A DNA stretch of 64,000 nucleotides, taken from positions 62,001-126,000 of the IMG/VR virus record IMGVR_UViG_3300022866_000322; one strand, written 5' to 3'. The translations under genes were made by a program, and so were the position numbers. This document shows, piece by piece, positions 1 to 64,000 of this stretch. The notes under the pieces were generated by a model, which searched no databases, had not been told where the DNA came from, and saw only the letters and a program-made list of their open reading frames with translations. How positions within the stretch are numbered: the first letter of the stretch is position 1; each line of letters begins with the position of its first letter.

Positions 1-456
1 CTACAGTTTGATCAACTTTTAATAGTGGACAATGGTAGTCCAGAGCTTCCAGGCTGGGGCGATAACAGAATAATTTACAATCTTGATCGACCTTGGTTTG
101 CAAACAAGGATATCATAATATATCGTTACGAAGATACGATAGATACTGATGACCACCTAATCAGATCTGCACAAGTTGCTAAAGAATATACCACACTGTA
201 TGGTTTTGACAAATTGCTACACATGGAATCTGATGTGTACATTTTAAGCAAACGATTGGCTAAATTTATTAATGAACAAGACTTGGTAACTTTCCCTGGT
301 GAACTATGTGCAGATTACATAGGAGACAACTACGGCCAGACTCATGACGTACTACCAAACAATATAGATTATGCTACTGGAATTGGTGAAGATTGGGACG
401 ATGTACACCAAAAACATCTTGACAAGAAGCGTAATTACACATATAATAGAACTTAA
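1..456 (+). CDS. 5'-truncated ORF, glycosyltransferase (GT-A)-like
   Basis: Frame is open from base 1 (LQFDQLLIVDNGS...). IVDNGS resembles the GT2 N-terminal motif and LHMESDVYIL resembles the acidic metal-binding strand. Confidence 0.45.
   Translation, partial: LQFDQLLIVDNGSPELPGWGDNRIIYNLDRPWFANKDIIIYRYEDTIDTDDHLIRSAQVAKEYTTLYGFDKLLHMESDVYILSKRLAKFINEQDLVTFPGELCADYIGDNYGQTHDVLPNNIDYATGIGEDWDDVHQKHLDKKRNYTYNRT
419..447 (+). promoter_or_regulatory. Consensus sigma70 promoter upstream of the tRNA cluster
   Basis: TTGACA (419-424), 17 nt spacer, TATAAT (442-447). Confidence 0.85.
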
Positions 457-482
457 GAAATTAGGAAAGTTGTAGTAGTAAC

Positions 483-572
483 GGAAGTGTGGCCGAGTGG
501 CTTAAGGCGGGAGATTACTAATCTCTTGTACGTGCAAACGTACCGTGGGTTCGAATCCTACCACTTCCGCCA
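483..572 (+). tRNA. tRNA-Ser, anticodon ACU (unusual A34), long variable arm, encoded CCA
   Basis: Acceptor GGAAGTG/CACTTCC with G73 and CCA; anticodon arm GGAGA-TTACTAA-TCTCT (ACT at 517-519); variable arm GTACG...CGTAC; T loop TTCGAAT. Confidence 0.9.
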
Positions 573-602
573 AATGTTTTAACAAGATACAATGGAGATA
601 GT

Positions 603-758
603 ATGACAGTTAATAAGAAGAACAGCCCATTAACATATGAATCAGGCAAGCTAAGACTCGGTCCATTAAGCACAGGAAAACTAGAAGAAATGTTGAAAAC
701 TTGTAGACCAAGACACAAGAACAAAATTATTAACGAGATAGCAAAGAGAAGTAAATAA
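603..758 (+). CDS. Small basic hypothetical protein (51 aa) between tRNAs
   Basis: GGAGA Shine-Dalgarno at 594-598; MTVNKKNSPLTYESGKLRLGPLSTGKLEEMLKTCRPRHKNKIINEIAKRSK; below the ORF-track cutoff. Confidence 0.6.
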   Translation: MTVNKKNSPLTYESGKLRLGPLSTGKLEEMLKTCRPRHKNKIINEIAKRSK

Positions 759-764
759 ACGCAT

Positions 765-841
765 GCTGGTGTAGCTCAGTTGGTAGTAGCGCCTGCTTTG
801 TAAGCAGGATGTCGGGAGTTCGAGTCTCTCCTCCAGCACCA
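765..841 (+). tRNA. tRNA-Thr(UGU), encoded CCA
   Basis: GCTGGTG...CTCCAGC-A-CCA; anticodon arm CCTGC-TTTGTAA-GCAGG; T arm GGGAG-TTCGAGT-CTCTC. Confidence 0.9.
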
Positions 842-846
842 ACCTT

Positions 847-921
847 GTCCGGTTCGTCTATCGGTTAGGACTCGGGATTTTCATTCCCGCAAGAGGGGTT
901 CGACTCCCCTACCGGATGCCA
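847..921 (+). tRNA. tRNA-Glu(UUC), encoded CCA
   Basis: GTCCGGT...ACCGGAT-G-CCA; anticodon arm CGGGA-TTTTCAT-TCCCG; T arm AGGGG-TTCGACT-CCCCT. Confidence 0.9.
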
Positions 922-938
922 AGTATAAGGAAACACTA

Positions 939-1163
939 ATGAAAAATGGATTGCGTTGGTTCGGCTTCATACTAGCAATGGTTAGTGCTTTCCTTTTAAG
1001 CGGAGGTAATCCTGATGTGCAATGGATGGGCTGGGCAGTTGGTACAGTTAGTTCTGCAATGTGGGTTTACTTTGGTTTTAAGGATAGTGATACTCCTAGA
1101 GCATTAATGGAAGTAATGTATTTGTTACTTGCGATGAGAGGAATATATAATTGGGTAATCTAA
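939..1163 (+). CDS. Small membrane protein (about 3 TM)
   Basis: AAGGA SD; three hydrophobic segments in 74 aa. Confidence 0.7.
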   Translation: MKNGLRWFGFILAMVSAFLLSGGNPDVQWMGWAVGTVSSAMWVYFGFKDSDTPRALMEVMYLLLAMRGIYNWVI

Positions 1164-1166
1164 ATA
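1160..1166 (+). promoter_or_regulatory. T4-like late promoter motif (CTAAATA) before clpP
   Basis: Same NTAAATA motif that recurs just upstream of many genes in the window. Confidence 0.55.
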
Positions 1167-1179
1167 ATAAAGGAACAGT

Positions 1180-1770
1180 ATGTCACTAGTACCAATGGTA
1201 ATTGAAACAACGTCAAAAGGCGAACGTGCTTATGATATCTACAGTAGATTACTCAAAGAGCGTATTATTATGCTGAATGGTCCTGTGGAAGATAACATGA
1301 GTAATTTAATTGTTAGCCAACTGCTGTTCCTAGAATCAGAAGACCCAGACAAGGATATTAATTTATTTGTTAACAGTCCAGGTGGTGTTATTACAGCAGG
1401 CATGGCTATATACGATACCATGCAGTTTATCAAATGTGATGTAGCAACCTATGTGATTGGACAAGCATGTTCAATGGGGTCATTCCTAGCACAAGCAGGA
1501 GCGCCAGGCAAGCGTCACATGTTGCCCTATGCTAGACACATGATTCATCAGCCCAGTGGCGGCACACGCGGTATGCAGAGTGATATAGAAATACAGTACA
1601 AAGAAATTACCAAGATGAAAGAAATACTCACAGAGTTGTATGTTAAACACAACACAGCAGGCAAGACATATGACGACTTTGAGATTGACATGGACCGTGA
1701 TACATTCATGAGTTCAGAAGAATCATTGGAATACGGATTAATAGACAAAATTATTGACAAAAGGCCATAA
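1180..1770 (+). CDS. clpP: ATP-dependent Clp protease proteolytic subunit
   Basis: [31 protein letters not shown] (catalytic Ser), MIHQPSGG (catalytic His). Confidence 0.97.
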
Positions 1771-1791
1771 TAAACCCGGATTATTAGCTGA

Positions 1792-2490
1792 ATGGCAACT
1801 CAAGAGCAAAAAGAAAAACTGGTAGAAATACTCAAATTCACTTCATGTACATATACGATCAGTATCTCAGGATACGGCAGGGAGCACGTGGTTGGATGTA
1901 TTCCCAATCAGTCTAGTATCAAGTACCTAAAGGACAACAACATTCAGTGGGAGCATGCACTGTTTATGGATCTTGATGAGTGGGTAGACGATGGGCATAA
2001 ACTACCAGACCATCCGTTAATCGACGATGATGGTGTGTATGCACGTGACTGGAGTGAGCTGGATGACATTTGCCGTTGCTGGGGTGCTGAGCGAGGTGTT
2101 TACACCTATATATCAATTGACGATGAGAATGGCGATCCTGTAATTGAGTTCAGCACAGACTACGAAACATTAACCAATTTGGGTGTGAGTTACGAGTCGG
2201 AATCTGAGGTAGATATAGATAATGTAGAGAAGGCACAACAGTATAGAAAAAAAGGACGCTGGATTGCAGAAGTCTGCAATTTCGAAGAAGGAACGTTTTT
2301 TGTGGGTGATATAGAACTAACACAACCGTTTGACATCACAAAACTATTAGTGTATGCTTCAACTATAAACGAATCACCAGACATTATTAATGGTGTTAGT
2401 TACGATAATAATCCAATTGACTACCTTGACAATAACATTATTAACAATAGTATCGAAAGCAATCTTATTGATTTAGATGAATGGACATGA
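1792..2490 (+). CDS. Acidic hypothetical protein
   Basis: Long ORF in operon-like context; no recognised motif. Confidence 0.65.
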   Translation: MATQEQKEKLVEILKFTSCTYTISISGYGREHVVGCIPNQSSIKYLKDNNIQWEHALFMDLDEWVDDGHKLPDHPLIDDDGVYARDWSELDDICRCWGAERGVYTYISIDDENGDPVIEFSTDYETLTNLGVSYESESEVDIDNVEKAQQYRKKGRWIAEVCNFEEGTFFVGDIELTQPFDITKLLVYASTINESPDIINGVSYDNNPIDYLDNNIINNSIESNLIDLDEWT

Positions 2491-2491
2491 A

Positions 2492-2926
2492 ATGCAAACA
2501 CTTAAAGTAGGATTCACCTGCAGTACGTTTGATTTACTTCATGCCGGGCATGTGACCATGTTAGAAGATGCGAGAAGTCAATGTGACTATTTGATATGTG
2601 GATTACAGGTTGACCCTACCCTGGATCGTCCAGAAAAGAACTCACCTATACAGTCTGTGGTGGAACGATATACACAGCTCAAAGCATTATCTTGTGTAGA
2701 TGAAATAGTTCCGTATGCTTACGAACGTGACTTAGAAGATATACTCAGCATGTACAATATTGATGTGCGTATACTAGGTGATGAGTATGCTACCAAAGAC
2801 TTCACAGGTAAAGACATCTGTAAACAGCGTGGCATACAGCTATACTTTAACAAGCGTGAACACAGATTCAGTTCAAGCGAACTGCGTCAACGAGTAGCGG
2901 CTAAAGAGAAGTCTTCTTCTTCTTAG
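2492..2926 (+). CDS. Cytidylyltransferase (glycerol-3-phosphate cytidylyltransferase/TagD-like)
   Basis: GFTCSTFDLLHAGH (HxGH motif), ILGDEY, REHRFSSSELR. Start moved to ATG 2492. Confidence 0.9.
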   Translation: MQTLKVGFTCSTFDLLHAGHVTMLEDARSQCDYLICGLQVDPTLDRPEKNSPIQSVVERYTQLKALSCVDEIVPYAYERDLEDILSMYNIDVRILGDEYATKDFTGKDICKQRGIQLYFNKREHRFSSSELRQRVAAKEKSSSS

Positions 2927-3074
2927 TGGTTGACTTGGCTTTAGTTGGTTTGTACACATCAGTTATTTCAGTTGATTCCATTGGTATTGCTTTTGCCTTT
3001 TGTTTTTCTTTCGCTTCTCTTTTGGCTTGCATTTCTGCTGGAGTTATTGTGTTGCCTTTAACTTTAAAAACCAT
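2901..3074 (-). CDS. Small Lys-rich hypothetical protein, probably late
   Basis: On the minus strand, TATAAATA (3110-3103) and an AAAGGA SD precede MVFKVKGNTIT...KKKKTSL. Confidence 0.65.
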   Translation of the reverse strand: MVFKVKGNTITPAEMQAKREAKEKQKAKAIPMESTEITDVYKPTKAKSTTKKKKTSL

Positions 3075-3102
3075 GATCGACATTTCCTTTAATTGTTATA
3101 AG

Positions 3103-3110
3103 TATTTATA
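3103..3110 (-). promoter_or_regulatory. Exact T4 late promoter consensus TATAAATA
   Basis: Forward strand reads TATTTATA at 3103-3110. Confidence 0.65.
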
Positions 3111-3349
3111 TGCTGGTCGATCATTATCATCCCTTCAGGTTCCATGCAACAGTGCCATGGCCTGGACAACCAGACAATCCACAAGTGGATTGGGTATGGG
3201 GTATTGGGCAAATTGAAGACTGGTTGCAACAGTGCATTGGTTCTAGGCATCAACTATGGGCATACGATGATTGCCCTGCAACGTATCAATTAGGAGTAGC
3301 ATTCAAGTGGGACAAGGATCGAACACTTTTTGTATTAACTTGGTCATAA
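3110..3349 (+). CDS. Hypothetical protein (Trp-rich)
   Basis: 79 aa ORF abutting the next gene. Confidence 0.6.
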   Translation: MLVDHYHPFRFHATVPWPGQPDNPQVDWVWGIGQIEDWLQQCIGSRHQLWAYDDCPATYQLGVAFKWDKDRTLFVLTWS

Positions 3350-3353
3350 ACTA

Positions 3354-4511
3354 ATGGCAGAGCTCAACAAAGAGTTCTTCTGCCCAGCTCCCTTTGCAGG
3401 AGGTTATGTTGACGTAAAGAAGATAGCATATCCTTGCTGTAAAATACGTGTAACAGAATTTGAAAATGATCCAGGTTGCGACTTAACTAAAAACAACCTA
3501 TCAACAGCATATCATAGTAAATCTTTTAAAGATCTGAGGGAACAGTTCGAAAACAATGAGAAACCTGATCAATGTCAGGAATGTTGGCGTGCCGAAGACG
3601 CAGGTTGTGAGAGTGAAAGAAATCACCTAACTAAGTTAATCACTACTGATACAAACAGTTTGAATTCGGCTAACGTAGGACTTAAAAAGTTACAAATAGT
3701 GCCGAGTATCACCTGCAATTTCAAATGTAGAATTTGCGACAGTAATTTTAGTTCAGCTATTGCTATGGAAGAAATAAAATTTGCAGAGGCCGCAAATAAA
3801 GAAAAACTTTTATTAAATTTGCAAAATCGCAGTCTAATAGACATAGAATACACTAAAAGAATATTGCAAGACAGTTTATCTGGTTTGACAATGTTACAAG
3901 TATTGGGTGGCGAGCCGACACTGATGAAAAACTTGCCAGAGCTACTAGAGTATATAATTGCACAAGGAGATCACAAACACATAGACCTTGCAATTAACAC
4001 CAATGGCAGTATTTGGTCTGACCGTTTAACGGAAATACTACAAAAATTTAAAAGTTGTAAAATGCTAATTAGCATAGATGCTTTTGGTAAAAGATTTGAA
4101 GATCAACGTGGGGGTTGTTGGCAAGATATTGAAGATAATTTCGACAGATGGTTGACTGTTCCAAACGTTTCTGTAATAATAACAGCAACAGTCAGCATAC
4201 AAAATGTATTATATGTAGATGAAATTGTAGACTTTGTAAAAAGTAAAGGAGTTTTTGTAGGTTGGAATTATGTAGATGACCCTAGTGAATTATCCATAGA
4301 TAACTTAACACAGACGGCAAAAGACTTGGTATACTTGAAGTACATAAATCACGAATCTAACGAGTTGCATGGTATTGCTACTCGGGTAATGCAAACTCCA
4401 GCAGTGTCTGGACAGAAATTTATTAGCCTAATGGACCTTTACGATTTACGTAGAGGTACTAACTTTAAACAATCACATGGAGAGATATATGATGCAATGT
4501 CAGCTAAGTAG
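3354..4511 (+). CDS. Radical SAM protein with N-terminal twitch/SPASM-like Cys cluster
   Basis: CNFKCRIC (CX3CX2C), LGGEPTL, NTNG; N-terminal CPAPF...YPCC...QCQECW. Confidence 0.85.
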   Translation: MAELNKEFFCPAPFAGGYVDVKKIAYPCCKIRVTEFENDPGCDLTKNNLSTAYHSKSFKDLREQFENNEKPDQCQECWRAEDAGCESERNHLTKLITTDTNSLNSANVGLKKLQIVPSITCNFKCRICDSNFSSAIAMEEIKFAEAANKEKLLLNLQNRSLIDIEYTKRILQDSLSGLTMLQVLGGEPTLMKNLPELLEYIIAQGDHKHIDLAINTNGSIWSDRLTEILQKFKSCKMLISIDAFGKRFEDQRGGCWQDIEDNFDRWLTVPNVSVIITATVSIQNVLYVDEIVDFVKSKGVFVGWNYVDDPSELSIDNLTQTAKDLVYLKYINHESNELHGIATRVMQTPAVSGQKFISLMDLYDLRRGTNFKQSHGEIYDAMSAK

Positions 4512-4530
4512 TTTTATAGGAGACGCAATA

Positions 4531-4917
4531 GTGAACTGGAAAGAACGACTTGTAGGAGCAGTGGGTAGTTTAATAGCAATATGTTTATTGATGTGGTTGA
4601 TCATTGCAACCATTCCTGCACATGCAGGAGTAACAGGAACAGCCGCACCAGGATCAGGTGCTAACGTAAAGCCAGCAGGTGAACTGGTAATTAAGAACAA
4701 CTACTGTGTAGCATGCCACAATGTAAATGTTAAAATGGTAGGTCCGGCATTTAAAGACATAGCCGCAAAGTACACAGAAGCTGACAGAGAGTATTTGGTT
4801 GAAAAGATACTCAAAGGCAGTATGGGTGTATGGGGTCAGATTCCTATGCCACCAAATGCTGTAGACCAACAGCAAGCAAATCAAGCAATTACTTGGATCC
4901 TAAGCCTTGAAAAATAG
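4531..4917 (+). CDS. Secreted class I cytochrome c (c551/c552-like)
   Basis: AGGAG SD and GTG start; signal peptide ending PAHA; CVACH heme motif (4705-4719); VGPAFKDIAAKY; GVWGQIPMPPN (axial Met). Confidence 0.9.
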   Translation: MNWKERLVGAVGSLIAICLLMWLIIATIPAHAGVTGTAAPGSGANVKPAGELVIKNNYCVACHNVNVKMVGPAFKDIAAKYTEADREYLVEKILKGSMGVWGQIPMPPNAVDQQQANQAITWILSLEK

Positions 4918-4918
4918 G

Positions 4919-4947
4919 TTGACTTTGCTACCAAAAGAGTCTATAAT
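4919..4947 (+). promoter_or_regulatory. sigma70 promoter
   Basis: TTGACT, 17 nt, TATAAT. Confidence 0.8.
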
Positions 4948-4979
4948 ATACGTATATTATAAACACAAACAATAAAACT

Positions 4980-5321
4980 ATGACATTCTTAGACCTTATA
5001 TTTTTTATCATGCTTGGTTATCTAATCTGGAATCTATTTGCCAGTTATGTGCTAAAGCAAAAGCTATCAGCGTATGTTGCTGGCATGGAGCAAGCACGGG
5101 TTGGTGTTAAGGCACTGGAAGAAAAAGTAATGATAGTTAAAACAGAAATAATACAGTTCGAACAAGATAAAGAACTTGTGTTATTATATGATCGCAACAA
5201 CAGTTTCCTAGGACAAGGACCAACTGAAGATGAAGCCATTGATAGCATTCGCAAGGAGTACCCTACTGAAACTTTTGTTTTAGTAGATGCTGATACTAAA
5301 CTAAGCGAGCCTGCAGTATGA
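4980..5321 (+). CDS. Hypothetical protein with N-terminal membrane anchor
   Basis: Hydrophobic N-terminus; directly downstream of a promoter. Confidence 0.7.
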   Translation: MTFLDLIFFIMLGYLIWNLFASYVLKQKLSAYVAGMEQARVGVKALEEKVMIVKTEIIQFEQDKELVLLYDRNNSFLGQGPTEDEAIDSIRKEYPTETFVLVDADTKLSEPAV

Positions 5322-5701
5322 CCATGCACTTAGAAGGCCCGTGGCTCAGTACCACAGGCAAAAGCAAGCGTAAACACAAGTACCGTACAGCAGAGGCCGC
5401 ACAACAAGCAAGAAAAAATTCAGAAAATTGGAAGCAGTTGCTGGACAAGCATAACGTGCCGGAACCTGCTAAACGTGTACCCAAGCGTTTGGAAAAAAGT
5501 GTTTACGTTGAGACAAAGGGGTATCGCAGGGAGACACCGCACATACCGAGTCTGAGTACGGGTGTTGGCACAGCAGTGAAAGCGCCTGACAAGGTATACA
5601 CAGGCAACAAAATTATAGGCATAGGCACACTGCACAAATCAAATGCAGTTCCTGTGTTTAGTAATGAAGATGCAATAGCCATCAGCAAAATGAGGAGATA
5701 G
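5318..5701 (+). CDS. Basic hypothetical phage protein
   Basis: ATGA overlap with upstream gene; [23 protein letters not shown] resembles a motif I recall from large myoviruses. Confidence 0.75.
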
Positions 5702-5702
5702 A

Positions 5703-5921
5703 TTGGCAAAGGAAGAACTACTAACATTCGAAGGTGAAATAACAGACCTTCTACCAAACGCAAGTTTTCGTGTTAAGTTAGAAAACGATCACGAAATTAT
5801 AGCCACACTTGCTGGCAAACTAAGACGATTTAACATTAGAGTAGCACTTGGTGACAAGGTTGATATTGAAATGAGTCCATATGATTTAAACCGCGGACGC
5901 ATAGTATATCGCACTAAATAG
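5703..5921 (+). CDS. infA: Translation initiation factor IF-1
   Basis: [28 protein letters not shown]...[33 protein letters not shown]; TTG start. Confidence 0.95.
5914..5920 (+). promoter_or_regulatory. Late promoter motif CTAAATA, 5 nt before the SOD start codon
   Basis: CTAAATA-gtagt-ATG with no SD. Confidence 0.55.
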
Positions 5922-5925
5922 TAGT

Positions 5926-6507
5926 ATGCTTACTACAGAACTTATACCCAATCAGACGTACACTTCAGAGGATACTACTTGTCCTCGAACTAAAGCGGCG
6001 GCTTGCCAATGTGAGTCTGTTAATGCAATCTCAGAGGATCAAGATTTTACACAAGCAGTATGTGAACTAGACCACAGTGACAAAGTCAAAGGTACTATTC
6101 TTTTAGTTAGCAAACCTGGAAAAGGCACACTGATCCGAGGACAAATAACGGGCCTTGAACCCGGAGAGCACGGGTTTCACATACACGAGTATGGTGATCT
6201 AAGCAACGGATGCGAAAGTGCTGGGGCTCATTACAATCCAGACGGTGTAGACCACGGTGACATCAGCAAAGGACATGTAGGCGATCTAGGTAATGTTATT
6301 GCTAATGACAAAGGTGTTGCTAACTTTATGATAAAGGCACCCCGAGTGGATCTAACAGGAGATCGGAGTGTTGTAGGTAGAGCAATAGTAATACATAGCA
6401 AACAAGATGACCTTGGAAAAGGCGGAGACGAAGAATCATTGAAGACTGGGAATGCTGGTGATCGACTGGCATGTGGAGTTATAGTCTTACGTGGTTCTGA
6501 TGATTAG
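5926..6507 (+). CDS. sodC: Cu/Zn superoxide dismutase with N-terminal extension
   Basis: GFHIHEYGD, GAHYNP, HG...HVGDLGN, VIHSKQDDLG, GNAGDRLACGVI. Confidence 0.95.
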   Translation: MLTTELIPNQTYTSEDTTCPRTKAAACQCESVNAISEDQDFTQAVCELDHSDKVKGTILLVSKPGKGTLIRGQITGLEPGEHGFHIHEYGDLSNGCESAGAHYNPDGVDHGDISKGHVGDLGNVIANDKGVANFMIKAPRVDLTGDRSVVGRAIVIHSKQDDLGKGGDEESLKTGNAGDRLACGVIVLRGSDD

Positions 6508-6552
6508 TGATGTCTACCTAATGGTTAATGGTACTTTTGTATTGGAGAATTT

Positions 6553-6702
6553 ATGAATACTAAAGGAATATGCAGAGCATGCTTGCATGCCGCACACTGT
6601 GGACACAGTTGTGTAGATGAACACTGCGACTACTGCACAGAATGTTATTGTGAAAAATGCAACCCTATAAAGGAAGAACATTATGGAAATATTAACAGTT
6701 GA
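6553..6702 (+). CDS. Cys/His-rich 49-aa peptide, metallothionein-like
   Basis: GGAG SD; [49 protein letters not shown] (9 Cys, 5 His); missed by the ORF track. Confidence 0.7.
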
Positions 6703-7015
6703 ACAAAGCGCAACAAGTAAACTAAAAGAACTTATCGCAGAAGAAGACAACCCAAACCTTAAACTGCGTATATTTGTGCAAGGTGGCGGCTGTAGTGGCT
6801 TCCAATATGGGTTTACATTCGACGAAGACACTGCTGATGATGATTACAGCATAGATGCCGGTGACGGAGTTGGTATTCTAATAGATCATATGAGTGCAGA
6901 ATACCTTAAAGGTTCCACAATCAAGTTCACAAAGGATTTGATGAGCCAAAGTTTTGCTATTGTCAACCCTAATGCTACAGCAACTTGCGGATGTGGAAGC
7001 AGTTTTAACGCATAA
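6683..7015 (+). CDS. erpA: A-type Fe-S carrier (ErpA/IscA/HesB family)
   Basis: [20 protein letters not shown] and [14 protein letters not shown]. Confidence 0.92.
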
Positions 7016-7045
7016 CCCCCCAAAACCTTAAACTTTATAACTGCC

Positions 7046-7052
7046 ATAAATA
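7046..7052 (+). promoter_or_regulatory. Late promoter motif ATAAATA before the structural block
   Basis: Directly upstream of GAGG SD and the 1745-aa fibre gene. Confidence 0.6.
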
Positions 7053-7071
7053 CTCTGTATGAGGATGATTT

Positions 7072-10000
7072 ATGGCACAACAAATAATTGATATCGGAAC
7101 GTCCGCAGGTGACGGGACCGGTGACGAACTTCGAATAGCGTTTGATAAAGCAAATGATAACTTTACTGAACTATACTCTACCGCCGAAAACAGTGGACTA
7201 ACTTATTCGAATGTATCTACCATCACAAGTGGATCAGGTACAGACGCTAGATTTACAGTCAATCGTTACGCTAACACCTATACTGTTGATATTATTAACA
7301 GTGCTGGTAACAACTATGCTGTATCAGATACACTAACGATATTTGGTAACGCACTAGGTGGCACGTCGGGCGTAAATGATGTAACTCTTACAGTCCTCAC
7401 ACTAGGAAACGCAACAGTAGGAAACATTGCTACCATAAGCAATGTTGGTGCTCCTGCTAATCCAGTTCTCACTGTCAACGGGCAGACTGGAGATGTAACA
7501 CTAGACGTAAACGATATTGCAAATGCCGCAAGCAAAGGTTATGTAACCAATGCTATAAACGGTAACATTGCAACCTTAAGCTCAAGCTTCAACAGTGTTA
7601 ACGCCAACGTTACCGCGGCAAACAGTGCCATATCAACTCATACAAGTCAGATACAAACACTAGACGCCAACGTTGGTACACTATGGGGCAACGTAGGAGG
7701 ATTGGCCGCTACTAGAGCAACCATAAGTTATGTCGACACCAGCATCAACAACGCACTAAGCTCAAATGCTATTCTTGCCAACGTTACTAGTATCAATGCT
7801 AATGTTACTGCCGCAAATGTAAACATTGAAAACAACAGAGCCAATTTGGTAATATTCCGTGCTAACTTAGGTGTGCAGGATCTGCTGTTGGATGCGCTTG
7901 ATGCTAATGTAGGCACAATTGTTGGCAATACCAGTACTACATTCTACACACTGGTGGCCAATGCCGCTACACAAAGTGTTGCAATTACCAACAATCTTAA
8001 TCAGATAAACAACTTATTCAGCAATGCTGGGGTACAAGCAGACTCAATTAACAATCTAACTGCTAATGCCGCTACACAAGGTGCCAAGCTCGATTCGATC
8101 GATGCAAACTTGGGTGTGGCAACAACCAATATCTCAGCATTACAAAGCAACACTGGTGTTACAACAAACGAAGTTAACCTACTTCGTGCAAACATCACAG
8201 CCGCCAATGCAACTATTGGAAGCAACGATGCAGACATACTAGCAATTAATGCTAACTTGGGTTTGAGATCAACTGAGATTATTTCGTTAGATGCCAACCT
8301 TGGCACAGCAACAACCAATATCACAAGCCTTACCAGTAATGCCGCTACGCAGGCCACTAGCATTAACACACTTACTAGTAATGCCGCTACACAAGCAACT
8401 AGTATTGACACCTTAACTGCTAACGCAGGCACACAGGCTACTAGTATTGTTACACTCACATCAAACGCCGCGGCACAAAGTGTTGCACTTGTTGACCTGC
8501 AAAACAATGCAGGCGTACAAGGCGATAGTATTCGCACAATTGATGCCAATCTTGGCACGGTTGTTGGTACAACTATCCCTGCTATTGATGCTAACTTAGG
8601 AGCGTATCAAACAACTATTAACGCTAACCTGGGCACAAGAACAACTGAAATACAAACACTAGATGCTAACGTAGGTTACATCAGAACAAACTATGCAAAC
8701 ACTGCAACCAGCGCAACATTCACAGGCAATGTGGGTGCTTCCTATCTACTAGCAACTGCCAATGTTAAAATTGACGGTGTACTTGAAGTTGGATTAGCAC
8801 CAAGTTTATCTTGGCCCAACGAAGGTGCTGTGTTTACAGGTAACATAAATGCTGGTTACGAAATAGTTACACAGAACAAGAGTACTGGTACGAGCGCAAC
8901 ATCAAATTATGTTGCATACGCTAATGATGCTATACTTGGTAGTGGAGCTACCAAATACGTAGCTGTTGGCATAAACAACAGCACATTTACAGGAAACTTT
9001 ATACCTGCAGGGGTTGACAGCAAGATAGTACAATATGCACACGACGGATATTTCCAAACCGTTGGAGGCAATGCCCAGGTACAATCAGACACAGGCGTAG
9101 TTTTACAAGCAAACACAGCTTTGGCAAAACTAAACAAAGACGGCAACTTCCAACTTGTTACTGGTAACTTAACGTTTGCTGACAGTACTATACAGTCAAG
9201 TGCATTTACTGGAGGAACCTGGGCAGCCGTAGATGCTAATATCGGTGGCATAAGTGACGGAGTTACCGTTAACAGCAACGCTATATTTGCAATTAGAGCA
9301 AACACTGGATCATTCCAGACTTATGCTAACTTAAATATCAGCCAAATTAATGCAAACATGGCGGCTGCTAATGCTGTTATTGCAACCGTTGATACTGCGG
9401 CAATAGCGGCAATTAATGCAAATGTAACCGCGGCAAATGTAAACATTGCAACACTTGATGCCAATATTGGTGTAGTAGTTGGTACAACTATACCAGGCAT
9501 AAATGCCAACTTAGGTACTGTAGTTGGTACAACTATCCCAGCTATTGATGCTAATTTAGGAACAGCAACTACAAATATTACAACTGTGAATGCTAACGTA
9601 ACTGCCGCAAACTTAGCAATTACCACTGTGAATAATAATGTAACTGCCGCAAACTTAGCAATTACAACAATTGATGCTAATGTAGGTACAATTGTAGGCA
9701 CAACTATTCCTGCTATTGATGCAAACATTGGTACTACTGTTGGTACAACTATCCCAGCAATTGATGCTAATGTAGGTACAATTGTAGGCACAACTATTCC
9801 TGCTATTGATGCTAATGTAGGTACAATTGTAGGCACAACCATACCGTCACTTGCAACTTTGTCAAGTTTCAATACACTTGATGCCAATGTTGGTGTGGTA
9901 GTTGGTACAACTATACCAGGTATAAATGCTAACTTGGGAATTGTAGTTGGCACCACTATACCAGCTATTGATGCTAACTTGGGCACAACTGTTGGCACAA

Positions 10001-12309
10001 CTATCCCAGCAATTGATGCTAACTTAGGCACAGCAACAACTAATATAACAACACTTGATGCTAACGTAGGCACAACTGTTGGCACAACCCTACCAACACT
10101 AAATGCAAATATTGGAGCATACCAAACTTACGCTAATGCTAATTTTAGTGGTAGCACCTATGGTGATGCTAATGTAGCCGCTTATAACGGTAACATGAAC
10201 AACCTGGGCACAGTTACTACAGGAACAATAAACGCAACTACTGGTAATATTACAAACCTTGGTGCCACACTGACTACAGTCGCGCAACCAAATATCACAA
10301 GTGTAGGGCAGTTGACCTCACTGAATGTGTTTGGCAACGCCATTGTTAACGGTAACTTAACGGTTGCAAACCTAAACAGTATTGCAAGTCACACAATTAA
10401 CGTACAAGACCCATTGTTGTACTTGACTGCAAATACAGTATATCCATACAACTACGACATTGGTACGTTTAGTCAATTCGTTGGTGGGTCCGCTAATGTT
10501 TATCAACACACAGGTGTTGTGCGTGATTACACCGACAGCACTTGGAAAGTATTCAGTAATGTTGATGCAGAACCTGGTGCAACAATAAACTGGGCAGACA
10601 CAGACATAATATGGGATAGATTAAGAGTTGGTAACTTAACAATTGCCAACACCACAGCATCAACAACCTCCACAACTGGAGCATTGATACTTGCAGGTGG
10701 TGCTGGCGTAGCAGGAGCAATTAATTCCGCAGGAAACGTTGGAGCTCCGCATGTAAATGCTACAACCTCAATACAAGCACCCACTATCAATGCCGCTACA
10801 AGTTTAACAGCAGTAGCCGCAACAATCAGTGCTAATGCAAGTGTAAATCATCTTAATGCTACAACATCAATACAAGCACCCACTATCAATGCCGCTACTG
10901 CACTTACAGCAGTAGCCGCAACAATCAGTGCAAATGCAAGTGTAAACCATCTTAATGCTACAACCTCAATACAAGCACCCACTATCAATGCCGCTACTGC
11001 ACTTACAGCAGTAGCCGCTACAATTAGTGCTAACGTAGGTGCAAGTCATGTAAACGTAACAAACTCATTGCAAGCTACTACTGTTAACGGTGATACAGTA
11101 AATGCTGGCACATTACAAATTGGTGCCGGTAGTATTACTGCTACAGCGGCAGAGCTTAACGTTCTTGATAATGCTGTAGCAGATACCGTAGTAAGTAGTA
11201 AGGGTGTAATTTACAGTTCAGCAGGTAATATCAGAGCAAATGCATTTAACACAACTGGAAGTTTACAAGCAGTTACAGTAAACGCTACTGGAAACGTAGG
11301 CGGAGTACACTTGAATGCAACCACAAGTGTACAAGCACCAACTATTAATGCCGCTACAAGTTTAACAGCCGTGGCTGCAACGATTAGTGCTAACGCCGCT
11401 GTAAATCACTTGAATGCAACTACAAGCGTACAAGCACCAACTATCAACGCCGCTACAAGTTTAACAGCAGTGGCTGCAACAATCAGTGCAAATGCAAGTG
11501 TAAATCACTTGAATGCAACCACAAGTGTACAAGCACCAACTATTAATGCCGCTACAGCACTTACAGCAGTGGCCGCAACAATCAGTGCTAACTTAGCCGC
11601 AAGTCATGTAAATGTAACCAACACAGTACAAGCTGCCACAGTAAACGGAACCACAGCAGTAACGGGAGCCGCAGGTACGTTCAGTGCTAATGTAGGTGCC
11701 AATCATGTCATTGCCTCAACAAGCATGCAGGCACCAACTATTAATGCCGCTACAGCACTTACAGCAGTGGCCGCAACAATCAGTGCAAATGCAAGTGTAA
11801 ATCACTTGAATGCAACCACAAGTGTACAAGCACCAACTATTAATGCCGCTGGAAACGTAAGCGCGATACACGGAAACTTCAGTGGCAACGTTTCAGCGAC
11901 ATACTTTGCAGGTACTGCTACTGGAGCTCTATATGCTGACTTGGCAGAGAATTATCAGGCAGATACTACATACGATCCAGGTACTGTATTGGTATTTGGC
12001 GGTGAACAGGAAGTTACAGTTACAACTGTATCACATGATGAAAGAGTAGCAGGTATTGTTAGTACAAATCCAGCCTACTTGATGAACACAGGCGGCGGAA
12101 GTGTTGCAGTTGGACTTACAGGACGTTTACCGTGTATGGTTCAAGGACCAGTTAACAAAGGTACACTGCTAGTAACAAGCGCGACGCCAGGTGTTGCTGT
12201 AGCATTGGACAGGACACAGTATCAGCCGGGATGTGTTATTGGTAAGAGCTTAGAAATAATTGAAGACAACTCTGTTGCACTAATTGAAGTAGCAGTAGGT
12301 AGATACTAA
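7072..12309 (+). CDS. Long tail fibre/adhesin-like structural protein with C-terminal chaperone-like domain
   Basis: N-terminal IDIGTSAGDGTGDELRIAFDKANDNFTELY (T4 gp9/gp10-type baseplate-attachment motif); A/T/N/G-rich repeats; C-terminal YADLAENY...STNPAYLMN...GRLPC domain typical of fibre intramolecular chaperones. Confidence 0.85.
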   Translation: MAQQIIDIGTSAGDGTGDELRIAFDKANDNFTELYSTAENSGLTYSNVSTITSGSGTDARFTVNRYANTYTVDIINSAGNNYAVSDTLTIFGNALGGTSGVNDVTLTVLTLGNATVGNIATISNVGAPANPVLTVNGQTGDVTLDVNDIANAASKGYVTNAINGNIATLSSSFNSVNANVTAANSAISTHTSQIQTLDANVGTLWGNVGGLAATRATISYVDTSINNALSSNAILANVTSINANVTAANVNIENNRANLVIFRANLGVQDLLLDALDANVGTIVGNTSTTFYTLVANAATQSVAITNNLNQINNLFSNAGVQADSINNLTANAATQGAKLDSIDANLGVATTNISALQSNTGVTTNEVNLLRANITAANATIGSNDADILAINANLGLRSTEIISLDANLGTATTNITSLTSNAATQATSINTLTSNAATQATSIDTLTANAGTQATSIVTLTSNAAAQSVALVDLQNNAGVQGDSIRTIDANLGTVVGTTIPAIDANLGAYQTTINANLGTRTTEIQTLDANVGYIRTNYANTATSATFTGNVGASYLLATANVKIDGVLEVGLAPSLSWPNEGAVFTGNINAGYEIVTQNKSTGTSATSNYVAYANDAILGSGATKYVAVGINNSTFTGNFIPAGVDSKIVQYAHDGYFQTVGGNAQVQSDTGVVLQANTALAKLNKDGNFQLVTGNLTFADSTIQSSAFTGGTWAAVDANIGGISDGVTVNSNAIFAIRANTGSFQTYANLNISQINANMAAANAVIATVDTAAIAAINANVTAANVNIATLDANIGVVVGTTIPGINANLGTVVGTTIPAIDANLGTATTNITTVNANVTAANLAITTVNNNVTAANLAITTIDANVGTIVGTTIPAIDANIGTTVGTTIPAIDANVGTIVGTTIPAIDANVGTIVGTTIPSLATLSSFNTLDANVGVVVGTTIPGINANLGIVVGTTIPAIDANLGTTVGTTIPAIDANLGTATTNITTLDANVGTTVGTTLPTLNANIGAYQTYANANFSGSTYGDANVAAYNGNMNNLGTVTTGTINATTGNITNLGATLTTVAQPNITSVGQLTSLNVFGNAIVNGNLTVANLNSIASHTINVQDPLLYLTANTVYPYNYDIGTFSQFVGGSANVYQHTGVVRDYTDSTWKVFSNVDAEPGATINWADTDIIWDRLRVGNLTIANTTASTTSTTGALILAGGAGVAGAINSAGNVGAPHVNATTSIQAPTINAATSLTAVAATISANASVNHLNATTSIQAPTINAATALTAVAATISANASVNHLNATTSIQAPTINAATALTAVAATISANVGASHVNVTNSLQATTVNGDTVNAGTLQIGAGSITATAAELNVLDNAVADTVVSSKGVIYSSAGNIRANAFNTTGSLQAVTVNATGNVGGVHLNATTSVQAPTINAATSLTAVAATISANAAVNHLNATTSVQAPTINAATSLTAVAATISANASVNHLNATTSVQAPTINAATALTAVAATISANLAASHVNVTNTVQAATVNGTTAVTGAAGTFSANVGANHVIASTSMQAPTINAATALTAVAATISANASVNHLNATTSVQAPTINAAGNVSAIHGNFSGNVSATYFAGTATGALYADLAENYQADTTYDPGTVLVFGGEQEVTVTTVSHDERVAGIVSTNPAYLMNTGGGSVAVGLTGRLPCMVQGPVNKGTLLVTSATPGVAVALDRTQYQPGCVIGKSLEIIEDNSVALIEVAVGRY
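8329..8490 (+). repeat. In-frame 14-aa (42 nt) tandem repeats, coiled-coil type
   Basis: LTSNAATQATSINT / LTSNAATQATSIDT / LTANAGTQATSIVT. Confidence 0.8.
9451..10100 (+). repeat. In-frame 15-aa (45 nt) tandem repeats
   Basis: IDANVGTIVGTTIPA-type units; near-identical DNA copies at about 9671 and 9761. Confidence 0.85.
10750..11850 (+). repeat. In-frame 33-aa (99 nt) repeats in blocks
   Basis: HLNATTSIQAPTINAATALTAVAATISANASVN-type units, about 9-10 copies including degenerate ones. Confidence 0.85.
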
Positions 12310-12337
12310 ACAAGTAAATATTAAAAACGGATAAAAA

Positions 12338-14302
12338 ATGGCGTACATTAACATTAACACAGGAGCAGTAGCAAACGACGGAACCGGTGATACTATACGG
12401 TCTGCGTTTGGAACTGTTAATGACAATTTTCAAACATTTAACGAAGGGCTATTTGCAGGCACAAGACAAAGCATAATCAGTGCCGCAAGTGTAACTGGTG
12501 GGTACATTGTATCCAACACCTATGTCCTTGCTTCATCTTATGTTAATGCAGACAGTATTGTGGGCAACACAGTTACCAGTTATGGTAATTTGTTTGTTAG
12601 CCAGGACGGTGCAACCATTGTAGGTAATGTTACTATTGTGGGTAACTTGAGTGTTAGTGGCTCACAATCCAGCAGTGCAAGTCAAAACACAAGTGCTCCT
12701 ATTTTGGACCTACACTTTGATGGTGGTGGACTCAGCAGTGACGACGGCAAAGATATTGGTATTGCCGCACAATACTATGATGTTGCTGAAAAGAAATTCT
12801 TCCTTGGATGGCAGAACACTTCAGAAAGTTTAGTCTACTTAGACAACACAACTGTTGCGTCAAATGTTGTTACAGCAGGCACACCAGGTAATGTACAGTT
12901 TGGTCAATTGATGTTGAGCAACACACTGTCATCAACTTCGAGCACAACAGGTGCATTAATAGTTAAAGGTGGCACAGGTGTTGCTGGTAATGTACACATT
13001 GCTGGAAACTTAGTAACTGCCAACACAGGTACAGTCAGTACAGGCAATATTACCGTTAGAGGCTTCCATGTTGGAAACATGAACTTTAGTGGTGCAGACA
13101 CGATTTATATTAACGGTAGTCCAGTTGTAACTTCAGCTGGTGCGTTCAATGGTGGTACTGTTGGACTAGCGACTACATTCCAATCAGCAACAGCTTCAAC
13201 CAGTAAAACAACTGGTGCTGTGATTATTACAGGTGGATTGGGTGTGTCGGGTAATACCTTTGTAAGTGACATACACGCTGTTGGCACCAATGCGGCATTC
13301 CGTGGAAACCTATTAGGTACACTGAAAACAAATGCACAACCAAGTGTTACCAGTTTAGGTACACTAACAAGTTTAGTAACTTCAGGAATCTTTACTTCTG
13401 GTGGTAACGTAATGCCAAGTGTTACTAATACACATTGGTTGGGCGACAAGAACACAGCCAGATGGGCACAAGTACATGCAGGTACATTAGATGTAACCAC
13501 TATTGCAAGTGCTCCGCAATTTAGTGGTATTCCTAATTTTACAGCAAATGCTGTATATACTAGTGGAACAGCATCTAGTAGTAAAACTAGCGGTGCTATC
13601 GTAGTCACTGGATCAGGTGGTGTTGGCGTTGGCGGAGATGTGCGATCAGCCAAGTTATACGTTGATGCTGGCGTTTTTTGGTCAGGCAACAGTGCTCCAT
13701 TTGCTAGTGTAGGCGGAGCAGATACACAGGTACAGTTTAACGATAACGGTACTCTTGGTGGTGACGCAGGATTAATTTTTAATAAAACAACAAACGATTT
13801 AACTAGCACAGGAAACATAGCCGCAAATCATGTAAATGTAACTAACACAGTGCAAGGTAATATAGTTAATGCAGTGACTGCTATAACAAGTAATACAGGT
13901 GTGTTTACTGGTAATGTATCTGCAAGCTACTTAATAGGTACATCAACACAAGCTCTATATGCTGACTTGGCTGAGAAATATACCACGGACCAAGTCTATG
14001 CACCAGGTACAGTTGTTGTAGTTGGTGGCACAGCAGAAGTAACAGCAAGTTCAGAAGGTCAACGAGCAATTGGTGTTATATCTACAGCACCAGCGTTCTT
14101 AATGAACAAAGATGGAGATGGACAAGCAGTTGCACTAAAAGGGCGTGTACCATGTCGTGTAGTAGGTGCAGTTGCCAAAGGTGACGAGCTAGTACCGGCA
14201 GACAACGGATGTGCAAAAGTAGGCGACAGTAGAGTATTTGGTGTTGCACTAGACACCAGCGCAGAAACTGTAGAAAGAGTTATTGAAATAGTGGTGTTAT
14301 AA
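12338..14302 (+). CDS. Second tail fibre-like protein, paralogue of 7072-12309
   Basis: Same N-terminal GAVANDGTGDTIRSAF motif and C-terminal YADLAEKY...STAPAFLMN...GRVPCRV domain; GTAAATA motif at 12314-12320 upstream. Confidence 0.85.
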   Translation: MAYININTGAVANDGTGDTIRSAFGTVNDNFQTFNEGLFAGTRQSIISAASVTGGYIVSNTYVLASSYVNADSIVGNTVTSYGNLFVSQDGATIVGNVTIVGNLSVSGSQSSSASQNTSAPILDLHFDGGGLSSDDGKDIGIAAQYYDVAEKKFFLGWQNTSESLVYLDNTTVASNVVTAGTPGNVQFGQLMLSNTLSSTSSTTGALIVKGGTGVAGNVHIAGNLVTANTGTVSTGNITVRGFHVGNMNFSGADTIYINGSPVVTSAGAFNGGTVGLATTFQSATASTSKTTGAVIITGGLGVSGNTFVSDIHAVGTNAAFRGNLLGTLKTNAQPSVTSLGTLTSLVTSGIFTSGGNVMPSVTNTHWLGDKNTARWAQVHAGTLDVTTIASAPQFSGIPNFTANAVYTSGTASSSKTSGAIVVTGSGGVGVGGDVRSAKLYVDAGVFWSGNSAPFASVGGADTQVQFNDNGTLGGDAGLIFNKTTNDLTSTGNIAANHVNVTNTVQGNIVNAVTAITSNTGVFTGNVSASYLIGTSTQALYADLAEKYTTDQVYAPGTVVVVGGTAEVTASSEGQRAIGVISTAPAFLMNKDGDGQAVALKGRVPCRVVGAVAKGDELVPADNGCAKVGDSRVFGVALDTSAETVERVIEIVVL

Positions 14303-17300
14303 ATGAGCACAATTACATGGGTAACCGCTAAAGGTGATTTGGGAACAATACCTGAATCCCAGTACTTTAAGTTACAATTATCAGCAACAGACAGCGACAG
14401 TCAACCATTAACTTATAGTTTAATTGCAGGTGAGCTTCCAGGTGGAATGTACATAACACGTGCAGGTGAATTCCGCGGTGCTCCGACGATTCTTAGTGCA
14501 GTTAACCAAAGCAAAGCATATAGTTTTACTGCCAGAGCCTCCAATGACGACGGTGACGTCGCAGATAGATCCTTTACACTAACAGTCAGCAATGCAGTTG
14601 GCCCACAAATTTTCCCACGTCCGGACTTGATTGGTGCATTCTTTGATGGCGAATTTTTAAGTTATCAATTTGTAACTATAAATGACAACCCTAGTGCCAC
14701 AGCAACTTACAAAGTGGTCCAAGGTGACCTACCTCCAGGCACAACACTAAGTTCAACAGGATTACTATCTGGCTATGTTGATATCATTGCCGCTAATATT
14801 GATGATCTAGGATACGAAGCGGCTGCATACGAAACAATTATTTTTGATGCATTACCTGAAAGCACAGACAAATACTTTAATTTTAGAGTAGAAGTTACTG
14901 ATGGTGGAAAATTTGATACAGTAGATGTTAGAACATTAATTGTAAGCAAGTCAAACTTTACTGCTGATAACGATATCACCGTTGTCAATAATACATTTAT
15001 TACAATTGATCATGATAACCGTTATCGTCCAATCATACTTAACGCTCCGGATAGCCTTCCTGCACGTGTAGCCGGGGACACACTTGCTTACAAATTCCTT
15101 GCATACGACCCAGAGGCAAAAGACGTACAATGGGAAGTTGCAGAACTTGCTTTTAGTGGATTAGATCAACTTGATACCCCTGTAATACAAACACTTAATG
15201 GTGACGGTAGTACTGGACCTTACACACTAGACACCGCGGCTGCCGCAGTTGACATCAGTGTAAGAATAAACGATACGATATATCTTCCCACTATAGACTA
15301 TACCACGTCAGGGACAAACTTAACGTTTACAAGTCTAACACCTAGTGCCAGTGATGTAATCACTGTTCTATATATTGCGCCAGGTACTGGTTTTGATTCA
15401 TTGCTGTTTGATCAAGGTGCTGAAGGACTACCGATCGGGTTAACAATTAACCGAGACACAGGTTGGCTGTTTGGTACCTTGCCTACCCAGACTGAAGAAA
15501 CTAAAACATACAATGTATCTGTCAGAGCATTCAGAGAACTAGATCCAGGGGTAAAGAGTGACCCTGTTGTATTCAGCATAACAGTACAACGTACTCTGAA
15601 CGAACAAATTATATGGAACACTAATGAAAATTTAGGCATAATGGATAACGGTGCTGTAAGTAAACTATCTATTAGCGCATACAATACATTAGGTAAAGAA
15701 TTAGAATACAGTACAGTTTACCAGCCTTATCGTAGAATCCCACAAGGTTTAAAAGTACTGAGTACCGGAAACTTAGTAGGGCGTGTTTCTTTTAGATACT
15801 TTAGTTTAGATGCGGCAGTAGGATATCTGCCAGTGACCAGCACAACAGATTTAGAAGTAGGAATGAGTGTGCAAGGCATAGGCGTAGCGGCAGGGTGTAA
15901 GATAACTGCAATAGTAGATAGTAAAACTGTAGAGGTGCAACCAGCAATTTATGTTGTGCAAGGAACGCTGTTAACATTCAGTAACGACACTACAACCAAA
16001 GTAAGATCTACAACAAGTAATGCAATTACCACAGCTATAGACAGTGGTACAACGACGTTTGATCAGAATTGTAGGTTTACTGTAAAAGCAACAACACGAG
16101 ATGGTACAAGCAGTGCTACTAAGAGCTTTAGGGTGTTTATCAAGTCTAGAAACTTAGCACCTTACGAAAATCTATATCTAAAAGCATTGCCAGATAATAC
16201 AGAAAGAAGATCATATGTTAATACTGTGACAAATCCTTCTTTTGTTCCGCCTGCAAATGTGTATAGACCAGATGATGCTTACTTTGGAATACAAAAAAAT
16301 ATTAAATTCTTATTCTCAGCTGGTTTAAGTGTTGCACAAGCATCTGAAATGGTGTCGACTATAGCACTTAATCATTATACAAAAAGTATTAACTTCGGTG
16401 CAATTAAAACAGCTAGAGCATTGGACTCAAGCGGAAATGTAGAATACGAAGTGGTATATGCAGACATTATTGACAATCAAATGTTTGCAGGAAATAGTCC
16501 ACCGCTTAGTACTACACTCACAAACACTAACCCATACATTCAAAACGGTGTTGAGTATGGTAATACCATTTATACCAATAGCTTTACTAACATGCAAAAG
16601 CGATTAGAAACAGGTTTAGGTTATACCAACAGCGGTGCTTTGCCCCGTTGGATGACCAGTGTACAAACCAATGGTAAGGTATTGGGGCTTATTAGAGCAG
16701 TGCCATTGGTTTACACAAACCCAGGTGCATCCGAACTAATAGCGTATAGACTAAGGAATAGTGGGTTTACTTTAAATACTATCCCATTCACGGTGGACAG
16801 ATATCAATGGGATAACTCACTAAGTAAGTTCTTTGACACTACGACTAATAAGTTCTTACCTAGCAGAGACACAACGTTTGATAAGTTAGTAGATCTTAAT
16901 GCAGGAACGGATGTAATCACAACATCAGTTGTAGGCTCAGTTACTAATGCAAATGCTATTGTTGTTTCGGATAACCTAAAAATTGGTTATGGCTGGACGT
17001 TATCAAGTGTAGATACGTTATCGTCTGGTATAGACGATAATGTGTTTATAACCAACGTACAAGAAAACGTGGGCTCACAAAACTTAACATTAAGTGCAAA
17101 TATTACTGCATCAGCAGGCGCAGGGATCAAATTCAATGGTACCGCTTCAGTTGACTATGCAGTTAGCAAATCGTTTAATAGCATAGACAGTGAGTTACTA
17201 AGTAGAGTAAAATTGCTAGGACTTATAGACGGTGTTACTAACATTCAACCATTTGAAAAAATAATCTTTGCTAAACAATTTGGGTTTGACACTGAAGCAG

Positions 17301-17824
17301 TCAACGACGGTTGGGTCCGCGGTGATGGTACAACATTCATATATGGATATTTAGAAAAACAGTCAGGATTAAGTTCTGTAAACCAGCGGGGCGGAGTGTG
17401 GCAAATAACATACGAAACAATACCAGATGAAGGTTTTGACGAATCGATAGGGTTTGATGAAACTATACCTGGTTTTGAACATTCAAGACTGGATGCAGGT
17501 AGTGACCAAGAAATAAGATTAGAGTTTATAAGCGAAATATTTGTAAATCAAACAGTAAAAGTTCGCGGCGGTCGAACATACCCATCGTCTACATTACAAT
17601 ATACATTTGATGGAGGAGAGGCTACACCAACTTTCTTAGTGTTTTCAGAGGCGCAAGGAACTGAAACAACATTTGATGGTGGCAGTATGACTAGCAAAGA
17701 AGGAGATCCTACTGTAGGAGGTGTTCGTGGGGGCACAGCTTTCAGTAATAATAGAGACAAATATATGGAACCTGAAACAGAGGATAAATATATCAAGTTC
17801 CCACAGAATGGAGTATTTGTATAA
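14303..17824 (+). CDS. Large baseplate/tail structural protein with Ig-like repeats
   Basis: Four GxLPxG...G.L.G repeats (GELPGG, GDLPPG, GLPIG, RIPQG); starts immediately after the upstream stop (TAA-ATG). Confidence 0.7.
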   Translation: MSTITWVTAKGDLGTIPESQYFKLQLSATDSDSQPLTYSLIAGELPGGMYITRAGEFRGAPTILSAVNQSKAYSFTARASNDDGDVADRSFTLTVSNAVGPQIFPRPDLIGAFFDGEFLSYQFVTINDNPSATATYKVVQGDLPPGTTLSSTGLLSGYVDIIAANIDDLGYEAAAYETIIFDALPESTDKYFNFRVEVTDGGKFDTVDVRTLIVSKSNFTADNDITVVNNTFITIDHDNRYRPIILNAPDSLPARVAGDTLAYKFLAYDPEAKDVQWEVAELAFSGLDQLDTPVIQTLNGDGSTGPYTLDTAAAAVDISVRINDTIYLPTIDYTTSGTNLTFTSLTPSASDVITVLYIAPGTGFDSLLFDQGAEGLPIGLTINRDTGWLFGTLPTQTEETKTYNVSVRAFRELDPGVKSDPVVFSITVQRTLNEQIIWNTNENLGIMDNGAVSKLSISAYNTLGKELEYSTVYQPYRRIPQGLKVLSTGNLVGRVSFRYFSLDAAVGYLPVTSTTDLEVGMSVQGIGVAAGCKITAIVDSKTVEVQPAIYVVQGTLLTFSNDTTTKVRSTTSNAITTAIDSGTTTFDQNCRFTVKATTRDGTSSATKSFRVFIKSRNLAPYENLYLKALPDNTERRSYVNTVTNPSFVPPANVYRPDDAYFGIQKNIKFLFSAGLSVAQASEMVSTIALNHYTKSINFGAIKTARALDSSGNVEYEVVYADIIDNQMFAGNSPPLSTTLTNTNPYIQNGVEYGNTIYTNSFTNMQKRLETGLGYTNSGALPRWMTSVQTNGKVLGLIRAVPLVYTNPGASELIAYRLRNSGFTLNTIPFTVDRYQWDNSLSKFFDTTTNKFLPSRDTTFDKLVDLNAGTDVITTSVVGSVTNANAIVVSDNLKIGYGWTLSSVDTLSSGIDDNVFITNVQENVGSQNLTLSANITASAGAGIKFNGTASVDYAVSKSFNSIDSELLSRVKLLGLIDGVTNIQPFEKIIFAKQFGFDTEAVNDGWVRGDGTTFIYGYLEKQSGLSSVNQRGGVWQITYETIPDEGFDESIGFDETIPGFEHSRLDAGSDQEIRLEFISEIFVNQTVKVRGGRTYPSSTLQYTFDGGEATPTFLVFSEAQGTETTFDGGSMTSKEGDPTVGGVRGGTAFSNNRDKYMEPETEDKYIKFPQNGVFV

Positions 17825-18793
17825 ATGACAAGCCAAGTAAACCCAAATAATGTCGACGGTACATATCCGGTCGCTGGTCAAGATAATGACAGCCAAGGTT
17901 TCCGCGATAATTTCACAAACATACGTAACAATCTTACTTTTGCTAAAGCTGAGTTAGAAGACTTACAAAACAAAGCAGTACTAAAGTCTGCTTTAACCAA
18001 TACCACGCTCAGTAATGATCTGGCTGGTAATGTTATAACCAACGCCTCATTGACTAGTTGGAGAGAAACATACAATAATGTTGGTTCAGTAAGTGGTGCT
18101 ACTACTATTGATTTTGCTAACGGCAACTATCAAAAGATTACCTTAGGTGGTGCTACAACACTAGCATTTACTTTCCCGTCAAACAGTTCCGGGCAAAAAG
18201 CCAAAATTGCAGTTTGGGTCAATGTAAGCAATATCGCTCATACACTTACACTGCCAGCGGCAGTTTCGTTAGGTGACAAAGATACCGTTGCCGGTATTAG
18301 TGGTAGTGTTATAACATTTAATGCTGACGAGATAGCAAATTCAAATGATTACTTGTTTGAGTTTAGCACAGTTGATGCCGGTACTACAATTGAAATACAA
18401 GATCTAACCAGAAACAGAAACGCAGTAAACAGTGGACTAACCGTAAAAGGTAACCTAACTACCCAAGATGGTACAATTAGTCCAAACTATGCTTACCATA
18501 CAGTTGCAAATGGTGCAAACTTATTTGTTAACAACGAAGTAAGAACCTATCATATTGATACAGCAAATTCCGCAACTATTGCCAATCTTTATGTTACTGT
18601 TCCAACCGTTGCGTTAGACGGTCAAGAACTTACATTGTCTTTCCACTCGAACATTACTACATTAACTGTTCAAAACTTTGCTGGCAACACTGCTGGCGCT
18701 GTTAAGTGGGTAGGAACTGGTACAGCCTTAACTGGCAATGTTGCTGTTAACTTACAATACAGCACTGGTGTAACAGCTTGGTTAAGAACATAA
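17825..18793 (+). CDS. Tail/baseplate structural protein
   Basis: PVAGQDNDSQGFRDNFTNIRNN N-terminus; N/T-rich; last gene of the structural block. Confidence 0.7.
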   Translation: MTSQVNPNNVDGTYPVAGQDNDSQGFRDNFTNIRNNLTFAKAELEDLQNKAVLKSALTNTTLSNDLAGNVITNASLTSWRETYNNVGSVSGATTIDFANGNYQKITLGGATTLAFTFPSNSSGQKAKIAVWVNVSNIAHTLTLPAAVSLGDKDTVAGISGSVITFNADEIANSNDYLFEFSTVDAGTTIEIQDLTRNRNAVNSGLTVKGNLTTQDGTISPNYAYHTVANGANLFVNNEVRTYHIDTANSATIANLYVTVPTVALDGQELTLSFHSNITTLTVQNFAGNTAGAVKWVGTGTALTGNVAVNLQYSTGVTAWLRT

Positions 18794-18812
18794 GTTAATT
18801 TACACAAATCAG

Positions 18813-18842
18813 TTGACTCCTAGTGGTGTTTTAGTATATACT
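18813..18842 (+). promoter_or_regulatory. sigma70 promoter
   Basis: TTGACT, 18 nt, TATACT, at the boundary after the structural block. Confidence 0.65.
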
Positions 18843-18867
18843 ATTGCATAACTAGGAGTTTTCTTTT

Positions 18868-19275
18868 ATGCAAATTGATTTGAACAAGTATCAAGACTTT
18901 GTTCGTGAAGTAACTTCAGCAGAGTCAAACTATCCAGACAAGTTAGTAGAACGGCTGACTGACATTAATACCAATACAACAGTTAATCCAAGTTTGTTGT
19001 TAACAGCCGCAATGGGGTTGGCCGCAGAGTGTGGCGAATTTACAGAAATACCCAAAAAGATTGTGTTCCAGGGCAAACCAGTAAACGAAGAAAACATCTT
19101 TCACATGAAACGTGAACTAGGTGATATCATGTGGTATTGGATTAATGCTTGCAGAGCGTTGAACTTAGATCCAAATGATGTGATTGCAGAAAATGTAAAT
19201 AAATTAAAAGCACGTTACCCCGGTGGTGAGTTTGATGCATTTCATTCTGAAAACCGTAAACAAGGTGACTTGTAA
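18868..19275 (+). CDS. MazG-like nucleotide pyrophosphohydrolase
   Basis: GLAAECGEFTEIPKK and KRELGDIMWY all-alpha NTP-PPase motifs; AGGAG SD. Confidence 0.88.
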   Translation: MQIDLNKYQDFVREVTSAESNYPDKLVERLTDINTNTTVNPSLLLTAAMGLAAECGEFTEIPKKIVFQGKPVNEENIFHMKRELGDIMWYWINACRALNLDPNDVIAENVNKLKARYPGGEFDAFHSENRKQGDL

Positions 19276-19289
19276 ACTGGAGATGTATA

Positions 19290-19535
19290 ATGCATCCGCT
19301 GATAGATAAATTAGACGGCCTAAGCGACGAAGAAGTACAGAAAAAACACAGTGATATTATGCAGAGGTTAAACCAAGCATACAGCATGGGCAATCAACAG
19401 ATGATTAACCAATTGAACATGATTATGGAATCATACCAAGATGAGCTGAATAAGCGCAACAAAAAAATGTTGGATGACTTGGCTGGTAAAGACGACAAGT
19501 TCAAAGACTTAATTGATATTGGTAAGAAAAGATGA
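19290..19535 (+). CDS. Hypothetical helical protein
   Basis: GGAG SD; ATGA-coupled to the next gene. Confidence 0.7.
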   Translation: MHPLIDKLDGLSDEEVQKKHSDIMQRLNQAYSMGNQQMINQLNMIMESYQDELNKRNKKMLDDLAGKDDKFKDLIDIGKKR

Positions 19536-20158
19536 ACATATGGCCGAATATTACTTCAGCCAACGACATTCCTGGTTGGACTACGGATGTCCAACATGAA
19601 CTTTATAAAGATGTAGCTAATCTTTTGCCCCAAGTTCCTAATGTATTAGAAATAGGATGTGGGTGGGGCAGAAGTACTTGGGCCTGGCTAAATGTTTTGC
19701 CATCCGACACTAAGTTCTTCATTCTTGACACTTTTGGGTTGACCAACGAGTACTTATTTTTTGCATCGAAATTAATTGATAACAAAGAAGAATTTTATCA
19801 ATATGCTCGATATGTAGAAAAAGAAAATATCCAACATCGTGACATATTTGATAAAATTATTCAACAACACCCAAAGTTTTATTTGATTGAAAAAATCTGG
19901 CAAGAAAATACCATAGACTGGTTTGGCGGCAAAGATGTTATAACAGATTGGGATTTAGTTTATTACGATGGAGACCATGATTATCAGGCAGTCAAGGATA
20001 TGCTTAGATTATTTGAACATGTTCCAGTAGTGTGTGGAGATGATTATGCTCCTGATTTTCAAGGCACTATAGACGCCATAACGGAATATGCTAATGAAAA
20101 AACTTGTTCTGTGGAAATATTACCAGGACGTTTTTGGATGATAAAAAATGAAGTATGA
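19532..20158 (+). CDS. Class I SAM-dependent methyltransferase
   Basis: VLEIGCGWGRST, DLVYYDGDHDY, VCGDDY. Confidence 0.85.
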   Translation: MNIWPNITSANDIPGWTTDVQHELYKDVANLLPQVPNVLEIGCGWGRSTWAWLNVLPSDTKFFILDTFGLTNEYLFFASKLIDNKEEFYQYARYVEKENIQHRDIFDKIIQQHPKFYLIEKIWQENTIDWFGGKDVITDWDLVYYDGDHDYQAVKDMLRLFEHVPVVCGDDYAPDFQGTIDAITEYANEKTCSVEILPGRFWMIKNEV

Positions 20159-20660
20159 TAAGTTTGGTGTAGCAGTTGCAGAAGTAGACGAACTATGTGA
20201 CTTGCTATACAAAAATCCACAAGCAAGTATAGAACAAATATTTGTAAATGATCCTGCGCAGTTTAACAGTGCAGTTGATAACTTGTTTGCTGGATTTAAT
20301 AAACTAAAAGAGTACACCAGTACAGATTTAGATGTAGAAGAGTTTGATCGAAAGATGCAAGACAGTTGGGATATGCCTGCAGAGTATCTGAACTTGGATA
20401 TTGCCAAATGGTTAATTGAACAATGTAATACAGATCAAGAAGTAGAACGTGTAGGAAAGGAATTGTTGATGTATCAGGAACGTGGTATGTTTGATTTGTT
20501 AAAACAAATAAAGTATATCATAGACACCTGGAGGAAAAACGATGTTGTTTGGGGAGTGGGCAGAGGTTCAAGTGTAGCCAGTTACGTACTGTATTTGTTA
20601 GGCGCCCACAAGATAAACAGTATAAAGTATAATCTCGACATCCACGAATTCTTACGGTAA
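20148..20660 (+). CDS. Stand-alone fragment homologous to DNA polymerase III alpha (DnaE)
   Basis: ERVGKELLMYQERGMFDLL...WGVGRGSSVASYVLYLLGAHKINSIKYNLDIHEFLR parallels the DnaE GPGRGSAAGSLVAY...FL segment; ORF ends before the catalytic PDxD. Confidence 0.75.
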   Translation: MKYDKFGVAVAEVDELCDLLYKNPQASIEQIFVNDPAQFNSAVDNLFAGFNKLKEYTSTDLDVEEFDRKMQDSWDMPAEYLNLDIAKWLIEQCNTDQEVERVGKELLMYQERGMFDLLKQIKYIIDTWRKNDVVWGVGRGSSVASYVLYLLGAHKINSIKYNLDIHEFLR

Positions 20661-20684
20661 ATATCAGCGCATAAGGAGATAAAA

Positions 20685-21095
20685 ATGCCAAAAGTATACA
20701 GAACAGCAAACGGAAAACAAGTTAACATGGATTCACTGTTGGCTGCAAACGAAAGCGAAATAGCGATAGGCAATATGGGTATCAATGCCAGAGGAGACCA
20801 ACTGGGCCCAGGTGGTGTAATAGAAAAAACCAAAGACAAGGTAATGCAGGACTATTACAAATTAAATACGCCTGTAGCAACGGATAATCCTCCACAACCA
20901 AAAGAACCTGTAAACAATAAAAAAGAACTAGTAGATGATTGGGTAGAACCTGCACCAGACGTAACGCCAGAGGAACCCAAAACCAGACCAATGATTAGAG
21001 GTAGTCTTGCATCAGCAGTTACAGAAACTAAAGCAGATCAAGATCTGGTACCAAAGAAACCAGAGCCACCAAAGAAAAAAGTTAGTCGATTTTAA
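20685..21095 (+). CDS. Hypothetical protein, Pro/Lys-rich C-terminus
   Basis: GTAAATA motif at 20657 and AAGGAG SD. Confidence 0.75.
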   Translation: MPKVYRTANGKQVNMDSLLAANESEIAIGNMGINARGDQLGPGGVIEKTKDKVMQDYYKLNTPVATDNPPQPKEPVNNKKELVDDWVEPAPDVTPEEPKTRPMIRGSLASAVTETKADQDLVPKKPEPPKKKVSRF

Positions 21096-21159
21096 GTGAA
21101 TCTATTACAAACTTACATTAGTTAAATTTATTACAACATAACTCAATAAGGAAATACAC

Positions 21160-21579
21160 ATGGCAGTAGAGAATCCATTCGATCAAAACATTGGATATCA
21201 ATTTCGTCTCGACTTCGAAGGCAAGACAATTAAACCGCTACACAACAATATAATTGTTCGTGATATGAGCTTCGAAGGACGTACACTAGACAGTGGTATT
21301 GTGCTATTAGGTGATGACGGCAAAACAGATGGTATACGTCCACGTTGGGCAAAGGTATATGCTGTGGGCCCAACACAAACAGAGATCACCGTGGGACAGT
21401 GGGTACTATTAGAACACGGACGATGGAGTCGTGGTATTAAGATTGCAAAAGACGGTGAAGAATTTACTATACGTAGAGCTGATCCAGATGCAATCATGAT
21501 GGTCAGTGACGAAGAGCCTAATTCAGAATCAATTGCAAACTCTGTACATGCAGAACGCAAAACTAGAGACTACGCATAG
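21160..21579 (+). CDS. groES: GroES-like co-chaperonin (T4 gp31-like)
   Basis: IKPLHNNIIV, TLDSGIVL mobile loop, AKVYAVGP, VGQWVL. Confidence 0.8.
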   Translation: MAVENPFDQNIGYQFRLDFEGKTIKPLHNNIIVRDMSFEGRTLDSGIVLLGDDGKTDGIRPRWAKVYAVGPTQTEITVGQWVLLEHGRWSRGIKIAKDGEEFTIRRADPDAIMMVSDEEPNSESIANSVHAERKTRDYA

Positions 21580-21592
21580 CGTGAGTGGAGCG

Positions 21593-21841
21593 ATGATTAT
21601 AGATTGGAGTGTAGAAAAGATTACACACGAACTTAGGAAATGCAACCGTGCAATGCACGACAAGTATGCAACAGGATTTGAAACTTGGGGTTGCAAACAA
21701 GACCTATATCGTGTAAAATTTATACTAGATGAAATGCTAGAAGAAGCGTCCACTTATACTGGAGAACAGGAGTGGCTCGACGAAATGGAAAAGGAAAAAG
21801 TATGGCGAACGCTAAAAAAACAAAACACCCAGACCCGGTAA
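21593..21841 (+). CDS. Hypothetical protein
   Basis: GGAG SD before ATG 21593 (MIIDWSVEK...). Confidence 0.65.
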   Translation: MIIDWSVEKITHELRKCNRAMHDKYATGFETWGCKQDLYRVKFILDEMLEEASTYTGEQEWLDEMEKEKVWRTLKKQNTQTR

Positions 21842-21978
21842 AACACAAAAACATCAGTTTTGCTAAAAGCGCAATTAGAATTGTTGCTGGTCTATTCTTG
21901 ATGAGTGGACAAGTTTGGTGGGCAGGTGCAGGATTTGTAGTAGCAGAATTATTGGGCGTATATGAGGAAATGGTATAA
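21802..21978 (+). CDS. Small membrane protein
   Basis: AAGGA SD; hydrophobic C-terminus; TAATG overlap with the next gene. Start uncertain (21772 or 21802). Confidence 0.55.
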   Translation: MANAKKTKHPDPVKHKNISFAKSAIRIVAGLFLMSGQVWWAGAGFVVAELLGVYEEMV

Positions 21979-22778
21979 TGCAGTTGGACTTTGGTCTAAA
22001 GAAGTGTTATCGCCTCAGTCTTGAAGACTATGGCTACCCAGGAGACGTTTGCTACTGGCTACGTATGGATCACTTTAAAGACGGCAGTCCAGAATGGCAA
22101 GTGCTGTTTGAATACTACATGCGACAGCAACATTGGGACAAGTGGATTACTCCTGGCATGACCTGTATTGACATCGGTGGACATAGTGGCGACACTGCTG
22201 TACCAATGGCAGTTCTCAGTCGCGGCACAGTGTTGAGCAGTGAGCCGAATCCAACCATTTATCCATACCTGGAAATGAACTGTAGAATGAATGATCACTT
22301 GGCAACTATGATACCAGTTATGGATGCAGTGTCTAGTAGTAATGAGGCCATGGTTACTTTTGGTGACCATCAAAACATGATGTGCAATGGAGGAATTGTC
22401 AAGCAGGCTGATCTAGGAACACAGCAGAACATAGATAAGAAAACAGGTGACACAATTCAGGTCAGTACCATGACACTGGAAACAATGCTTAATCAGCATC
22501 TAACCAAAGAACAACAAGACGCAATTGGATTTATCAAAACAGATACAGAGGGACATGATATCGAAATCATTGCAAGCAGTAGAGATATTCTGTTAAAGTA
22601 TAAACCTGTGCTGTTCACTGAATGGTTTTCGTCATACAGTCCGTGGGCCAGCAAAAAACTGTTTGAAACCATTGAAGATTGTGGATACGTAGCATTCAAC
22701 CCTGAAACCATGGCAGAAGTAGATCCTAGCACACGCACTTGCGAAGACTTGCTCTGCTTACATAAAGATAACTTATGA
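21978..22778 (+). CDS. FkbM-family methyltransferase
   Basis: CIDIGGHSGDT, SEPNP, FIKTDTEGHDIEII, LFTEW. Confidence 0.88.
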   Translation: MQLDFGLKKCYRLSLEDYGYPGDVCYWLRMDHFKDGSPEWQVLFEYYMRQQHWDKWITPGMTCIDIGGHSGDTAVPMAVLSRGTVLSSEPNPTIYPYLEMNCRMNDHLATMIPVMDAVSSSNEAMVTFGDHQNMMCNGGIVKQADLGTQQNIDKKTGDTIQVSTMTLETMLNQHLTKEQQDAIGFIKTDTEGHDIEIIASSRDILLKYKPVLFTEWFSSYSPWASKKLFETIEDCGYVAFNPETMAEVDPSTRTCEDLLCLHKDNL

Positions 22779-23695
22779 AAGAACTTTGGACTGAAAAATA
22801 TAGACCCAACACACTAGATGGTTATGTGTTTACTGATCCTAACACCAGGGAACAGATTGAATACATGGTTAAAGAAAAATCAATCCCACACTTGTTGTTG
22901 ACTGGTCCTGCTGGTACTGGCAAAACAACACTAGCAAAAATTCTAGTTAACGTGTTGGACATTGATGATTATGACTTCTTACAGGTCAACGCAAGTAGAG
23001 ACAATGGTGTAGACTTTTTGAAGAGCAAGATTGAGGGCTTTGTTAGCACACTGCCGTTTGGCGAATTGAAGATTGTGCTGTTAGATGAGGCAGACTATTT
23101 GTCGCACAATGCACAAGCAATCTTGCGTGGACTTATGGAAACATATCAAAGTCAGGCAAGATTTATACTTACTGCCAACTTGGCACACAAGATCATTACG
23201 CCACTGAAAAGCAGAAGCACACAGATTGTTATAGACAAAACAGACACAACAGAGTTTACAACAAGAGCCGCACAGGTACTGTTAGGCGAAGGCGTTGAGT
23301 TTGACATCGATACGCTGGACAGCTATGTAAAAGCAACATATCCAGACTTGCGAAACTGTTTGAAGATGTTACAAATGAACAGTGTAACTGGTAAACTGAT
23401 TATTAACAACAGCAAGGACAGTGGCACCGGTGATTACAAACTGGAAGTTGTTGAACTGTTCAAAGCAGGTAAGATTAGAGAAGGCAGGCAGAAACTGTGT
23501 GCTAGTGCCAGTGCAGATGAAATGGAAGAACTGTTTACTTGGATGTATCAGAACTTGGAACTGTGGAGTGCTACTCCAGAAGGACAAGATGAAGCTATAC
23601 TGGCAATACGCAAGGGTGCAGTGAATCACAGTCTGGTTGCAGACTTTGAAATCAATTTAAGTGCAACACTAACGGAATTAGGTCAAATATCATGA
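22775..23695 (+). CDS. Clamp loader small subunit (RFC/T4 gp44-like)
   Basis: LWTEKYRP, GPAGTGKT, NASRD, LDEADYL, PLKSRS. Confidence 0.92.
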   Translation: MKELWTEKYRPNTLDGYVFTDPNTREQIEYMVKEKSIPHLLLTGPAGTGKTTLAKILVNVLDIDDYDFLQVNASRDNGVDFLKSKIEGFVSTLPFGELKIVLLDEADYLSHNAQAILRGLMETYQSQARFILTANLAHKIITPLKSRSTQIVIDKTDTTEFTTRAAQVLLGEGVEFDIDTLDSYVKATYPDLRNCLKMLQMNSVTGKLIINNSKDSGTGDYKLEVVELFKAGKIREGRQKLCASASADEMEELFTWMYQNLELWSATPEGQDEAILAIRKGAVNHSLVADFEINLSATLTELGQIS

Positions 23696-24039
23696 AAGGC
23701 ATATTTTTAATAGCAAAGTACACACAAAGACCAAAGAATCCTAATATGACACACCTCAAAGGTTATATGCAGGACCCAGGCAACTGGCAATGGGACGAGC
23801 AAGTGCAGGTTGCTAACAAGGTTAGAACCAAAGACCTAATAGGGTCGCAGGTTGTTCTTAATCTAATAGACGGAGAAGTTGTGCGCAACAGTTTAAGCAC
23901 TACCAAAGACTTTCCGTCCTTGTTCCAACATTACTATAAAGACTACACGCAGTACATACACGATGCAGTCAAGTCGATCAATCCTAACTTAGAACTAGTA
24001 GTACCGGAAGCCCAAGATGAAAAAGTTGCAACTGAGTGA
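23692..24039 (+). CDS. Hypothetical protein
   Basis: ATGA-coupled ORF. Confidence 0.7.
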   Translation: MKGIFLIAKYTQRPKNPNMTHLKGYMQDPGNWQWDEQVQVANKVRTKDLIGSQVVLNLIDGEVVRNSLSTTKDFPSLFQHYYKDYTQYIHDAVKSINPNLELVVPEAQDEKVATE

Positions 24040-24340
24040 TGCTGGTGACAGAGGATGGTTTATTGGGGACTTCGAAAAAGCACTAGTTCGTACAAAGGAC
24101 TTTGAAGCATGCTGGCAAGAGAATCCTGCAGGCAAAGTGGACACTCCGCACAAGCACAAAATAATAACAGAACTACAATTGGTCACTGAAGGACTAATGA
24201 TAATTAACGATGTAGCGTTCGGTCCTGGCGATGTTTATCTAAGCGAACCTGGAGAAGAATACAGAGCTTACTACATTAAAGATACCAAAGTAGTAGCAAT
24301 TAAGTTCCCTAGTATACCCGACGATAAATATCTTATATGA
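24017..24340 (+). CDS. Cupin-fold protein (possible sugar epimerase/isomerase)
   Basis: RGWFIGDF...HKHKIITE...GDVYLSEPGE cupin-like pattern. Confidence 0.65.
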   Translation: MKKLQLSDAGDRGWFIGDFEKALVRTKDFEACWQENPAGKVDTPHKHKIITELQLVTEGLMIINDVAFGPGDVYLSEPGEEYRAYYIKDTKVVAIKFPSIPDDKYLI

Positions 24341-24573
24341 GCGACATGTTTAAAGTTATGCGAGCAAAGAAAAAGCGTCCCGTGGACCCTAATGCTCCGC
24401 CTCGTCCTAATCTACTAAGTCAAGATAAAAAACTTAGAGAGCAGGAACAAACAGTGCAACATCTACATTCAGAAGTTTCGTATCTAAAAGATAAACTCAG
24501 TAGTTTGGAAATAAAACTACGAACTCAAGACAATCTAGTTTCACAAATGCTTTCAAGATTAATGAAGAAATGA
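24337..24573 (+). CDS. Hypothetical coiled-coil protein
   Basis: Heptad pattern; ATAAATA 6 nt before the ATG. Confidence 0.7.
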   Translation: MSDMFKVMRAKKKRPVDPNAPPRPNLLSQDKKLREQEQTVQHLHSEVSYLKDKLSSLEIKLRTQDNLVSQMLSRLMKK

Positions 24574-25091
24574 ATTCACTTTATATCGATATGGACGGTG
24601 TGGTCGCAGACTTTGACCGTTATGCACATCAAAAACTAGGAATTGGACCTAGTGAAGGGAAATACCCACAAAACGTGTGGAAAGTACTGATAGAGAACCC
24701 TAGACTATATAGGGATTTAAAACCCACTCCTTATGCTACAGAATTATACGATTTGTGCCACAAAACAGCAAAAAAACTAGACTATAGGGTCGCTTTTTTA
24801 ACTGCTATACCCAGGAAGAATGATGTACAGTACGCTATGTATGATAAGGTAAACTGGGTCCAAAAGAATTTTCCAGACACTCCTGTGTTCTTTGGACCTT
24901 ATAGTAGAGACAAACAGAATCATTGTCGTACTGGTGACATCTTAATTGACGATAGATCAGATAACATTCAAGAATGGAAAGACGCGGGTGGTGTTGGGAT
25001 ACTGCACAAGGACTACGACGTCACTGTTAAAAAACTAAAAGGTTTTGTGGACTTTCATGCACATTTGCCACAAGTCTCGTTGCAACTGTAG
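24570..25091 (+). CDS. HAD-family 5'(3')-deoxyribonucleotidase-like
   Basis: YIDMDGVVADF, FLTA, ILIDDR, AGGVGILH. Confidence 0.88.
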   Translation: MNSLYIDMDGVVADFDRYAHQKLGIGPSEGKYPQNVWKVLIENPRLYRDLKPTPYATELYDLCHKTAKKLDYRVAFLTAIPRKNDVQYAMYDKVNWVQKNFPDTPVFFGPYSRDKQNHCRTGDILIDDRSDNIQEWKDAGGVGILHKDYDVTVKKLKGFVDFHAHLPQVSLQL

Positions 25092-26050
25092 ATCCTACCT
25101 TCTTTAATAGAGTCTATCTTCCAGGACTCTTCAATTTTTATAAACCAGTTAATTGCATTTTCTATGCCAATCTCATTAGCATTATTATTTTCTAATATTT
25201 TTCTTAACTGAACGTTACTAGGATTGCCTGTGTTGTTACGTGGATAAAACCCTAACCAACAACATGGGTATACTTCCCCGGTTGCTGTTATGTATATTTC
25301 GTTATTATTTTTTGCATGACAGTCAATTATAGGTTTTGTAACTGTTTCGGTTAGTGTAATCTCTGGCAGATCGGTATAGTAAACATGTTGTGCATACAAT
25401 TCGTCGAAGTCTGTCGAATCACGATAATCACCAAGCACATGACTTAATTTACCTTCTCTGTTGAATACTGGTCCTACATTGCGGCCAGCATCAGCCACCC
25501 AAAAATGTGCAAAGCCCATATCGTTTGCTAAGGTTTCAGCTAACTCACGTTGATGGACATTATGATCAAATGGGATCCACGCCCACACAGCACGGCCACC
25601 TGCTGATATAAACTTTTTGGCGTTTTCTAATATCAAGTTAAAGTCTGTATATTGTCTGTACAAGTGATGTGTGTCAGCCAACCCATCAATTCTAAAATCA
25701 ACAGTAACACCCAGTTCACCCAATCGAGTCCACCAATTTGGACGACCACTGGCATTGGTACTGATTTCTATTCTCAGTTTTGGATTTGTTTCTTTAAAGT
25801 ATTCAACAATAGCAAGTCCATCACGTGCGGTTATGAAGTCACCATAGTTGCCGTTGATTAACACATTATCTATTTGTTGTAGAAATTGCGGGGTGAAGAT
25901 TGTTTTGGCTTGTACCAAAGTCATATCTGTCACAGGGTAGGTATCTATTATGTCAACCCCGTGAAAGTTACGGGGGCATTCTGGGCAAGCGGCGTTGCAC
26001 CTGGTTGATATTTCCAGGTGCAAACTCCGTATATCTTTATATTCAATCAT
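25055..26050 (-). CDS. Radical SAM protein with C-terminal SPASM/twitch-like domain
   Basis: CNAACPEC, NGNYGD, STNAS, IDG; C-terminal GEVYPCCW...CNETCG; ATAAATA 6 nt upstream on the minus strand. Confidence 0.85.
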   Translation of the reverse strand: MIEYKDIRSLHLEISTRCNAACPECPRNFHGVDIIDTYPVTDMTLVQAKTIFTPQFLQQIDNVLINGNYGDFITARDGLAIVEYFKETNPKLRIEISTNASGRPNWWTRLGELGVTVDFRIDGLADTHHLYRQYTDFNLILENAKKFISAGGRAVWAWIPFDHNVHQRELAETLANDMGFAHFWVADAGRNVGPVFNREGKLSHVLGDYRDSTDFDELYAQHVYYTDLPEITLTETVTKPIIDCHAKNNNEIYITATGEVYPCCWLGFYPRNNTGNPSNVQLRKILENNNANEIGIENAINWFIKIEESWKIDSIKEGRIYSCNETCGKCA

Positions 26051-26070
26051 TCATGATATTTATGATGTAG

Positions 26071-26802
26071 TTACTCCTCTCCGTATAATCTAAGAACTTC
26101 AGCCACAGCAGGATGTCTACGTACATCCGTTACTGCAAACTCTACACCAGCAATATATCGACTTTTAAAGTTTGTCATTAAACTTTGAAAATCCAATAAT
26201 CCGTTGTCCTTGGCCCTACGGTCGGCCTGCTGTGTGTCACCTGTTACAACCATCTTAGAGTTCTCACCTAAACGAGTCAACAGCATCTTCATCTGACTTG
26301 GTGTCGCGTTTTGCATTTCGTCTGCAATAATCCACGAGTTTTTAAATGTCCGTCCTCGCATGTATGCTAGTGGAGCAATCTCTATATACTTTTCTTCTAG
26401 CAAACGGGCTACCTCTTGTGGTCTGTAATACTCTTCTATAATATCAAAAATTGGCCTTGTCCACGGCTCCATTTTTTGGTCCAGTGTGCCTGGTAAGAAT
26501 CCATGTTGCTCATCATCAACACCAACTGCTGGTCTTGTTATAAGAATTTTGGAACACTCACCTGCTCTGAATGCTTTTAGTGCGGCCAATACTGCTAACA
26601 TGGTTTTGCCTGTACCAGCAGGGCCTGACGCAAATACTATTAGACGTTGGTCGTTTTCTAATAGATCTACATATTTTTCTTGGTTAAGTGATTTGGGGAC
26701 TAACTGTATAGGACTTTTTCTTTTTTGATATGACTTGTAATCATTACTTTTGGTATTTGTTACTACCTCTAATTGTACTGCCTTGCGACGTTGTTTACTC
26801 AA
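26071..26802 (-). CDS. phoH: PhoH-family ATPase
   Basis: GPAGTGKT, ITRPAV, GFLPG, PLAYMRGRTF, DEMQN, GDTQQAD, VRRHP; AAGGAGG SD. Confidence 0.95.
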   Translation of the reverse strand: MSKQRRKAVQLEVVTNTKSNDYKSYQKRKSPIQLVPKSLNQEKYVDLLENDQRLIVFASGPAGTGKTMLAVLAALKAFRAGECSKILITRPAVGVDDEQHGFLPGTLDQKMEPWTRPIFDIIEEYYRPQEVARLLEEKYIEIAPLAYMRGRTFKNSWIIADEMQNATPSQMKMLLTRLGENSKMVVTGDTQQADRRAKDNGLLDFQSLMTNFKSRYIAGVEFAVTDVRRHPAVAEVLRLYGEE

Positions 26803-26923
26803 TCTAACCTCCTTGTTGCTTGAAATGTATGGGTTACGGTGTCCGGCCCATAAAAATATTTAACAGTTAGATTTTTTTATTTAATACTACTACATAATAA
26901 TTTAATTCCTGTATAAGTAACGA

Positions 26924-27448
26924 TCACTCACTTGTCCAGACTGCATAGATTCTATTCTTATATCCACTGTCTCGTTTACACACTTCTACACGATAGCCCC
27001 ATTGCGGCGCCATTAGATAGTGATCTACTTCACGCCAAGGATAAAACTGTATCTGGTATTGCATTTGGTTATTGTGGTCGTAGTTGCCAGGATTACACCG
27101 CCAGTATATTCTGGACTTGGGTTTCATTAGCCGCATGATTCTGCCAATCTGATATTCTACCACAGTTTTATCGCCAAAGTTTAAACTGCCCAAACAGAAT
27201 GCAACATCAAAGCGTTGATCTGTATCAAAGAATTCTATTTGTTCTTTGTGGTCTGCGGCATCATTTGCAGGGTCAATACCCACTATGTTTTTAATTAGGT
27301 CTTTGTATGGATGATATCCGCAACCTACGTCAAGTACCCATTCATCGGCTTGTATTTCATTTGCCAAGTTAAAACCTGTTTCACCAAAGCCTGATGTGCT
27401 GGGTTTCCAAACTGACGCAAAATATTCGTTAAGTAATTTTTGATTCAT
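26924..27448 (-). CDS. Class I SAM-dependent methyltransferase
   Basis: VLDVGCG, VGIDP, FDVAFCLGSL. Start probably ATG 27448 (track gives 27454). Confidence 0.8.
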   Translation of the reverse strand: MNQKLLNEYFASVWKPSTSGFGETGFNLANEIQADEWVLDVGCGYHPYKDLIKNIVGIDPANDAADHKEQIEFFDTDQRFDVAFCLGSLNFGDKTVVEYQIGRIMRLMKPKSRIYWRCNPGNYDHNNQMQYQIQFYPWREVDHYLMAPQWGYRVEVCKRDSGYKNRIYAVWTSE

Positions 27449-27476
27449 TGACAATCCTTGATAATTACAGTATACT
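27448..27476 (+). promoter_or_regulatory. sigma70 promoter, probably giving a leaderless mRNA
   Basis: TTGACA, 17 nt, TATACT; ATG 27483 lies 7 nt after the -10 element. Confidence 0.75.
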
Positions 27477-27482
27477 TATATT

Positions 27483-28067
27483 ATGATAATACCTGAACAC
27501 ATATTCTTTACTGGTGTACCCGGATCCCGTTGGAGTGGTATAGCACAAACTATTGAAACCATACCTGGATTTAATACCAGTGACCGTACCCCAGAACGAT
27601 CATACGACCATCATGCTTACAGTGGGCACAAAGGTGCATACTTTGGCAAGGGCATGGAGTTTGACGCTAATCTTAATAGAGGTATAGACTACATAAACCA
27701 AGCGTGGCCAGAACCCGGAGGCCACAAGTTAGTTAAGAGTCATAACTGGGCGTATTTTGCAAGATGGCTTAAAATTAACCATCCGCACAGTTGGGTAATG
27801 CTGGTATATAGATCAGACTTAGCCAGTTACACTTGGTGGCACGAAGCAGGTGGCTTCCAGATAAAGTACCCTTGCTACGATTGGTACGAAAACAGTGCTA
27901 AGATGATGATGGAAATACAGAAACAAAATACAGGTATCTTAGAATATGCATACGAAGCAGGTGCAACATGGGAATACTTTACTCCAGACTGGATTGAACG
28001 TGAGTTTGGACATGCTGTTGACGTTCCTACTATACACAAAGACATATTGGTAACTATAATAAAATGA
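27483..28067 (+). CDS. Hypothetical protein, P-loop/sulfotransferase-like
   Basis: FFTGVPGSRWSGIA N-terminus; LVKSH; VMLVYR. Confidence 0.55.
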   Translation: MIIPEHIFFTGVPGSRWSGIAQTIETIPGFNTSDRTPERSYDHHAYSGHKGAYFGKGMEFDANLNRGIDYINQAWPEPGGHKLVKSHNWAYFARWLKINHPHSWVMLVYRSDLASYTWWHEAGGFQIKYPCYDWYENSAKMMMEIQKQNTGILEYAYEAGATWEYFTPDWIEREFGHAVDVPTIHKDILVTIIK

Positions 28068-28600
28068 TTTTTAAAACAAGTAAGGAACTTATTGTTAATC
28101 CAACACAAGGGTTGTATAAATGGGCAAAGATCTTCAACAGGTTACAAAGAAGATTCTTTGAAGGGCAATACGATCAATTGCGTAGAGAAAGGCAAATACA
28201 CGACTTTCTGTACCTAAACGAATACACGAAACCTCATTACATAACGGATACTGATGTATTTGTAAATGACCCCAAGTACGACATAGATGAAGCAGACATT
28301 ATTGTAATTACAGATCAGAAGTTCAGCAGATCTCCATGTCCTGCTATTGTGGACAATGTTAAAAATCTATTAGATCGGTGTCCGCTGTACTTGTGTCTTA
28401 ATAGATGCTATGTGAACATTGACGACAGTTACCACGACACTACACTAGACTCTAACTTTACGTTGGCAATAACACAGTGGTTAAAGAAATCGCTTGATGC
28501 AGACATCACGGATTTAAGTTTAAACTATGTGGATTACGGAAATGCCTTTACTTGGGCTGTTCCTGACAGACACTATTTTATAAGAAAGCGCAATGCCTAA
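28064..28600 (+). CDS. Hypothetical protein
   Basis: ATGA-coupled ORF in operon. Confidence 0.7.
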   Translation: MIFKTSKELIVNPTQGLYKWAKIFNRLQRRFFEGQYDQLRRERQIHDFLYLNEYTKPHYITDTDVFVNDPKYDIDEADIIVITDQKFSRSPCPAIVDNVKNLLDRCPLYLCLNRCYVNIDDSYHDTTLDSNFTLAITQWLKKSLDADITDLSLNYVDYGNAFTWAVPDRHYFIRKRNA

Positions 28601-29282
28601 ATTACTAGAGTTCTTTGAAGAACAACCAATAAAGTCAGATTGGCGTACACAGTATATTAGATATAGACTGGGGCGTCTGAAACATCAGTATTGGCTATGG
28701 AATCGAAAGAATCCAAGCAAGGCATTGATCGACGAGTATGATTATGCTATACTAGAAAACTGTCAGCCGGGCACTACAGTGTTTTTTGCGAGTTCTGGAT
28801 ACTACTTGAAAGACATATACCCAGAGATCGAAGTTGTAGAAATGCACCCAGTAGTAAAAACATTTTATCCGTCTGTGCATATCTGCAGTGATAGAGACAA
28901 TTTAGAAAATTTATCTATACGTGCAGATAACTTTGCTGTAGTGAACAACCGAGGCGATATATGGACAGAAGCGCACAACATAGCAAAGTATTGTAAGCAG
29001 TACACAAAGATAATGAATCCTGGCTGTAGATTTTTTTACAGTTTTAGAGACACACAAGTATCGGATATCAACAGGTTAACAATTAACTTAGAAGATTACT
29101 TTCTTGATTGGGCACAGAATGTCGCAAAAGATAACGATATGCAATTAGTTTGGCACAATATTGATTTTAGAAAGAAACAAGCTCAACCTGACGGCAGTTA
29201 TGATGCTTTAGAAAATCCAGATACCACAAACGGAAATTTAAAGTTTTGGTTTGTGTATAAAGGGGAACCATGGAAAATGTAA
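28593..29282 (+). CDS. Hypothetical protein (possible degenerate methyltransferase fold)
   Basis: Coupled ORF; IMNPGCRFFYSF resembles the LkPGG motif of methyltransferases. Confidence 0.55.
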   Translation: MPKLLEFFEEQPIKSDWRTQYIRYRLGRLKHQYWLWNRKNPSKALIDEYDYAILENCQPGTTVFFASSGYYLKDIYPEIEVVEMHPVVKTFYPSVHICSDRDNLENLSIRADNFAVVNNRGDIWTEAHNIAKYCKQYTKIMNPGCRFFYSFRDTQVSDINRLTINLEDYFLDWAQNVAKDNDMQLVWHNIDFRKKQAQPDGSYDALENPDTTNGNLKFWFVYKGEPWKM

Positions 29283-29815
29283 CAACCTATTTTATTGTAG
29301 CATACGCTGGCGGCACTGCTGGCGATTTGATCACAGCATTACTGAATCCTACGGATGTGCAGTTAGATGGTGCCAGGGTGATAGTCCCAGATCATAGAAT
29401 AAAATTAAAAAAGCCAGGTAGATTTCAAGATGACGTAGCCAAAGATAAGTATATACAAGAGTTTAAGAACACAGTTAGTTTATCAAGTCACGATCTAGAA
29501 TACCATATCAGAAATCATCACCCATTCATTGGCATAACTGTCAGGTATAAATTAGCATACTGGGCTGCCAACCGATTTAAAGAATTGCATAGCGATCGTA
29601 TATGGGAACAGTTAGGAAACGGTACAGTAGAAGACTATGCCGAAGATTTGCTTGATATCAGTAAATCGTTGATTACAAAAAATGCAAGTCATGTTTTACA
29701 GTTGGAAGATATCGCGAATGGCTTAGCCATCGAAAAACTAAGAGAGTTTTCTACAATACCAAAACAGTCAGAAGAATTTTATGATTCCTGGTTGCAAGCG
29801 AACGGATTCAAATGA
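29270..29815 (+). CDS. Hypothetical protein, P-loop/sulfotransferase-like
   Basis: IVAYAGGTAGDLITALL N-terminus; LSSHD. Confidence 0.55.
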   Translation: MENVTTYFIVAYAGGTAGDLITALLNPTDVQLDGARVIVPDHRIKLKKPGRFQDDVAKDKYIQEFKNTVSLSSHDLEYHIRNHHPFIGITVRYKLAYWAANRFKELHSDRIWEQLGNGTVEDYAEDLLDISKSLITKNASHVLQLEDIANGLAIEKLREFSTIPKQSEEFYDSWLQANGFK

Positions 29816-30045
29816 AAAGAGATCACATTTGGTACATTAAATACGCTAGTGCAATTGTAATACTAATTGCAATGGTTTTCCATGTTAACGGTTGGACACC
29901 CTGGAACAGTTTTTTACAACTGGTGGGTGCGTGTGGGTGGATGTACGTTGGGTACCGTTGGCGGGAGTGGTCAATGTTATTGAACTTTATACCACAAATT
30001 TTTATAATAATTCCAATATTAACATACACGTACTACTTTAAGTAA
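29812..30045 (+). CDS. Small membrane protein (about 3 TM)
   Basis: Hydrophobic, Trp-rich; similar in type to 939-1163. Confidence 0.7.
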   Translation: MKRDHIWYIKYASAIVILIAMVFHVNGWTPWNSFLQLVGACGWMYVGYRWREWSMLLNFIPQIFIIIPILTYTYYFK

Positions 30046-30054
30046 GGATTTGCA

Positions 30055-30729
30055 ATGGCTGCAATGCTACACGTTAAAAATGAATTTGTTACACAAGACC
30101 GTTGGCCGTTAAAGCTAACTAAATTAGAACCCAATGAACAGCGTAGTTTTCCTGCAACCGACGGAACATACTATGTGCTACTACGTAATGCCACGTACCT
30201 AAGTAACGATGCAGTCTTTTATCACGTTATGGGAGCGTTTGGAGTTAACAACGAATTTACCATCGAGTGCAATCAAGATAGTCACGCCGTGGTAATAGAG
30301 TACAAAGGCATACACTTATTAGAAAATCGTTACTACCTGCAAAATGATCTCGGTGTTGGAAATTTAAGTTACATGGATGGTGGTACAAATACTACAGCAG
30401 TTAACCCTAGTAGGCTAGGAGATCCTGTAGTTAACTACGTGCATTTCCCAAACAAAATGTATCAAACACTGCATACACATCCTAGTCATCGTATCGGACT
30501 GATACTGCGTGGCAGTGGTCATATTGAGTTAGATAATGACGAAATATTTGATATCGAAACAGGAGATGTTTTTTGGATGCCACGCAATACACTGCACAAC
30601 TTCTGCTGTCAAAAAGGTGAGCATGTTGAGTTATTTGTATTTGCACCCGATTCAGGCACAGGCCCAACAGACGAAGTTAATCCATTAAAAATTAGGACCT
30701 ACGTTGGACAGCAACGCTATGCAAAATAA
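30055..30729 (+). CDS. Cupin-domain protein
   Basis: QTLHTHPSHRIGLILRGSG and GDVFWMPRNTLHNF metal-binding cupin motifs. Confidence 0.8.
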   Translation: MAAMLHVKNEFVTQDRWPLKLTKLEPNEQRSFPATDGTYYVLLRNATYLSNDAVFYHVMGAFGVNNEFTIECNQDSHAVVIEYKGIHLLENRYYLQNDLGVGNLSYMDGGTNTTAVNPSRLGDPVVNYVHFPNKMYQTLHTHPSHRIGLILRGSGHIELDNDEIFDIETGDVFWMPRNTLHNFCCQKGEHVELFVFAPDSGTGPTDEVNPLKIRTYVGQQRYAK

Positions 30730-31423
30730 AAAATTATTAATAACCACGGGCCCGCAAGGGTCAGGCAACCACTTGTTTGGCAGACTGTTGAGTCTACATC
30801 CTGATGTCGAAGGGTGGGAAGAACTGGTAGACAAGTACTGGGTACCAAGTGACTTAGAGCCGTTTGCTGAATACTGGGTCTACCCAGAAAGACTTACAGC
30901 AGAAAAGTTTACAGGCAAGAACTATTTCCTTGCTAATGTTAGTTGCCCGTTTATGTATGATGGTGTACGCTATGTGCCTAAAATATTAGAAGTTGCTGAC
31001 CGTAGCCGTGAACTAGGTGTAGATGTTGAAATTGCTATTATTGTGCGTGATCAAAACATAAATGCTGAACAGCAAAAACGTGTGCGTGGAGAAGTAACAA
31101 CACCTATAGCACAGGACTACTACTACAACACGCTACTTGCAAGTGACCACAGTGTGCATTTTTTAGACCACGAAGCATTTTTCCTGCACAAACAGCATTA
31201 CTTGAAGTGGATCAGTAAAATTTTAAACTTCCCTGTCGAAGTTAATCAAAATAAGATAAATAAATTTATAGATACAGATGCAAACCACAAGTACGTGAAG
31301 TATGTACAAGAATATTGGTTAGATCAAGAAGTATGGTCAGGCATCCAATCTAAATCTTCCCGTGGCTTAAACCAAAAAAACATAAATAATATTGTATCGA
31401 TACAGAGGAGTATACAAAAATGA
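30719..31423 (+). CDS. P-loop/sulfotransferase-like protein
   Basis: LITTGPQGSGNHLFGRLLSLHP; IIVRD. Start moved to ATG 30719. Confidence 0.6.
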   Translation: MQNKKLLITTGPQGSGNHLFGRLLSLHPDVEGWEELVDKYWVPSDLEPFAEYWVYPERLTAEKFTGKNYFLANVSCPFMYDGVRYVPKILEVADRSRELGVDVEIAIIVRDQNINAEQQKRVRGEVTTPIAQDYYYNTLLASDHSVHFLDHEAFFLHKQHYLKWISKILNFPVEVNQNKINKFIDTDANHKYVKYVQEYWLDQEVWSGIQSKSSRGLNQKNINNIVSIQRSIQK

Positions 31424-32115
31424 ACGCAAAGAAATTCGTAGAAGACATTGTTGCTGACAACCAAGCACTTTTCCGTGCTAGTCAACTCAACGTTAAGTCC
31501 TACTTTGACAGCAAGCCAGATCAGTCTGAATTAGTAGAACATTTCATCGGTCGTATGGTTAACGAGCGTATGAACATGGTAGAAATTGCTCAACAGGTTG
31601 CTAACATGCCTGCTGATGCAGATGCAGAAGAACTACAACTTTTAACAAAACAAGCTCACGATGAAGCTGTACACTTTAAACTAGTTAAAGATGTTATTGA
31701 GCACATCACAGGCGAAGAGTTAGACGTTAACGCCGCTATTGCCGCTGAACAAGCAAAGCCAACTGCTAAAGGTGCAAGCCTTTTAGCTAAGTATGGTGCT
31801 GACACAGATCCAGCCGCTCTTGCTGCCTATCAGTTAGTAGCTGAAGGTCGTGCAGAAGCAGTTTGGGACCAAATGGCAGATTCAATTGAAGACGAATTCA
31901 TCTCAAGTGCATACGCAAAAATTGCACGTGACGAAGGATTCCACGCAACAATTGGAGCACGTAAGTTGGCGTCATTGGCTGGTAGCGATGACGAGCAAGC
32001 ACGTATTTTAGGCTTAGTTGCTGAAATGCGTAAAGACCTTTATCAAGTAAGTTGCTTAAACACAACTCCTACAGAAGAAGGTCGTCAACTTGTAGCAGAC
32101 GCTTACGGTTGGTAA
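31420..32115 (+). CDS. Ferritin-like di-iron protein
   Basis: Two ExxH motifs (DEAVH, DEGFH) plus upstream Glu helices (ERMNMVE, EGRA); ATAAATA at 31382 and strong GAGGAG SD. Confidence 0.8.
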   Translation: MNAKKFVEDIVADNQALFRASQLNVKSYFDSKPDQSELVEHFIGRMVNERMNMVEIAQQVANMPADADAEELQLLTKQAHDEAVHFKLVKDVIEHITGEELDVNAAIAAEQAKPTAKGASLLAKYGADTDPAALAAYQLVAEGRAEAVWDQMADSIEDEFISSAYAKIARDEGFHATIGARKLASLAGSDDEQARILGLVAEMRKDLYQVSCLNTTPTEEGRQLVADAYGW

Positions 32116-32116
32116 T

Positions 32117-32674
32117 ATGCGTATAGGACTTAGTCAAAGAGTCCTGTTGCACAAAAATAGAGCGTATGATTCACTAGATCAAGGTTGGTACCGATATCTA
32201 AAGGATCATACGCTCTTTGCTGTCCCAAATAATCCAGATCAATTAGACTTTGGGAAACTTTCAAAAGAACTAGATGCTTTTATTATCACAGGCGGTGATG
32301 ATAGCACAGTTCGTAGAGTGACAGAGACCAGATTAGCCACACACATGTTAGCCAAACATAAACCTATAATAGGTATATGCCATGGAGCCTTCTTGCTAAC
32401 AGAATTAATGGGCGGAAAGTTAATGGAAGTAGAGCAACATACAGACACAGAGCATGTTGTTAACTACTTTGGTGACTTAAAAACAGTAAACAGTTTCCAC
32501 TCTTGGGGAATAGTAGAACCGCACAACACAGCGACCACATTAGTAACAGACTTGAATGGCAATTGCGAAGCATGGATAGACAACAGAGCACCATTAGCTG
32601 GAATAGTATGGCACCCAGAGCGTATGCAAGATCCTTGGATTCCAGACGAGATATCTACATTTTTTAATATATGA
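32117..32674 (+). CDS. Class I glutamine amidotransferase-like hydrolase (peptidase C26; Cj1417-like)
   Basis: IGLSQRV, ITGGDD, IGICHGA (Cys nucleophile), VNSFH, WHPER. Confidence 0.85.
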   Translation: MRIGLSQRVLLHKNRAYDSLDQGWYRYLKDHTLFAVPNNPDQLDFGKLSKELDAFIITGGDDSTVRRVTETRLATHMLAKHKPIIGICHGAFLLTELMGGKLMEVEQHTDTEHVVNYFGDLKTVNSFHSWGIVEPHNTATTLVTDLNGNCEAWIDNRAPLAGIVWHPERMQDPWIPDEISTFFNI

Positions 32675-33669
32675 ATATAGAAATAGATTTTATTGGGGGG
32701 ACCCATGGCCATTATCTATCATTTTTAATTAATAAATTATTGTTGGGTGATAAAATACCAATGGATCATCCTTTTACTGATTTAGGAACAGCACACAGTT
32801 TCAGCGATCTAAATATGCTTGTCGCATGCGGCCATTGGAGTGCGCCTAATTTAAACAAAAAGCAATGGTGGGTTGAAGGCAAACCACTCACCTTAAGTGA
32901 CAATATTATTAGAATAACAGTTGAGGAAGAGGATCAACTGCCTATTATTCAACTTCAGTTTCACAGAGGTGGTGATAGGGGGTGCGACCCAGCTTTCTTA
33001 CAAACCAATACCTATCATAAATTAAAAGGGAGAAAAATAGGGTTAGGTGATACTATGCTCGCAGATATTAATATAATGTATAACAACGTTGATTATAATA
33101 ACGCCGACACTGTTTTTTCTGCTGACTGCTGGGAGGATGCGCTAACGCAAGAGGGTAAATTATTTTGTCTAGACAAACAAAACCCTGATTGCCCTAAGAA
33201 CATATTAAGGGATTATTTTAAAAACATGTTTAATCAAATAACACCCACAAATCATAATAATGGGTTTCAAAAATGCTTAAGAATATACAACCCTGCCTGG
33301 CCCAATTTGGCTGGCAAAAATATATATCATCTACCATATCAAAGTTTCTATGATCAAACTAAGTTTATAGCAGAAATTAACAAGATTAAAGAATACTTTA
33401 ATTTAAATTTTAAAAGTTTTAATATAGAAAACTTACACACTACTTTTCTTAATAAACAACCGTATAAGGATAGCAAGGAAAAGGTTGCAATAATAATAAG
33501 CAACATACTACAAAACAAAGACTACAAGATACATGAGTTAGATGTTATTCATGAAGGCTATATTAACAGCCAAATTGAAAAATTAATTAAGATAAAATTG
33601 CCCATAGGCCCTGTTAATTTCCCCACAACTGTTAACAACCTAGTAAAACAATACAGGCTAAATAAGTAG
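32671..33669 (+). CDS. Hypothetical protein, P-loop/sulfotransferase-like N-terminus
   Basis: IDFIGGTHGHYLSFLINKLL. Confidence 0.55.
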   Translation: MNIEIDFIGGTHGHYLSFLINKLLLGDKIPMDHPFTDLGTAHSFSDLNMLVACGHWSAPNLNKKQWWVEGKPLTLSDNIIRITVEEEDQLPIIQLQFHRGGDRGCDPAFLQTNTYHKLKGRKIGLGDTMLADINIMYNNVDYNNADTVFSADCWEDALTQEGKLFCLDKQNPDCPKNILRDYFKNMFNQITPTNHNNGFQKCLRIYNPAWPNLAGKNIYHLPYQSFYDQTKFIAEINKIKEYFNLNFKSFNIENLHTTFLNKQPYKDSKEKVAIIISNILQNKDYKIHELDVIHEGYINSQIEKLIKIKLPIGPVNFPTTVNNLVKQYRLNK

Positions 33670-33684
33670 TACTGGAATACATTT

Positions 33685-34260
33685 ATGGAAAAAAAGAATT
33701 TACATATTAAAGATGCTATAGAAAATACTAAAGCTCTTCAAATGACTGATAGTTCAGTTGCAACACTGTTAGACTTTGAACGTGTAATTGACGAACTTGA
33801 CTGTTATGCGTTTGCTAATTGGAAAAACGGAGAACTGGTAGAAGGTCCGAAGTACGAGCGTTACTTTGTTACCTGCACCTTTATGTGGCCTTATAAGGCA
33901 ATGCCTGACCCACGTGCCGGCGAGCGTCTACTAGATTACGGTTGTAAAGTTAAATATCGTAAAGACGTATTTGAATATCCAATAAAAGTAAAAAGTCCAG
34001 ATGACTTTACACCTGGCACCAAGATGCCTAAATTATCCAAGACACCAATTTGGCTAGTTGAAATTGTTATGCCTAAACAACTTATGCAAGAGATTAATCA
34101 AGGCAGTGTTGAACTTATTAGTGGTAGCGTTGACGCAGAGGACATTGAAGCAAGTTACGAAGAAGGCTTAGACGACAACATGTACAAAACAGACGGCCAG
34201 GCACAAGGAACTGCTAGTAGTGGTGCAGATGACAACCCAGACGGACAGATGAATGACTAA
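33685..34260 (+). CDS. Hypothetical phage protein, probably late
   Basis: CTAAATA at 33658-33664; Trp/Pro-rich core. Confidence 0.75.
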   Translation: MEKKNLHIKDAIENTKALQMTDSSVATLLDFERVIDELDCYAFANWKNGELVEGPKYERYFVTCTFMWPYKAMPDPRAGERLLDYGCKVKYRKDVFEYPIKVKSPDDFTPGTKMPKLSKTPIWLVEIVMPKQLMQEINQGSVELISGSVDAEDIEASYEEGLDDNMYKTDGQAQGTASSGADDNPDGQMND

Positions 34261-34801
34261 ACTATTTGAAGGCTTAGAGCAAAACGACCTAGCACGATTA
34301 GTTGCACCGTCTTTACATTTTGACGAGTACGAAAGCAAAATGGGCAAGGATGAAGATGTTTGTGTTGTAAGTTATAAAGTAACTGGGAAGTTACCTGCAC
34401 AGGATCTTGTTAACTTTATAGAAAAAGGTTACGAGTGGTGTATTGATGCTGACATTAGTGCTGGTGAATTAGAAGATGGCGATTACTTGGTATTCGTTGA
34501 AATAGAACGCACAAAAGATTTACCTGATCAGGTTATGCAAATGGTCAATGACGTCCTTAATCTCACAGGACAAAAAATTGGTGAGTGGAAGATGCGTATT
34601 CGTTCAGATAAAACAGACCATGAGTTGACTGAAGAAAACATTGCGCAGATGGTCCCATTAAGTAAACAGGATTATCGTGCAAGATATGGCACAGATAAAA
34701 AACTCGACGAAATGCGTACTGCCGCTGGCGTTACAGTAAACACCAAAGCTGAAAAGAACGACCGCACACAAAAATTACGAGCCCAGGCCGGAATCCTTTA
34801 A
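34253..34801 (+). CDS. Hypothetical protein
   Basis: Coupled ORF; N-terminal MTKLFE resembles the L-x-E head-protein motif. Confidence 0.7.
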   Translation: MTKLFEGLEQNDLARLVAPSLHFDEYESKMGKDEDVCVVSYKVTGKLPAQDLVNFIEKGYEWCIDADISAGELEDGDYLVFVEIERTKDLPDQVMQMVNDVLNLTGQKIGEWKMRIRSDKTDHELTEENIAQMVPLSKQDYRARYGTDKKLDEMRTAAGVTVNTKAEKNDRTQKLRAQAGIL

Positions 34802-34809
34802 ATAACTGC

Positions 34810-35691
34810 ATGATTGATTTAGTCACGGTGGTCTATCGACTTGAGATATCTCTCCTTGAGTTACAAGCCAAATCCATTGACACATACTTCGAAGATAACT
34901 TCATAAACAGTATAACTGTTGTTGTGAACGACAACGACAGTGTTTGTGATCTAATAGACAAGTCGTGGTGGGGGAAGTATAAACACATAGTAACAATAGT
35001 TCCTTATTCTGTTTACGGATACACATGTAGGATAAACGGATGGGAGAATCAACAGTTGTGTAAACTATTATCTGTTTCACGTTGCTTGATGCCGTGGGTT
35101 ATAATATTAGATGCTAAGACACTGTTTGTTAAGCCTTGCACATCTCAGCTTATGTTTACTGGCGATAAATGTAATTCACGTCTAATAAACATATTTCCTC
35201 AATTTGTAGAAGCACAACAATCTTTAGAAAAGATGTTTGATATATCTTTTACAAAAGCAATCGGACCTGGTGGTGTTCCGTTTGTAATGCACACCGATAC
35301 TGTTAGAAGTATGATCGCATACATAGAGTCAAATTTTGAAACAACATTTGATGACTTTTTCCAAACCAAATGCAGATACCCGGACTTAATTACTGAATTT
35401 TATCTTTATTCAGCTTATGTACAATATCGATACGGAAATAGTACTTTGCTTTATTCTAACACACAAGACTGGGATTGCGTAAATTTGGCAGACTGGCAGG
35501 TCGACGAATTTGATAGAATATATCACGAAATGAGTTTGCCTACAACATTAACGGTATCAGTACATGCACAAGCATGGAATCTATTATCACAGCAACAAAA
35601 GTTCCTATACCTCGAACTACTAGAATCTAAAAAAATAATAAATGACCCCAAACACACCCTTGATAAACTAAATACAGTTGTTATCAATTAA
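34810..35691 (+). CDS. GT-A glycosyltransferase-like protein
   Basis: DLVTVVY...WENQQLCKL...IILDAKTLFV (DxD-like position), TEFYLYSAY. Confidence 0.6.
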   Translation: MIDLVTVVYRLEISLLELQAKSIDTYFEDNFINSITVVVNDNDSVCDLIDKSWWGKYKHIVTIVPYSVYGYTCRINGWENQQLCKLLSVSRCLMPWVIILDAKTLFVKPCTSQLMFTGDKCNSRLINIFPQFVEAQQSLEKMFDISFTKAIGPGGVPFVMHTDTVRSMIAYIESNFETTFDDFFQTKCRYPDLITEFYLYSAYVQYRYGNSTLLYSNTQDWDCVNLADWQVDEFDRIYHEMSLPTTLTVSVHAQAWNLLSQQQKFLYLELLESKKIINDPKHTLDKLNTVVIN

Positions 35692-35702
35692 AGGGTGAGA
35701 AA

Positions 35703-36077
35703 ATGCGATTATTAGTAACCATGTTGCTCACAGCAACATTGTTGGGTTGCTCTACAGTAGACAAAGCACAAACACAATTTTATACATGGATGCCCAAAGA
35801 TCATGACGTGATGATGTTTGACCGTCTTGTGAGTATAGACTTGGCGATTGAGCGTATCAACTGTGATGCACCAGACTGGTTTTATATACAAGGTATGGTT
35901 GATCATTTAGAACGTTATGCACAATATCGTTATGATCAACAACTGGAAAACTTACAAGGATTAAGTGCGCACATAACCAAACTGTCCACAAACACAAATC
36001 CTGTATTTTGTAAAATAGGTAAGAAAACAGCCAACAGCAGAATTGATGCTGTTGCAAAAGCATGGAGGAATAGATAA
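35703..36077 (+). CDS. Putative lipoprotein
   Basis: MRLLVTMLLTATLLGC signal with lipobox. Confidence 0.7.
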   Translation: MRLLVTMLLTATLLGCSTVDKAQTQFYTWMPKDHDVMMFDRLVSIDLAIERINCDAPDWFYIQGMVDHLERYAQYRYDQQLENLQGLSAHITKLSTNTNPVFCKIGKKTANSRIDAVAKAWRNR

Positions 36078-36271
36078 TGGCCAAGCATGAACTAGAAGAA
36101 ACAATAGAACAGATATCAGAAGAATACAAAGCAGGTAACCTCAACAAGGACGAACGTGATTACTTGCTAACAGAAATACGAGATGTACAGGCAGCAGAGA
36201 GTTGCGCAGGAAACGAAAATCTATTACGTAACATTGTAAAGAGTTGCAATGTTGCTATGTCAATTTTATAG
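36077..36271 (+). CDS. Small hypothetical protein
   Basis: TAATG-coupled ORF. Confidence 0.65.
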   Translation: MAKHELEETIEQISEEYKAGNLNKDERDYLLTEIRDVQAAESCAGNENLLRNIVKSCNVAMSIL

Positions 36272-36279
36272 GATAACAA

Positions 36280-36744
36280 ATGAAACTATCAAAGAACTTT
36301 TCACTTCAAGAATTTACAAAATCACAAACAGCACTAAGACAAGGCATTGACAATACACCCAATGACGAACATTTAAAAGCCGCCCAGGGACTATTTGAAA
36401 ACGTGGTACAAAAAGTTAGAGATAACTTTGGTCCTACTGTTATCAACAGTGGCTATCGTGGCCAAGCCTTAAATGAAGCAGTAGGTGGAAGCAGTCGTTC
36501 ACAGCATTGCAAAGGTGAAGCGGTGGATATCGAAGTTCCTGGTGTGCCAAACGCAGAAGTTGCACAATGGATCGTGGACAACACAGACTTTGACCAAGTG
36601 ATCCTGGAGTTTTACACACCAGGTATTCCTGATTCAGGTTGGGTACATGTAAGTTATAACTCAAAGACTTTTCAACGTAAAAGCATTCTCACAGCACTAA
36701 AAGAAGATGGTAAAACTGTGTACAAGCAAGGGTTAGTTACGTAA
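36280..36744 (+). CDS. Peptidase M15A endolysin candidate
   Basis: LSKNFSLQEFTKS, INSGYR, SQHCKGEAVD, WVHVS zinc-peptidase motifs. Confidence 0.88.
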   Translation: MKLSKNFSLQEFTKSQTALRQGIDNTPNDEHLKAAQGLFENVVQKVRDNFGPTVINSGYRGQALNEAVGGSSRSQHCKGEAVDIEVPGVPNAEVAQWIVDNTDFDQVILEFYTPGIPDSGWVHVSYNSKTFQRKSILTALKEDGKTVYKQGLVT

Positions 36745-36745
36745 C

Positions 36746-37432
36746 ATGAATACTGTTATAGTAGAACCTAACGCATATACAGGTTCTTACCTGGTGCAAA
36801 CCATTGCCTTAAACTTAACACAACCGGATTTATCAATGAAGTCTGTCAGTGAGGAACTTGAAGATATATTTGATAACTCGAGTAGACATTTTGTTAACAA
36901 CATGATAAGTCTACACATAGAAGAAAGATGGTTAAATCGTGTTCTTGTATCAGTTGACAATTTATCTATTTTGCGCACAAGACTCTTAACCAAACTTACC
37001 GAAGAAAATTTTAAAGTTTTATACATCACATACGAAAAAGATGATATAATTGCGCTGAGAAAAAAAAGGCACACAGTAGAAAAATTAGATGATTTTGATA
37101 TAGAGAAACATCTGTCAGCGATGTCAGAAAAGATGTATAATTTTTGTAGGGCAGATAGTCATCCAACCTGGGAAGAATTCAAGGCCGGAGATATTCATCC
37201 AGAATTTTTATGTAACCCCAATGACGTTGATATAGTCAACGATCCGTTAAGTGATTGGGTGTATGATGTACCAAGTAAGAACGAGCTTTGTCACGAAATT
37301 AAATTTAATAGCATTTTAAATGGTTATGATATCGTTAATGACATAGCAAATTTTTTAAAAGTAAAAAACATAACAGATCAAAAATCTCTATTAGACGAAT
37401 ATAGAGAAAAATTTTTCGAAGTAGACTATTAG
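36746..37432 (+). CDS. Hypothetical protein
   Basis: EPNAYTGSYLVQTI N-terminus resembles the P-loop-like family at 27-33 kb. Confidence 0.6.
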   Translation: MNTVIVEPNAYTGSYLVQTIALNLTQPDLSMKSVSEELEDIFDNSSRHFVNNMISLHIEERWLNRVLVSVDNLSILRTRLLTKLTEENFKVLYITYEKDDIIALRKKRHTVEKLDDFDIEKHLSAMSEKMYNFCRADSHPTWEEFKAGDIHPEFLCNPNDVDIVNDPLSDWVYDVPSKNELCHEIKFNSILNGYDIVNDIANFLKVKNITDQKSLLDEYREKFFEVDY

Positions 37433-37441
37433 GATAAAATT

Positions 37442-37948
37442 ATGTTAGGAACAGCAAAGTCAGTAGGATTTATCATTAAGTTAGTTCTTATACTACTCAT
37501 CCTGGGTGGTATTGGGTACGGCTTGTGGTATGTAACAGGACTGCGAGCTAATCTTGCTGTAAGCCAAGAAAACGGCCGCAAGATGGAACAGGCAATGCAG
37601 GAACAGCAAGAAGCAATAGCACAGATGCAACGTGAAGCAGAACAAATAAAAGAAATTAACAAAGATCTTGATACTAAGATCAAAGCACAACAAGCAGACT
37701 ATAAAACACTAGAAAATAAGTTTGAAACAACAAAGAGTGGCAAGAAGCGTGACTTTGGCGGAACAGCAGTTAAAAAGCCAGGGCTTGTTGAAAGGGCCAT
37801 CAACAACGGATCACTGGATGCTATGAGATGTTTAGAAATAGCGTCAGGTGGTACATTAACAGAAGCGGAGAAAAATGCTACAAAGAAAAGCAAATCAAAC
37901 AGTATTTGCCCGAGTTTGGCAAATCCCAACTATACTCCTCCTCGTTAG
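37442..37948 (+). CDS. Inner-membrane spanin (Rz-like) candidate
   Basis: N-terminal TM, long coiled coil, two C-terminal Cys. Confidence 0.65.
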   Translation: MLGTAKSVGFIIKLVLILLILGGIGYGLWYVTGLRANLAVSQENGRKMEQAMQEQQEAIAQMQREAEQIKEINKDLDTKIKAQQADYKTLENKFETTKSGKKRDFGGTAVKKPGLVERAINNGSLDAMRCLEIASGGTLTEAEKNATKKSKSNSICPSLANPNYTPPR

Positions 37949-38306
37949 TAGTATAGCAGGGTGTGCTACATTTAGTCTCTTTGACAAAGAGCCTGATGTA
38001 AAGCCAATTGAGGTAGTAACCAAGCCGGTAGAAAAAACACCGCTGGATTTACCTATGCCTGACCCATTAAAATTAGAATCAGTGAAATGGCGTATTGTAA
38101 CACCAGAAAACATTGACAAAGTATGGGAAGAGCTTGGCGCAGAAGGCGGCAATGTTGTGCTGTTTGCATTATCAGAAAACGGGTATAAAACACTTAGTCT
38201 AAACTTTGCGCAGATACGTAACTTTATCTTAACGCAGAATGAAATGCTGATAAAATACAAATTGTATTATGAACCACCGAAGAAAGCAGAAGAAGTAGAA
38301 AAATAA
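37875..38306 (+). CDS. Outer-membrane lipoprotein spanin (Rz1-like) candidate
   Basis: Overlaps the 3' end of the upstream gene in another frame; LLLVSSIAGC lipobox; Pro-rich mature region. Confidence 0.65.
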   Translation: MLQRKANQTVFARVWQIPTILLLVSSIAGCATFSLFDKEPDVKPIEVVTKPVEKTPLDLPMPDPLKLESVKWRIVTPENIDKVWEELGAEGGNVVLFALSENGYKTLSLNFAQIRNFILTQNEMLIKYKLYYEPPKKAEEVEK

Positions 38307-38330
38307 AAATATGAAAAGGAGCTTAACACA

Positions 38331-39107
38331 ATGGCCACCAAACCATTACTACAGGAAACGATACCACAGCGTTCGTTAATATTTGCACAACTAGCACAAA
38401 TCGCCTACGACGAGCTTGCAGATGCAAAGAAAAAAGCCAGGAAACTGGGCTTTACCACAGTAGAATTTTACGACTTTGACGGTGCGCAGGCTTATCGTTT
38501 TCAAAACAAACACGACTTAGTTATTGCTTGTCGCGGCACACAGCCAACAGAATTTAACGACATCAAAGCAGACCTACGTGCGTTGCCTATCATGGCAGAG
38601 ACCATTGGGCGTGTACACAAAGGCTTTAAGAAAGAAGTAGACGAGCTTTGGCCAATGATACTAGAAGATATCAGTCGCACAGTTAACACAAACAATACAC
38701 TGTGGTTTTGTGGACATAGCCTAGGAGCCGCAATGGCAACCATCATGGCGTCAAGGTGTTTTTATGAGCGTAACATACAAAACCCATACGAGTTATACAC
38801 ATATGGTTCACCACGGGTAGGATGGCGCAAGTATGTTAAAACACTAGGAGTAAAACACATACGTTGGCAAAACAACAACGATATTGTTACTCGTGTGCCA
38901 CTATGGTGTATGGGATATGTACACCACGGTGAAAGACACTACATGAACGCATACGGCCAAGTACGCAATCCGTCAGGATGGCAACTTGTAAAAGATCGCT
39001 TCCGCGGCATGTGGATGGGACTTAAACAAGGCAAAATAGACAACTTTGGAGATCATTCAATGGTTGAGTATGTTGCCAACTTAGAAAACTATAACAAGAA
39101 CATATAA
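38331..39107 (+). CDS. Lipase, class 3 (alpha/beta hydrolase)
   Basis: IACRGT, GRVHKGF, GHSLGAA (GxSxG), TYGSPRVG, NDIVTRVP, DHSM. Confidence 0.9.
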   Translation: MATKPLLQETIPQRSLIFAQLAQIAYDELADAKKKARKLGFTTVEFYDFDGAQAYRFQNKHDLVIACRGTQPTEFNDIKADLRALPIMAETIGRVHKGFKKEVDELWPMILEDISRTVNTNNTLWFCGHSLGAAMATIMASRCFYERNIQNPYELYTYGSPRVGWRKYVKTLGVKHIRWQNNNDIVTRVPLWCMGYVHHGERHYMNAYGQVRNPSGWQLVKDRFRGMWMGLKQGKIDNFGDHSMVEYVANLENYNKNI

Positions 39108-39120
39108 AGGAGATAAGTAA

Positions 39121-39465
39121 ATGGCAGATAAGAAAACAGTTACAATCGATTCAGATCTAGCGACTAAATTGGACGCTAACGGAGACGGACACATCTCCGC
39201 AGAAGAAATGGCAATGGATCTTGAATTTAAACGCAAGCGTTTAGAAGATGCAGATGCAATGCGTGACGCACAACGTAACATGGCATGGTTTGCACTATTT
39301 GGAATGTTGTTGTATCCATTCTCAGTAGTCATTGCTGAATTGATTGGTCTTGGCAAGGCCAGCGGAGTGTTGGGCGATATGGCTCCAACATACTTTGTTT
39401 CAGTTGCCGCTATTGTTGCTGCCTTTTATGGCAAGAGTGCGTTTGAGAGCAAAAACACAAAATAG
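39121..39465 (+). CDS. EF-hand plus 2-TM membrane protein (holin-like candidate)
   Basis: Canonical EF-hand DANGDGHISAEE followed by two hydrophobic helices; AAGGAG SD. Confidence 0.65.
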   Translation: MADKKTVTIDSDLATKLDANGDGHISAEEMAMDLEFKRKRLEDADAMRDAQRNMAWFALFGMLLYPFSVVIAELIGLGKASGVLGDMAPTYFVSVAAIVAAFYGKSAFESKNTK

Positions 39466-39474
39466 GAGGCCTAA

Positions 39475-39660
39475 ATGGCAGGACGTAAGGACATTGTATA
39501 TCTAATACCAGAAGGTGAAACTCGAAGTAGTCACACGTATCACTATACTTTACAAAAGACTAAGAACTTAAAAAGTCAAAAAGTAAAGTTTCGCAAGTAT
39601 AACCCTGTTAAGCGCAAGCATGAAATGTTTGTGGAAGTAAAGGCACCGGGACACAACTAG
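39475..39660 (+). CDS. rpmG: Ribosomal protein bL33 homologue (Cys-free type)
   Basis: IVYLI...HTYHYTLQK...KVKFRKYNPVKRKHEMFVEVK matches the L33 pattern (K/R)K(Y/F)DPxxRxHxx(F/Y)xExK; GGAGG SD. Confidence 0.75.
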   Translation: MAGRKDIVYLIPEGETRSSHTYHYTLQKTKNLKSQKVKFRKYNPVKRKHEMFVEVKAPGHN

Positions 39661-39670
39661 TAACACAACA

Positions 39671-39702
39671 GGGCAAGTCTTAGTTGACTATGCCCTGTTT
39701 TT
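39671..39702 (+). terminator. Probable intrinsic terminator overlapping a promoter
   Basis: GGGCA-AGTC...GACT-A-TGCCC hairpin followed by TGTTTTT. Confidence 0.6.
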
Positions 39703-39712
39703 ATAATATAAT
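39684..39712 (+). promoter_or_regulatory. sigma70 promoter
   Basis: TTGACT, 17 nt, TATAAT. Confidence 0.8.
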
Positions 39713-39721
39713 AGTATCTTA

Positions 39722-39826
39722 ATGAAAATGCAGACACAAATAAAACTCCTGTTATGGCTAGTAATAGCCTTTATGTCGCTAGGATTAAGTTTTATACTCT
39801 GGTTATTATATAAGATACTTTCATGA
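39722..39826 (+). CDS. 34-aa single-TM peptide
   Basis: MKMQTQIKLLLWLVIAFMSLGLSFILWLLYKILS; stop overlaps the next start (ATGA). Confidence 0.55.
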   Translation: MKMQTQIKLLLWLVIAFMSLGLSFILWLLYKILS

Positions 39827-40662
39827 CCCATTATCAAACACTAGGCGTAGCAGAAAATACCTCCCAAGATGATATCAAAAAAGCATATCGCAAACTCGCG
39901 ATGCAACATCATCCTGACCGCAATAATGGTGACGATACAAAATTCAAAGAAATACAAATTGCATACGATGCTGTAGGTGACGAACAAAAACGTCAGCAGT
40001 ATGACATGCAAAGACAAAATCCAGGTGGCATTAGGTTTAACATCAATAATGGACAACATCCAGACATTGATGAGATGTTGCGTAACTTTGGCTTTGGGTT
40101 TGCAAGAGGGCAAGATCCTTTTAGTGGTTTTAAGCAACCTAGAAAGAATAAAGACCTACGAGTAGAATTAGTAGTGCCGTTAAGTAGTACACTAGACGCA
40201 CAAACTAAGACAATAAGTGTGCAAACAACCAATGGCCAAAGGCAAACGGTTAATGTAAAACTTCCTAGAGGAATAGTACCCGGAAGCACTATTAAATACC
40301 CACAACTAGGCGATAGTTTTTTTGAACAGTTGCCACAAGGTGATTTATACATCCAAGTGCAAGTGCAAAACGACACAGACTTTGCTGTCAATGGGTTAGA
40401 CTTGTACAACGCCATTGACATAAATGCAATAGATGCTATAATAGGTACTAAGATAAGTGTTACAAGTATAAGTGGCAAAACATTTGAAATGAACATCCCT
40501 GCAGGTACACAGCATGGCAAGAAGTTTAAGATTCCCAGCAACGGGCTGTATACAATGAATCAATCTAGTAGGGGAAGTTTGATAATAGTTATTAACATAG
40601 TTATTCCGACAGATTTAACTGGTGAGCAACTGCAAACTTTACGCACAATCAATAACCTTTAG
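39823..40662 (+). CDS. J-domain chaperone (DnaJ/CbpA-like, no zinc finger)
   Basis: HYQTLGV...IKKAYRKLAMQHHPDRN (HPD motif); C-terminal GDLYI, GTQHG, GSLII. Confidence 0.92.
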   Translation: MTHYQTLGVAENTSQDDIKKAYRKLAMQHHPDRNNGDDTKFKEIQIAYDAVGDEQKRQQYDMQRQNPGGIRFNINNGQHPDIDEMLRNFGFGFARGQDPFSGFKQPRKNKDLRVELVVPLSSTLDAQTKTISVQTTNGQRQTVNVKLPRGIVPGSTIKYPQLGDSFFEQLPQGDLYIQVQVQNDTDFAVNGLDLYNAIDINAIDAIIGTKISVTSISGKTFEMNIPAGTQHGKKFKIPSNGLYTMNQSSRGSLIIVINIVIPTDLTGEQLQTLRTINNL

Positions 40663-40676
40663 CACTAAATATTTTT

Positions 40677-42944
40677 ATGTTACAAACAAATCCTGAAATA
40701 GACTATGTAGTACAAGAAGCAACAAAACTAGCAAAGAGCTACGAGCATGAATACATCACAGTAGAACATGTAATGTTAGCCATGATTAGATACGAGCCGC
40801 TATGCGTTCTGTTTGAAAAATCTCAAATCGATGTAAAAACAATAGATGCAGATTTAAGCCTTTATATTTCTGAACAAGAAGATTTAGTGGTCCAAGGTTG
40901 TGAACCAAGAAAAACACATGCGCTCGAAAGAGTATTTAACAGAGCTTTGACTCAACTATTGTTTAGCGGGCGCACACAGCTACAGTTAATGGACTTGCTG
41001 TTAAGTATACAATCAGAAACAAATAGTTTTGCACAGTACTTTGCTGTAAAGCACGGGCTGACACGTGAAAAAATGTTAGAACTGTTTGCACTTGTTAATG
41101 CAGATGGCGAAAATAAGAAAGTAGTTAATGCAAGCAAAGCAGAAAGAATTTTAGAACACTATTGTGACAACCTTAACAAAAAGGTAGCAGAAGGAAAGAT
41201 AGACCCTGTCATTGGCAGAGAATTTGAGACAAACGAGATCATAGAAGTTATGGCTCGTAAGAATAAAAATAATGTGTTACTAATTGGAGATCCGGGTGTA
41301 GGCAAGACTGCAATTGCAGAAGGGCTTGCACTAGCAATCGAAGCAAATACTGTTCCGGAGTTCTTACAAGGTTACGTTGTTTACAATCTTGACATAGGCT
41401 CGTTGCTTGCTGGTAGCAGGTACAGAGGAGACTTTGAAGAAAAAGTACAAGAAGTTATTAAAGCCTTAACTGTTAAAGGGAAGGCAATACTGTTCATTGA
41501 TGAAGCACACCAAATGAAAGGTGCAGGCTCTACAGGGGCAAACGCAAGTGTAGATTTCAGTAACATGATAAAGCCTGCGATCGGCAAAGGCAAGATCAAA
41601 GTAATGGCTTCTACAACGTGGGAAGAGTATTCAAATAGTTTCGAAAAGGATCGTGCATTGATGCGCAGATTCCAGCGTATTACTGTTGATGAGCCTACAG
41701 CAGAAGTAGCAAAAGAAATACTTACAGGGCTGAAAAGTGTATTTGAAAAGTTCCATGGTGGTACAGTAACAAATGCTTCAATTGATGCGGCCGTTGATCT
41801 TAGTGTCAGATACCAAACAGATAAAAAACTGCCAGACAAGGCAATTGATTTAATCGACAGCACATGTGCCAGGTTAAAACTTAGCACTGCTATTTGGACA
41901 GTTACTAGAGCTGATATTATTGACAGCATTGCTAAGATGACTAAGATTCCTGCTGACCAAATTGGAAACCAGAAAGCAATTGTCAACTTCGAAGCGATTA
42001 TAAAAGAAAAACTGTACGGACAGGATCAAGCAGTTGACACTGTATTGGAAAAAATATATGTAAGTAGAGCTGGCTTGAAAGCAATTAACAAGCCCGTTGG
42101 TAGTTTCTTGTTTACAGGACCAACAGGCACAGGCAAAACAGAACTTGCTAAACTGTTAGCAGAAAACCTAGGCATGAAGTTATTACGTTACGACATGAGC
42201 GAATACCAAGAACGTCACACTGTAGCAAAGTTAGTTGGCGCACCTCCAGGGTACGTAGGCTACGATGACGGAAACTTAGGTGGTGGTATGCTTATTAGTG
42301 ATATCGAAAAGAATCCAAACAGTGTTATATTAATGGATGAGATAGAAAAAGCACATCCAGACGTTACTAATGTGCTATTGCAGATGATGGATGAAGGAAT
42401 GATTACCTCAAGCAACGGTAAGAAAGCAAATTGTCGTAACACAGTTATTATCCTTACCAGTAACCTGGGTGCCGCAGACAACGAAAATAACACAATAGGC
42501 TTTGGTGACGAACTACAAAAAACAGGCGAGGATGACAAAGCAGTTAAGAAGTACTTTGCTCCTGAATTTAGGAATAGACTAGACGGGACTGTGAAGTTCA
42601 AGAAACTTGACGAACTAAGCATGCGTAAGATCGTAACAAAGTATCTAGTAGAAATTAATGATTTACTACTAGATAAAAATCTAAAGGTTAAACTTACAGA
42701 ACCAGCAATAGGTGAACTTGTTGAACAAGGATTTGATCCCAAGATGGGAGCAAGGCCATTGCAACGCAAAATGAACGAAGAAATAAAAGTTCCATTGAGT
42801 AAAAAAATGTTGTTTGAGCCCATTGTGCCCGGTAGCATTATAACTGTAGACTTTCGAGATGATAAATTTACCTTTATTGTAGACTCACCAGAAAACACAA
42901 CACACAAAGTAGACGATGATGGATTTATTATACTGGAAGAATAG
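40677..42944 (+). CDS. clpA: ATP-dependent Clp protease ATP-binding subunit ClpA
   Basis: N-domain HEYITVEH; GDPGVGKT and GPTGTGKT Walker A motifs; IGF loop (NTIGFG); GARPLQR. Confidence 0.92.
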   Translation: MLQTNPEIDYVVQEATKLAKSYEHEYITVEHVMLAMIRYEPLCVLFEKSQIDVKTIDADLSLYISEQEDLVVQGCEPRKTHALERVFNRALTQLLFSGRTQLQLMDLLLSIQSETNSFAQYFAVKHGLTREKMLELFALVNADGENKKVVNASKAERILEHYCDNLNKKVAEGKIDPVIGREFETNEIIEVMARKNKNNVLLIGDPGVGKTAIAEGLALAIEANTVPEFLQGYVVYNLDIGSLLAGSRYRGDFEEKVQEVIKALTVKGKAILFIDEAHQMKGAGSTGANASVDFSNMIKPAIGKGKIKVMASTTWEEYSNSFEKDRALMRRFQRITVDEPTAEVAKEILTGLKSVFEKFHGGTVTNASIDAAVDLSVRYQTDKKLPDKAIDLIDSTCARLKLSTAIWTVTRADIIDSIAKMTKIPADQIGNQKAIVNFEAIIKEKLYGQDQAVDTVLEKIYVSRAGLKAINKPVGSFLFTGPTGTGKTELAKLLAENLGMKLLRYDMSEYQERHTVAKLVGAPPGYVGYDDGNLGGGMLISDIEKNPNSVILMDEIEKAHPDVTNVLLQMMDEGMITSSNGKKANCRNTVIILTSNLGAADNENNTIGFGDELQKTGEDDKAVKKYFAPEFRNRLDGTVKFKKLDELSMRKIVTKYLVEINDLLLDKNLKVKLTEPAIGELVEQGFDPKMGARPLQRKMNEEIKVPLSKKMLFEPIVPGSIITVDFRDDKFTFIVDSPENTTHKVDDDGFIILEE

Positions 42945-43644
42945 AGCTAGTCAGACAGAAATTCTGTCTACACACAAGAAGTTTTACAAGGCGTTCTTGT
43001 ACAAAATGACTGTGTTTGCTCCTGGATGTCGTAGTATACTATGTCCGGACATTGCAGGAAGTTTAAAAAGCAGAAAAGAACTGGTAATAGGTCACTACAA
43101 CTACGGTGGTAGTTGGTACAGTCCAAAAGTGCAAGAATGGGTTAGTCAAGCAGATATAACTCAGTTAAAAACGCTACAAGAAATGAGGATGCGCAGTCAC
43201 TCACACAATATTAAAGTGCGTGTCGAGGAACCATACGTGGACATTTATGCATGCACTGAGGAAAAGTTAAAAGAGCTGTGTGAACTGCTGGATAACCCCA
43301 GTTCAGTTAAAAGCGTTAGTGGTCCACAGAGCAAACAAGCAGAAACGCTACTTGTTGACAACAAGATCTTACGAAAACGTAAGCCCAAGTGGCGTTACAA
43401 AATTGCCCTCAAGGATAAAAAATTCAGCAAAGACATCAAAGAATCTATATGGAATTATCTATTAGGGATCGGTGAGGAAATACACATGCCAAACATGGCA
43501 CAACACCAGTTAACCAAAGATCACGAATGGATTTGGGGTTGTTATTTTTACACTAACGATTCTGGCGTTGTGAATATGTTAAGATTAATTGACCCAGACA
43601 TGGTTAGAGAAGTTTCCGAGATGGTACAAGTAGGTGATAAATAG
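42916..43644 (+). CDS. Hypothetical protein
   Basis: Long coupled ORF. Confidence 0.7.
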   Translation: MMDLLYWKNRASQTEILSTHKKFYKAFLYKMTVFAPGCRSILCPDIAGSLKSRKELVIGHYNYGGSWYSPKVQEWVSQADITQLKTLQEMRMRSHSHNIKVRVEEPYVDIYACTEEKLKELCELLDNPSSVKSVSGPQSKQAETLLVDNKILRKRKPKWRYKIALKDKKFSKDIKESIWNYLLGIGEEIHMPNMAQHQLTKDHEWIWGCYFYTNDSGVVNMLRLIDPDMVREVSEMVQVGDK

Positions 43645-43664
43645 TTAAAATTAAGGAAACAACA

Positions 43665-43829
43665 ATGGCTAAAGTACATGAAGAAGTTTTAGTTATCACC
43701 GTAAGCAAACTAGTAAAAGATGACACGACCCCTGAATCAGTTGTAAGTGCAGACATACAAACACAATTAGCAGAAGTTGCAGAACAGTTACTAGGCGAAG
43801 GTGTAATAGTTGAAGTAAGCAAAGCATAA
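43665..43829 (+). CDS. Small hypothetical protein (54 aa)
   Basis: ATAAATA at 43637, AAGGA SD; MAKVHEEVLVITVSKLVKDD...VEVSKA; missed by the ORF track. Confidence 0.7.
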   Translation: MAKVHEEVLVITVSKLVKDDTTPESVVSADIQTQLAEVAEQLLGEGVIVEVSKA

Positions 43830-43858
43830 ATTTAATACAATCAAATAGAAAGAGTTCA

Positions 43859-44815
43859 ATGGCAAAAAAGAAACCAGGAAAGTCCTCACAGGCTAGTGCG
43901 GTTGCGGCAATCAAAGCGGCAGCCGAGAAGCCAGCAACATCCTCCCCACAGGCTAATGCAGTAGACATGATCAAAGCGGCAGCCGCTAAACGTCAAGAAG
44001 AACAACAGCAACAACAAGTTAACAGTGCAGTTCCACAAGGACAGCAGTTTGACTTTTCGAAATGTCATCTGCACATTGGTATTCCCTGTTATGGTGGAAT
44101 GGTAAGTGAACCCACTATGACAAGTTTGTTAAGATTTATTCTACTTGCACAACAGGCAGGACTTAACTGGTCTCTAGATACCATGGTTAACGAGTCATTA
44201 GTAACACGAGCACGTAACAACTTGATGGCCAAAATGATGACCAACAAGAGTGCTACACACTTTATGTTTATCGATGCTGATATTAGATTCCAGCCAGAGT
44301 CCATTCTACAAATGATGGCTTGCAACAAAGAAGTTATTGGCGGACTGTATCCTAAGAAAGCATTGCCGGTAAACTATGTAATTAACCTTAAGCCTGAAAC
44401 CAAAGTACAAGGCGATGTCTTTACTGTGGACACAATGGGCACTGGTTTCTTATTATTCAAGAAAGAAGTATACCAGAAGTTATGTGATGCGCATCCAGAA
44501 TGCAAGTACGTTGATGACGTTGGATTAGGTAAGCAATTTGAACCTACCATGTACAGTATCTTTGACTGTAAAATTGACGAAAAAGGACACTACCTCAGTG
44601 AGGACTGGTTGTTCTGTAGACGTTGGTCAGCAATTGGTGGTGAGATTTGGGCACACGGTAAAGTGTTGCTTAACCATATTGGACACTATGAATTTACAGG
44701 TGATCTCAGCAAGATGCCAGACTTTGCTAGGAATGAACACGTGCCAGGTGGTGGAGTGTTAAACGATGCTATCGATATGGCCAGCAGGGGTCAAAAGGCA
44801 ACAATTAACGGATAA
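43859..44815 (+). CDS. GT-A glycosyltransferase-like protein
   Basis: IGIPCYGG, NESLVTRARN, FMFIDADI (DxD), LSEDWLFC; low-complexity A/Q-rich N-terminus. Confidence 0.75.
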   Translation: MAKKKPGKSSQASAVAAIKAAAEKPATSSPQANAVDMIKAAAAKRQEEQQQQQVNSAVPQGQQFDFSKCHLHIGIPCYGGMVSEPTMTSLLRFILLAQQAGLNWSLDTMVNESLVTRARNNLMAKMMTNKSATHFMFIDADIRFQPESILQMMACNKEVIGGLYPKKALPVNYVINLKPETKVQGDVFTVDTMGTGFLLFKKEVYQKLCDAHPECKYVDDVGLGKQFEPTMYSIFDCKIDEKGHYLSEDWLFCRRWSAIGGEIWAHGKVLLNHIGHYEFTGDLSKMPDFARNEHVPGGGVLNDAIDMASRGQKATING

Positions 44816-44823
44816 GGGCTATA

Positions 44824-45309
44824 ATGGCTGAAACAGAAAAGCTAAAATTTAGAATTGGTTTAAGTGGAACTAACCCAGACAAACAGCCGCAATATCGAAT
44901 CGGTATAAATGGCAAAGGCAAAGTGTTTGGTGTACTTAGTACTGGTGTTAGCGAGACAGAGTATGTAGAGTTCGAATCATCAGTAACAGAAGGCCCACAA
45001 TGTTTGGAAATAGAACTGCTTAACAAAGGTTATGGCGATACTGTAACAGACGAAAACGGAGAAATAATTAGCGATTTTCTCCTTAATATAGATAGTATTG
45101 AGATAGATGAAATTGATTTAGGTACACTCAAATGGACCCTAAGTGAATATTATCCGATTTATCCGCGTGATTATGTAAATCATGTTTTAGCAGAAACAGG
45201 CAACAAGCCAGACGAAGTTGTTAAAAGTTGTGTAAACATGGGATGGAACGGCAAATGGACACTGCCGTTCGAAAGCCCATTTTACATTTGGCTACTAGAG
45301 AACTTGTAA
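44824..45309 (+). CDS. Hypothetical beta-rich protein
   Basis: PQYRIGING motif resembles PVYRIFVDG in 46757-47086. Confidence 0.7.
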   Translation: MAETEKLKFRIGLSGTNPDKQPQYRIGINGKGKVFGVLSTGVSETEYVEFESSVTEGPQCLEIELLNKGYGDTVTDENGEIISDFLLNIDSIEIDEIDLGTLKWTLSEYYPIYPRDYVNHVLAETGNKPDEVVKSCVNMGWNGKWTLPFESPFYIWLLENL

Positions 45310-45338
45310 GCTAAATATAGCAATAGAGCGGAAGATCA

Positions 45339-46241
45339 ATGTTTATTGCTAATTTATTTGAAAACTATGTAAAAGAGAACAACGGCCCGGAAGTGGTAGT
45401 GGTATATCCAGGCCGTTTTCAACCTTTTCACTTAGGACACAAAGAAGTGTTTAACTCACTCCAAAACAAATTTGGACGTGATAATGTTTATATTGCAACC
45501 AGCAACAAAACAGACGGCGCTAAAAGCCCATTTAACTTTTCCGACAAAACCATATTCATGAATGCGGCTGGTGTACCTAGTGATCGCATTATAGAAGTTT
45601 CAAACCCATACGCTTTACCCCAGCAATTCAACCCAGAAAATACTATCTTTGTTGCAGTAGTAGGTAGTCCCGACAAGAATAGACTCAATCCAGATTCAAC
45701 TAAAAAAGACGGTTCGCCAAGTTATTTCAAGATGTTTGATAGTTTTGAAAAAGCTGAAACCGCAGATCGACATGGCTATGTAATCATTGCAGACGAACGC
45801 AATAAACAGATCACCTTAGGTGACGAAACTGTCGATGTTAGCCACGGCACACAGACTAGAGCCGCTTGGAACGCAGTTAGAAAAGATCCGAAACTGCGTT
45901 CCCAATTTTTAAAACAAATGTATGGCAGAGACGATCCAGAAGTTGGTCGTGTACTGGATAAGATTACCGAAACAGTGAATGAGATGGGTGGTGTAGGTGT
46001 AATTGCAAGCAAAGGGCAAGCAAAAGATCCACGCTATAGTATGAGCTTAACCAAAGACATTAGACCAGGTGAAACCAATAGACAGTTAGCGAAGATGGGA
46101 CTGGGCGCAAAAGTCACCAGTCTCGGCGAAGAGATTGCAACACTTAAAGAAAAGTGGAGTGCAAAGTACAAGAAAAGTATCGACTGTAATAACCCTAAGG
46201 GATTTAGTCAAAAAGCACATTGTGCAGGGAAGAAAAAATGA
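45339..46241 (+). CDS. HxGH nucleotidyltransferase fused to short C-terminal basic modules; probable head-packaged protein
   Basis: YPGRFQPFHLGH, SPFNF; C-terminal EKWSAKYKKSIDCNNPKGFSQKAHC module; CTAAATA at 45311. Confidence 0.75.
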   Translation: MFIANLFENYVKENNGPEVVVVYPGRFQPFHLGHKEVFNSLQNKFGRDNVYIATSNKTDGAKSPFNFSDKTIFMNAAGVPSDRIIEVSNPYALPQQFNPENTIFVAVVGSPDKNRLNPDSTKKDGSPSYFKMFDSFEKAETADRHGYVIIADERNKQITLGDETVDVSHGTQTRAAWNAVRKDPKLRSQFLKQMYGRDDPEVGRVLDKITETVNEMGGVGVIASKGQAKDPRYSMSLTKDIRPGETNRQLAKMGLGAKVTSLGEEIATLKEKWSAKYKKSIDCNNPKGFSQKAHCAGKKK

Positions 46242-46645
46242 GAATATTAGAAATTATAGAAGAAGCAAAATCAAGTTGCCCTATTGCAACACAAGACTTA
46301 GAAGTTAACACTGTTAATAGAGACTTTGCACAAGAAAAGTATAACTACGGTCCACTTAATATTGATGAGCCTGGCAATTATTGGGAAGGTGTTGCAAAAG
46401 AATGGGACACTACTGTAGAAGCCGCTAAAGAATCACTTTGCGGAAACTGTGTAGCATTCGATATAAGTCCACGCATGGAAGACTGCATGCCGGGTCCCGT
46501 GAGCGAAGATGGTGGTAGACTAGGTTACTGTTGGATGCACCAATTCAAATGCCACAGTCTAAGAACATGCCACACATGGGCAAAAGGCGGTCCAATTACT
46601 GACGACGAAGTTAGCTATGACTGGGACAAAAGAAGCAATGACTAA
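46238..46645 (+). CDS. Cys-rich protein with capsid-targeting-like N-terminus
   Basis: MRILEIIEE start; CGNC...C...GYCWMHQFKCHSLRTC. Confidence 0.7.
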   Translation: MRILEIIEEAKSSCPIATQDLEVNTVNRDFAQEKYNYGPLNIDEPGNYWEGVAKEWDTTVEAAKESLCGNCVAFDISPRMEDCMPGPVSEDGGRLGYCWMHQFKCHSLRTCHTWAKGGPITDDEVSYDWDKRSND

Positions 46646-46757
46646 CACTGCAACAGAACAATGGTCATGCAGTGGTGGCAACGAGAGCTGGGATGGGCAC
46701 CCGTTGGTATATATACCAATTGGTAAACCTTGTCCTTATTGCGGAAATAGAGAGTAA
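46638..46757 (+). CDS. 39-aa CHCC-type zinc finger
   Basis: MTNTATEQWSCSGGNESWDGHPLVYIPIGKPCPYCGNRE; overlaps both neighbouring genes; missed by the ORF track. Confidence 0.75.
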   Translation: MTNTATEQWSCSGGNESWDGHPLVYIPIGKPCPYCGNRE

Positions 46758-47086
46758 TGGATACCACACAACATCGAACTATGACGTTTGATGTTAAAGC
46801 GGCCTGGCATGATGAGCCTCCTCCAGTTTATAGAATATTTGTTGATGGTCACTTGATCACCGAACGTACATTTGTATGGGCAGGTCACGAAACATATATA
46901 AAAGAAAATCTTGTGTGTGATTTACCGCCTGGCACACATGTGGTAAAAATTGAAAATGTGTCAACACATGGTGAATTTAAACTAAACAATCTGCTAATAG
47001 ACAACAAAGAACAACCCGAACAGCCAGGAAAAGACGGGTACGATCTCAGGCAGTGGACTTTCGTTTGCGATCTTAAACAGAGCTAA
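46757..47086 (+). CDS. Hypothetical beta-rich protein
   Basis: TAATG-coupled; possible paralogue of 44824-45309. Confidence 0.7.
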   Translation: MDTTQHRTMTFDVKAAWHDEPPPVYRIFVDGHLITERTFVWAGHETYIKENLVCDLPPGTHVVKIENVSTHGEFKLNNLLIDNKEQPEQPGKDGYDLRQWTFVCDLKQS

Positions 47087-47111
47087 ATATAACTATTACA
47101 GGTATTAAACT

Positions 47112-47606
47112 ATGAAAACTAAAGATTTTATTAACGAAGCAGATTGTGCTATAGCCAACGATGCAGAAGTAATGCACCGAGATCACGAAGTACAGATGGC
47201 ACGTGGTCAGTTATATAATGCCGCACAATATGCTATCGAACTTCATCGCATGCTTAAAAACATAAGTGAAAGAGAAGGACTTGAAGGTTGGGTCCAAGCA
47301 AAAATTACCAAAGCAACTGATTATCTAAGTAGTGTTAAGCATCACTTAGAATATGAGCAAGTTAGCCAATCATCAGATGCTATGATGGATTTTGTTCCAG
47401 AAGGTGCAGAATATGCAATGGACAAGATACTAGACGAAACAGCAAGTGCAGGTGCCACAGGTGCAGGCTCTGTTGCTACAGCACCAACTGGTGATGGTGG
47501 TACAGGATTTGAAAAAGCAATTGGTCTTGGTAGAACACCGAACACCTACAAAAACAGTAGCAAGCAGGGCAAAGTTAAATTTGGCAAAGGCGTGTACAAC
47601 AAATGA
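47112..47606 (+). CDS. Modular internal-head-like protein
   Basis: CTAAATA at 47083; MKTKDFINE N-terminus; LEGWVQAKITKATDYL helix module; ETASAGATGAGSVAT module. Confidence 0.7.
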   Translation: MKTKDFINEADCAIANDAEVMHRDHEVQMARGQLYNAAQYAIELHRMLKNISEREGLEGWVQAKITKATDYLSSVKHHLEYEQVSQSSDAMMDFVPEGAEYAMDKILDETASAGATGAGSVATAPTGDGGTGFEKAIGLGRTPNTYKNSSKQGKVKFGKGVYNK

Positions 47607-48160
47607 GCTCGATGAAAGATCTACTGGAAAAAATGGACGACAACTATCCATTTGCTGGCGAAAAGGCAACGCCTAAACAAATACCTGGTGATCAAGTTCG
47701 TGGTACAGACGCAGTTAAGATTGCCAAGCGTACAGTTCCTTACCAAAAGCACCCACTCCAGGGAAAACTTGTAGGTGGTGGTGCCGCTGAAGAGTCTGTA
47801 GAGCAAATCGCAGAACAGTTACGCAAAGAGCTTGAAGAGTATGGTGCTCCTGGATCAGGGATGAGCCGTGGGTCAAGTATGGACCGAACAGAAGTTTCAC
47901 AGTTACGCAGAGATCAAAAAGCACAACAACAGCAAGCTGATTCGCAAGAAGATAATCTTGAAAAACAAATTAAGGGGTTGACACAGCAATCACTGGCAGT
48001 ATCAAAACAACCAGTGGCTCCACCTAATCCAAACGATCCAGCATCTGTTGCACAGTTTGCCGCGGCAAGTAATCAAAAGAGGGCAGAGAAGCAACAACTA
48101 GCACTGCAAAGAAGAGCTCTTAACCAACAGAAGAAACAGTTCACTCAGTATAGCGAGTAA
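47603..48160 (+). CDS. Modular hypothetical protein with Q-rich coiled-coil C-terminus
   Basis: Coupled ORF within the same cluster. Confidence 0.65.
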   Translation: MSSMKDLLEKMDDNYPFAGEKATPKQIPGDQVRGTDAVKIAKRTVPYQKHPLQGKLVGGGAAEESVEQIAEQLRKELEEYGAPGSGMSRGSSMDRTEVSQLRRDQKAQQQQADSQEDNLEKQIKGLTQQSLAVSKQPVAPPNPNDPASVAQFAAASNQKRAEKQQLALQRRALNQQKKQFTQYSE

Positions 48161-48165
48161 TCACA

Positions 48166-48957
48166 GTGTATATTAATAACTTCACAAAAAATAAAAAGCA
48201 AAAGCCAGCACCTATTGTAGATAAGTCTACACAATATCAACTTGATAGAAATGCAAATCTTGCAACTGGCACAATAGGTGATGCATATGGTTCACTTAGT
48301 CAACCAAAAAGCACTACGCCACAAGCATATACTCCCCCAGTTAAGACAGTAACAAAGGGGTCAAAGCAAACAGTAAAACCAGTTAAGTTTAATCCCAGGG
48401 GCGGACCCATAATTGCACGTAATGGATCAAAGCAAACAGCAGGATCAACGCAAACAGTAAAACCAGTTAAGTTTAATCCCAGGGGCGGACCCATAATTGC
48501 ACGTGAAGAAATGGAAGAGTTTATAGAGTTTATTGATTCACACGACAATGAAATTATGACCGAAGCACAGTTTGATGAAGCCGCAGGTGAGAAAGACGCT
48601 TGCTACCATAAGGTCAAGAGTCGTTACAAAGTGTGGCCTAGTGCATACGCAAGTGGTGCATTAGTACAGTGCCGTAAAAAAGGTGCTAAGAACTGGGGCA
48701 ACAGTAAAAAGAAAAGCAACGAAAATGTAGAAATGGATAGCAAATTGGATGTTGACAAGTTGTTAACTAGCCTTAGAAATAGTAAAACCACTAATAGTGA
48801 CAGACTTGCAGATGCAATTGAAATGCGGTTCATGCATAACATGACCTTTAAAGAGATAGGTGAAGAATTAAATGTTGGTCCTAGTAGAGCCGCTACGATT
48901 ATTGAAAAGGCACTACGTTTGCTAAGGTGGCATGCCGCTAGGTCACCTGGGTCGTAA
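48166..48957 (+). CDS. Modular protein: tandem repeat, two-Cys basic module, sigma70 region-4-like HTH
   Basis: KDACYHKVKSRYKVWPSAYASGALVQC module; C-terminal MRFMHNMTFKEIGEELNVGPSRAATIIEKALRLLR. Confidence 0.65.
   Translation: MYINNFTKNKKQKPAPIVDKSTQYQLDRNANLATGTIGDAYGSLSQPKSTTPQAYTPPVKTVTKGSKQTVKPVKFNPRGGPIIARNGSKQTAGSTQTVKPVKFNPRGGPIIAREEMEEFIEFIDSHDNEIMTEAQFDEAAGEKDACYHKVKSRYKVWPSAYASGALVQCRKKGAKNWGNSKKKSNENVEMDSKLDVDKLLTSLRNSKTTNSDRLADAIEMRFMHNMTFKEIGEELNVGPSRAATIIEKALRLLRWHAARSPGS
48366..48504 (+). repeat. Exact 55-nt direct repeat, 84-nt period, in frame
   Basis: GCAAACAGTAAAACC...ATTGCACGT at 48366-48420 and 48450-48504 (QTVKPVKFNPRGGPIIAR twice). Confidence 0.9.
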
Positions 48958-48985
48958 AAAAAACTTAATTAGGCATAGAATAGAA

Positions 48986-49588
48986 ATGAGACTAACAGAC
49001 TTTATCACAGAAAAATGCTGGAAAGGCTACGAAAAGAAGGGCATGAAAACCATGTTCGGCAAACGTGTGCCTAACTGTGTTAAAAATGAATCTGCAGATG
49101 CAGTATCACTAGACGAGCATGGCAACTTGATATTTGAAGATGGTGTTAGTGAAGACCTAAAGAAATGGTTCAAAGAGAAGTGGGTCCGCTTTGGTCCAGA
49201 TGGTAAGATACGTGGCGACTGTGCGAGAGGATCAAGCAAAGAAGGTAAGCCAAAGTGTTTACCACAATCAAAAGCACAAGCACTAGGCAAGAAAGGCCGT
49301 TCAAGCAGTGCGGCTAAAAAGCGTAGAGAAGATCCCAAAAAGAATCGCAAAGGCAAAGCCAAGAACGTTGCTACTAAGACACGTGGTATGAAAGAACAAG
49401 GACCACCTGATTACAGCACTGGTAAGTCAGCTGATCAAAAAGGAATAAGCCCTAGGACAGTTGGTAAAGTAATACTAGACCCAGAAGGTACTGCACGAGA
49501 GGCTGGCGGTAGGGTATTACAAAAAGGCATGAATGCAGTTAAGTGCGCAATTACCCAAGATCCAACCTACTGCAACCTATCCAAATAA
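48986..49588 (+). CDS. Modular basic internal-head-like protein
   Basis: MRLTDFITE start; KCWKGYEKKGMKTMFGKRVPNC module; EDLKKWFKEKW...GDC...KPKC module. Confidence 0.7.
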   Translation: MRLTDFITEKCWKGYEKKGMKTMFGKRVPNCVKNESADAVSLDEHGNLIFEDGVSEDLKKWFKEKWVRFGPDGKIRGDCARGSSKEGKPKCLPQSKAQALGKKGRSSSAAKKRREDPKKNRKGKAKNVATKTRGMKEQGPPDYSTGKSADQKGISPRTVGKVILDPEGTAREAGGRVLQKGMNAVKCAITQDPTYCNLSK

Positions 49589-49601
49589 TATCCTAAACCT
49601 C

Positions 49602-49630
49602 TTGTTTTATTAGTTCAGATACTGTATAAT
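49602..49630 (+). promoter_or_regulatory. sigma70-type promoter for the replication block
   Basis: TTGTTT, 17 nt, TATAAT. Confidence 0.55.
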
Positions 49631-49658
49631 AGTATACTTTACTAACAGGAGATCAGTA

Positions 49659-49919
49659 ATGTCATCAAGAATGTTCAGTTCAGAGCAAAAAGCAAAACTC
49701 ACACAGGTTGTTAACGAAGGTATTGCAGTAATGCAAGAAGTAGAAGATCTCAGCGCAGGTTTGAGTGATACAATCAAAGCAGTTGCAGAAGAAATGGAAA
49801 TTAAACCCAGTATTCTTAAGAAAGCTGTGCGTATTGCATTTAAATCCAAACTCACAGACGAAAACGCTGATCACGAAGATCTAAACACGATTCTCGAAAC
49901 TGTCGGCCGTACCCTTTAA
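49659..49919 (+). CDS. Small dsDNA-binding protein (T4 DsbA/GapR-like)
   Basis: AGGAG SD; IKAVAEEMEIKPSILKKAVRI helical pattern. Confidence 0.6.
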   Translation: MSSRMFSSEQKAKLTQVVNEGIAVMQEVEDLSAGLSDTIKAVAEEMEIKPSILKKAVRIAFKSKLTDENADHEDLNTILETVGRTL

Positions 49920-49928
49920 TTGAAAAAC

Positions 49929-50201
49929 ATGAAGAAGTTTTGGGTCAGCAGTTACACAAGTGATCGCACAGCATTTTATCTCGAGCTGATTAGTTTTATA
50001 ACAACTGTCGGTGCAAGTGCTTTATTGGCCGCAACAGCAGATTCTCCCAACATGCTCTTGGTATACCCTGGTTTCTTTGTAGGGTGTATCACAGGTGCAA
50101 TTGCATATCTACGTAGAAGTTTACCTTTTCCGTTTTTATTGACCAGCTGGTTCGCATGTGTTAACATATTCGGATACGGTGTAGCATCAGGATGGTGGTA
50201 A
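49929..50201 (+). CDS. Small membrane protein
   Basis: Three hydrophobic segments; start 49920 or 49929. Confidence 0.65.
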   Translation: MKKFWVSSYTSDRTAFYLELISFITTVGASALLAATADSPNMLLVYPGFFVGCITGAIAYLRRSLPFPFLLTSWFACVNIFGYGVASGWW

Positions 50202-50202
50202 T

Positions 50203-52866
50203 ATGAGTTACATAGACGCATTATTTGATAGAAAAGCAGATCGCATACATGTCGTGGAGCGTGTCAATGGGGAACGTGTATACAAAGAGTTTCCTGCTAA
50301 CTATGTGTTCTACTATGATGATCCCAAGGGCAAGTTCCGTACAGTGTATGGTAGCCCTGTGAATAGGTTCAGTACACGCAACGGCAAAGAGTTTCAAAAA
50401 GAAATGCGTGTGAACGGCGGAAAGAGATTATGGGAATCGGATATTAATCCAGTGTTCCGCTGTTTAGAAGAAAACTACCTGGGACAACAATCACCTAAAC
50501 TGCAAACATGCTTCTTTGATATTGAGGTCGACTTTGACCCTGAACGTGGATTCAGTCCACCTAGTGATCCGTTCAATGCAGTAACTGCAATTACTGTGTA
50601 CAACGACTGGATGGACAAGTTGATCACACTGGCTATTCCTCCCAAAGGACTTAGCTGGGAAAGTGCAGAAGAACTATGCAAAGACTTCGAAAACTGTTTC
50701 TTATTCGAACGTGAAGAAGAACTGTTGGGCACATTCTTAGATTTAATTGAAGATGCTGACATACTGTCGGGTTGGAACAGTGAAGGTTTTGATATTCCTT
50801 ACTTGGTCATGCGCATAAAGCGTGTACTTAGCAACGATGACAATAGACGTTGGTGCCTATGGGGGCAACTACCCAAGCAACGCACATTTGAACGTTTTGG
50901 TGCAGAGAATCTAACATTTGATTTAATAGGCAGAGTGCATATGGACTATATGCAACTGTATCGCAAATACACATACGAAGAACGTCACAGTTATTCACTA
51001 GATGCAATTGGTGAACACGAACTAGGTGAACGTAAAACACAATACGAAGGCTCACTTGATCAGTTGTATAACAAAGACTTCAAGACCTTTATTGAGTACA
51101 ATCGACAGGATACCGCGTTGCTAGGCAAGATGGACAAGAAGTTACGTTTTTTAGATCTTGCAAACGAACTAGCGCATGATAATACCGTACTGCTACAAAC
51201 AACAATGGGTGCAGTGGCAGTTACAGAGCAGGCTATTATTAATGAGGCACATCAGCGTGGTATGGTTGTACCTAATAGGAAAGGAAAAGAAGAACATGGA
51301 GAAACGCAAGCGGCAGGTGCCTATGTTGCTCATCCCAAAAAAGGGATGCACGACTGGATCGGAGCAATCGACATCAACTCACTCTATCCCAGTGCTATTA
51401 GGGCCCTCAACATGGCGCAAGAAAGCATCATCGGACAACTCAGACCGATAATGACAGACAGGTACATCAAGGAAAAACAGGACGCTGGAAAGAGTTTTGC
51501 TGATAGTTGGGAAAACATGTTCGGTAGCCTTGAGTATCAAGCGGTAATGAATGGAGAGCCTGGCACAGAGATTACTGTAGACTGGGAAGCAGATGGTAGC
51601 AGTGATATAATGAGTGCCGCTGACATTTGGAGACTGATATTTGACAGTAACAAACCTTGGATGATCAGTGCTAACGGTACTATATTCAGTTATGAAAAAA
51701 AGGCTATTGTACCAGGATTGTTAGAACGTTGGTATGCCGAACGTAAAGAACTACAAGCAAAGAAGCGTGACGCTGAGTCCGATGATGATATTGCATTCTG
51801 GGATAAACGACAGTTGGTTAAGAAGATTAACTTGAACAGTTTGTATGGCGCTATTCTTAATCCAGGTTGTAGATTCTTTGACAAACGTATTGGACAAAGT
51901 ACTACACTATCCGGTCGTATCATTGCCAAGCACATGGATGCGTTTGTTAACGAAGCCATAACAGGTGTATATGATCACACTGGTGATGCAGTTGTGTATG
52001 GTGATACTGATTCTTGTTACTTCACTGCATGGCCCGCTATTAAAGATGATGTCGAAAGCGGTAAAATGGAATGGAACAAAGACATTGCTACACAAGTGTA
52101 TGATAGCATCTCAGACCAACTTAATGAAAGTTTTCCATTGTTCATGGAAAAAGCCTGTCACTGCCCACGTGAAAATGGCGCATTGATCAAAGGTGGTAGA
52201 GAGATTACTGCAACTAAAGGCTTGTACATTAAGAAGAAGCGTTATGCGGCACTGATATATGACATGGAAGGTACTAGACTCGACGGCGGCGGCAAACCAG
52301 GCAAAGTTAAAGCCATGGGACTTGACTTGAAGCGAAGTGATACTCCGCCGGTTGTACAGAATTTCCTAAGTGATATACTACTTGGTGTACTAACAGGATC
52401 AACCAAAGAACAGATATATGATAAGGTTCGCGACTTTAAAATTGCATTCCAACAGCGTCCAGCATGGGAAAAAGGTACTCCCAAGCGTGTAAACAATCTA
52501 ACCAAGTACACTGCCGCTGAAAAAGCGCAAGGCAAAGCAAACATGCCTGGCCATGTAAGAGCCGCAATGAACTGGAACTATCTCAAACGCATGCATGGTG
52601 ACAACTACAGTCAAAACATTGTTGATGGTATGAAAACTATTGTGTGCAAACTTAAAGAGAACCCAATGGGTTACAAGAGTGTAGGGTATCCAACAGATGT
52701 TTCACATATCCCACAGTGGTTTAAGGACTTGCCATTTGATGATGCACTAATGGAGGCAACTATTGTGGATCAGAAAGTAGAGAACCTATTAAGTGTACTT
52801 AAATGGGATATTCCTGCACATACCAACATCAAAACAACATTTGACGACTTGTTCAGCTTCGAATAA
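50203..52866 (+). CDS. Family B DNA polymerase (T4 gp43-like)
   Basis: Exo motifs FDIEVD, WNSEGFDIPY, YNRQD; polymerase motifs DINSLYPS, KINLNSLYG, YGDTDS, KKKRY. Confidence 0.96.
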   Translation: MSYIDALFDRKADRIHVVERVNGERVYKEFPANYVFYYDDPKGKFRTVYGSPVNRFSTRNGKEFQKEMRVNGGKRLWESDINPVFRCLEENYLGQQSPKLQTCFFDIEVDFDPERGFSPPSDPFNAVTAITVYNDWMDKLITLAIPPKGLSWESAEELCKDFENCFLFEREEELLGTFLDLIEDADILSGWNSEGFDIPYLVMRIKRVLSNDDNRRWCLWGQLPKQRTFERFGAENLTFDLIGRVHMDYMQLYRKYTYEERHSYSLDAIGEHELGERKTQYEGSLDQLYNKDFKTFIEYNRQDTALLGKMDKKLRFLDLANELAHDNTVLLQTTMGAVAVTEQAIINEAHQRGMVVPNRKGKEEHGETQAAGAYVAHPKKGMHDWIGAIDINSLYPSAIRALNMAQESIIGQLRPIMTDRYIKEKQDAGKSFADSWENMFGSLEYQAVMNGEPGTEITVDWEADGSSDIMSAADIWRLIFDSNKPWMISANGTIFSYEKKAIVPGLLERWYAERKELQAKKRDAESDDDIAFWDKRQLVKKINLNSLYGAILNPGCRFFDKRIGQSTTLSGRIIAKHMDAFVNEAITGVYDHTGDAVVYGDTDSCYFTAWPAIKDDVESGKMEWNKDIATQVYDSISDQLNESFPLFMEKACHCPRENGALIKGGREITATKGLYIKKKRYAALIYDMEGTRLDGGGKPGKVKAMGLDLKRSDTPPVVQNFLSDILLGVLTGSTKEQIYDKVRDFKIAFQQRPAWEKGTPKRVNNLTKYTAAEKAQGKANMPGHVRAAMNWNYLKRMHGDNYSQNIVDGMKTIVCKLKENPMGYKSVGYPTDVSHIPQWFKDLPFDDALMEATIVDQKVENLLSVLKWDIPAHTNIKTTFDDLFSFE

Positions 52867-52897
52867 ATACCTATGTACAATTACATAGTGATATTCA

Positions 52898-53881
52898 ATG
52901 AACCTCGTAGATCTTGTAAACACCAAAAACTCCCTCAGAAGTGGGCCTGACCTAGCTCCATTATCTGCCGAGCTTGATAAAATTACCAAGCACTACCAAG
53001 ATATTATTCTAGGTGTTGATCCTAGATTTACCGGATCTGTAAACATTTCTATAGATCATTATCAAACAATTAAAGATCAATTAGCCTTACACCAACCCAA
53101 GATTGAGCAGACAATTGCGGATATTGATGCAGAAATACTGAAACAAAGTCAAAAGTTTTTTACAGAAAGTTATGCACTTGAGCGTGAGCTAAAGAGTGAC
53201 TTTGATTCTTACGGAATGTTAACGCAAAATCTTAGAACAATGCGACACTGGCGGAATATTAGATTAGACCAAACTGGTAGTCCAGATATGCACATGCTAG
53301 GAGTAATTCGAAAACATGTAGAACATAGATATCCTGTACTAGAGATAGGTTGCCGCGACGGGGACTGGACTAAATTTTTAGTTGCTGGTGATCCATTATA
53401 CATATCTGATTACACAGAAGAGTTTATGCATAATGCAGTGCACCAGTTTACGAAACAGTACATTCCTAGAGTCAGGCAGTACCAAATAAAAGACAACAAC
53501 ATAAACGATCTGCCAGAAAATCAATTTGGTTTTGTTCTTAGTTACAACTTCTTTAATTATCTTGCATTTGATACTATCAAACAATGGATGCGCAAAGCGC
53601 ACACTTGGTTAAGGCCAGGTGGTATTATAATGTTTACCTACAATAATGCAGATCATGGTTACGGTGCAGCCATGGCTGAAAGTAGCGTACAAAGTTATTG
53701 TCCAATGAGCTTACTTGTGCCCATGTGCGAAAGTATTGGTTTACAGTATCACGATCATAGAGATTACGTAAACACACCATTTACTCCAATGAGCTGGATA
53801 CAATTCAAAAAGCCAGGAGAGCTGTCCACAGTAAAAGTAGCACAGGCGTTAGGGCAAATAAAATTATACTCTGAGACTTGA
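52898..53881 (+). CDS. Class I SAM methyltransferase with helical N-terminus
   Basis: VLEIGCRDG, FGFVLSYNFF, LRPGGIIMF. Confidence 0.8.
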   Translation: MNLVDLVNTKNSLRSGPDLAPLSAELDKITKHYQDIILGVDPRFTGSVNISIDHYQTIKDQLALHQPKIEQTIADIDAEILKQSQKFFTESYALERELKSDFDSYGMLTQNLRTMRHWRNIRLDQTGSPDMHMLGVIRKHVEHRYPVLEIGCRDGDWTKFLVAGDPLYISDYTEEFMHNAVHQFTKQYIPRVRQYQIKDNNINDLPENQFGFVLSYNFFNYLAFDTIKQWMRKAHTWLRPGGIIMFTYNNADHGYGAAMAESSVQSYCPMSLLVPMCESIGLQYHDHRDYVNTPFTPMSWIQFKKPGELSTVKVAQALGQIKLYSET

Positions 53882-53906
53882 TTTTCTAAATACAATCTGT
53901 TATAAT
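53878..53906 (+). promoter_or_regulatory. sigma70-type promoter
   Basis: TTGATT, 17 nt, TATAAT; a CTAAATA lies inside the spacer. Confidence 0.6.
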
Positions 53907-53930
53907 TAATCATCTTTAACGGAGGTACAA

Positions 53931-54650
53931 ATGAAAGATTATTTACAAGATATAGTAAAACACACACATGCTCTTGGCTTTATTGAGTTGGTAAAAGTCA
54001 CAGGCACTGCAACAGAAACAAAAGTTGATGCAGTTAGCGAAGACAGAAGTGCTATTGTGCAGGCTCAGTTTCACAATCCGGTTCCAGATTTTGTTGGAAC
54101 ATTTGGTATGCCAAATCTAGGCAAACTAAACACAATTCTTAATATTCCAGAGTACAGCGAAGATGCCAAACTTACAGTAAGCAAAACTGACGCTGGGCCA
54201 GCAGGTGTAAACTTTGAAAATGCCGCAGGTGACTTTAAGAACGATTACAGGTTTATGAGCAGTGAAATTGTAAACGACAAGCTCAAAGCAGTTAAGTTCC
54301 GAGGTGTTAAATGGGGCGTAGAGATTGAGCCAAGTGTAGCCAGTATTCAAAGACTAAAGCACATGGCTAGTGCAAACAGCGAAGAAACTACTTTTATTGC
54401 AAAGACAGAAGACAACAAGTTGAAGTTCTACTTTGGCGATCACAGCACACATGCAGGTGACTTTGTGTTTGCACATGATGTTGAAGGTACACTGAGCAAA
54501 GGTTGGAATTGGCCTGTAGCCGCTGTTATCAGTATACTAAGTCTGTCAGGCGATAAGATGATTAAATTTAGTGATGAGGGAGCCGCACAGATCACTGTTG
54601 ATTCAGGACTAGGTGTTTACAACTATATACTTCCAGCACAACAGAAGTAA
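53931..54650 (+). CDS. Sliding clamp candidate (T4 gp45/PCNA-like)
   Basis: GGAGG SD; about 240 aa alpha/beta protein next to PolB; ends GVYNYILPA like clamp C-termini; clamp loader present at 22775. Confidence 0.65.
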   Translation: MKDYLQDIVKHTHALGFIELVKVTGTATETKVDAVSEDRSAIVQAQFHNPVPDFVGTFGMPNLGKLNTILNIPEYSEDAKLTVSKTDAGPAGVNFENAAGDFKNDYRFMSSEIVNDKLKAVKFRGVKWGVEIEPSVASIQRLKHMASANSEETTFIAKTEDNKLKFYFGDHSTHAGDFVFAHDVEGTLSKGWNWPVAAVISILSLSGDKMIKFSDEGAAQITVDSGLGVYNYILPAQQK

Positions 54651-55327
54651 TGACACAACGGGTACGTGATCGTTATTGGGAACGTAGAGGATATGTAAGT
54701 GGTACCTGTATGTTCCACGATCCCACTAGATTGTGTTACTTAAACATACCAAAGAATGCTAGTACCTTCCTAAAAGAAAACCTTGTTGAGCAGGAATGGG
54801 TCATGTTGCATAACAGTGTCAGGCGTGTTCGTCGTGAGACTGTCGGAACTATAGTTATACTGCGTGACCCTATTGACCGTTGGTTTACAGGAATAGCACA
54901 GCATATCACAACAAACCTATTCTGCAAAGATTTTGGTAGTAGTCATTTTTTAGAACAGACAAACGATCTGGTCAGTAACTTGATTGTAGACCAAGTGGTG
55001 TTCGATGATCATACAGAACAACAAAGTTGGTTCATTGAAGAATTTGGTCAATTTTTAATTAACCCAACTTATTTTTATTGTGATCAACACCTAAACAAAA
55101 ATTTAGATCATTACTTTAACACACATAATTTAAGTTACAGTTTGGCTAATAAACCGTTTAAAAATGTCAGTGTAAACAACTTTGATAACAAAAATCTAAT
55201 TGATTATTTTAAAAATATAGTTTATAATAATACTATGTATGAAATACATCTTGCAGAACATTATCAACAAGATTATGATCTCATTTCAACAGTACAGTTT
55301 TATCGAGCGGGCGAACAAAATAAATAG
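54650..55327 (+). CDS. Sulfotransferase (family 2-like)
   Basis: YLNIPKNASTFLK (5'-PSB loop), ILRDPIDRWFTG (3'-PB), DHTEQQ, YQQDYDL. Confidence 0.8.
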   Translation: MTQRVRDRYWERRGYVSGTCMFHDPTRLCYLNIPKNASTFLKENLVEQEWVMLHNSVRRVRRETVGTIVILRDPIDRWFTGIAQHITTNLFCKDFGSSHFLEQTNDLVSNLIVDQVVFDDHTEQQSWFIEEFGQFLINPTYFYCDQHLNKNLDHYFNTHNLSYSLANKPFKNVSVNNFDNKNLIDYFKNIVYNNTMYEIHLAEHYQQDYDLISTVQFYRAGEQNK

Positions 55328-55329
55328 TT

Positions 55330-56838
55330 ATGTCCAAGGTAAAAACATCAACGAAAGATTGCATGGATCAAGATAACCTAACAGCAAAACAAAACGACTA
55401 CGCAATATTCTTGCCTGCCATTTCTGGCTTCTACGCAACATTTATAGGCAAACAACGTGTTAACAACGATTATGTTGATGTTAACCGCATGCCTGCGGCT
55501 ATTCAAGACATGGAACAAATGAATTGGTTAAATGATCAAAAAGGATTGTTTCCATACAAGTGGAGTTTGTATTCAGGTGGACATGCTAACTTAGATCTAG
55601 CAAAAGACGATCCCAAAGAGAATATGGTACGTGAACGTGATCCAAATACTCTAATGTTAGGTGACTCTGGTGGTTTCCAAATTGGTAAAGGGCTTTGGGA
55701 AGGAGACTGGAAGGCTAACTCTGGCTGTCCTAAAGCACAAAAGAAAAGAGGGCTTGTACTTAATTGGTTAGACAATACTGCTGATTACGGAATGGGGCTC
55801 GATATCCCGACTTGGGTTTTTAAAAATAAAGAGGCTAGTGACGCATGTCAAATAAAAACAATACAACAAGCAGTAGACGCAACCAAATTCAACAACGAGT
55901 ACTTCATCAAGCATCGCAAAGGCGTCAGCAATGGCGGAACCCGCTTCTTAAACGTTCTGCAAGGAAGTGATCACACCAGTGCAGACGAGTGGTATGAAGA
56001 GATGAAAGGATTCTGTGACCCCAATAAGTATCCAGACAGACACTTTGACGGCTGGGGAATGGGTGGACAAAACATGTGTGACGTACACTTGGTGTTAAAG
56101 CGGTTAGTTGCACTGCGTCACGATAACCTATTACAACAAGGTAAACATGATTGGATGCACTTCTTGGGAACAAGCAAACTTGAATGGGCGGTGTTATTAA
56201 CTACCATACAACGTGCAGTTCGCAAATATGTAAACCCGAACTTTACAATAAGTTTCGATTGTGCATCACCTTTTTTAGCAACAGCAAATGGTCAAGTATA
56301 TCATGAGATATCGTTACCACACGACGGCAAGTGGAGTTATAGAATGAGTCCAATAGCTGATGATAGGAAATACTCATCAGACACAAGGCCTTACGGTAGT
56401 GCCGCACTACAAGATGGCCTTATTGGTACTTTCGAAGAAAGCCCTATGAGTTCGCGTACACAAATGAAAGATGTTTGTGTTTACGCACCCGGTGATCTGA
56501 ATAAGATAGGTAAAGAAGGCAAGACCAGTTGGGATAGTTTCAGTTATGCACTGTTAATGGGCCACAATGTTTGGACACATATCGAAAGTGTGCAACGTGC
56601 AAACAGAGAGTTTGATGCAGGTAACTACCCACGTATGATGCGCAACAATACTGGTAGAGTATTGTTTAAAGATGTAGTAGACCGCATATTTGCAACACCT
56701 GACCGTGCTGAAGCAGACGAGATAATCCAAAGCCATAACAAATACTGGATGGAAATTATTGGAACCAGAGGCAACACAGGAAAGAAAACTGTTTCGCCAC
56801 AAGCACAATATGAAAACTTATTTGAGGAAGCCGCATAA
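55330..56838 (+). CDS. dpdA: TGT-fold transglycosylase, DpdA-like (7-deazaguanine insertion into DNA)
   Basis: LGDSGGFQ, LDIP, VLQG, HFLG, SFDCASP (catalytic Asp); no CxCxxC zinc motif of tRNA TGTs; clustered with FolE and a QueD-like gene. Confidence 0.75.
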   Translation: MSKVKTSTKDCMDQDNLTAKQNDYAIFLPAISGFYATFIGKQRVNNDYVDVNRMPAAIQDMEQMNWLNDQKGLFPYKWSLYSGGHANLDLAKDDPKENMVRERDPNTLMLGDSGGFQIGKGLWEGDWKANSGCPKAQKKRGLVLNWLDNTADYGMGLDIPTWVFKNKEASDACQIKTIQQAVDATKFNNEYFIKHRKGVSNGGTRFLNVLQGSDHTSADEWYEEMKGFCDPNKYPDRHFDGWGMGGQNMCDVHLVLKRLVALRHDNLLQQGKHDWMHFLGTSKLEWAVLLTTIQRAVRKYVNPNFTISFDCASPFLATANGQVYHEISLPHDGKWSYRMSPIADDRKYSSDTRPYGSAALQDGLIGTFEESPMSSRTQMKDVCVYAPGDLNKIGKEGKTSWDSFSYALLMGHNVWTHIESVQRANREFDAGNYPRMMRNNTGRVLFKDVVDRIFATPDRAEADEIIQSHNKYWMEIIGTRGNTGKKTVSPQAQYENLFEEAA

Positions 56839-57065
56839 TGTCATACCAGCTTAGACTAAACGATTTAGAAGAAGCGCACGAAACCCTAAACCAACAGGTT
56901 AATAACCTACAAGGGAATGTGCATTGGAATGATTATCAATTAAACCAGCTTAAAAAAGAAAAACTTAGAATCAAAGACGAAATATATCGTATTCAAAAAT
57001 TAGACCAAGGACCAGACCCAGAGGACACAGATTATTATGATAGCACGGAAACAGACGACTACTGA
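56838..57065 (+). CDS. Small coiled-coil protein (DUF465/YdcH-like)
   Basis: LEEAHETL...LKKEKLRIKDEI. Confidence 0.65.
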   Translation: MSYQLRLNDLEEAHETLNQQVNNLQGNVHWNDYQLNQLKKEKLRIKDEIYRIQKLDQGPDPEDTDYYDSTETDDY

Positions 57066-57273
57066 TAACCCAATACTAAAAGATGCATGTGAACTGTTTT
57101 GGATAGTTAAAGGGCACATACCATCATGCATGTACTACGACGATACTGTGGAAGATACATATAATTCTTATTTTGATAGAGTATGGCGCTGGGATCCAAA
57201 TGAAGTATATCTTAGACGTCAAGGTTTTGACCAAGCATACAAACAATTTTTAACAAACTGGCCGGAGGCATAA
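57037..57273 (+). CDS. Hypothetical protein
   Basis: Coupled ORF. Confidence 0.6.
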   Translation: MIARKQTTTDNPILKDACELFWIVKGHIPSCMYYDDTVEDTYNSYFDRVWRWDPNEVYLRRQGFDQAYKQFLTNWPEA

Positions 57274-57788
57274 TGAATCGAGAAGGACACGAACAAGCCA
57301 CAATGTTCCTGGGAACAGAAGTAGAACACTCAGCAACCTATGGAATGAAAACATTATTTGTTGTTGGGCTTGTACCCGCAGAACAGGTATTACGAGAAGC
57401 ACTCAGACATGACGTAGAACATATCTACTTGGGTGCTAATCAAAGTTTTGGAACCTGGGACGGCATATTGTCAGAATGGGACGTTTTAATTACCAGTTGC
57501 ATTGACGAAGGTTATTGGGTAACACTGGACTATGATGTTAACGATCACAACGAGGTAATGTCACTGGATCTCCAGGATTGTAATCGTTTTATTAGTATGA
57601 TAAGTGTTAAACTGCCCAACATACGTAAATTAAATTACAATGCTACATTAAAGATTGACGATAGTGATTACGAAGCAACAAATCCTGGTGTATGGTGCCA
57701 CAGCGTACACAGCTTACAAAAAAGAAAACTATTCACAGATTGGTCTAAATATACCAACGACCAAATAATCGAGGAGGAAGTAAAATGA
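57273..57788 (+). CDS. Hypothetical protein within the deazaguanine locus
   Basis: FLGTEVEH...KTLFVVG...HIYLGANQSF...GVWCH. Confidence 0.75.
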   Translation: MNREGHEQATMFLGTEVEHSATYGMKTLFVVGLVPAEQVLREALRHDVEHIYLGANQSFGTWDGILSEWDVLITSCIDEGYWVTLDYDVNDHNEVMSLDLQDCNRFISMISVKLPNIRKLNYNATLKIDDSDYEATNPGVWCHSVHSLQKRKLFTDWSKYTNDQIIEEEVK

Positions 57789-57991
57789 AAAAGCAAATCA
57801 TTGACAATCTCAGAGCAAAGTACCAAAATCAAATTGCTATTGCAAGGACAAACGTTGAGTTGTTTATAGCAAGCCCACAGGGCGTTGCTGAACACATCGA
57901 CTTTTCCGAAACTGTAGAAAAAGAATTGGAAAAAATTGCACATGCAAATGATATGCTAGAAGCATTAGAGTACGTAAGCTCTGATGTTTGA
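57785..57991 (+). CDS. Small helical hypothetical protein
   Basis: GAGG SD; GVAEHIDF. Confidence 0.7.
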   Translation: MKKQIIDNLRAKYQNQIAIARTNVELFIASPQGVAEHIDFSETVEKELEKIAHANDMLEALEYVSSDV

Positions 57992-58016
57992 CATTTCAAT
58001 TAATTAGTTGTACAAT
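57988..58016 (+). promoter_or_regulatory. sigma70 promoter, probably giving a leaderless mRNA
   Basis: TTGACA, 17 nt, TACAAT; ATG 58023 lies 7 nt after the -10 element. Confidence 0.75.
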
Positions 58017-58022
58017 AACTAT

Positions 58023-58469
58023 ATGAACCAATCACAAAGAAATACCGTAGATCAAATCATGCATCATGCACGTAGGGACATTTGGGTTACTTTCCAGAAA
58101 GAAGGTGTTCACATGTATCCAGGGGCTGACACAGATCCTAAACTTGCAACAGGTGGGTGGGACGATGTTAGTTTCTTGGGCGTGCCACATAGACACATAT
58201 TCCACTTTAGGGTAGGAATTGAAGTGTTCCACAACGACAGAGACATTGAATTTATTCAATTCAAGCGTTGGATGCAACGACTTTATGACGTCGAAGGCGT
58301 ACTTGAATTAAATTATAAGTCTTGCGAAATGATTGCAGATGACTTGTACTTACAGATTGCAGACCGTTACCCGGATCGTGTGGTTACAATTGAAGTAAGC
58401 GAAGATGGTGAGAATGGCTGCCAAATAACTTACAATACATCCCAACAAGCCCAAACAAAAATATATTAA
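58023..58469 (+). CDS. QueD-like T-fold protein (DpdL-type motif)
   Basis: LGVPHRHIF (58176-58202; LxxxHRHxF in place of the QueD CxxxHGH); HNDRDIEF; SCEMIA; EVSEDGENG. Confidence 0.7.
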   Translation: MNQSQRNTVDQIMHHARRDIWVTFQKEGVHMYPGADTDPKLATGGWDDVSFLGVPHRHIFHFRVGIEVFHNDRDIEFIQFKRWMQRLYDVEGVLELNYKSCEMIADDLYLQIADRYPDRVVTIEVSEDGENGCQITYNTSQQAQTKIY

Positions 58470-60035
58470 ATGTTATTAGATCTTCTCCGGAAGGTATATG
58501 ATTTTGATATGACCGTAGCGTTAGAAACCATTGCGACTATGCCTTCTTCTTTTTTATACAAAAAGATAAGTCCATTTATTAAACAACAATATCCTAACAA
58601 CTACAAGTTCATATTTTTGAACAACAGTGATGTCAACCAAGAAGTATTACTGCACGTTATACAAACAATAGAATTGTGTAAGATTCCTAATGCATTTGTA
58701 TTGGTCATTACTAATCAAACCAGAGTGCATGATTTTTTTGCAAGTAATAACATTGAAGTTAAAAAAAATAATATTCCTGACGAACTAGAAACAGGGAATT
58801 ACACACCAACTTTTAATGTCCAAGAGAAACTTTGTCCTTATCCGTGGGCTGGCATTCATGTAGAGCCACAAGGTTACGTTAAGCCGTGCTGTGATTTTTA
58901 TGGTTCATACTTAAAGCATAACGGTACTCTATTGGATGCTAGTAAAGATTCGTTTGAATACATGCAAAATTCAAGCGACATGAAATTGATAAGGGAACAG
59001 TTTAGACAAGGCATAAAGCCAGAAGGATGTAAGAAGAACTGTTTAGATGCGCCAGAGGGCAAATCTACCAGGTTTACGCATTCAAAGTACAAGCTGAACA
59101 ATGTATACGGAGAAATAGACTGGGAAGGCGAAGGTGAGATGAAGTTTCTTAACGGACACTTCAGTAACTTGTGCAACCTCGGTTGTGTGATTTGTGAACC
59201 GCGATCTAGTTCGATACTGTCTGTAGAGGAACTTAAAGATTCACAGTACGCCAACATTAAACAAGATCCACGATATAAAAAGTTACAAATCCATCTAAAC
59301 ACATTAGACGAAAACAGCACTATATGGAAAGAACTGGATAAAAATATTTCAACTATACGTAACTTTGAAATATTGGGTGGCGAACCACTGCTAAATAAAA
59401 ATATCTTACGAGTCATCGAAAGATTAATTGATTCAGGGCATAGTAAACATTGTGTTTTTCAAATTATAACCAATGGTACACAATTCCCTGATATATGCAA
59501 CCAGTTACATCACTTTAAAGAGGTATTCATACACATAAGTGTAGACAACACAAACGAGCGATTTGAATATGAACGCTATTTGGGAAAATGGGATAAGTGG
59601 GTAAGTAACGTAAGCCAATTTGATAATTTAACAAAACAACACAATCATATTAAATTACATTTTGCAATAGCAGTAAGTATTTTAAATGCATTGTACTTGC
59701 CAGAACTGTTATCGCATATTTCAAGATACAACTACCAAACATTTTACTTTGGTGATGTACATAAACCGTCTCAGTTATCGTTGAACAACTTGACATTAGA
59801 AGCAAAAGATGTTCTAATAGAAAGACTATCAATGTTTACTGATCAATATCCAAAACTAAATTTTGTGCTGAACTTACTAAAAAATTCTAAACAAGTTGAT
59901 GGAACAGAATTTTGTAACTTTATACAAAACAAAGATAAATTACGAAATTTAAACTTTATGGATACGCATGAGGAAATAGGAAATCTTATGGGATATTCAT
60001 CTTTTAACATTCAAGGAGAAACAAATGGCCGCTAG
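58470..60035 (+). CDS. Radical SAM protein with N-terminal extension and twitch-like domain
   Basis: CPYPW...VKPCC...GCKKNC, CNLGCVIC, LGGEPLL, ITNGT. Confidence 0.85.
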   Translation: MLLDLLRKVYDFDMTVALETIATMPSSFLYKKISPFIKQQYPNNYKFIFLNNSDVNQEVLLHVIQTIELCKIPNAFVLVITNQTRVHDFFASNNIEVKKNNIPDELETGNYTPTFNVQEKLCPYPWAGIHVEPQGYVKPCCDFYGSYLKHNGTLLDASKDSFEYMQNSSDMKLIREQFRQGIKPEGCKKNCLDAPEGKSTRFTHSKYKLNNVYGEIDWEGEGEMKFLNGHFSNLCNLGCVICEPRSSSILSVEELKDSQYANIKQDPRYKKLQIHLNTLDENSTIWKELDKNISTIRNFEILGGEPLLNKNILRVIERLIDSGHSKHCVFQIITNGTQFPDICNQLHHFKEVFIHISVDNTNERFEYERYLGKWDKWVSNVSQFDNLTKQHNHIKLHFAIAVSILNALYLPELLSHISRYNYQTFYFGDVHKPSQLSLNNLTLEAKDVLIERLSMFTDQYPKLNFVLNLLKNSKQVDGTEFCNFIQNKDKLRNLNFMDTHEEIGNLMGYSSFNIQGETNGR

Positions 60036-60252
60036 TTGGCTAAAAAAATATCTCACAATGAAGCCAGAGGTTAATCAAATTTATGATGACCTTGACGCTT
60101 ACCGTGAGTTCTGTGTTAAGCAAGGATACAACTTTGACGAACGACACCTATATCATGAGAAAACGCCATGGGGAGAATATCAACGTGTGCTAAATGGTAA
60201 ACGACCCAAGGATGCTTGGTACTTTGTAAAGAAACCTTACGTAAGTCGATGA
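60025..60252 (+). CDS. Hypothetical protein
   Basis: AGGAG SD. Confidence 0.7.
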   Translation: MAASWLKKYLTMKPEVNQIYDDLDAYREFCVKQGYNFDERHLYHEKTPWGEYQRVLNGKRPKDAWYFVKKPYVSR

Positions 60253-61325
60253 TATATCTAGTAGACTTAGAAGCAGTAGACACACGTTATACTAAACAGT
60301 GGAAGACTCATGTCCCAGAACTCCTACAAAGAGAACTGGACGAGCCTGTTACTGTTATAAGTGGCGGTGAGACACCACAAGCAACAACGCCAGGTGCGTT
60401 CTTAAACTTTGGTGGCACTAATGTGTACAAGTCTAAACAACTAGAACAAATAGGTGAACTATTTTGTTCTGGCAAAGTTAAAGACGGTGACTACTTCCTT
60501 TATACTGATGCTTGGAACCCTACTGTTATACAGTTAAAGTATATGGCAGAGTTGTTAGGTGTCAACATAAAGATAGGTGGGCTTTGGCATGCTGGTAGTT
60601 ATGATCCAGAAGACTTTTTAGGAAGACTCATTGGTGACAAGCCTTGGGTCAGACACGCTGAAAAAAGCATGTACGAAGTGTTTGATCATAACTTCTTTGC
60701 TAGTGTATTTCATATTAAAATGTTTTACAGTGTACTCCATCATCCTTGGCAAATTACCTGGGCTGATGGAATGTTCAGTGATGGAAAGATAACTCGCACT
60801 GGTTGGCCTATGGAGTATATGGCAGATACTCTTGCGCCACATAACAACATACCCAAGCGGGACTTGATACTTTTCCCACACAGGATTGCTCCAGAAAAAC
60901 AACCTGAGATATTCCGAGACTTAAAGGCATCATTGCCACAGTACGAGTTTGTGATGTGTCAAGAGCAAGAACTTACAAAAAACGAATATCATAATCTGTT
61001 AGGTGAAGCTAAAATTGTTTTTAGTGCTAACTTACAAGAAACACTTGGAATAAGTTGGTACGAAGGAGCATTAGTGGGTGCTATTCCCATGGTGCCTGAC
61101 AGGTTAAGTTATAGTGAGATGGCATTGCCTGAGTTTAAGTATCCAAGTGAATGGACTCAAAACTTTGAAAATTACAGAGAACATAAACAGCAAGTCTGTG
61201 ATACTATTGTAGACTATATAGAAAATTACGACAAGTACACTAACCTAGTTAATAAACAAGCACTTAAACTTAAAGACGAGTACTTTGGTGCTGGTAAATT
61301 AATTTCAACAATCAAGAACAGATGA
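60249..61325 (+). CDS. GT-B glycosyltransferase
   Basis: FPHRIAPEKQP, QETLGISWYEGALVGAIPMVP (ExFG...EA-type motif). Start moved to ATG 60249. Confidence 0.8.
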   Translation: MIYLVDLEAVDTRYTKQWKTHVPELLQRELDEPVTVISGGETPQATTPGAFLNFGGTNVYKSKQLEQIGELFCSGKVKDGDYFLYTDAWNPTVIQLKYMAELLGVNIKIGGLWHAGSYDPEDFLGRLIGDKPWVRHAEKSMYEVFDHNFFASVFHIKMFYSVLHHPWQITWADGMFSDGKITRTGWPMEYMADTLAPHNNIPKRDLILFPHRIAPEKQPEIFRDLKASLPQYEFVMCQEQELTKNEYHNLLGEAKIVFSANLQETLGISWYEGALVGAIPMVPDRLSYSEMALPEFKYPSEWTQNFENYREHKQQVCDTIVDYIENYDKYTNLVNKQALKLKDEYFGAGKLISTIKNR

Positions 61326-62302
61326 AGGTAGTCATTACAGGTGGGTGCGGATACATTGGTAGCCATGTTGCTAGAGCATTTACGCAACATGGCGCCGAAG
61401 TGTTTGTTATTGATAAAGAACGCAGACAACACACACTAAAAGGCATCAAGCACTTTAGACATGATGACTTTGCTAGTCCTGGATCAATAGATCTAATTAA
61501 AGATTACGAACCAGACTACATTGTGCATTGTGCAGGTACCAGTCTGGTTGGTCCAAGTGTTACTGATCCCGGTGAGTACTACGATAACAACATTGCCAAA
61601 ACAATACACATGCTGAATAGTCTACGTGACTTGCCTGTTAAGCCTACCATAATGTTTAGCTCAAGTGCAAGTGTTTATGGCGAGCCCGACACTGTTCCTA
61701 TTCCAGAAACAGCAAGGTTAGATCCAATAAGTCCGTATGGTAATACAAAGTACCTAACAGAAGTTATTCTGAAAGATTATGCTAGAGCGTACGGTATTGC
61801 TAGTATTTGTTTTAGATATTTTAATGCCGCTGGTGCTGAGCCTGACGCATTTGACCTTGGTCAAGAACTAGGTGCTACGCACATCGTTGCTAGGGTGCTA
61901 GAGGCCAGTATGTTGAATCAACAGTTTACACTCAACGGCGATGACTATCCAACACCAGACGGCAGTTGTATTAGGGATTATGTGCATGTACAAGACATTG
62001 CACAAGCACACGTTTGTGGTGCTGAATACTTGGAGACAGCAAGACCAGATCCTGCTTGTCATATTTTTAACCTTGGTACCAATACAGGTATTAGCAATTG
62101 GGAAATTGTAAACTTCGTAAAAGAAAAATACGGTTTACCAAAGTTTACTGTTAGCGAACGAAGAGCCGGAGATCCTGCTCAATTGATTGCTGATGCTACT
62201 CGTGCAAAAGAAATACTTAACTGGGTTCCTGAATACAGTAACTTGGAAGACGTTGTATCTACTGCACATCATTGGTATCTAAACAGCCTTACAAAACACT
62301 AA
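61322..62302 (+). CDS. galE: UDP-glucose 4-epimerase
   Basis: VITGGCGYIGSH, FSSSASVYG, YGNTK, FRYFNAAGA, GSCIRDYVHVQDIA, RRAGDP. Confidence 0.92.
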   Translation: MKVVITGGCGYIGSHVARAFTQHGAEVFVIDKERRQHTLKGIKHFRHDDFASPGSIDLIKDYEPDYIVHCAGTSLVGPSVTDPGEYYDNNIAKTIHMLNSLRDLPVKPTIMFSSSASVYGEPDTVPIPETARLDPISPYGNTKYLTEVILKDYARAYGIASICFRYFNAAGAEPDAFDLGQELGATHIVARVLEASMLNQQFTLNGDDYPTPDGSCIRDYVHVQDIAQAHVCGAEYLETARPDPACHIFNLGTNTGISNWEIVNFVKEKYGLPKFTVSERRAGDPAQLIADATRAKEILNWVPEYSNLEDVVSTAHHWYLNSLTKH

Positions 62303-62880
62303 TGTTTGACAAAATATTTGAATTTGAACAAGCACTTGCAGAATACACAGGTGCTCCGTATGCAGTAATGACCGATTGTTGTACACATGCACTGGAACTT
62401 TGCTTTAGATTAAAACAGGTTAAACGTGTACAGTTTACCTGTTACACATACCTGAGCATACCCATGTTGATGCACAAACTTGGTATCGAATATGAGTTGG
62501 TTCCAGAGAAATGGACAGGCGAGTATCGATTTTATGGCACGGATATTTGGGATAGCGCACGTAAAGTAGAGCGTGGCATGTATCAAGCAGGACAAATGCA
62601 GTGTTTAAGTTTTGGTTACGGAAAGCCTTTACATATAGGACACGGTGGTGCTATACTAGTAGATGATGTAGAAACTTATGATCAGCTATCGCAAATGAGA
62701 TATGACGGTCGGGACTTGAACATTAGTCCATGGGAGCAACAGAGATCATTTAGGGTAGGGTATCATTACAAACCAGCAATTGAAGATGCTGTGCTAGGAT
62801 TAGAAAAATTATCAGTACTGGAAGAACAGTCTAAATATCATCAATATCCAGACCTAAGAGAGATTGAAATACATGATTAG
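62302..62880 (+). CDS. Short DegT/DnrJ-family PLP aminotransferase
   Basis: FEQALAEYTGAPYAV, CCTHALEL, WDSAR, SFGYGKPL (PLP Lys), GHGGAIL; only 192 aa. Confidence 0.8.
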   Translation: MFDKIFEFEQALAEYTGAPYAVMTDCCTHALELCFRLKQVKRVQFTCYTYLSIPMLMHKLGIEYELVPEKWTGEYRFYGTDIWDSARKVERGMYQAGQMQCLSFGYGKPLHIGHGGAILVDDVETYDQLSQMRYDGRDLNISPWEQQRSFRVGYHYKPAIEDAVLGLEKLSVLEEQSKYHQYPDLREIEIHD

Positions 62881-63556
62881 CAAAACTATTAAAGACAGAA
62901 TTGAACAAGCAGGCAAACGCTACTGGGCAGGCGATAACATCAGTGAGCATATTCAAGAAGGAGATCTGGATCAGCTGGTGGATGAACTTACTGGTAAGTT
63001 TTCGGGTGTGTTGGATAGTTTGGTTATTGACCAAGCAAATGATCCCAACAGCAAAGGCACAGCAAAGCGTCTTGCTAAGATGTATATACATGAACTTATG
63101 GCAGGGCGGTATGATCCAATGCCTCCGGCAACAGCATTCCCAAATGATTCAGATGATCGTTATGACGGTATGCTAGTAGTACGTAGCGAACTAAAGAGCA
63201 TGTGTTCACATCACCATCAGCCTGTTACAGGCATAGCCTATATTGGTATTATTGCCGCAGACAAACTTATTGGCCTAAGCAAGTATACCCGTATTGCACA
63301 GTGGTGTGCTAGACGTGGTACGTTGCAAGAAGAACTTGCAAACGACATTGCACGTGAGATTGGTAACGCAACCGACGCAAAGCATTTGGGTGTTTACATC
63401 CAAGCAACACACGGGTGTTGTGAAAATAGAGGCATTATGGCACATAGTAGTCTTACGCAAACTACTGTATTACGTGGATCTTTCAAAGATGATCCGGGCA
63501 CAAAGAAAGAGTTCTTTGACAACATCAAACTGCAACAGGAGTTTTCGCCAAGATAA
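62873..63556 (+). CDS. folE: GTP cyclohydrolase I
   Basis: SMCSHHHQP, IGLSKYTR, QEELA, ATHGCCENRG, TTVLRGSF. Confidence 0.95.
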   Translation: MISKTIKDRIEQAGKRYWAGDNISEHIQEGDLDQLVDELTGKFSGVLDSLVIDQANDPNSKGTAKRLAKMYIHELMAGRYDPMPPATAFPNDSDDRYDGMLVVRSELKSMCSHHHQPVTGIAYIGIIAADKLIGLSKYTRIAQWCARRGTLQEELANDIAREIGNATDAKHLGVYIQATHGCCENRGIMAHSSLTQTTVLRGSFKDDPGTKKEFFDNIKLQQEFSPR

Positions 63557-63561
63557 AATGA

Positions 63562-63590
63562 TTGACAAAATCATTAACTGAGTATATAAT
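63562..63590 (+). promoter_or_regulatory. Consensus sigma70 promoter
   Basis: TTGACA, 17 nt, TATAAT. Confidence 0.85.
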
Positions 63591-63623
63591 AAGTACTTCT
63601 TTTCAACACTTAATGGTGTGATC

Positions 63624-64000
63624 ATGAAGTACTTTTTTGTTTGTGCGTTGTCTTTATCTATTGTAGCCTGTGGTGGCGGAGGCGGGGGCGGAGGTCCAAA
63701 CGTTAGACCCACAATATCCAGCCCAACACTTTCGGCTTCTAGCAACACCAATTTTGTTGCACCAGTAAAAGCAGGCAGTTACAATCTATTTGTTAGTGGT
63801 AGCACAACTGCCCCTGTGCAGGACATATTTGTACAAGACCTAAACAATGACAACAAAGAAGAAATTGTCATTGCTGGACGTATGAGCCAGAGTGATACTA
63901 ACCTTGTAACTGCACCCGATCAAACAGCTAAAAATGCCGCCTGGCAGAACAGTCAAATTAGTGTATTTGGTTGGAACGGTAGCGACCAACTTGAAAACCA
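63624..64000 (+). CDS. 3'-truncated lipoprotein with FG-GAP/VCBS-like repeat
   Basis: MKYFFVCALSLSIVAC-GGGGGGG lipobox and Gly linker; DLNNDNKEEIVIAG; frame open to the window end; absent from the ORF track. Confidence 0.75.
   Translation, partial: MKYFFVCALSLSIVACGGGGGGGGPNVRPTISSPTLSASSNTNFVAPVKAGSYNLFVSGSTTAPVQDIFVQDLNNDNKEEIVIAGRMSQSDTNLVTAPDQTAKNAAWQNSQISVFGWNGSDQLEN

What the first reader, a model, noticed from the sequence alone, without database searches (positions are those of the whole stretch)
30055..32674. Cupin, P-loop, ferritin-like di-iron and amidohydrolase block: a candidate small biosynthetic pathway
Seen: four tightly coupled enzyme genes; the di-iron gene has its own late motif and a strong SD. 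The amidohydrolase (IGLSQR, GGDD, GICHG, NSFH, WHPER) looks to me like Campylobacter Cj1417. Established: Cj1417 is the gamma-glutamyl-CDP-amidate hydrolase of O-methyl phosphoramidate capsule modification. Inference: an undescribed route to an N- or P-N-containing modification using oxygenase chemistry plus glutamine-derived nitrogen. The Cj1418-type kinase is not in this window.
Basis: partly seen in the sequence, partly recalled or inferred. Interest (0 to 1): 0.6.

Follow-up and report, generated by a model that had tools for sequence, protein, structure and literature searches.

The report
Phage-only di-iron/glutamyl-hydrolase/sulfotransferase enzyme module
The four genes are real and are part of a conserved enzyme cluster of unknown product, found in more than 200 uncultivated giant-phage contigs but in no sequenced isolate; it only partly resembles the Campylobacter phosphoramidate pathway.

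Summary
The window is part of a 221 kb uncultivated giant-phage genome, about 63% complete, seen in salt-lake metagenomes. The four ORFs exist as described and are translationally coupled inside a longer + strand chain (27483-33669).

- **Cupin (30055):** a Cupin_2 protein with invariant His ligands.
- **"P-loop" gene (30719):** not a P-loop NTPase. It has a PAPS-sulfotransferase fold with an atypical donor loop.
- **Di-iron gene (31420):** an orphan, almost virus-only ferritin-like di-iron protein. It carries an invariant E / ExxH / E / ExxH set and is 66-77% identical across at least 224 viral contigs.
- **Amidohydrolase (32117):** a peptidase-C26 gamma-glutamyl hydrolase with an invariant Cys-His-Glu triad. 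It groups with a Cj1417-like clade, away from E. coli PuuD, but scores far below the Cj1417 equivalog cut-off.

Co-occurrence is strong. Of 66 distinct di-iron loci, 61 carry the hydrolase, 60 a divergent methyltransferase-like gene, 55 a second sulfotransferase-like gene, 44 the sulfotransferase-fold gene and 17 the cupin. An APS-kinase-like gene lies elsewhere in this genome.

The Cj1418-type glutamine kinase and the Cj1416-type cytidylyltransferase are absent from five related phage genomes. It is therefore an undescribed modification module, not a MeOPN pathway. Its product is unknown.

The parts
26924..27454 (-). Class-I SAM-methyltransferase-like gene (motif VLDVGCGY), divergently oriented. 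It is present in 60 of 66 distinct related loci, usually divergent from the di-iron gene.
   Evidence: There are only sub-threshold matches to methyltransferases in the PDB profile search, so the family call rests on the motif and weak hits.
27483..28067 (+). Second sulfotransferase-like gene ('STa', loop GxPGS[RK]WS). Present in 55 of 66 loci.
   Evidence: Four of 8 family members hit Pfam Sulfotransfer_3, best E 3e-4. Its Atlas feature neighbours are viral clusters carrying Sulfotransfer_1/3 at score 0.95. Synteny.
28064..29815 (+). Three coupled ORFs of unknown family (28064-28600, 28593-29282, 29270-29815). They are specific to this phage and its near-identical contigs; the third has rare paralogues next to the module in L037.
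   Evidence: (no Pfam or PHROG hits).
29812..30045 (+). Small DUF6552 membrane protein, found beside the module in 11-14 related loci.
   Evidence: Pfam DUF6552 at 39.8 bits against a cut-off of 27.
30055..30729 (+). Cupin: an N-terminal domain of unknown fold plus a C-terminal Cupin_2 barrel. H140, H142, H145 and H181 are invariant, as is the tail PDSGTGPTD..NPLK.RTY.GQQR. Present in 17 of 66 loci, and in 16 of those 17 directly upstream of and overlapping the next gene.
30719..31423 (+). Its invariant loop is GPQGxGNH (GPQGSGNH in the window); R110-D111 are also invariant. The likely start is the ATG at 30719; an upstream in-frame TTG at 30704 is the alternative. Present in 44 of 66 loci, often as two tandem paralogues.
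   Evidence: AlphaFold model pLDDT 88.3. The top 13 VIA hits are all PAPS sulfotransferases, Z 9.5-12.0. Foldseek best hit TPST1, E 1.8e-5. Collinear weak profile hits to TPST. No Pfam hit.
31420..32115 (+). Ferritin-like di-iron protein ('FER'). It is the most conserved gene of the module. Invariant E49, E82-x-x-H85, E142/E146 and E172-x-x-H175 lie on four long helices.
   Evidence: (pLDDT 91.7).
32117..32674 (+). Peptidase-C26 / class-I GATase-fold gamma-glutamyl hydrolase ('GAT'). The triad C88, H166, E168 is invariant. Present in 61 of 66 loci, and within 30 nt of FER in at least 37.
32671..33669 (+). 332-aa ORF of unknown fold, coupled to GAT by an ATGA overlap. It belongs to a family ('f48') found beside the module in 8 of 66 loci. 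A paralogue lies at G000:200659-201534.

Best explanation
The block is part of a conserved, phage-specific enzyme module that builds or attaches a small chemical modification.

Invariant core (shown by synteny):
- a ferritin-like di-iron protein (FER);
- next to it, a stand-alone C26-type gamma-glutamyl-amide hydrolase (GAT) from a clade that joins a Cj1417-like clade;
- a divergently transcribed methyltransferase-like gene;
- one to three sulfotransferase-fold proteins (PL, STa).

Variable parts: the cupin fused in register to PL; a protein with an HxD...H motif; a TctC/TctA-type solute-uptake component; and an APS-kinase-like domain, alone or joined to a cytidylyltransferase-fold domain.

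Most likely chemistry (inferred from family membership, not shown):
1. GAT hydrolyses the gamma-glutamyl amide bond of a glutamine-derived or gamma-glutamyl-masked conjugate. This releases glutamate and an amine or amidate nitrogen.
2. FER activates O2 to oxidise the same substrate.
3. The cupin adds further metal-dependent chemistry.
4. The methyltransferase caps the product.
5. The sulfotransferase-fold proteins move a sulfuryl- or phosphoryl-type group from a 3'-phosphonucleotide donor (PAPS or an analogue) onto the product or onto a macromolecular acceptor.

It works partly like the Campylobacter MeOPN route: a Cj1417-like hydrolase, an APS-kinase-like kinase, methyltransferases and a PAPS-like donor logic. 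It is not that pathway.
For: The genome is a phage. It has a T4-type DNA polymerase and virion proteins, it is an IMG/VR record, and the nearest isolates are giant phages at 42-50% polymerase identity.

Co-occurrence:
- FER occurs in at least 224 viral contigs at 66-77% identity.
- Of 66 distinct FER loci: GAT 61, MT 60, STa 55, HxD...H protein 50, PL 44, TctC 29, APSK-like 23, cupin 17. The cupin is adjacent to PL in 16 of 17.
- Gene order is shuffled between loci. GAT can lie before FER, or TctC or the PL paralogues can be inserted between them, yet the genes stay clustered. This argues for selection on linkage.

Enzyme identities:
- GAT: Pfam C26 and GATase above cut-off, invariant triad. 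NF045546 is the best NCBIfam hit. Tree support 99/97 with the Cj1417-like clade.
- FER: pLDDT 91.7. VIA Z 13-16.7 to di-iron oxygenases and oxidases of the HO-like and ferritin-like classes (CADD, HrmI, UndA, BesC, ADO-type, PaaC, R2, MMOH), alongside non-metal TenA-family proteins of the same fold. Ligand set invariant in 24 sequences.
- PL: sulfotransferase fold.
- STa: Sulfotransfer_3 hits.
- APS_kinase Pfam hit at 35.7 bits against a cut-off of 21.1, plus an NMNAT/cytidylyltransferase-like C-terminal domain, in the module of relatives. In this genome the two are split at G000:148771-149856.

Possible expression: near-identical short contigs confined to FER occur in two RNA libraries, and contigs of relatives cover cupin to GAT in a third. 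This is suggestive only.
Against: - No substrate, product or acceptor is known.
- All loci come from one phage lineage, so part of the synteny is inherited.
- FER has no characterised relative. Only 106 clusters matched among 1.84 billion representatives, and there is no PDB sequence match.
- PL lacks the catalytic Lys/Arg of the sulfotransferase 5'-phosphosulfate loop, so it may use another donor or be non-catalytic.
- The APS-kinase-like gene is adjacent in only about a third of loci and lies 55 kb away here. Its nucleotidyltransferase-like partner was not found in the 98%-complete relative.
- A glutamine kinase and a gamma-glutamyl ligase were not found.
- The methyltransferase call rests on a motif and sub-threshold hits.
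Confidence: 0.4

Rival explanations
1. It is a true phosphoramidate (MeOPN-like) pathway. A nucleotide-activated glutamine conjugate is hydrolysed by GAT to an NDP-amidate and 3'-phosphorylated by the APS-kinase-like enzyme. The phosphoramidate is then transferred by the sulfotransferase-fold proteins and O-methylated. The first steps are supplied by the host or by non-orthologous phage enzymes.
For: - GAT's best family is NF045546, and it joins the Cj1417-like clade.
- A bona fide Cj1418/1417/1416/1415-like cluster in a Pelagibacteraceae contig holds the nearest non-phage-like relative returned by a motif-limited scan of genome contigs.
- APS-kinase-like and cytidylyltransferase-fold domains occur in the module of relatives and in this genome.
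- The MeOPN donor, CDP-phosphoramidate 3'-phosphate, is a PAPS analogue (PMC11800397). That would suit a sulfotransferase fold with an altered donor loop.
- A methyltransferase-like gene is always present.
Against: - The Cj1418-type kinase family NF004508 is absent from this record and four relatives, one of them 98% complete.
- No Cj1416-type NTP-transferase was found.
- GAT scores 64.9 bits against the 250-bit equivalog cut-off.
- The APS-kinase-like protein is only 22% identical (E 0.08) to the Cj1415-like kinase.
- FER, the cupin and the HxD...H protein have no role in the known pathway.
Confidence: 0.12
2. FER and GAT form one two-subunit enzyme. GAT is a glutaminase that channels ammonia to the di-iron site, or unmasks nitrogen there. 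The result is an O2-dependent amination or N-oxygenation, which would be a new kind of glutamine-dependent di-iron enzyme.
For: - FER and GAT are adjacent with 1-5 nt spacing in most loci and stay together when the order changes.
- GAT is a minimal 185-aa class-I GATase fold with an intact triad.
- FER's best structural matches include CADD (pABA synthase) and the N-oxygenase HrmI, and AurF-like clusters are among the closest non-viral matches in the Atlas structure search.
Against: - GAT belongs to the C26 branch. On established knowledge of PuuD and Cj1417, the characterised members of that branch are stand-alone hydrolases.
- In several loci other genes lie between FER and GAT.
- The complex prediction could not be run.
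- FER's ligand set is 4 carboxylates plus 2 His, not that of CADD.
Confidence: 0.15
3. It is not a pathway. The genes are functionally unrelated neighbours in a densely packed phage genome, kept together by shared ancestry. FER would be a stand-alone di-iron protein, GAT a general gamma-glutamyl hydrolase, and the sulfotransferases would be separate host-modifying enzymes.
For: - Tight coupling extends over at least 10 genes, including ORFs specific to this phage.
- All comparison loci belong to one lineage, with FER 66-77% identical.
- The cupin and PL are missing near FER in many loci, and the kinase lies elsewhere in this genome.
Against: - The cluster persists despite many rearrangements, insertions and changes of orientation.
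- Flanking genes (PhoH, virion proteins, lysin) vary in position.
- Cupin-PL adjacency (16 of 17) and FER-GAT presence (61 of 66) are higher than for the flanking genes PhoH and the two virion proteins, which are near FER in fewer than half of the loci.
Confidence: 0.2

Closest known systems
Campylobacter jejuni MeOPN donor pathway (Cj1415-Cj1418; NCBIfam NF045546 for Cj1417)
   Same: - A small C26-type hydrolase with a Cys-His-Glu triad that groups with Cj1417-like proteins.
- An APS-kinase-fold kinase in the same genome.
- Associated methyltransferase-like genes.
- The logic of a 3'-phosphonucleotide (PAPS-like) donor.
   Different: - No Cj1418-type glutamine kinase and no Cj1416-type NTP-transferase in five phage genomes.
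- GAT scores far below the equivalog cut-off.
- The kinase is only distantly similar.
- It adds a di-iron protein, a cupin and sulfotransferase-fold proteins, none of them among the assigned steps of the MeOPN route (Cj1415-Cj1418 for the donor, Cj1421/Cj1422 for transfer).
- It is in a phage, not a capsule locus.
PuuD / peptidase C26 gamma-glutamyl-amide hydrolases (E. coli putrescine pathway)
   Same: - Same fold and triad.
- Many family-wide residues are shared: R66, H113, N125-S126, H128, E151, W165.
- Stand-alone hydrolase architecture.
   Different: - PuuD is about 70 residues longer and falls outside the phage plus Cj1417-like clade.
- No PuuA-type gamma-glutamyl ligase is nearby.
Ferritin-like and heme-oxygenase-like di-iron oxygenases (ADO, PaaA/C, R2/R2lox, AurF; CADD, UndA, BesC, HrmI)
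   Same: - Helical bundle with Z 13-16.7.
- An E / ExxH / E / ExxH ligand set on four helices, as in ferritin-like di-iron carboxylate proteins.
   Different: - No significant sequence match to any solved or curated family.
- A family of only about 100 clusters at 50% identity, almost all viral.
- Always paired with a C26 hydrolase.
- The ligand set differs from the 3-His/3-carboxylate set of HO-like di-iron enzymes (from my own knowledge).
PAPS-dependent sulfotransferases (TPST1/2, OLS/CurM ST domain, NDST, 3-OST)
   Same: Overall fold, with a strand-loop-helix at the N-terminus and an RD motif after strand 4. Structural matches Z 9.5-12.
   Different: - The donor loop is GPQGSGNH, with Gly where TPST has its catalytic Arg.
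- No Pfam sulfotransferase hit for PL.
- About 230 aa with a distinct C-terminal helical tail.
- Preceded by, and overlapping, a cupin gene.

Membership tests
Cj1417 gamma-glutamyl-CDP-amidate hydrolase (NF045546) | Class-I GATase / peptidase C26 fold with a Cys-His-Glu triad | tested here: met
   PF07722 at 44.7 bits (cut-off 20.5) and PF00117 at 40.2 bits (cut-off 22.8). C88, H166 and E168 are invariant in 24 sequences.
Cj1417 gamma-glutamyl-CDP-amidate hydrolase (NF045546) | Score at or above the curated equivalog cut-off (250 bits) | tested here: not met
   64.9 bits, E 1e-17, covering model positions 3-183 of 198. It is still the best NCBIfam family by about 30 bits.
Cj1417 gamma-glutamyl-CDP-amidate hydrolase (NF045546) | Groups with Cj1417-type proteins rather than with PuuD or classical amidotransferase subunits | tested here: met
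   IQ-TREE: phage clade 100/100. It joins the Cj1417-like marine clade at 99/97, apart from E. coli PuuD, GuaA-N, PabA and HisH. Caveats: sampling is limited, the phage stem is long, and Campylobacter Cj1417 itself was not in the tree.
Cj1417 gamma-glutamyl-CDP-amidate hydrolase (NF045546) | Genomic partnership with Cj1418-type L-glutamine kinase and Cj1416-type cytidylyltransferase | tested here: not met
   NF004508 was found in 0 of 5 phage genomes, including one 98% complete. The NTP-transferase of the Pelagibacteraceae cluster also had no match in the five (that search had no positive control).
Cj1417 gamma-glutamyl-CDP-amidate hydrolase (NF045546) | Partnership with a Cj1415-type (APS-kinase-fold) kinase | tested here: inconclusive
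   An APS_kinase-fold ORF lies at G000:149380-149856(-), outside the window. It is inside the module in 23 of 66 loci. It is only 22% identical (E 0.08) to the Cj1415-like kinase of L096.
Cj1417 gamma-glutamyl-CDP-amidate hydrolase (NF045546) | Hydrolysis of CDP-L-glutamine to cytidine diphosphoramidate plus glutamate | not testable with these tools
   Needs an enzyme assay.
PuuD-type gamma-glutamyl-GABA hydrolase | Clusters with PuuD and is associated with a PuuA-type ligase | tested here: not met
   PuuD falls with the outgroups. No PuuD model appears among the 18 NCBIfam hits. No ligase was seen in the loci.
Ferritin-like di-iron carboxylate proteins | Four-helix core carrying E ... ExxH ... 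E ... ExxH | tested here: met
   E49, E82/H85, E142 (and E146) and E172/H175 are invariant. They lie on helices 35-62, 69-97, 131-155 and 159-186 of a model with pLDDT 91.7. VIA Z 13-15.7 to ADO-type proteins, PaaC, R2, MMOH and R2lox.
Ferritin-like di-iron carboxylate proteins | Significant match to a curated family model | tested here: not met
   Ferritin_2 at 16.0 bits (cut-off 24.7), PaaA_PaaC at 15.2 bits (cut-off 28.5), R2lox E 0.017. No PDB profile hit.
Heme-oxygenase-like di-iron oxidases (CADD, UndA, BesC) | HO-like fold | tested here: inconclusive
   CADD Z 16.7, UndA Z 14.8, Foldseek TM 0.68. These are tied with the ferritin-like hits. The ligand pattern fits the ferritin-like class; the HO-like ligand set was recalled from memory and not tested.
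   The invariant loop is GPQGxGNH (GPQGSGNH in the window), with no lysine. Kinase structures rank below the sulfotransferases.
PAPS-dependent sulfotransferases | Sulfotransferase fold | tested here: met
   The top 13 VIA matches are all sulfotransferases, Z 9.5-12.0, with 159-180 residues aligned. Foldseek best hit TPST1, E 1.8e-5.
PAPS-dependent sulfotransferases | Catalytic Lys/Arg in the 5'-phosphosulfate-binding loop | tested here: not met
   The HMMER alignment to TPST places PL's G at the position of the Arg in TPST's loop GVPRSGTT. That this Arg is the catalytic residue comes from my own knowledge. Q13-G14 are invariant.
Cupin superfamily | Cupin_2 barrel with conserved metal-binding His residues | tested here: met
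   PF07883 at 33.8 bits (cut-off 27.2). H140, H142, H145 and H181 are invariant in 16 sequences.

The most novel reading that the evidence does not exclude
Giant phages of saline and marine waters carry a self-contained pathway that makes a previously unseen modification. The modification would be an N-oxidised, methylated and sulfated or phosphoramidated group derived from glutamine nitrogen, placed on the virion, the host envelope, DNA or a secreted metabolite. The FER-GAT pair would be a new glutamine-dependent di-iron enzyme, and the altered sulfotransferase fold would use a non-PAPS 3'-phosphonucleotide donor.
Probability: 0.15. Interest if true: 0.85.

Novelty: new variant of a known kind. 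Interest (0 to 1): 0.58.

Why it matters
Each enzyme belongs to a known superfamily. This combination was not found in any of the 50,697 GenBank phage records or in the papers I searched. The di-iron protein is an orphan family that is almost virus-only yet extremely conserved, at about 70% identity across more than 200 contigs. That degree of conservation indicates a function under strong selection in an abundant group of uncultivated giant phages. The role of phage sulfotransferases is openly described as unclear (PMC10580990).

If the module makes a new modification or metabolite, it would add a new class of phage auxiliary chemistry. It might also add a new di-iron reaction and a new use of the sulfotransferase fold. 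If it turns out to be a MeOPN-like route, it would be the first in a virus and would point to a non-Cj1418 way of making the P-N bond.

Tried and rejected
- **DNA and protein searches of 50,697 GenBank phage records** with the block, FER and GAT found nothing. No isolate can therefore be used as a model.
- **PHROGs** found no family for the cupin, PL or FER.
- **Guessing neighbouring NCBIfam accessions** for Cj1415/1416/1418 (NF045545, NF045547) hit unrelated families. I dropped this route.
- **hhalign among the module's families** (PL, STa, f48, f66, the HxD...H protein, the cupin and others) gave no pair above 20% probability. The idea that the unknown ORFs are further PL paralogues is unsupported.
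- **PDB profile searches** for STa and the HxD...H protein found nothing, and Pfam found nothing for the HxD...H protein. Its reading as a 2OG/Fe oxygenase rests on a motif only, and I do not rely on it.
- **Contexts of remote FER relatives** were uninformative. One lies among amino-acid permease, aminotransferase and M20 peptidase genes of a 3.7 Mb chromosome, one lies in a phage-like contig, and the others lie on short contigs.
There is no evidence either way.
- **T4-type late promoter:** the canonical motif is absent from the block.
- **FER as a CADD/pABA-synthase orthologue:** rejected because the ligand pattern differs.
- **The APS-kinase plus NMNAT-like protein as a NadR-like NAD salvage enzyme:** not excluded. 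The AAA_28 hit is weak (E 0.009) and APS_kinase is stronger.


Full report
**What the window is**

The window is G000:C1:62001-126000 of a 221,342-base IMG/VR virus record. CheckV estimates the record to be 63% complete. It encodes a T4-type DNA polymerase, virion proteins, an endolysin, PhoH and two radical-SAM proteins. The polymerase's nearest isolates are giant phages: Sinorhizobium phage Phosso at 50%, Agrobacterium phage Atu_ph07 at 43%, and 121Q-like Escherichia phages at 42%. Near-identical DNA occurs in 16 salt-lake metagenome runs, any of which may be the source.

**The observation**

- The second gene most likely starts at the ATG at 30719, which overlaps the cupin's last 11 nt.
- The second and third genes share an ATGA at 31420-31423.
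- The third and fourth genes are 1 nt apart.
- The fourth gene shares an ATGA with a fifth ORF at 32671.

A GAGGAG Shine-Dalgarno sequence lies 9 nt before the di-iron gene's ATG. The 'late motif' is only CATAAATA at 31381-31388. The canonical TATAAATA is absent from the region and is not enriched in the window, and I counted ATAAATA only 8 times on the + strand. The tight coupling is not special to these four genes, because it runs from 27483 to 33669.

**The four proteins**

*Cupin (30055-30729).* It passes the Cupin_2 cut-off. H140, H142, H145 and H181 are invariant in 16 homologues, as is a striking C-terminal tail. PDB profile hits are generic cupins.

*The 'P-loop' gene (PL, 30719-31423).* It has no Pfam, PHROG or NCBIfam hit. 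Its invariant loop is GPQGxGNH (GPQGSGNH in the window), which lacks a Walker lysine. An AlphaFold model (pLDDT 88.3) matches PAPS sulfotransferases first: the top 13 VIA hits have Z 9.5-12.0, and Foldseek gives TPST1 at E 1.8e-5. P-loop kinases rank lower. A weak collinear profile match to TPST places a glycine at the position of the Arg in TPST's donor loop; from my own knowledge that Arg is TPST's catalytic residue. PL is therefore sulfotransferase-fold with an atypical donor loop.

*The di-iron gene (FER, 31420-32115).* It has only sub-threshold hits to Ferritin_2, PaaA/PaaC and R2lox and none to PDB sequences. In 24 homologues, 92 positions are invariant, including E49, E82xxH85, E142/E146 and E172xxH175. 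In a model with pLDDT 91.7 these residues sit on four long helices. Structural matches are tied between two classes:
- heme-oxygenase-like di-iron enzymes (CADD Z 16.7, HrmI, UndA, BesC, FlcD);
- ferritin-like enzymes (ADO-type proteins, PaaC, R2, MMOH, R2lox; Z 13-15.7).

Non-metal TenA-family proteins of the same fold score in the same range. The ligand pattern is that of the ferritin-like class. A profile search of 1.84 billion representatives found only 106 clusters, and the Atlas neighbours are 95-100% viral. FER is an orphan, nearly virus-only family.

*The amidohydrolase (GAT, 32117-32674).*
- It passes the Peptidase_C26 and GATase cut-offs.
- C88, H166 and E168 are invariant.
- Its best NCBIfam family is the Cj1417 family NF045546. 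The score is 64.9 bits, E 1e-17, covering nearly the full length. The next family scores 34 bits and no PuuD model is listed, but the equivalog cut-off is 250 bits.

A motif-limited scan of genome contigs returned three loci. Two are close relatives of the phage gene in MAG contigs. The third is a Pelagibacteraceae contig (L096) whose GATase scores 131 bits on NF045546. It sits between a 769-aa PEP-utiliser-type protein (NF004508, 773 bits against a cut-off of 501) on one side and an NTP-transferase and an APS-kinase-fold gene on the other. That gene set is Cj1418/1417/1416/1415-like. The window GAT is 29% identical to this GATase (E 1e-21).

In a maximum-likelihood tree the phage GATs form one clade (100/100) on a long stem. 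That clade joins the Cj1417-like marine clade (99/97), apart from E. coli PuuD, GuaA-N, PabA and HisH. Many shared residues are general to the C26 family and occur in PuuD too. Only H108, I132 and R169 are shared specifically with the Cj1417-like set.

**Co-occurrence**

FER was found in at least 224 viral contigs, and 80 loci were fetched. After collapsing to 66 distinct FER sequences, I counted the module genes within about 6 kb of FER. Some loci are truncated, so these are lower bounds.

| Gene near FER | Loci (of 66) |
|---|---|
| GAT | 61 |
| Methyltransferase-like gene (window 26924-27454, - strand) | 60 |
| Second sulfotransferase-like gene STa (window 27483-28067) | 55 |
| Protein with an HxD...H motif | 50 |
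| PL | 44 |
| TctC-type solute-binding protein | 29 |
| APS-kinase-like protein (fused to a cytidylyltransferase-fold domain in the full-length members examined) | 23 |
| Cupin | 17 |
| TctA permease | 9 |

STa has Pfam Sulfotransfer_3 hits in 4 of 8 members, and its Atlas neighbours carry sulfotransferase families. The cupin lies directly before PL in 16 of its 17 loci.

Gene order varies between loci. GAT can precede FER, or TctC or the PL paralogues can lie between them. The genes still stay clustered while the flanking genes change.

**The rest of this genome**
- APS-kinase-like and cytidylyltransferase-like ORFs lie at G000:148771-149856 (- strand). They sit next to an SGNH-like gene, a NodU-type carbamoyltransferase and a dCMP deaminase.
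- The HxD...H protein lies at G000:24147-24674.
- The Cj1418-type kinase family is absent from this record and from four relatives, one of them 98% complete.
- The NTP-transferase of the L096 cluster has no match in the five genomes either.
- The phage APS-kinase-like protein is only 22% identical to the Cj1415-like kinase.
- In the 98%-complete relative only the kinase domain was found, far from FER.

**Interpretation**

Shown:
- a conserved phage-specific cluster;
- the folds and catalytic residues of the four proteins;
- the position of GAT relative to the sampled Cj1417-like set and to E. coli PuuD;
- the absence of Cj1418-type and Cj1416-type genes.

Inferred:
- GAT hydrolyses a gamma-glutamyl amide, as its characterised C26 relatives do.
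- FER and the cupin carry out O2- or metal-dependent steps.
- The methyltransferase-like protein and the sulfotransferase-fold proteins decorate or transfer the product using a 3'-phosphonucleotide donor.

The MeOPN pathway (Cj1415-1418 make CDP-phosphoramidate 3'-phosphate from glutamine, ATP and CTP; PMC11800397) is the closest described logic. Two of its four defining enzymes are missing, however, and three conserved phage enzymes have no counterpart in it.

A null reading, in which the genes are unrelated neighbours, keeps about 0.2.

**Expression**

In RNA libraries kept as contigs, two runs hold near-identical short contigs confined to FER. A third holds contigs of relatives, mostly below 90% identity, covering the cupin through the fifth ORF. 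These libraries can contain DNA, so this is only suggestive.

**Restrictions**

No alternative genetic code was needed.

Noticed in passing
L014, L018, L020, L028 and others (e.g. L067:1269-2243; L073:7246-8700 and 8697-9764): Related phages insert a signal-peptide-bearing TctC-type solute-binding protein (Pfam TctC, E 2e-16) directly after GAT. Others insert a full TctA permease (283.8 bits) followed by a second signal-peptide-like ORF that has no Pfam hit. These look like phage-encoded parts of a tripartite tricarboxylate uptake system. None is present in this genome.
   Followed up: partly
G000:C1:147925-151341 (L091), outside the window: A cluster on the - strand holds a dCMP deaminase-like ORF, a cytidylyltransferase/NMNAT-like ORF, an APS-kinase-like ORF, an SGNH-like ORF and the C-terminal part of a NodU-type carbamoyltransferase (130 bits). 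A carbamoyltransferase next to nucleotide enzymes might point to a DNA or sugar modification.
   Followed up: partly
window 25055-26050 (-) and 58470-60035 (+): There are two radical-SAM proteins. The first has a SPASM domain, as in peptide or cofactor maturases, and lies just upstream of PhoH and the module. It recurs near the module in several relatives.
   Followed up: no
window 34810-35691 (+): A DUF6492 protein (37.4 bits against a cut-off of 22.9) follows the two virion proteins. It recurs in L016 and L080.
   Followed up: no
window 40677-42944 (+): A 755-aa ATP-dependent protease with two AAA domains (phrog_4871, E 1e-238).
   Followed up: no
window 7072-12309 and 14303-17824 (+): Very long ORFs of 1745 and 1173 aa. 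The 654-aa ORF between them (12338-14302) matches structural and tail-fibre PHROGs.
   Followed up: no
window 31408-31969: In two metatranscriptome runs, one marine and one aquatic, the only near-identical contigs on the 3.9 kb stretch fall inside the di-iron gene. This could mean a high transcript level for that gene or a closely related phage in seawater.
   Followed up: partly
L096 (Pelagibacteraceae single-cell genome contig CACPOD010000026.1): A compact Cj1418/1417/1416/1415-like gene set follows a sulfatase/phosphotransferase-like ORF. MeOPN-type donor synthesis may therefore exist in SAR11-type marine bacteria.
   Followed up: partly
L094 and L095: Contigs carrying close relatives of the phage GAT (75% and 60% identity) are filed in MAGs of Nitrosopumilaceae and Chitinophagaceae. 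These are probably phage contigs mis-binned into those genomes.
   Followed up: no

What the first reader, a model, noticed from the sequence alone, without database searches (positions are those of the whole stretch)
39475..39660. Divergent phage ribosomal protein bL33
Seen: a 61-aa basic protein with the L33 C-terminal signature, no zinc-binding Cys, an insertion (PEGETRSS) in the first hairpin, a strong SD and a terminator directly after. Established: some phages encode ribosomal proteins that can enter host ribosomes, and bL33 is surface-exposed near the E site. Inference: late replacement of host L33 to alter or protect ribosomes.
Basis: partly seen in the sequence, partly recalled or inferred. 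Interest (0 to 1): 0.6.

Follow-up and report, generated by a model that had tools for sequence, protein, structure and literature searches.

The report
Phage-encoded ribosomal protein bL33, SAR86-type
A large uncultured salt-lake phage carries a real, well-conserved gene for ribosomal protein bL33; phage bL33 genes are already known, but its odd sequence type is shared with many aquatic phages and is the only bL33 of part of the marine SAR86 bacteria.

Summary
The 61-aa ORF at 39475-39660 (+) is as described. It is basic and has no Cys. AGGAGG lies 5 nt before the ATG, and a strong hairpin plus U-tract follows the stop. It is a true bL33 homologue: Pfam and TIGR01023 scores pass their curated cut-offs, and the AlphaFold model's 50 listed PDB matches all lie in ribosome entries, those cross-checked being bL33 chains.

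The window belongs to a 221-kb IMG/VR phage record that also encodes bS21.

The "divergence" is not special to this phage. The longer first hairpin (4 extra residues, IPEGETR motif) and the C-terminal extension define a tight clade. That clade is present in at least 100 viral contigs. It is also the sole bL33 of one part of the SAR86 order, where canonical rpmG is missing from its place after rpmB. Trees put SAR86 next to a subset of phage copies, but the direction of transfer is unresolved (AU p = 0.34).

In phages the gene is under strong purifying selection (dN/dS about 0.05-0.08). It repeatedly sits among chaperone and protease genes (DnaJ, ClpA, Hsp20, ClpS). Ribosome incorporation, timing and host are untested. 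Phage bL33 was reported in 2019, so this is a new member of a known kind.

The parts
39464..39469 (+). Shine-Dalgarno AGGAGG, 5 nt before the ATG; overlaps the TAG stop (39463-39465) of the upstream ORF
   Evidence: read directly
39475..39660 (+). bL33 gene (61 aa, P0001), IPEGETR-type variant
   Evidence: dN/dS 0.045-0.075 against close phage copies
39667..39704 (+). intrinsic-terminator-like hairpin plus U-tract directly after the stop
   Evidence: -20.3 kcal/mol, z -4.25
39684..39712 (+). sigma-70-like promoter (TTGACT, 17 nt, TATAAT; 11 of 12) overlapping the 3' arm of the terminator; would drive the 34-aa ORF, DnaJ and ClpA
   Evidence: a consensus match only
39121..39465 (+). upstream ORF, 114 aa, weak EF-hand match and hydrophobic C-terminal half; probably translationally coupled to bL33
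38331..39107 (+). class-3 lipase family protein, first gene of the probable lipase / EF-hand / bL33 unit
   Evidence: promoter-like site at 38229-38256
39823..40662 (+). DnaJ-like co-chaperone (J domain plus DnaJ_C), immediately downstream
   Evidence: the same order L33-DnaJ-ClpA occurs in L002-L008
40677..42944 (+). ClpA/ClpB-type double AAA+ unfoldase (Clp_N, AAA, AAA_2, D2-small)
36280..36744 (+). peptidase M15 (endolysin-like), start of a co-directional lysis-like run upstream

Best explanation
The ORF is a functional phage-borne gene for large-subunit ribosomal protein bL33. It belongs to a distinct 'IPEGETR-type' clade, with a first hairpin 4 residues longer than canonical, a C-terminal extension and no Cys. 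Many uncultured aquatic phages share this clade with one part of the SAR86 bacteria, where it is the only bL33. Shown: family membership, fold, phage context, strong purifying selection, wide spread among phages, and cellular use of the same type. Inferred: during infection the protein is translated from its strong SD site and takes the bL33 position near the E site of host 50S subunits, either in new subunits or by exchange, since bL33 is one of the loosely bound exchangeable proteins. Together with the phage's own bS21 and its DnaJ, ClpA, ClpS and Hsp20 set, it would keep or tune the host's protein-making capacity for phage production. Timing (late) and host are not established.
For: Profile matches pass curated cut-offs, and PDB sequence hits below E = 0.4 are all L33. 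The AF2 model (pLDDT 77, four strands) gives 50 listed Foldseek matches that are all ribosome entries at probability 0.93-1.00 (most 0.99-1.00), TM by target 0.41-0.82 (most 0.6-0.8); the chains that also appear in the sequence search (e.g. 6v39_0, 9i05_Aw, 7unr_5) are named bL33 there. Core residues Y24, K28, K36, K41, P44, E54 and K56 are invariant across variant and canonical L33. Phage context is shown. At least 100 viral contigs carry the type, some next to TerL or gp32/UvsX, and none shares flanking genes with SAR86 loci. dN/dS is 0.043/0.58 and 0.029/0.645. The same type is the sole PF00471 match in four SAR86 genomes, two of them complete chromosomes. It is present in 48 of 121 sampled SAR86-order genomes and never together with the canonical type. 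A second ribosomal protein, bS21, is in the same phage. The gene recurs beside Hsp20/ClpS (12 loci) or DnaJ/ClpA (7 loci). Published precedent: phage bS21 and bL12 enter E. coli 70S, and bL33 is listed among exchangeable proteins enriched in aquatic viruses (PMC6375957).
Against: There is no direct evidence of expression or incorporation. RNA-library contigs of about 90-95% relatives cover the gene, but such libraries can hold DNA. bL33 is dispensable in E. coli (Maguire and Wild 1997, reference 39 in PMC6375957), so a benefit is not self-evident. The host is unknown: phage bS21 and ClpA show no special likeness to SAR86. It is therefore unclear whether the phage protein matches or differs from the host's own bL33. 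No PHROG family and no GenBank phage record matched.
Confidence: 0.7

Rival explanations
1. Recently captured host gene without a role for the phage (a passenger on its way to decay).
For: Ribosomal protein genes can be picked up at random from host DNA (discussion in PMC6375957).
Against: dN/dS is 0.05-0.08 between phage copies whose synonymous sites are about 0.6 diverged. The gene is kept in at least 100 viral contigs of several genome types and contexts. It has an intact SD and terminator.
Confidence: 0.03
2. The protein keeps the L33 fold but works off the ribosome, for example as an RNA-binding regulator or as a decoy for a host factor or defence that senses free bL33.
For: The variant carries extra surface (a hairpin 4 residues longer, a C-terminal extension with invariant Pro and His). 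It sits among chaperone and protease genes rather than translation genes in the window.
Against: The same variant is the only bL33 of many SAR86 genomes that have lost canonical rpmG. This argues that the type is competent as a ribosomal protein. Core residues shared with canonical L33 are invariant.
Confidence: 0.12
3. It is a zinc-independent (Cys-less) substitute that lets ribosomes be built when zinc is scarce, as known for C- paralogues of L31, L33 and L36 in some bacteria.
For: There is no Cys in the protein. The habitat is aquatic and may be metal-poor.
Against: All canonical gammaproteobacterial L33 sequences fetched here are Cys-less too. A gammaproteobacterial host would therefore gain nothing on that score. 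The host is unknown.
Confidence: 0.05
4. The stretch is cellular DNA wrongly joined to, or wrongly called as, a virus.
For: IMG/VR holds some false positives, and the record is linear and 63% complete by CheckV's estimate.
Against: Phage genes lie on both sides within the window. Sixteen salt-lake runs hold 38300-41000 at 0.99-1.00 of sampled words. Related contigs of 141 and 289 kb keep L33-DnaJ-ClpA. No flanking gene is shared with SAR86 chromosomes.
Confidence: 0.02

Closest known systems
Virus-encoded bL33 of uncultivated aquatic viruses (Mizuno et al. 2019, PMC6375957); also listed for huge phages (PMC11748809) and claimed for cyanophage PhiMa05 (PMC13157829, contested in PMC13623518)
   Same: A single small bL33 gene in a tailed-phage genome from an aquatic habitat. 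The same phage also has bS21, the commonest viral ribosomal protein. The proposed role is homologous replacement of an exchangeable ribosomal protein.
   Different: Here the type is defined (IPEGETR hairpin, C-terminal extension) and tied to one cellular lineage. It is counted in at least 100 IMG/VR contigs, against 12 contigs in 2019. Its recurrent neighbours are chaperone and Clp genes. I could not check whether the 2019 contigs are of this type.
Canonical gammaproteobacterial bL33 (rpmG, in the rpmB-rpmG operon; e.g. chains in 6spb, 7unr, 4ybb)
   Same: Same family, fold and size class. It is Cys-less and basic. Residues 21-56 align without gaps, and the core Lys/Pro/Glu positions are invariant.
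   Different: Identity is only 29-37%. The first hairpin is 4 residues longer and both ends are extended. The variant is separated by a very long branch (about 5 changes per column). It is not next to rpmB.
Variant bL33 of SAR86 bacteria (e.g. CP097968.1, OX044367.1; loci L099, L117)
   Same: Same clade (100/100 support), the same insertion and motifs, and 58-64% identity to the window's protein.
   Different: The SAR86 copies have 2 more residues in the second loop, lie in cellular contexts (the gcvT/gcvH side, or MFS/GH17 neighbours), and are the cell's only bL33.
Zinc-free C- paralogues of bL33 in Firmicutes and Actinobacteria (e.g. 9e16, 5xym chains)
   Same: Alternative Cys-less bL33 forms that can stand in for the main form.
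   Different: Those are extra paralogues in cells that also have a Cys-bearing form, and they are Zur-regulated (my knowledge, not tested). Here the background lineage is Cys-less anyway.

Membership tests
bL33 (Pfam PF00471 / TIGR01023 rpmG_bact) | Profile score above the curated cut-off | tested here: met
   PF00471 31.5 bits vs 25; TIGR01023 25.3 vs 23.95. NF001860 at 25.6 is below its 50-bit subfamily cut-off.
bL33 (Pfam PF00471 / TIGR01023 rpmG_bact) | Small four-stranded zinc-ribbon-like fold of L33 | tested here: met
   AF2 pLDDT 77.4 with strands 6-12, 24-28, 38-43 and 48-56. All 50 Foldseek PDB matches listed lie in ribosome entries; those also found by the sequence search are named bL33. 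TM by target is 0.41-0.82, rmsd 2.0-4.1 A, and E-values are only 3e-3 and weaker because the protein is short.
bL33 (Pfam PF00471 / TIGR01023 rpmG_bact) | Conserved core residues of the second half (K..K..K-[FY]-x-P, R-x-H, E-x-K) | tested here: met
   Y24, K28, K36, K41, P44, E54 and K56 are invariant, and T16, R47 and H49 at least 90% conserved, over 41 variant and canonical sequences.
bL33 (Pfam PF00471 / TIGR01023 rpmG_bact) | Serves as the ribosome's bL33 (bound at the 50S E-site region) | not testable with these tools
   Indirect only: the same variant type is the sole L33 match in four SAR86 genomes, and canonical rpmG is gone from the rpmB operon in three of them.
bL33 (Pfam PF00471 / TIGR01023 rpmG_bact) | Usual gammaproteobacterial gene context rpmB-rpmG (typical, not defining) | tested here: not met
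   In the window the gene follows a lipase and an EF-hand protein and precedes DnaJ.
Virus-encoded ribosomal proteins (sense of Mizuno et al. 2019) | Gene lies inside a genuine viral genome, not a cellular contaminant | tested here: met
   IMG/VR record of 221 kb. DNA polymerase phrog_262 at 2.4e-191, tail-fibre and structural PHROGs, and an M15 peptidase. Related loci have TerL and gp32/UvsX. No flanks are shared with cells.
Virus-encoded ribosomal proteins (sense of Mizuno et al. 2019) | Maintained by selection in viruses | tested here: met
   dN/dS 0.045-0.075; 23 invariant columns among 24 family members.
Virus-encoded ribosomal proteins (sense of Mizuno et al. 2019) | Product enters host ribosomes | not tested
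   Shown in the literature only for bS21 and bL12.

The most novel reading that the evidence does not exclude
The IPEGETR-type bL33 evolved in aquatic phages and was then taken up by an ancestor of one part of the SAR86 order, where it displaced the native rpmG. That would be a core ribosomal protein of an abundant ocean bacterium being of viral origin. The facts fit this reading. Canonical-type SAR86-order genomes keep rpmB-rpmG. Variant-type genomes have rpmB without rpmG and carry the variant elsewhere, at different loci in the two subgroups. No genome has both types. In both trees SAR86 is one clade sitting beside a subset of phage sequences, inside a clade otherwise made of phages. The opposite reading fits the same facts: a fast-evolving SAR86 paralogue later captured by phages. 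The AU test does not reject phage monophyly (p = 0.34), and the root inside the clade moves between analyses.
Probability: 0.3. Interest if true: 0.75.

Novelty: new member of a known kind. Interest (0 to 1): 0.45.

Why it matters
Phage-encoded ribosomal proteins blur the line between virus and cell, and their function is still largely untested; bL33 is among the least studied. This case provides a well-defined, abundant and strongly conserved phage bL33 clade that could be expressed and looked for in ribosomes. It shows that the 'strange' features are lineage traits shared with SAR86. It also exposes a clean case of replacement of a ribosomal protein gene in a major uncultured ocean bacterium. 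The sharing is a rare direct genetic link between SAR86 and a large group of uncultured phages, useful for host prediction, though it does not by itself name this phage's host.

Tried and rejected
- PHROGs gave no family for the protein.
- tblastn against 50,697 GenBank phage records gave only chance hits at E >= 3. The type therefore seems confined to uncultured phage contigs.
- DNA search of 36500-44000 against phages gave only short matches of 1-3% coverage (Melnitz, SCTP-2 and others).
- The pattern scan did not flag the terminator; folding did.
- Host signal from other genes was negative. Phage bS21 is 32-41% identical to SAR86-order bS21 but up to 53% to other Gammaproteobacteria. Phage ClpA is 40-43% identical to SAR86 ClpA.
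- bL31 was not found in the phage record.
- Direction of transfer is unresolved. In the careful tree SAR86 is one clade (96/86) grouped with 11 phage sequences (90/82), but the AU test of phage monophyly gave p = 0.339.
- Adding 11 other divergent cellular L33 sequences moved the root. The window's group then became derived rather than basal, so the canonical-length second loop of the window group is not reliable evidence of ancestry.
- Those other divergent gammaproteobacterial L33 sequences have their own hairpin insertions and are not intermediates.
- The large representative-protein search was not run. The operators marked it costly, and no claim here rests on absence of relatives.
- Complex prediction was not used, because bL33 binds rRNA, not a protein partner.
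- No alternative genetic code was used.
- One unpublished genome (G160) was among the 61 and 151 genomes tallied. No specific claim rests on it.

Full report
**Observation**

The ORF at 39475-39660 (+) exists exactly as quoted: 61 aa with an ATG start.
- It is strongly basic (pI 10.1, 14 Lys+Arg), with no Cys and four His.
- AGGAGG sits at 39464-39469, five bases before the ATG. It overlaps the stop codon of the upstream 114-aa ORF, which suggests translational coupling.
- Directly after the stop, bases 39667-39699 form a hairpin followed by a U-run. It folds at -20.3 kcal/mol, z = -4.25, and none of 200 shuffles folds as well.
- A near-consensus sigma-70-type promoter (11 of 12) overlaps the 3' arm of that hairpin and faces the next genes.

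**Identity**

- Pfam Ribosomal_L33 scores 31.5 bits against a cut-off of 25. TIGR01023 (rpmG_bact) scores 25.3 against 23.95.
- A sequence search of the PDB returns only L33 chains below E = 0.4. The best are Pseudomonas and E. coli ribosome chains at E 3.5e-5 and above, aligned without gaps over residues 21-56.
- An AlphaFold model built on a 41-sequence alignment has mean pLDDT 77 and four strands.
- All 50 PDB matches listed by Foldseek lie in ribosome entries, and those also found by the sequence search are named bL33 there. Probability is 0.93-1.00 (most 0.99-1.00). TM by target is 0.41-0.82. The two lowest values come from long mitochondrial chains.

**Is it a phage?**

- The window is bases 62001-126000 of a 221,342-bp IMG/VR virus record, 63% complete by CheckV's estimate.
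- It has dense co-directional ORFs and three tRNA genes. It also encodes a T4-type DNA polymerase (phrog_262, 2.4e-191) and tail-fibre or structural proteins.
- Around the finding lie an M15 peptidase, a class-3 lipase, DnaJ and a ClpA-type unfoldase.
- Sixteen salt-lake metagenome runs hold 38300-41000 at 0.99-1.00 of sampled words.
- Outside the window the same record encodes bS21 (57 bits), followed by Hsp20 and ClpS. bL31 was not found.

**The family**

- A word-based protein search found 145 relatives of 53-94 aa at E values of 2.6e-33 and weaker, mostly from marine metagenomes.
- Twenty-four of them align with 23 invariant columns. These include the motif I-P-E-x-E-x-R-x-x-H-x-Y-H-Y and a C-terminal P-x-H.
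- Against canonical gammaproteobacterial L33 the clade has a first hairpin 4 residues longer, plus N- and C-terminal extensions.
- The window's subgroup keeps the canonical length of the second loop, while the rest have 2 more residues.

**Where the type occurs**

- *Viral contigs.* A scan of IMG/VR found at least 100 viral contigs with it. Two are identical to the window, and contigs of 141 and 289 kb carry a 93% identical copy with the same L33-DnaJ-ClpA order.
- *Other phage contexts.* The gene lies between Hsp20 and ClpS (12 loci), next to a QueD/PTPS gene (9 loci), or two genes after a large terminase. It also occurs in contigs with gp32 and UvsX. bS21 lies within 6 kb in five loci.
- *Bacterial genomes.* A scan of one genome per prokaryote species found 137 relatives. 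The 80 listed are almost all SAR86-cluster Gammaproteobacteria, including the complete chromosomes CP097968.1 and OX044367.1, at 58-63% identity.
- *No shared flanks.* No viral locus shares any flanking gene with the SAR86 loci.

**SAR86**

- In four variant-type SAR86 genomes the variant is the only PF00471 match.
- Among 121 sampled genomes of the SAR86 order, 48 carry the variant and 33 carry only a canonical 51-57-aa L33. None shows both; 40 gave no match.
- Canonical-type genomes have rpmB-rpmG, followed by maf in the one where downstream was read (G007). Variant-type genomes have rpmB with no L33-like ORF within 1.5 kb. In G001 maf follows rpmB directly.
- The variant gene lies elsewhere. 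It is beside gcvT/gcvH in the TMED112-type genomes, and beside an MFS transporter and a cytidylyltransferase-like gene in the SAR86A-type genomes.
- The ancestral gene was therefore replaced, not modified in place.

**Trees**

- In a 110-sequence maximum-likelihood tree the variant type is one clade (100/100) on a very long branch. It is separate from all canonical L33, including the canonical L33 of the SAR86 order.
- SAR86 variant sequences form one clade (96/86) that groups with 11 phage sequences (90/82). The base of the clade is a comb of phage sequences.
- The window's group of eight sequences is a clade (100/98).
- Forcing all phage sequences together costs 9.3 log-likelihood units and is not rejected (AU p = 0.339).
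- When 11 other divergent cellular L33 sequences are added, the root within the clade shifts and the window group becomes derived.
- The direction of transfer between phages and SAR86 is therefore open.

**Function**

- Between the window and its close relatives dN/dS is 0.043/0.58 and 0.029/0.645. The phage gene is under strong purifying selection.
- Because the same type is the only bL33 of many SAR86 cells, it is most likely competent as a ribosomal protein.
- The published frame is that viruses preferentially carry loosely bound, exchangeable ribosomal proteins (bS21, bL12, bL9, bL31, bL33). Phage bS21 and bL12 do enter E. coli 70S ribosomes (PMC6375957).
- The best-supported mechanism is therefore that the phage protein occupies the bL33 site near the E site of host 50S subunits during infection. 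It would act alongside phage bS21 and a phage proteostasis set.
- Incorporation, timing and effect are inferences.
- 'Late' rests only on position. The gene closes a co-directional run that begins with an M15 peptidase and an overlapping pair of ORFs that look like spanins.
- Contigs of about 90-95% identical relatives in marine metatranscriptome libraries cover the gene (X17 39463-39647, X18 39490-40132). Such libraries can hold DNA, so transcription is not shown.

**Host**

The host is unresolved. The shared bL33 type implies gene exchange between this phage group and SAR86 at some time. However, the window's own copy is only 58-64% identical to SAR86 copies. Its bS21 and ClpA show no special likeness to SAR86, and the source is a salt lake.

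**Comparison with what is known**

- Virus-encoded bL33 was reported in 12 aquatic viral contigs in 2019.
- It has since been listed for huge phages and claimed for the cyanophage PhiMa05, a claim now under dispute.
- The finding is thus a new member of a known kind.
- New in this analysis, as far as the searched literature shows, are four points: the definition of the type, its abundance in phages, its recurrent chaperone/Clp neighbourhood, and its identity with the sole bL33 of part of SAR86 after loss of canonical rpmG.

Noticed in passing
G000:C1:12022-13444 (outside the window; locus L205 1453-2878): The same phage record encodes bS21 (82 aa), then an 80-aa ORF, Hsp20 (160 aa) and ClpS (101 aa). 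In 12 other phage loci the bL33 gene sits between the Hsp20 and ClpS homologues.
   Followed up: partly
SAR86 genomes: L198/L196 (canonical type) versus L200/L199/L197 (variant type): Canonical rpmG is missing from its place after rpmB in variant-type SAR86 genomes. In G001 maf follows rpmB directly. The variant bL33 lies at a different locus in the two SAR86 subgroups.
   Followed up: partly
window 37442-37948 and 37875-38306 (+): Two overlapping ORFs downstream of the M15 peptidase. The first has an N-terminal membrane helix and a coiled-coil-like body. The second has a lipoprotein-type signal ending in AGC. This looks like an i-spanin/o-spanin pair, so the run upstream of bL33 may be a lysis cassette. 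Neither has a Pfam match.
   Followed up: no
window 39684-39826: A near-consensus promoter overlaps the terminator of bL33. It is followed by a 34-aa hydrophobic ORF (39722-39826) whose stop overlaps the DnaJ start.
   Followed up: no
window 483-921: Three clustered tRNA genes: Ser-ACT (unusual anticodon as called by ARAGORN), Thr-TGT and Glu-TTC.
   Followed up: no
window 3354-4511 and 58470-60035: Two radical-SAM-family proteins (phrog_14086) in one phage window.
   Followed up: no
L082 (JALRIS010000022.1), L100 (PARR01000002.1), L141 (NYXO01000071.1): A 'Flavobacteriales' MAG contig carries a window-group (phage-type) bL33. 'Rickettsiales' and 'Methanobacteriota' MAG contigs carry SAR86-type bL33. 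These are probably mis-binned contigs.
   Followed up: no
L211-L221 (G159, G161, G157, G147, G166, G141, G180, G126, G156, G162, G154): Other small-genome Gammaproteobacteria have their own divergent bL33 with independent insertions in the first hairpin or in the second hairpin after K-F-D-P. Hairpin insertions in bL33 are therefore recurrent in cells.
   Followed up: partly
window 45339-46241; L117 6200-7303 (-); L153 3854-4969 (-): Cytidylyltransferase-like genes lie a few kb from bL33 both in phages (11 loci have a homologue of the window's gene) and in SAR86A-type genomes. BLASTP at 1e-5 found no homology between the phage and SAR86 copies, so this is probably coincidence.
   Followed up: partly
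L200 700-981 (+): A bL31 gene lies about 0.5 kb upstream of rpmB in the variant-type SAR86 genome G001, with dut on the opposite strand between them.
   Followed up: no

What the first reader, a model, noticed from the sequence alone, without database searches (positions are those of the whole stretch)
45339..49588. Cluster of probable head-packaged polyproteins made of short basic two-cysteine modules separated by protease-like sites
Seen: consecutive genes start with MFIANLFE, MRILEIIEE, MKTKDFINE and MRLTDFITE. Internally, 25-50 aa modules each follow a hydrophobic-x-E site (LKE-KWS, FDE-AAG, ITE-KCW, VSE-DLK, LDE-TAS). Four modules are Lys/Arg-rich and carry exactly two Cys (C-NNPKGFSQKAH-C; C-YHKVKSRYKVWPSAYASGALVQ-C; C-WKGYEKKGMKTMFGKRVPN-C; C-ARGSSKEGKPK-C). 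Established: T4 internal proteins use the capsid-targeting sequence MKTYQEFIAE, and gp21 cleaves after I/L-x-E. Inference: polyproteins processed in the prohead into a library of small disulfide-looped cationic peptides that condense DNA or are injected as host-takeover or anti-defence effectors.
Basis: partly seen in the sequence, partly recalled or inferred. Interest (0 to 1): 0.75.

Follow-up and report, generated by a model that had tools for sequence, protein, structure and literature searches.

The report
Capsid-targeted modular mini-protein gene cluster
A large marine phage has a row of genes whose proteins begin with a T4-like capsid-targeting leader and are strings of tiny, highly conserved, mostly basic two-cysteine domains joined at sites that fit the phage's own head protease. 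They are probably cut up and carried inside the head, and the same domains occur in thousands of unstudied marine phage proteins.

Summary
Seven consecutive + strand genes lie at 45339-49588. Five start with a 8-9 residue leader of the form M-[KR]-x-x-[DE]-[FIV]-[IL]-x-E. T4 IPII and IPIII start with MKTYQEFIAE.

The genes carry mini-domains that also occur, concatenated, in a cyanomyophage protein that mass spectrometry found in virions (S-SCSM1 gp029). Module C occurs in at least 7983 protein clusters.

In unrelated sequence contexts the modules are preceded by hydrophobic-x-Glu. P3 is hydrophobic in 81 of 90 unique contexts, against 28% for all Glu in the same proteins. The genome encodes a gp21-family (S77) prohead protease.

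As a negative control, small phages without S77 (2 complete isolates and 7 contigs at least 90% complete) encode the same modules as separate leaderless genes, and the Glu is not conserved there.

- g1 is mainly a nucleotidyltransferase.
- g6 ends in a sigma-70 region 4 domain.
- g2-g4 are acidic.
- g5 also has a leader.

Cleavage, packaging in this phage, disulfides and function are all inferred, not shown.

Verdict: a new variant of T4-type internal head proteins, namely protease-linked modular polyproteins.

The parts
45339..46241 (+). g1, 300 aa. Leader MFIANLFE, then a cytidylyltransferase/NMNAT-like domain (aa 22-94 matched), a linker, then LKE followed by module A.
   Evidence: PF01467 scores 28.1 bits against a cut-off of 21. 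phrog_395 and phrog_3041, cytidyltransferase. NMNAT-like proteins are repeatedly found in cyanophage virion proteomes (PMC9602691).
46152..46238 (+). Module A (g1 aa 272-300): a basic tail, net +8, two Cys 11 residues apart.
   Evidence: 69-93% identical to cyanomyophage proteins, including S-SM2 SSM2_108 next to the polyprotein gene. In 11 of 11 contexts it is preceded by h-x-E, several of them N-terminal leaders such as MRATEFITE and MKTFKQFQE.
46238..46645 (+). g2, 135 aa, leader MRILEIIEE, acidic (pI 4.6), 7 Cys. The Cys-rich C-terminal part gives only a weak DUF7140 match.
   Evidence: Homologues in L024 and L068 have different leaders of the same pattern, MKLILENFRKFITE and MRNFINLLE.
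46757..47086 (+). g3, 109 aa, no leader, acidic, no family match. Probably not part of the system.
   Evidence: One weak homologue in the related loci.
47112..47606 (+). g4, 164 aa. Leader MKTKDFINE, then helical module B (aa 24-81, nt 47181-47354), then LDE followed by a basic tail (aa 110-164, net +6).
   Evidence: Module B is shared with S-SM2 and S-SCSM1 polyproteins and with L026, L033 and L045 at 55% identity.
47603..48160 (+). g5, 185 aa, leader MSSMKDLLE. A conserved block ends in ...HPLQGKLVG, followed by a low-complexity Gln-rich tail.
   Evidence: The same leader and block are fused to module C in P0064, P0047 and P0027.
48166..48957 (+). g6, 263 aa, GTG start. Basic N-terminal part with a duplicated 28-aa unit, then MTE and FDE sites, module C, then a sigma-70 region 4 domain.
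   Evidence: Relatives start MYINNF, MYLNNLLKE or MHLNNLFNE.
48580..48735 (+). Module C (g6 aa 139-190): the DACYHKVKSRY..WPSAYASG..C..NWG unit, two invariant Cys 22 residues apart.
   Evidence: At least 596 IMG/VR stretches, 365 phage records, at least 7983 protein clusters. 92% amino-acid identity, but only about 50% identity at third codon positions. Weak DUF5872 match.
48799..48927 (+). Sigma-70 region 4 helix-turn-helix (g6 aa 212-254).
   Evidence: PF04545, E = 8e-8, 32.1 bits against a cut-off of 24.1. In the AF2 model this part is helical with pLDDT about 80.
48986..49588 (+). g7, 200 aa. Leader MRLTDFITE, module D, a disordered linker with three h-x-E sites, module E, then a C-terminal tail with a third Cys pair.
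   Evidence: AF2 gives pLDDT below 50 for aa 1-7, 37-53 and 131-176, and structured parts at aa 10-33 and 55-115.
49013..49090 (+). Module D (g7 aa 10-35): a CW.GY..KG...FGK....C beta-hairpin, two Cys 19 residues apart.
   Evidence: 49 unique upstream contexts, 46 of them with hydrophobic P3 before the nearest Glu. Strands at 15-23 and 26-33 in the model.
49154..49396 (+). Module E (g7 aa 57-137): L.KWF..KWV....G.I.G.C........PKC, followed by a basic helix. Net +19, two invariant Cys 11 residues apart.
   Evidence: C79 and C91 are invariant in A1. It occurs as a separate gene with its own leader in L027, L010 and L041, and as a leaderless gene in small phages.
49659..49919 (+). Flanking gene: a gp33/DsbA-like late-transcription co-activator. 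It is syntenic with the cluster.
   Evidence: phrog_12534 1e-19, phrog_639 5e-7. Homologues lie downstream of the module genes in 22 related loci.
45309..45319 (+). AGCTAAATATA, ending 19 nt before the g1 ATG. The same 11-mer lies at 47081-47091, ending 20 nt before the g4 ATG. Possibly a late-type promoter.
   Evidence: The 7-mer core is not enriched genome-wide, so this is only a lead.

Best explanation
The cluster encodes cargo for the phage head.

Proposed mechanism (inferred):
1. Each protein carries an N-terminal leader of 8-9 residues, M-[KR]-x-x-[DE]-[FIV]-[IL]-x-E, that works like the T4 capsid-targeting sequence and brings the protein into the scaffolding core of the prohead.
2. The phage's gp21-family serine protease (Peptidase_S77, encoded elsewhere in the genome next to portal, scaffold and capsid genes) removes the leader.
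3. The protease also cuts after Glu at the hydrophobic-x-Glu sites in the disordered linkers. This releases compact mini-domains: modules A, C, D and E (basic, each with one invariant Cys pair), module B (helical), and larger cargo such as the g1 nucleotidyltransferase and the g6 module C plus sigma region 4 unit.
4. The products stay with the packaged DNA. They either neutralise DNA charge or enter the host with it.

Shown: the leaders, the sites, their statistics, the presence of the protease, the link between sites and S77 across phages, and virion presence of a cyanophage homologue.

Inferred: targeting, cleavage, retention in the head, disulfides and the function after release.
For: - Leaders and sites are in the sequence.
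- T4 IPII and IPIII begin MKTYQEFIAE and IPI begins MKTFKEF...ITE, read from NC_000866. In T4, residues 8 and 10 (I and E) govern processing and residues 4 and 7 govern targeting (PMC9026906). T4, phiKZ and SPN3US head proteases all cut after Glu (PMC5694885).
- S77 protease is in this genome at 92.3 bits. It sits beside an acidic head protein starting MNKYEQLIEYIINE and a scaffold starting MLDAIKPLIDSGIINE.
- P3 is hydrophobic in 81 of 90 unique contexts upstream of modules A, D, E and F, against 28% for all Glu. h-x-E is present in 85-100% of contexts against a 33% background.
- The upstream sequences are unrelated to each other, and 21 distinct N-terminal leaders share one consensus.
- Modules D and E are in one gene or in two genes, each with its own leader.
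- N-termini of module C proteins: 36 of 72 have h-x-E in the first 11 residues, against 46 of 285 genome genes.
- AF2 shows a disordered leader and linkers and structured modules.
- Negative control: in CRP-901, C75C1 and 80 C75C1-like loci the modules are separate leaderless genes with E, Q, D or A at the position before the module. None of their records has S77, including 7 at 90% completeness or more. S-SM2, S-SCSM1 and Mel-JY01 do have S77.
- S-SCSM1 gp029, built of modules D, E, C and DUF6321, is annotated as a virion protein from mass spectrometry (PMC9602691). The same paper reports NMNAT-like enzymes in three cyanophage virion proteomes.
Against: - There is no proteomic or biochemical evidence for this phage or its close relatives.
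- The link between S77 and junction sites rests on few independent lineages: jumbo phages and cyanomyophages against two groups of small phages.
- For modules D and E the Glu sits at a nearly fixed distance from the module, so part of the signal could belong to the module itself.
- Many cyanophage polyproteins start directly with a module and have no N-terminal leader. Targeting there would need another route.
- g2-g4 are acidic and g3 has no leader.
- The cluster lies among replication and transcription genes, not head genes. T4 IP genes do too.
- The complex prediction of protease with g7 gave no answer.
- Module C was not confidently folded.
Confidence: 0.6

Rival explanations
1. The proteins are cytoplasmic nucleic-acid-binding or transcription accessory factors that are never packaged. 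The basic modules bind DNA or RNA during infection. The acidic leaders and linkers are only spacers or autoinhibitory segments.
For: g6 carries a sigma-70 region 4 domain. The cluster is syntenic with a gp33/DsbA-like late-transcription gene in 22 loci and lies next to PolB. The modules are strongly basic.
Against: This does not explain the T4-CTS-like pattern at the exact N-terminus, the hydrophobic P3 in unrelated contexts, the loss of leader and Glu in phages without S77, or the virion detection of the cyanophage polyprotein (PMC9602691).
Confidence: 0.15
2. The proteins are virion-associated but not processed. They would be intact minor head or DNA-associated proteins, and the h-x-E motif would be a docking element rather than a cleavage site.
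For: The virion detection of S-SCSM1 gp029 came from tryptic peptides and says nothing about cleavage. In T4, Asp at P1 still allows targeting without cleavage.
Against: Glu at P1 is nearly invariant, which is the requirement for cleavage and not for targeting. Gene fission occurs exactly at the junctions.
Confidence: 0.12
3. The genes encode RiPP-like precursors: a leader peptide plus Cys-containing cores, matured by the radical SAM/SPASM enzymes encoded in the same genome.
For: Radical SAM genes lie at window 3354-4511 and 58470-60035, the latter with a SPASM domain. Another lies outside the window at genome 44001-45206, near the second leader cluster (by motif only).
Against: Five complete module-carrying phage genomes have no radical SAM gene. 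The cores are 25-80 residue folded domains, some fused to enzymes. The radical SAM genes are 9 kb or more away. The pattern follows S77, not radical SAM.
Confidence: 0.04
4. The modules are selfish mobile mini-genes, and the shared flanks are recombination scars with no function for the virion.
For: The modules shuffle extensively, occur in thousands of architectures and are fused to unrelated enzymes.
Against: Purifying selection is very strong: 92% amino-acid identity with about 50% identity at third codon positions. The flanks are conserved as a residue pattern, not as DNA or peptide sequence.
Confidence: 0.05

Closest known systems
T4 internal proteins IPI, IPII and IPIII with their capsid-targeting sequence
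   Same: Both have an N-terminal leader of about 10 residues ending in [DE]-F-I-x-E, a gp21-family protease in the genome, mostly basic products, genes scattered among non-structural genes, and high plasticity of the gene set (PMC9026906).
   Different: There is no sequence similarity in the mature parts. Here several mini-domains are strung in one protein with internal sites. The domains are highly conserved rather than fast evolving. They have invariant Cys pairs. Enzymes and a sigma region 4 domain are among the cargo.
Cyanomyophage T4-GC119 protein between terminase genes g16 and g17 (S-SM2 SSM2_109; S-SCSM1 gp029, a virion protein)
   Same: It contains the same modules B, C, D and E, and module A in the neighbouring gene, with the same h-x-E borders. 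S77 protease is present.
   Different: In cyanophages there is one long polyprotein of 500-700 aa, also holding DUF192 and DUF6321, often without an N-terminal leader, in the structural gene block. Here the modules are spread over several shorter genes, each with a leader, next to gp33-like and PolB genes.
T4 core proteins gp22, gp67 and gp68, cut into internal peptides, and the processed head and ejection proteins of phiKZ and SPN3US
   Same: A head protease of the same superfamily cuts several times after Glu inside the prohead (PMC5694885).
   Different: Those fragments are mostly scaffold debris or propeptides that leave the head. The giant-phage motif is A/S-x-E. Here the predicted products are folded, conserved domains.
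Adenovirus core proteins pVII and pX (mu), cut by the viral protease (from general knowledge, not tested here)
   Same: Basic DNA-associated peptides are produced from precursors by a capsid-resident protease.
   Different: This is an unrelated virus, protease and sequences. It is an analogy only.
Pfam DUF5872 and DUF6321
   Same: Module C aligns with the first 44-49 positions of DUF5872. DUF6321 is a partner module in the cyanophage polyproteins.
   Different: The g6 match is below the curated cut-off. Neither family has a known function, and no paper discusses them beyond listing the name.

Membership tests
T4-type CTS-bearing internal head proteins | N-terminal leader of about 10 residues with hydrophobic P4 and P3 and Glu at P1 | tested here: met
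   g1, g2, g4, g5 and g7 have it. The consensus from 21 leaders matches T4 MKTYQEFIAE at P5, P4, P3 and P1.
T4-type CTS-bearing internal head proteins | gp21-family (S77) prohead protease encoded by the same phage | tested here: met
   PF03420 at 92.3 bits at genome 210603-211052, within the head gene block.
T4-type CTS-bearing internal head proteins | Leader removed by cleavage after Glu in the prohead | not testable with these tools
   Only indirect evidence: site statistics and the S77 correlation.
T4-type CTS-bearing internal head proteins | Protein present in mature virions and ejected with the DNA | not testable with these tools
   A homologous cyanophage polyprotein was detected in virions by mass spectrometry (PMC9602691). 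There are no data for this phage.
T4-type CTS-bearing internal head proteins | Basic mature product | tested here: inconclusive
   The g1 tail is +8, the g6 fragment +8 and g7 module E +19. g2, g3 and g4 have pI 4.6-5.7.
T4-type CTS-bearing internal head proteins | Sequence similarity to T4 IPI, IPII or IPIII mature parts | tested here: not met
   The best blastp E-value is 0.67. T4-type IPs are not conserved among T4 relatives either (PMC9026906).
Cyanomyophage T4-GC119 virion polyprotein | Shared module set (B, C, D, E) with h-x-E borders | tested here: met
Cyanomyophage T4-GC119 virion polyprotein | A single gene located between terminase genes g16 and g17 | tested here: not met
   Here there are several genes upstream of the gp33-like and PolB genes.
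Pfam DUF5872 | Score above the gathering cut-off (27.5 bits) | tested here: not met
   16.2 bits, E = 0.017, covering only profile positions 12-49 of 116.
Sigma70_r4 (PF04545), for the g6 C-terminus | Score above the gathering cut-off (24.1 bits) | tested here: met
   32.1 bits, E = 8e-8, aa 212-254. Helical in the model with pLDDT about 80.
Cytidylyltransferase-like (PF01467), for the g1 N-terminal domain | Score above the gathering cut-off (21 bits) | tested here: met
   28.1 bits, aa 22-94, containing the GRFQPFHLGH motif.
RiPP precursor with radical SAM maturase | A maturase co-occurs with the precursor genes across genomes | tested here: not met
   There is no PF04055 match in 5 complete module-carrying phage genomes. 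Radical SAM genes are present in this window but 9 kb or more away.

The most novel reading that the evidence does not exclude
Marine jumbo phages and cyanomyophages share a combinatorial set of highly conserved mini-proteins. These are delivered into the capsid as leader-tagged polyproteins and released there by the gp21-type protease. If so, one of the commonest uncharacterised domain sets in marine viromes would be virion cargo: protamine-like DNA partners, or proteins injected with the genome. That cargo would include enzymes and a sigma region 4 unit able to act on the host at the moment of entry.
Probability: 0.4. Interest if true: 0.8.

Novelty: new variant of a known kind. Interest (0 to 1): 0.68.

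Why it matters
T4 internal proteins are the textbook case of proteins carried in a phage head and injected with the DNA. One of them, IPI, is known to block a host restriction system (general knowledge).

If this reading is right, the same delivery route is used on a much larger scale in the sea. A shared set of mini-domains would be combined freely into polyproteins and cut apart by the head protease.

It would give a testable function to thousands of hypothetical proteins in marine viromes. It would explain why cyanophage virion proteomes contain the gp16-gp17 protein and NMNAT-like enzymes. It would also provide a simple sequence rule (leader plus h-x-E) for predicting capsid cargo in uncultured T4-like and jumbo phages.

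Tried and rejected
- Megablast of the region against 50,697 phage records found no match.
- No sequence relatives exist among PDB chains for g6, g7 or the cyanophage polyprotein.
- Literature searches for the module C motif string, DUF6321 and DUF5872 found nothing useful. The S-SCSM1 supplement held as text had no matching entries.
- The ESM Atlas returned only 'hypothetical protein' clusters.
- Complex prediction of the S77 protease with g7 residues 2-70 gave 'no answer'. It is evidence neither way.
- Foldseek of the g7 model against the PDB gave nothing significant. The best E-value was 1.7. A 24-residue hairpin resembles the alpha-defensin hairpin at E about 3, which is not evidence.
- AF2 of g6 residues 115-263 folded the sigma region 4 part but not module C.
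I left those rows out.
- The T4 late promoter TATAAATA occurs once in the window, below chance.
- TRF did not report the g6 duplication. The repeat finder did.
- tblastn with the C75C1 module E protein found only itself, probably because of low-complexity filtering.
- The RiPP reading was considered and rejected.

Full report
**Setting**

The window is bases 62001-126000 of a 221-kb IMG/VR viral contig that CheckV rates 63% complete, so the phage is a jumbo phage of roughly 350 kb. Its family B DNA polymerase (50203-52866) is nearest to those of the jumbo phages Phosso (50%), Atu_ph07 and 121Q (about 42%). The genome encodes a T4 gp21-family prohead protease (Peptidase_S77, 92 bits). The protease sits in a head block with the portal, an acidic 307-aa protein, the scaffold and the capsid protein.

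**Observation**

Seven tightly packed + strand genes fill 45339-49588.

- g1, g2, g4 and g7 start as stated. g7 starts at 48986, as shown by homologues whose frame opens just upstream of that Met.
- g5 also has a leader, MSSMKDLLE.
- g6 starts with GTG and has a degenerate leader. Relatives of g6 start MHLNNLFNE or MYLNNLLKE.
- g3 has no leader.

**What the genes contain**

- g1 is a cytidylyltransferase/NMNAT-like enzyme. After LKE it carries a 29-residue basic two-Cys tail, module A.
- g2 is acidic and Cys-rich.
- g4 holds a helical module B and a basic tail.
- g5 holds a conserved block and a Gln-rich tail.
- g6 has a duplicated basic unit, then module C, then a sigma-70 region 4 domain (E = 8e-8).
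- g7 holds module D (a hairpin), a linker, module E (net +19) and a tail with a third Cys pair.

The label 'short basic two-cysteine modules' therefore fits modules A, C, D and E, but not the whole cluster.

**The modules are real, widespread units**

- Module C matches 365 phage records, almost all cyanomyophages. It also matches at least 596 IMG/VR stretches and at least 7983 protein clusters in the large protein collection, all unnamed.
- In cyanomyophages, modules B, C, D and E plus DUF192 and DUF6321 are concatenated in one protein of 500-700 aa between terminase genes g16 and g17. Module A lies in the gene just upstream.
- The S-SCSM1 copy of this protein is annotated as a virion protein. 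[quoted passage not shown]
- Across 82 copies, module C is 92% identical in protein to the window copy, but only 75% identical in DNA and about 50% identical at third codon positions. This indicates old divergence under very strong constraint, not recent transfer.

**Junctions and leaders**

- In 80 related loci, the 20 residues upstream of the module anchors contain hydrophobic-x-Glu in 11/11 (module A), 43/46 (D), 22/24 (E), 9/9 (F) and 61/72 (C) unique contexts. The background is 33%.
- Taking the Glu nearest to modules A, D, E and F, P3 is hydrophobic in 81 of 90 unique contexts (mostly L or I). The figure for all Glu in the same proteins is 28%.
- The sequences further upstream are unrelated to each other.
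- Where a module is the first element of a gene, it is preceded by a leader. Twenty-one distinct leaders give the consensus M-[KR]-x-x-[DE]-[IVF]-[IL]-x-E.
- T4 IPII and IPIII begin MKTYQEFIAE and IPI begins MKTFKEF...ITE.
- In T4, positions 8 and 10 of the leader control processing and positions 4 and 7 control targeting (PMC9026906). The T4, phiKZ and SPN3US head proteases all cut after Glu (PMC5694885).
- Modules D and E occur in one gene, as in g7, or as two genes each with its own leader. Gene borders and junctions are therefore interchangeable.
- In this genome, 14 of 285 genes carry the leader pattern. Five are in this cluster and three are in a second cluster outside the window. One is the acidic head protein next to the protease.
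- The AF2 model of g7 (mean pLDDT 57, a low-confidence model) has a disordered leader and linkers and moderately confident modules.

**Negative control**

In Roseobacter phage CRP-901 and phage C75C1, the same modules are separate tiny genes next to head genes. They have no acidic leader. In 80 C75C1-like IMG/VR loci, module E always starts two to four residues after the Met, and the residue before the module is E, Q, D or A. The C-like module starts directly at the Met.

None of these records has an S77 protease, including seven rated 90% complete or more. This genome, five related fragments, S-SM2, S-SCSM1 and Mel-JY01 all have one. The hydrophobic-x-Glu element is therefore not needed by the module fold, and it goes with the protease. 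The caveat is that this contrast covers only a few independent lineages.

**Most likely mechanism (confidence about 0.6)**

The leaders target the proteins to the prohead core. The S77 protease then removes the leaders and cuts the linkers. The folded modules and larger cargo remain with the DNA.

What the released modules do is open. Their charge suggests DNA binding. The invariant Cys pairs suggest disulfide or metal clamps in the extracellular particle. The enzyme and sigma region 4 cargo suggest action in the host after injection. None of this was testable here.

**Rivals**

- Cytoplasmic DNA-binding or transcription factors. This is supported by the sigma domain and by synteny with a gp33-like gene in 22 loci.
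- Virion proteins that are not cut.
- RiPP-like precursors. Radical SAM/SPASM genes are in the window but absent from five complete module-carrying genomes.
- Selfish mini-genes. This is contradicted by the strength of selection.

**Novelty**

The T4 capsid-targeting sequence and internal proteins are established. I found no paper describing these modules, their junction rule, or polyprotein processing in cyanophages or marine jumbo phages. The library searched lacks most subscription journals, so this is not proof that none exists.

I rate the finding as a new variant of a known kind.

Noticed in passing
window 48799-48927 (g6 aa 212-254): A sigma-70 region 4 helix-turn-helix is fused behind module C, with no h-x-E site between the two. 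Close relatives keep this fusion under different N-terminal parts (P0008-P0018). It could be a packaged or early-acting factor that touches host RNA polymerase.
   Followed up: partly
window 48351-48420 and 48435-48504: An 84-nt tandem duplication (93% identical) inside g6 doubles a 28-residue basic unit (..TVKPVKFNPRGGPIIAR..). Relatives such as P0008 have one copy.
   Followed up: yes
window 45309-45319 and 47081-47091: The same 11-mer, AGCTAAATATA, ends 19-20 nt before the start codons of g1 and g4. It resembles a T4-type late promoter core, but the 7-mer is not enriched in the genome.
   Followed up: partly
outside the window: genome 39672-41068 (locus L087:672-2065): A second cluster of leader-bearing genes. 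It holds a SprT-like protein (MNILRSIME, HExxH), an M78-like protein (MHIKDIINE, HExxH) and a 65-aa basic two-Cys protein (MRAREFVIE, then module F starting FADGK). The Pfam matches are below the cut-offs.
   Followed up: partly
window 3354-4511 and 58470-60035: Two radical SAM genes, the second with a SPASM domain. A third radical SAM-like gene lies outside the window at genome 44001-45206. Their substrates are unknown.
   Followed up: partly
window 40677-42944: A 755-aa double AAA+ ATPase of the ATP-dependent protease (Clp-like) kind, phrog_4871 at E = 1e-238, lies 2.4 kb upstream of the cluster.
   Followed up: no
window 24570-25091: A HAD-type nucleotidase-like protein (DMDGVVADF motif). 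Its homologues in other contigs (L047, L045, L033) are part of longer proteins that also carry the mini-modules, so enzymes are repeatedly fused to this module set.
   Followed up: partly
window 46238-46645 (g2): The Cys pattern in the C-terminal half (C..C, then ..C....F.C.....C..W..GGP) recalls high-potential iron-sulfur proteins. Only a weak DUF7140 match was found (15.5 bits). The likeness is from memory and was not tested.
   Followed up: no
window 46617-46757: A 46-codon ORF with a CPYC motif overlaps the end of g2 and fills the gap before g3. It is unclear whether it is a gene.
   Followed up: no
outside the window: genome 7939-8286 (locus L088:439-783): A 115-aa protein starts MRITDIIRT.., like the g7-type leaders but without the Glu. 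It is preceded by CTAAATATT 6 nt before the ATG. It has no family match.
   Followed up: partly
loci L006-L085: CheckV completeness of 7-68% for contigs of 30-197 kb implies that most carriers of leader-tagged module genes are jumbo phages of 150-450 kb related to this one. This group appears to be common in marine metagenomes.
   Followed up: partly
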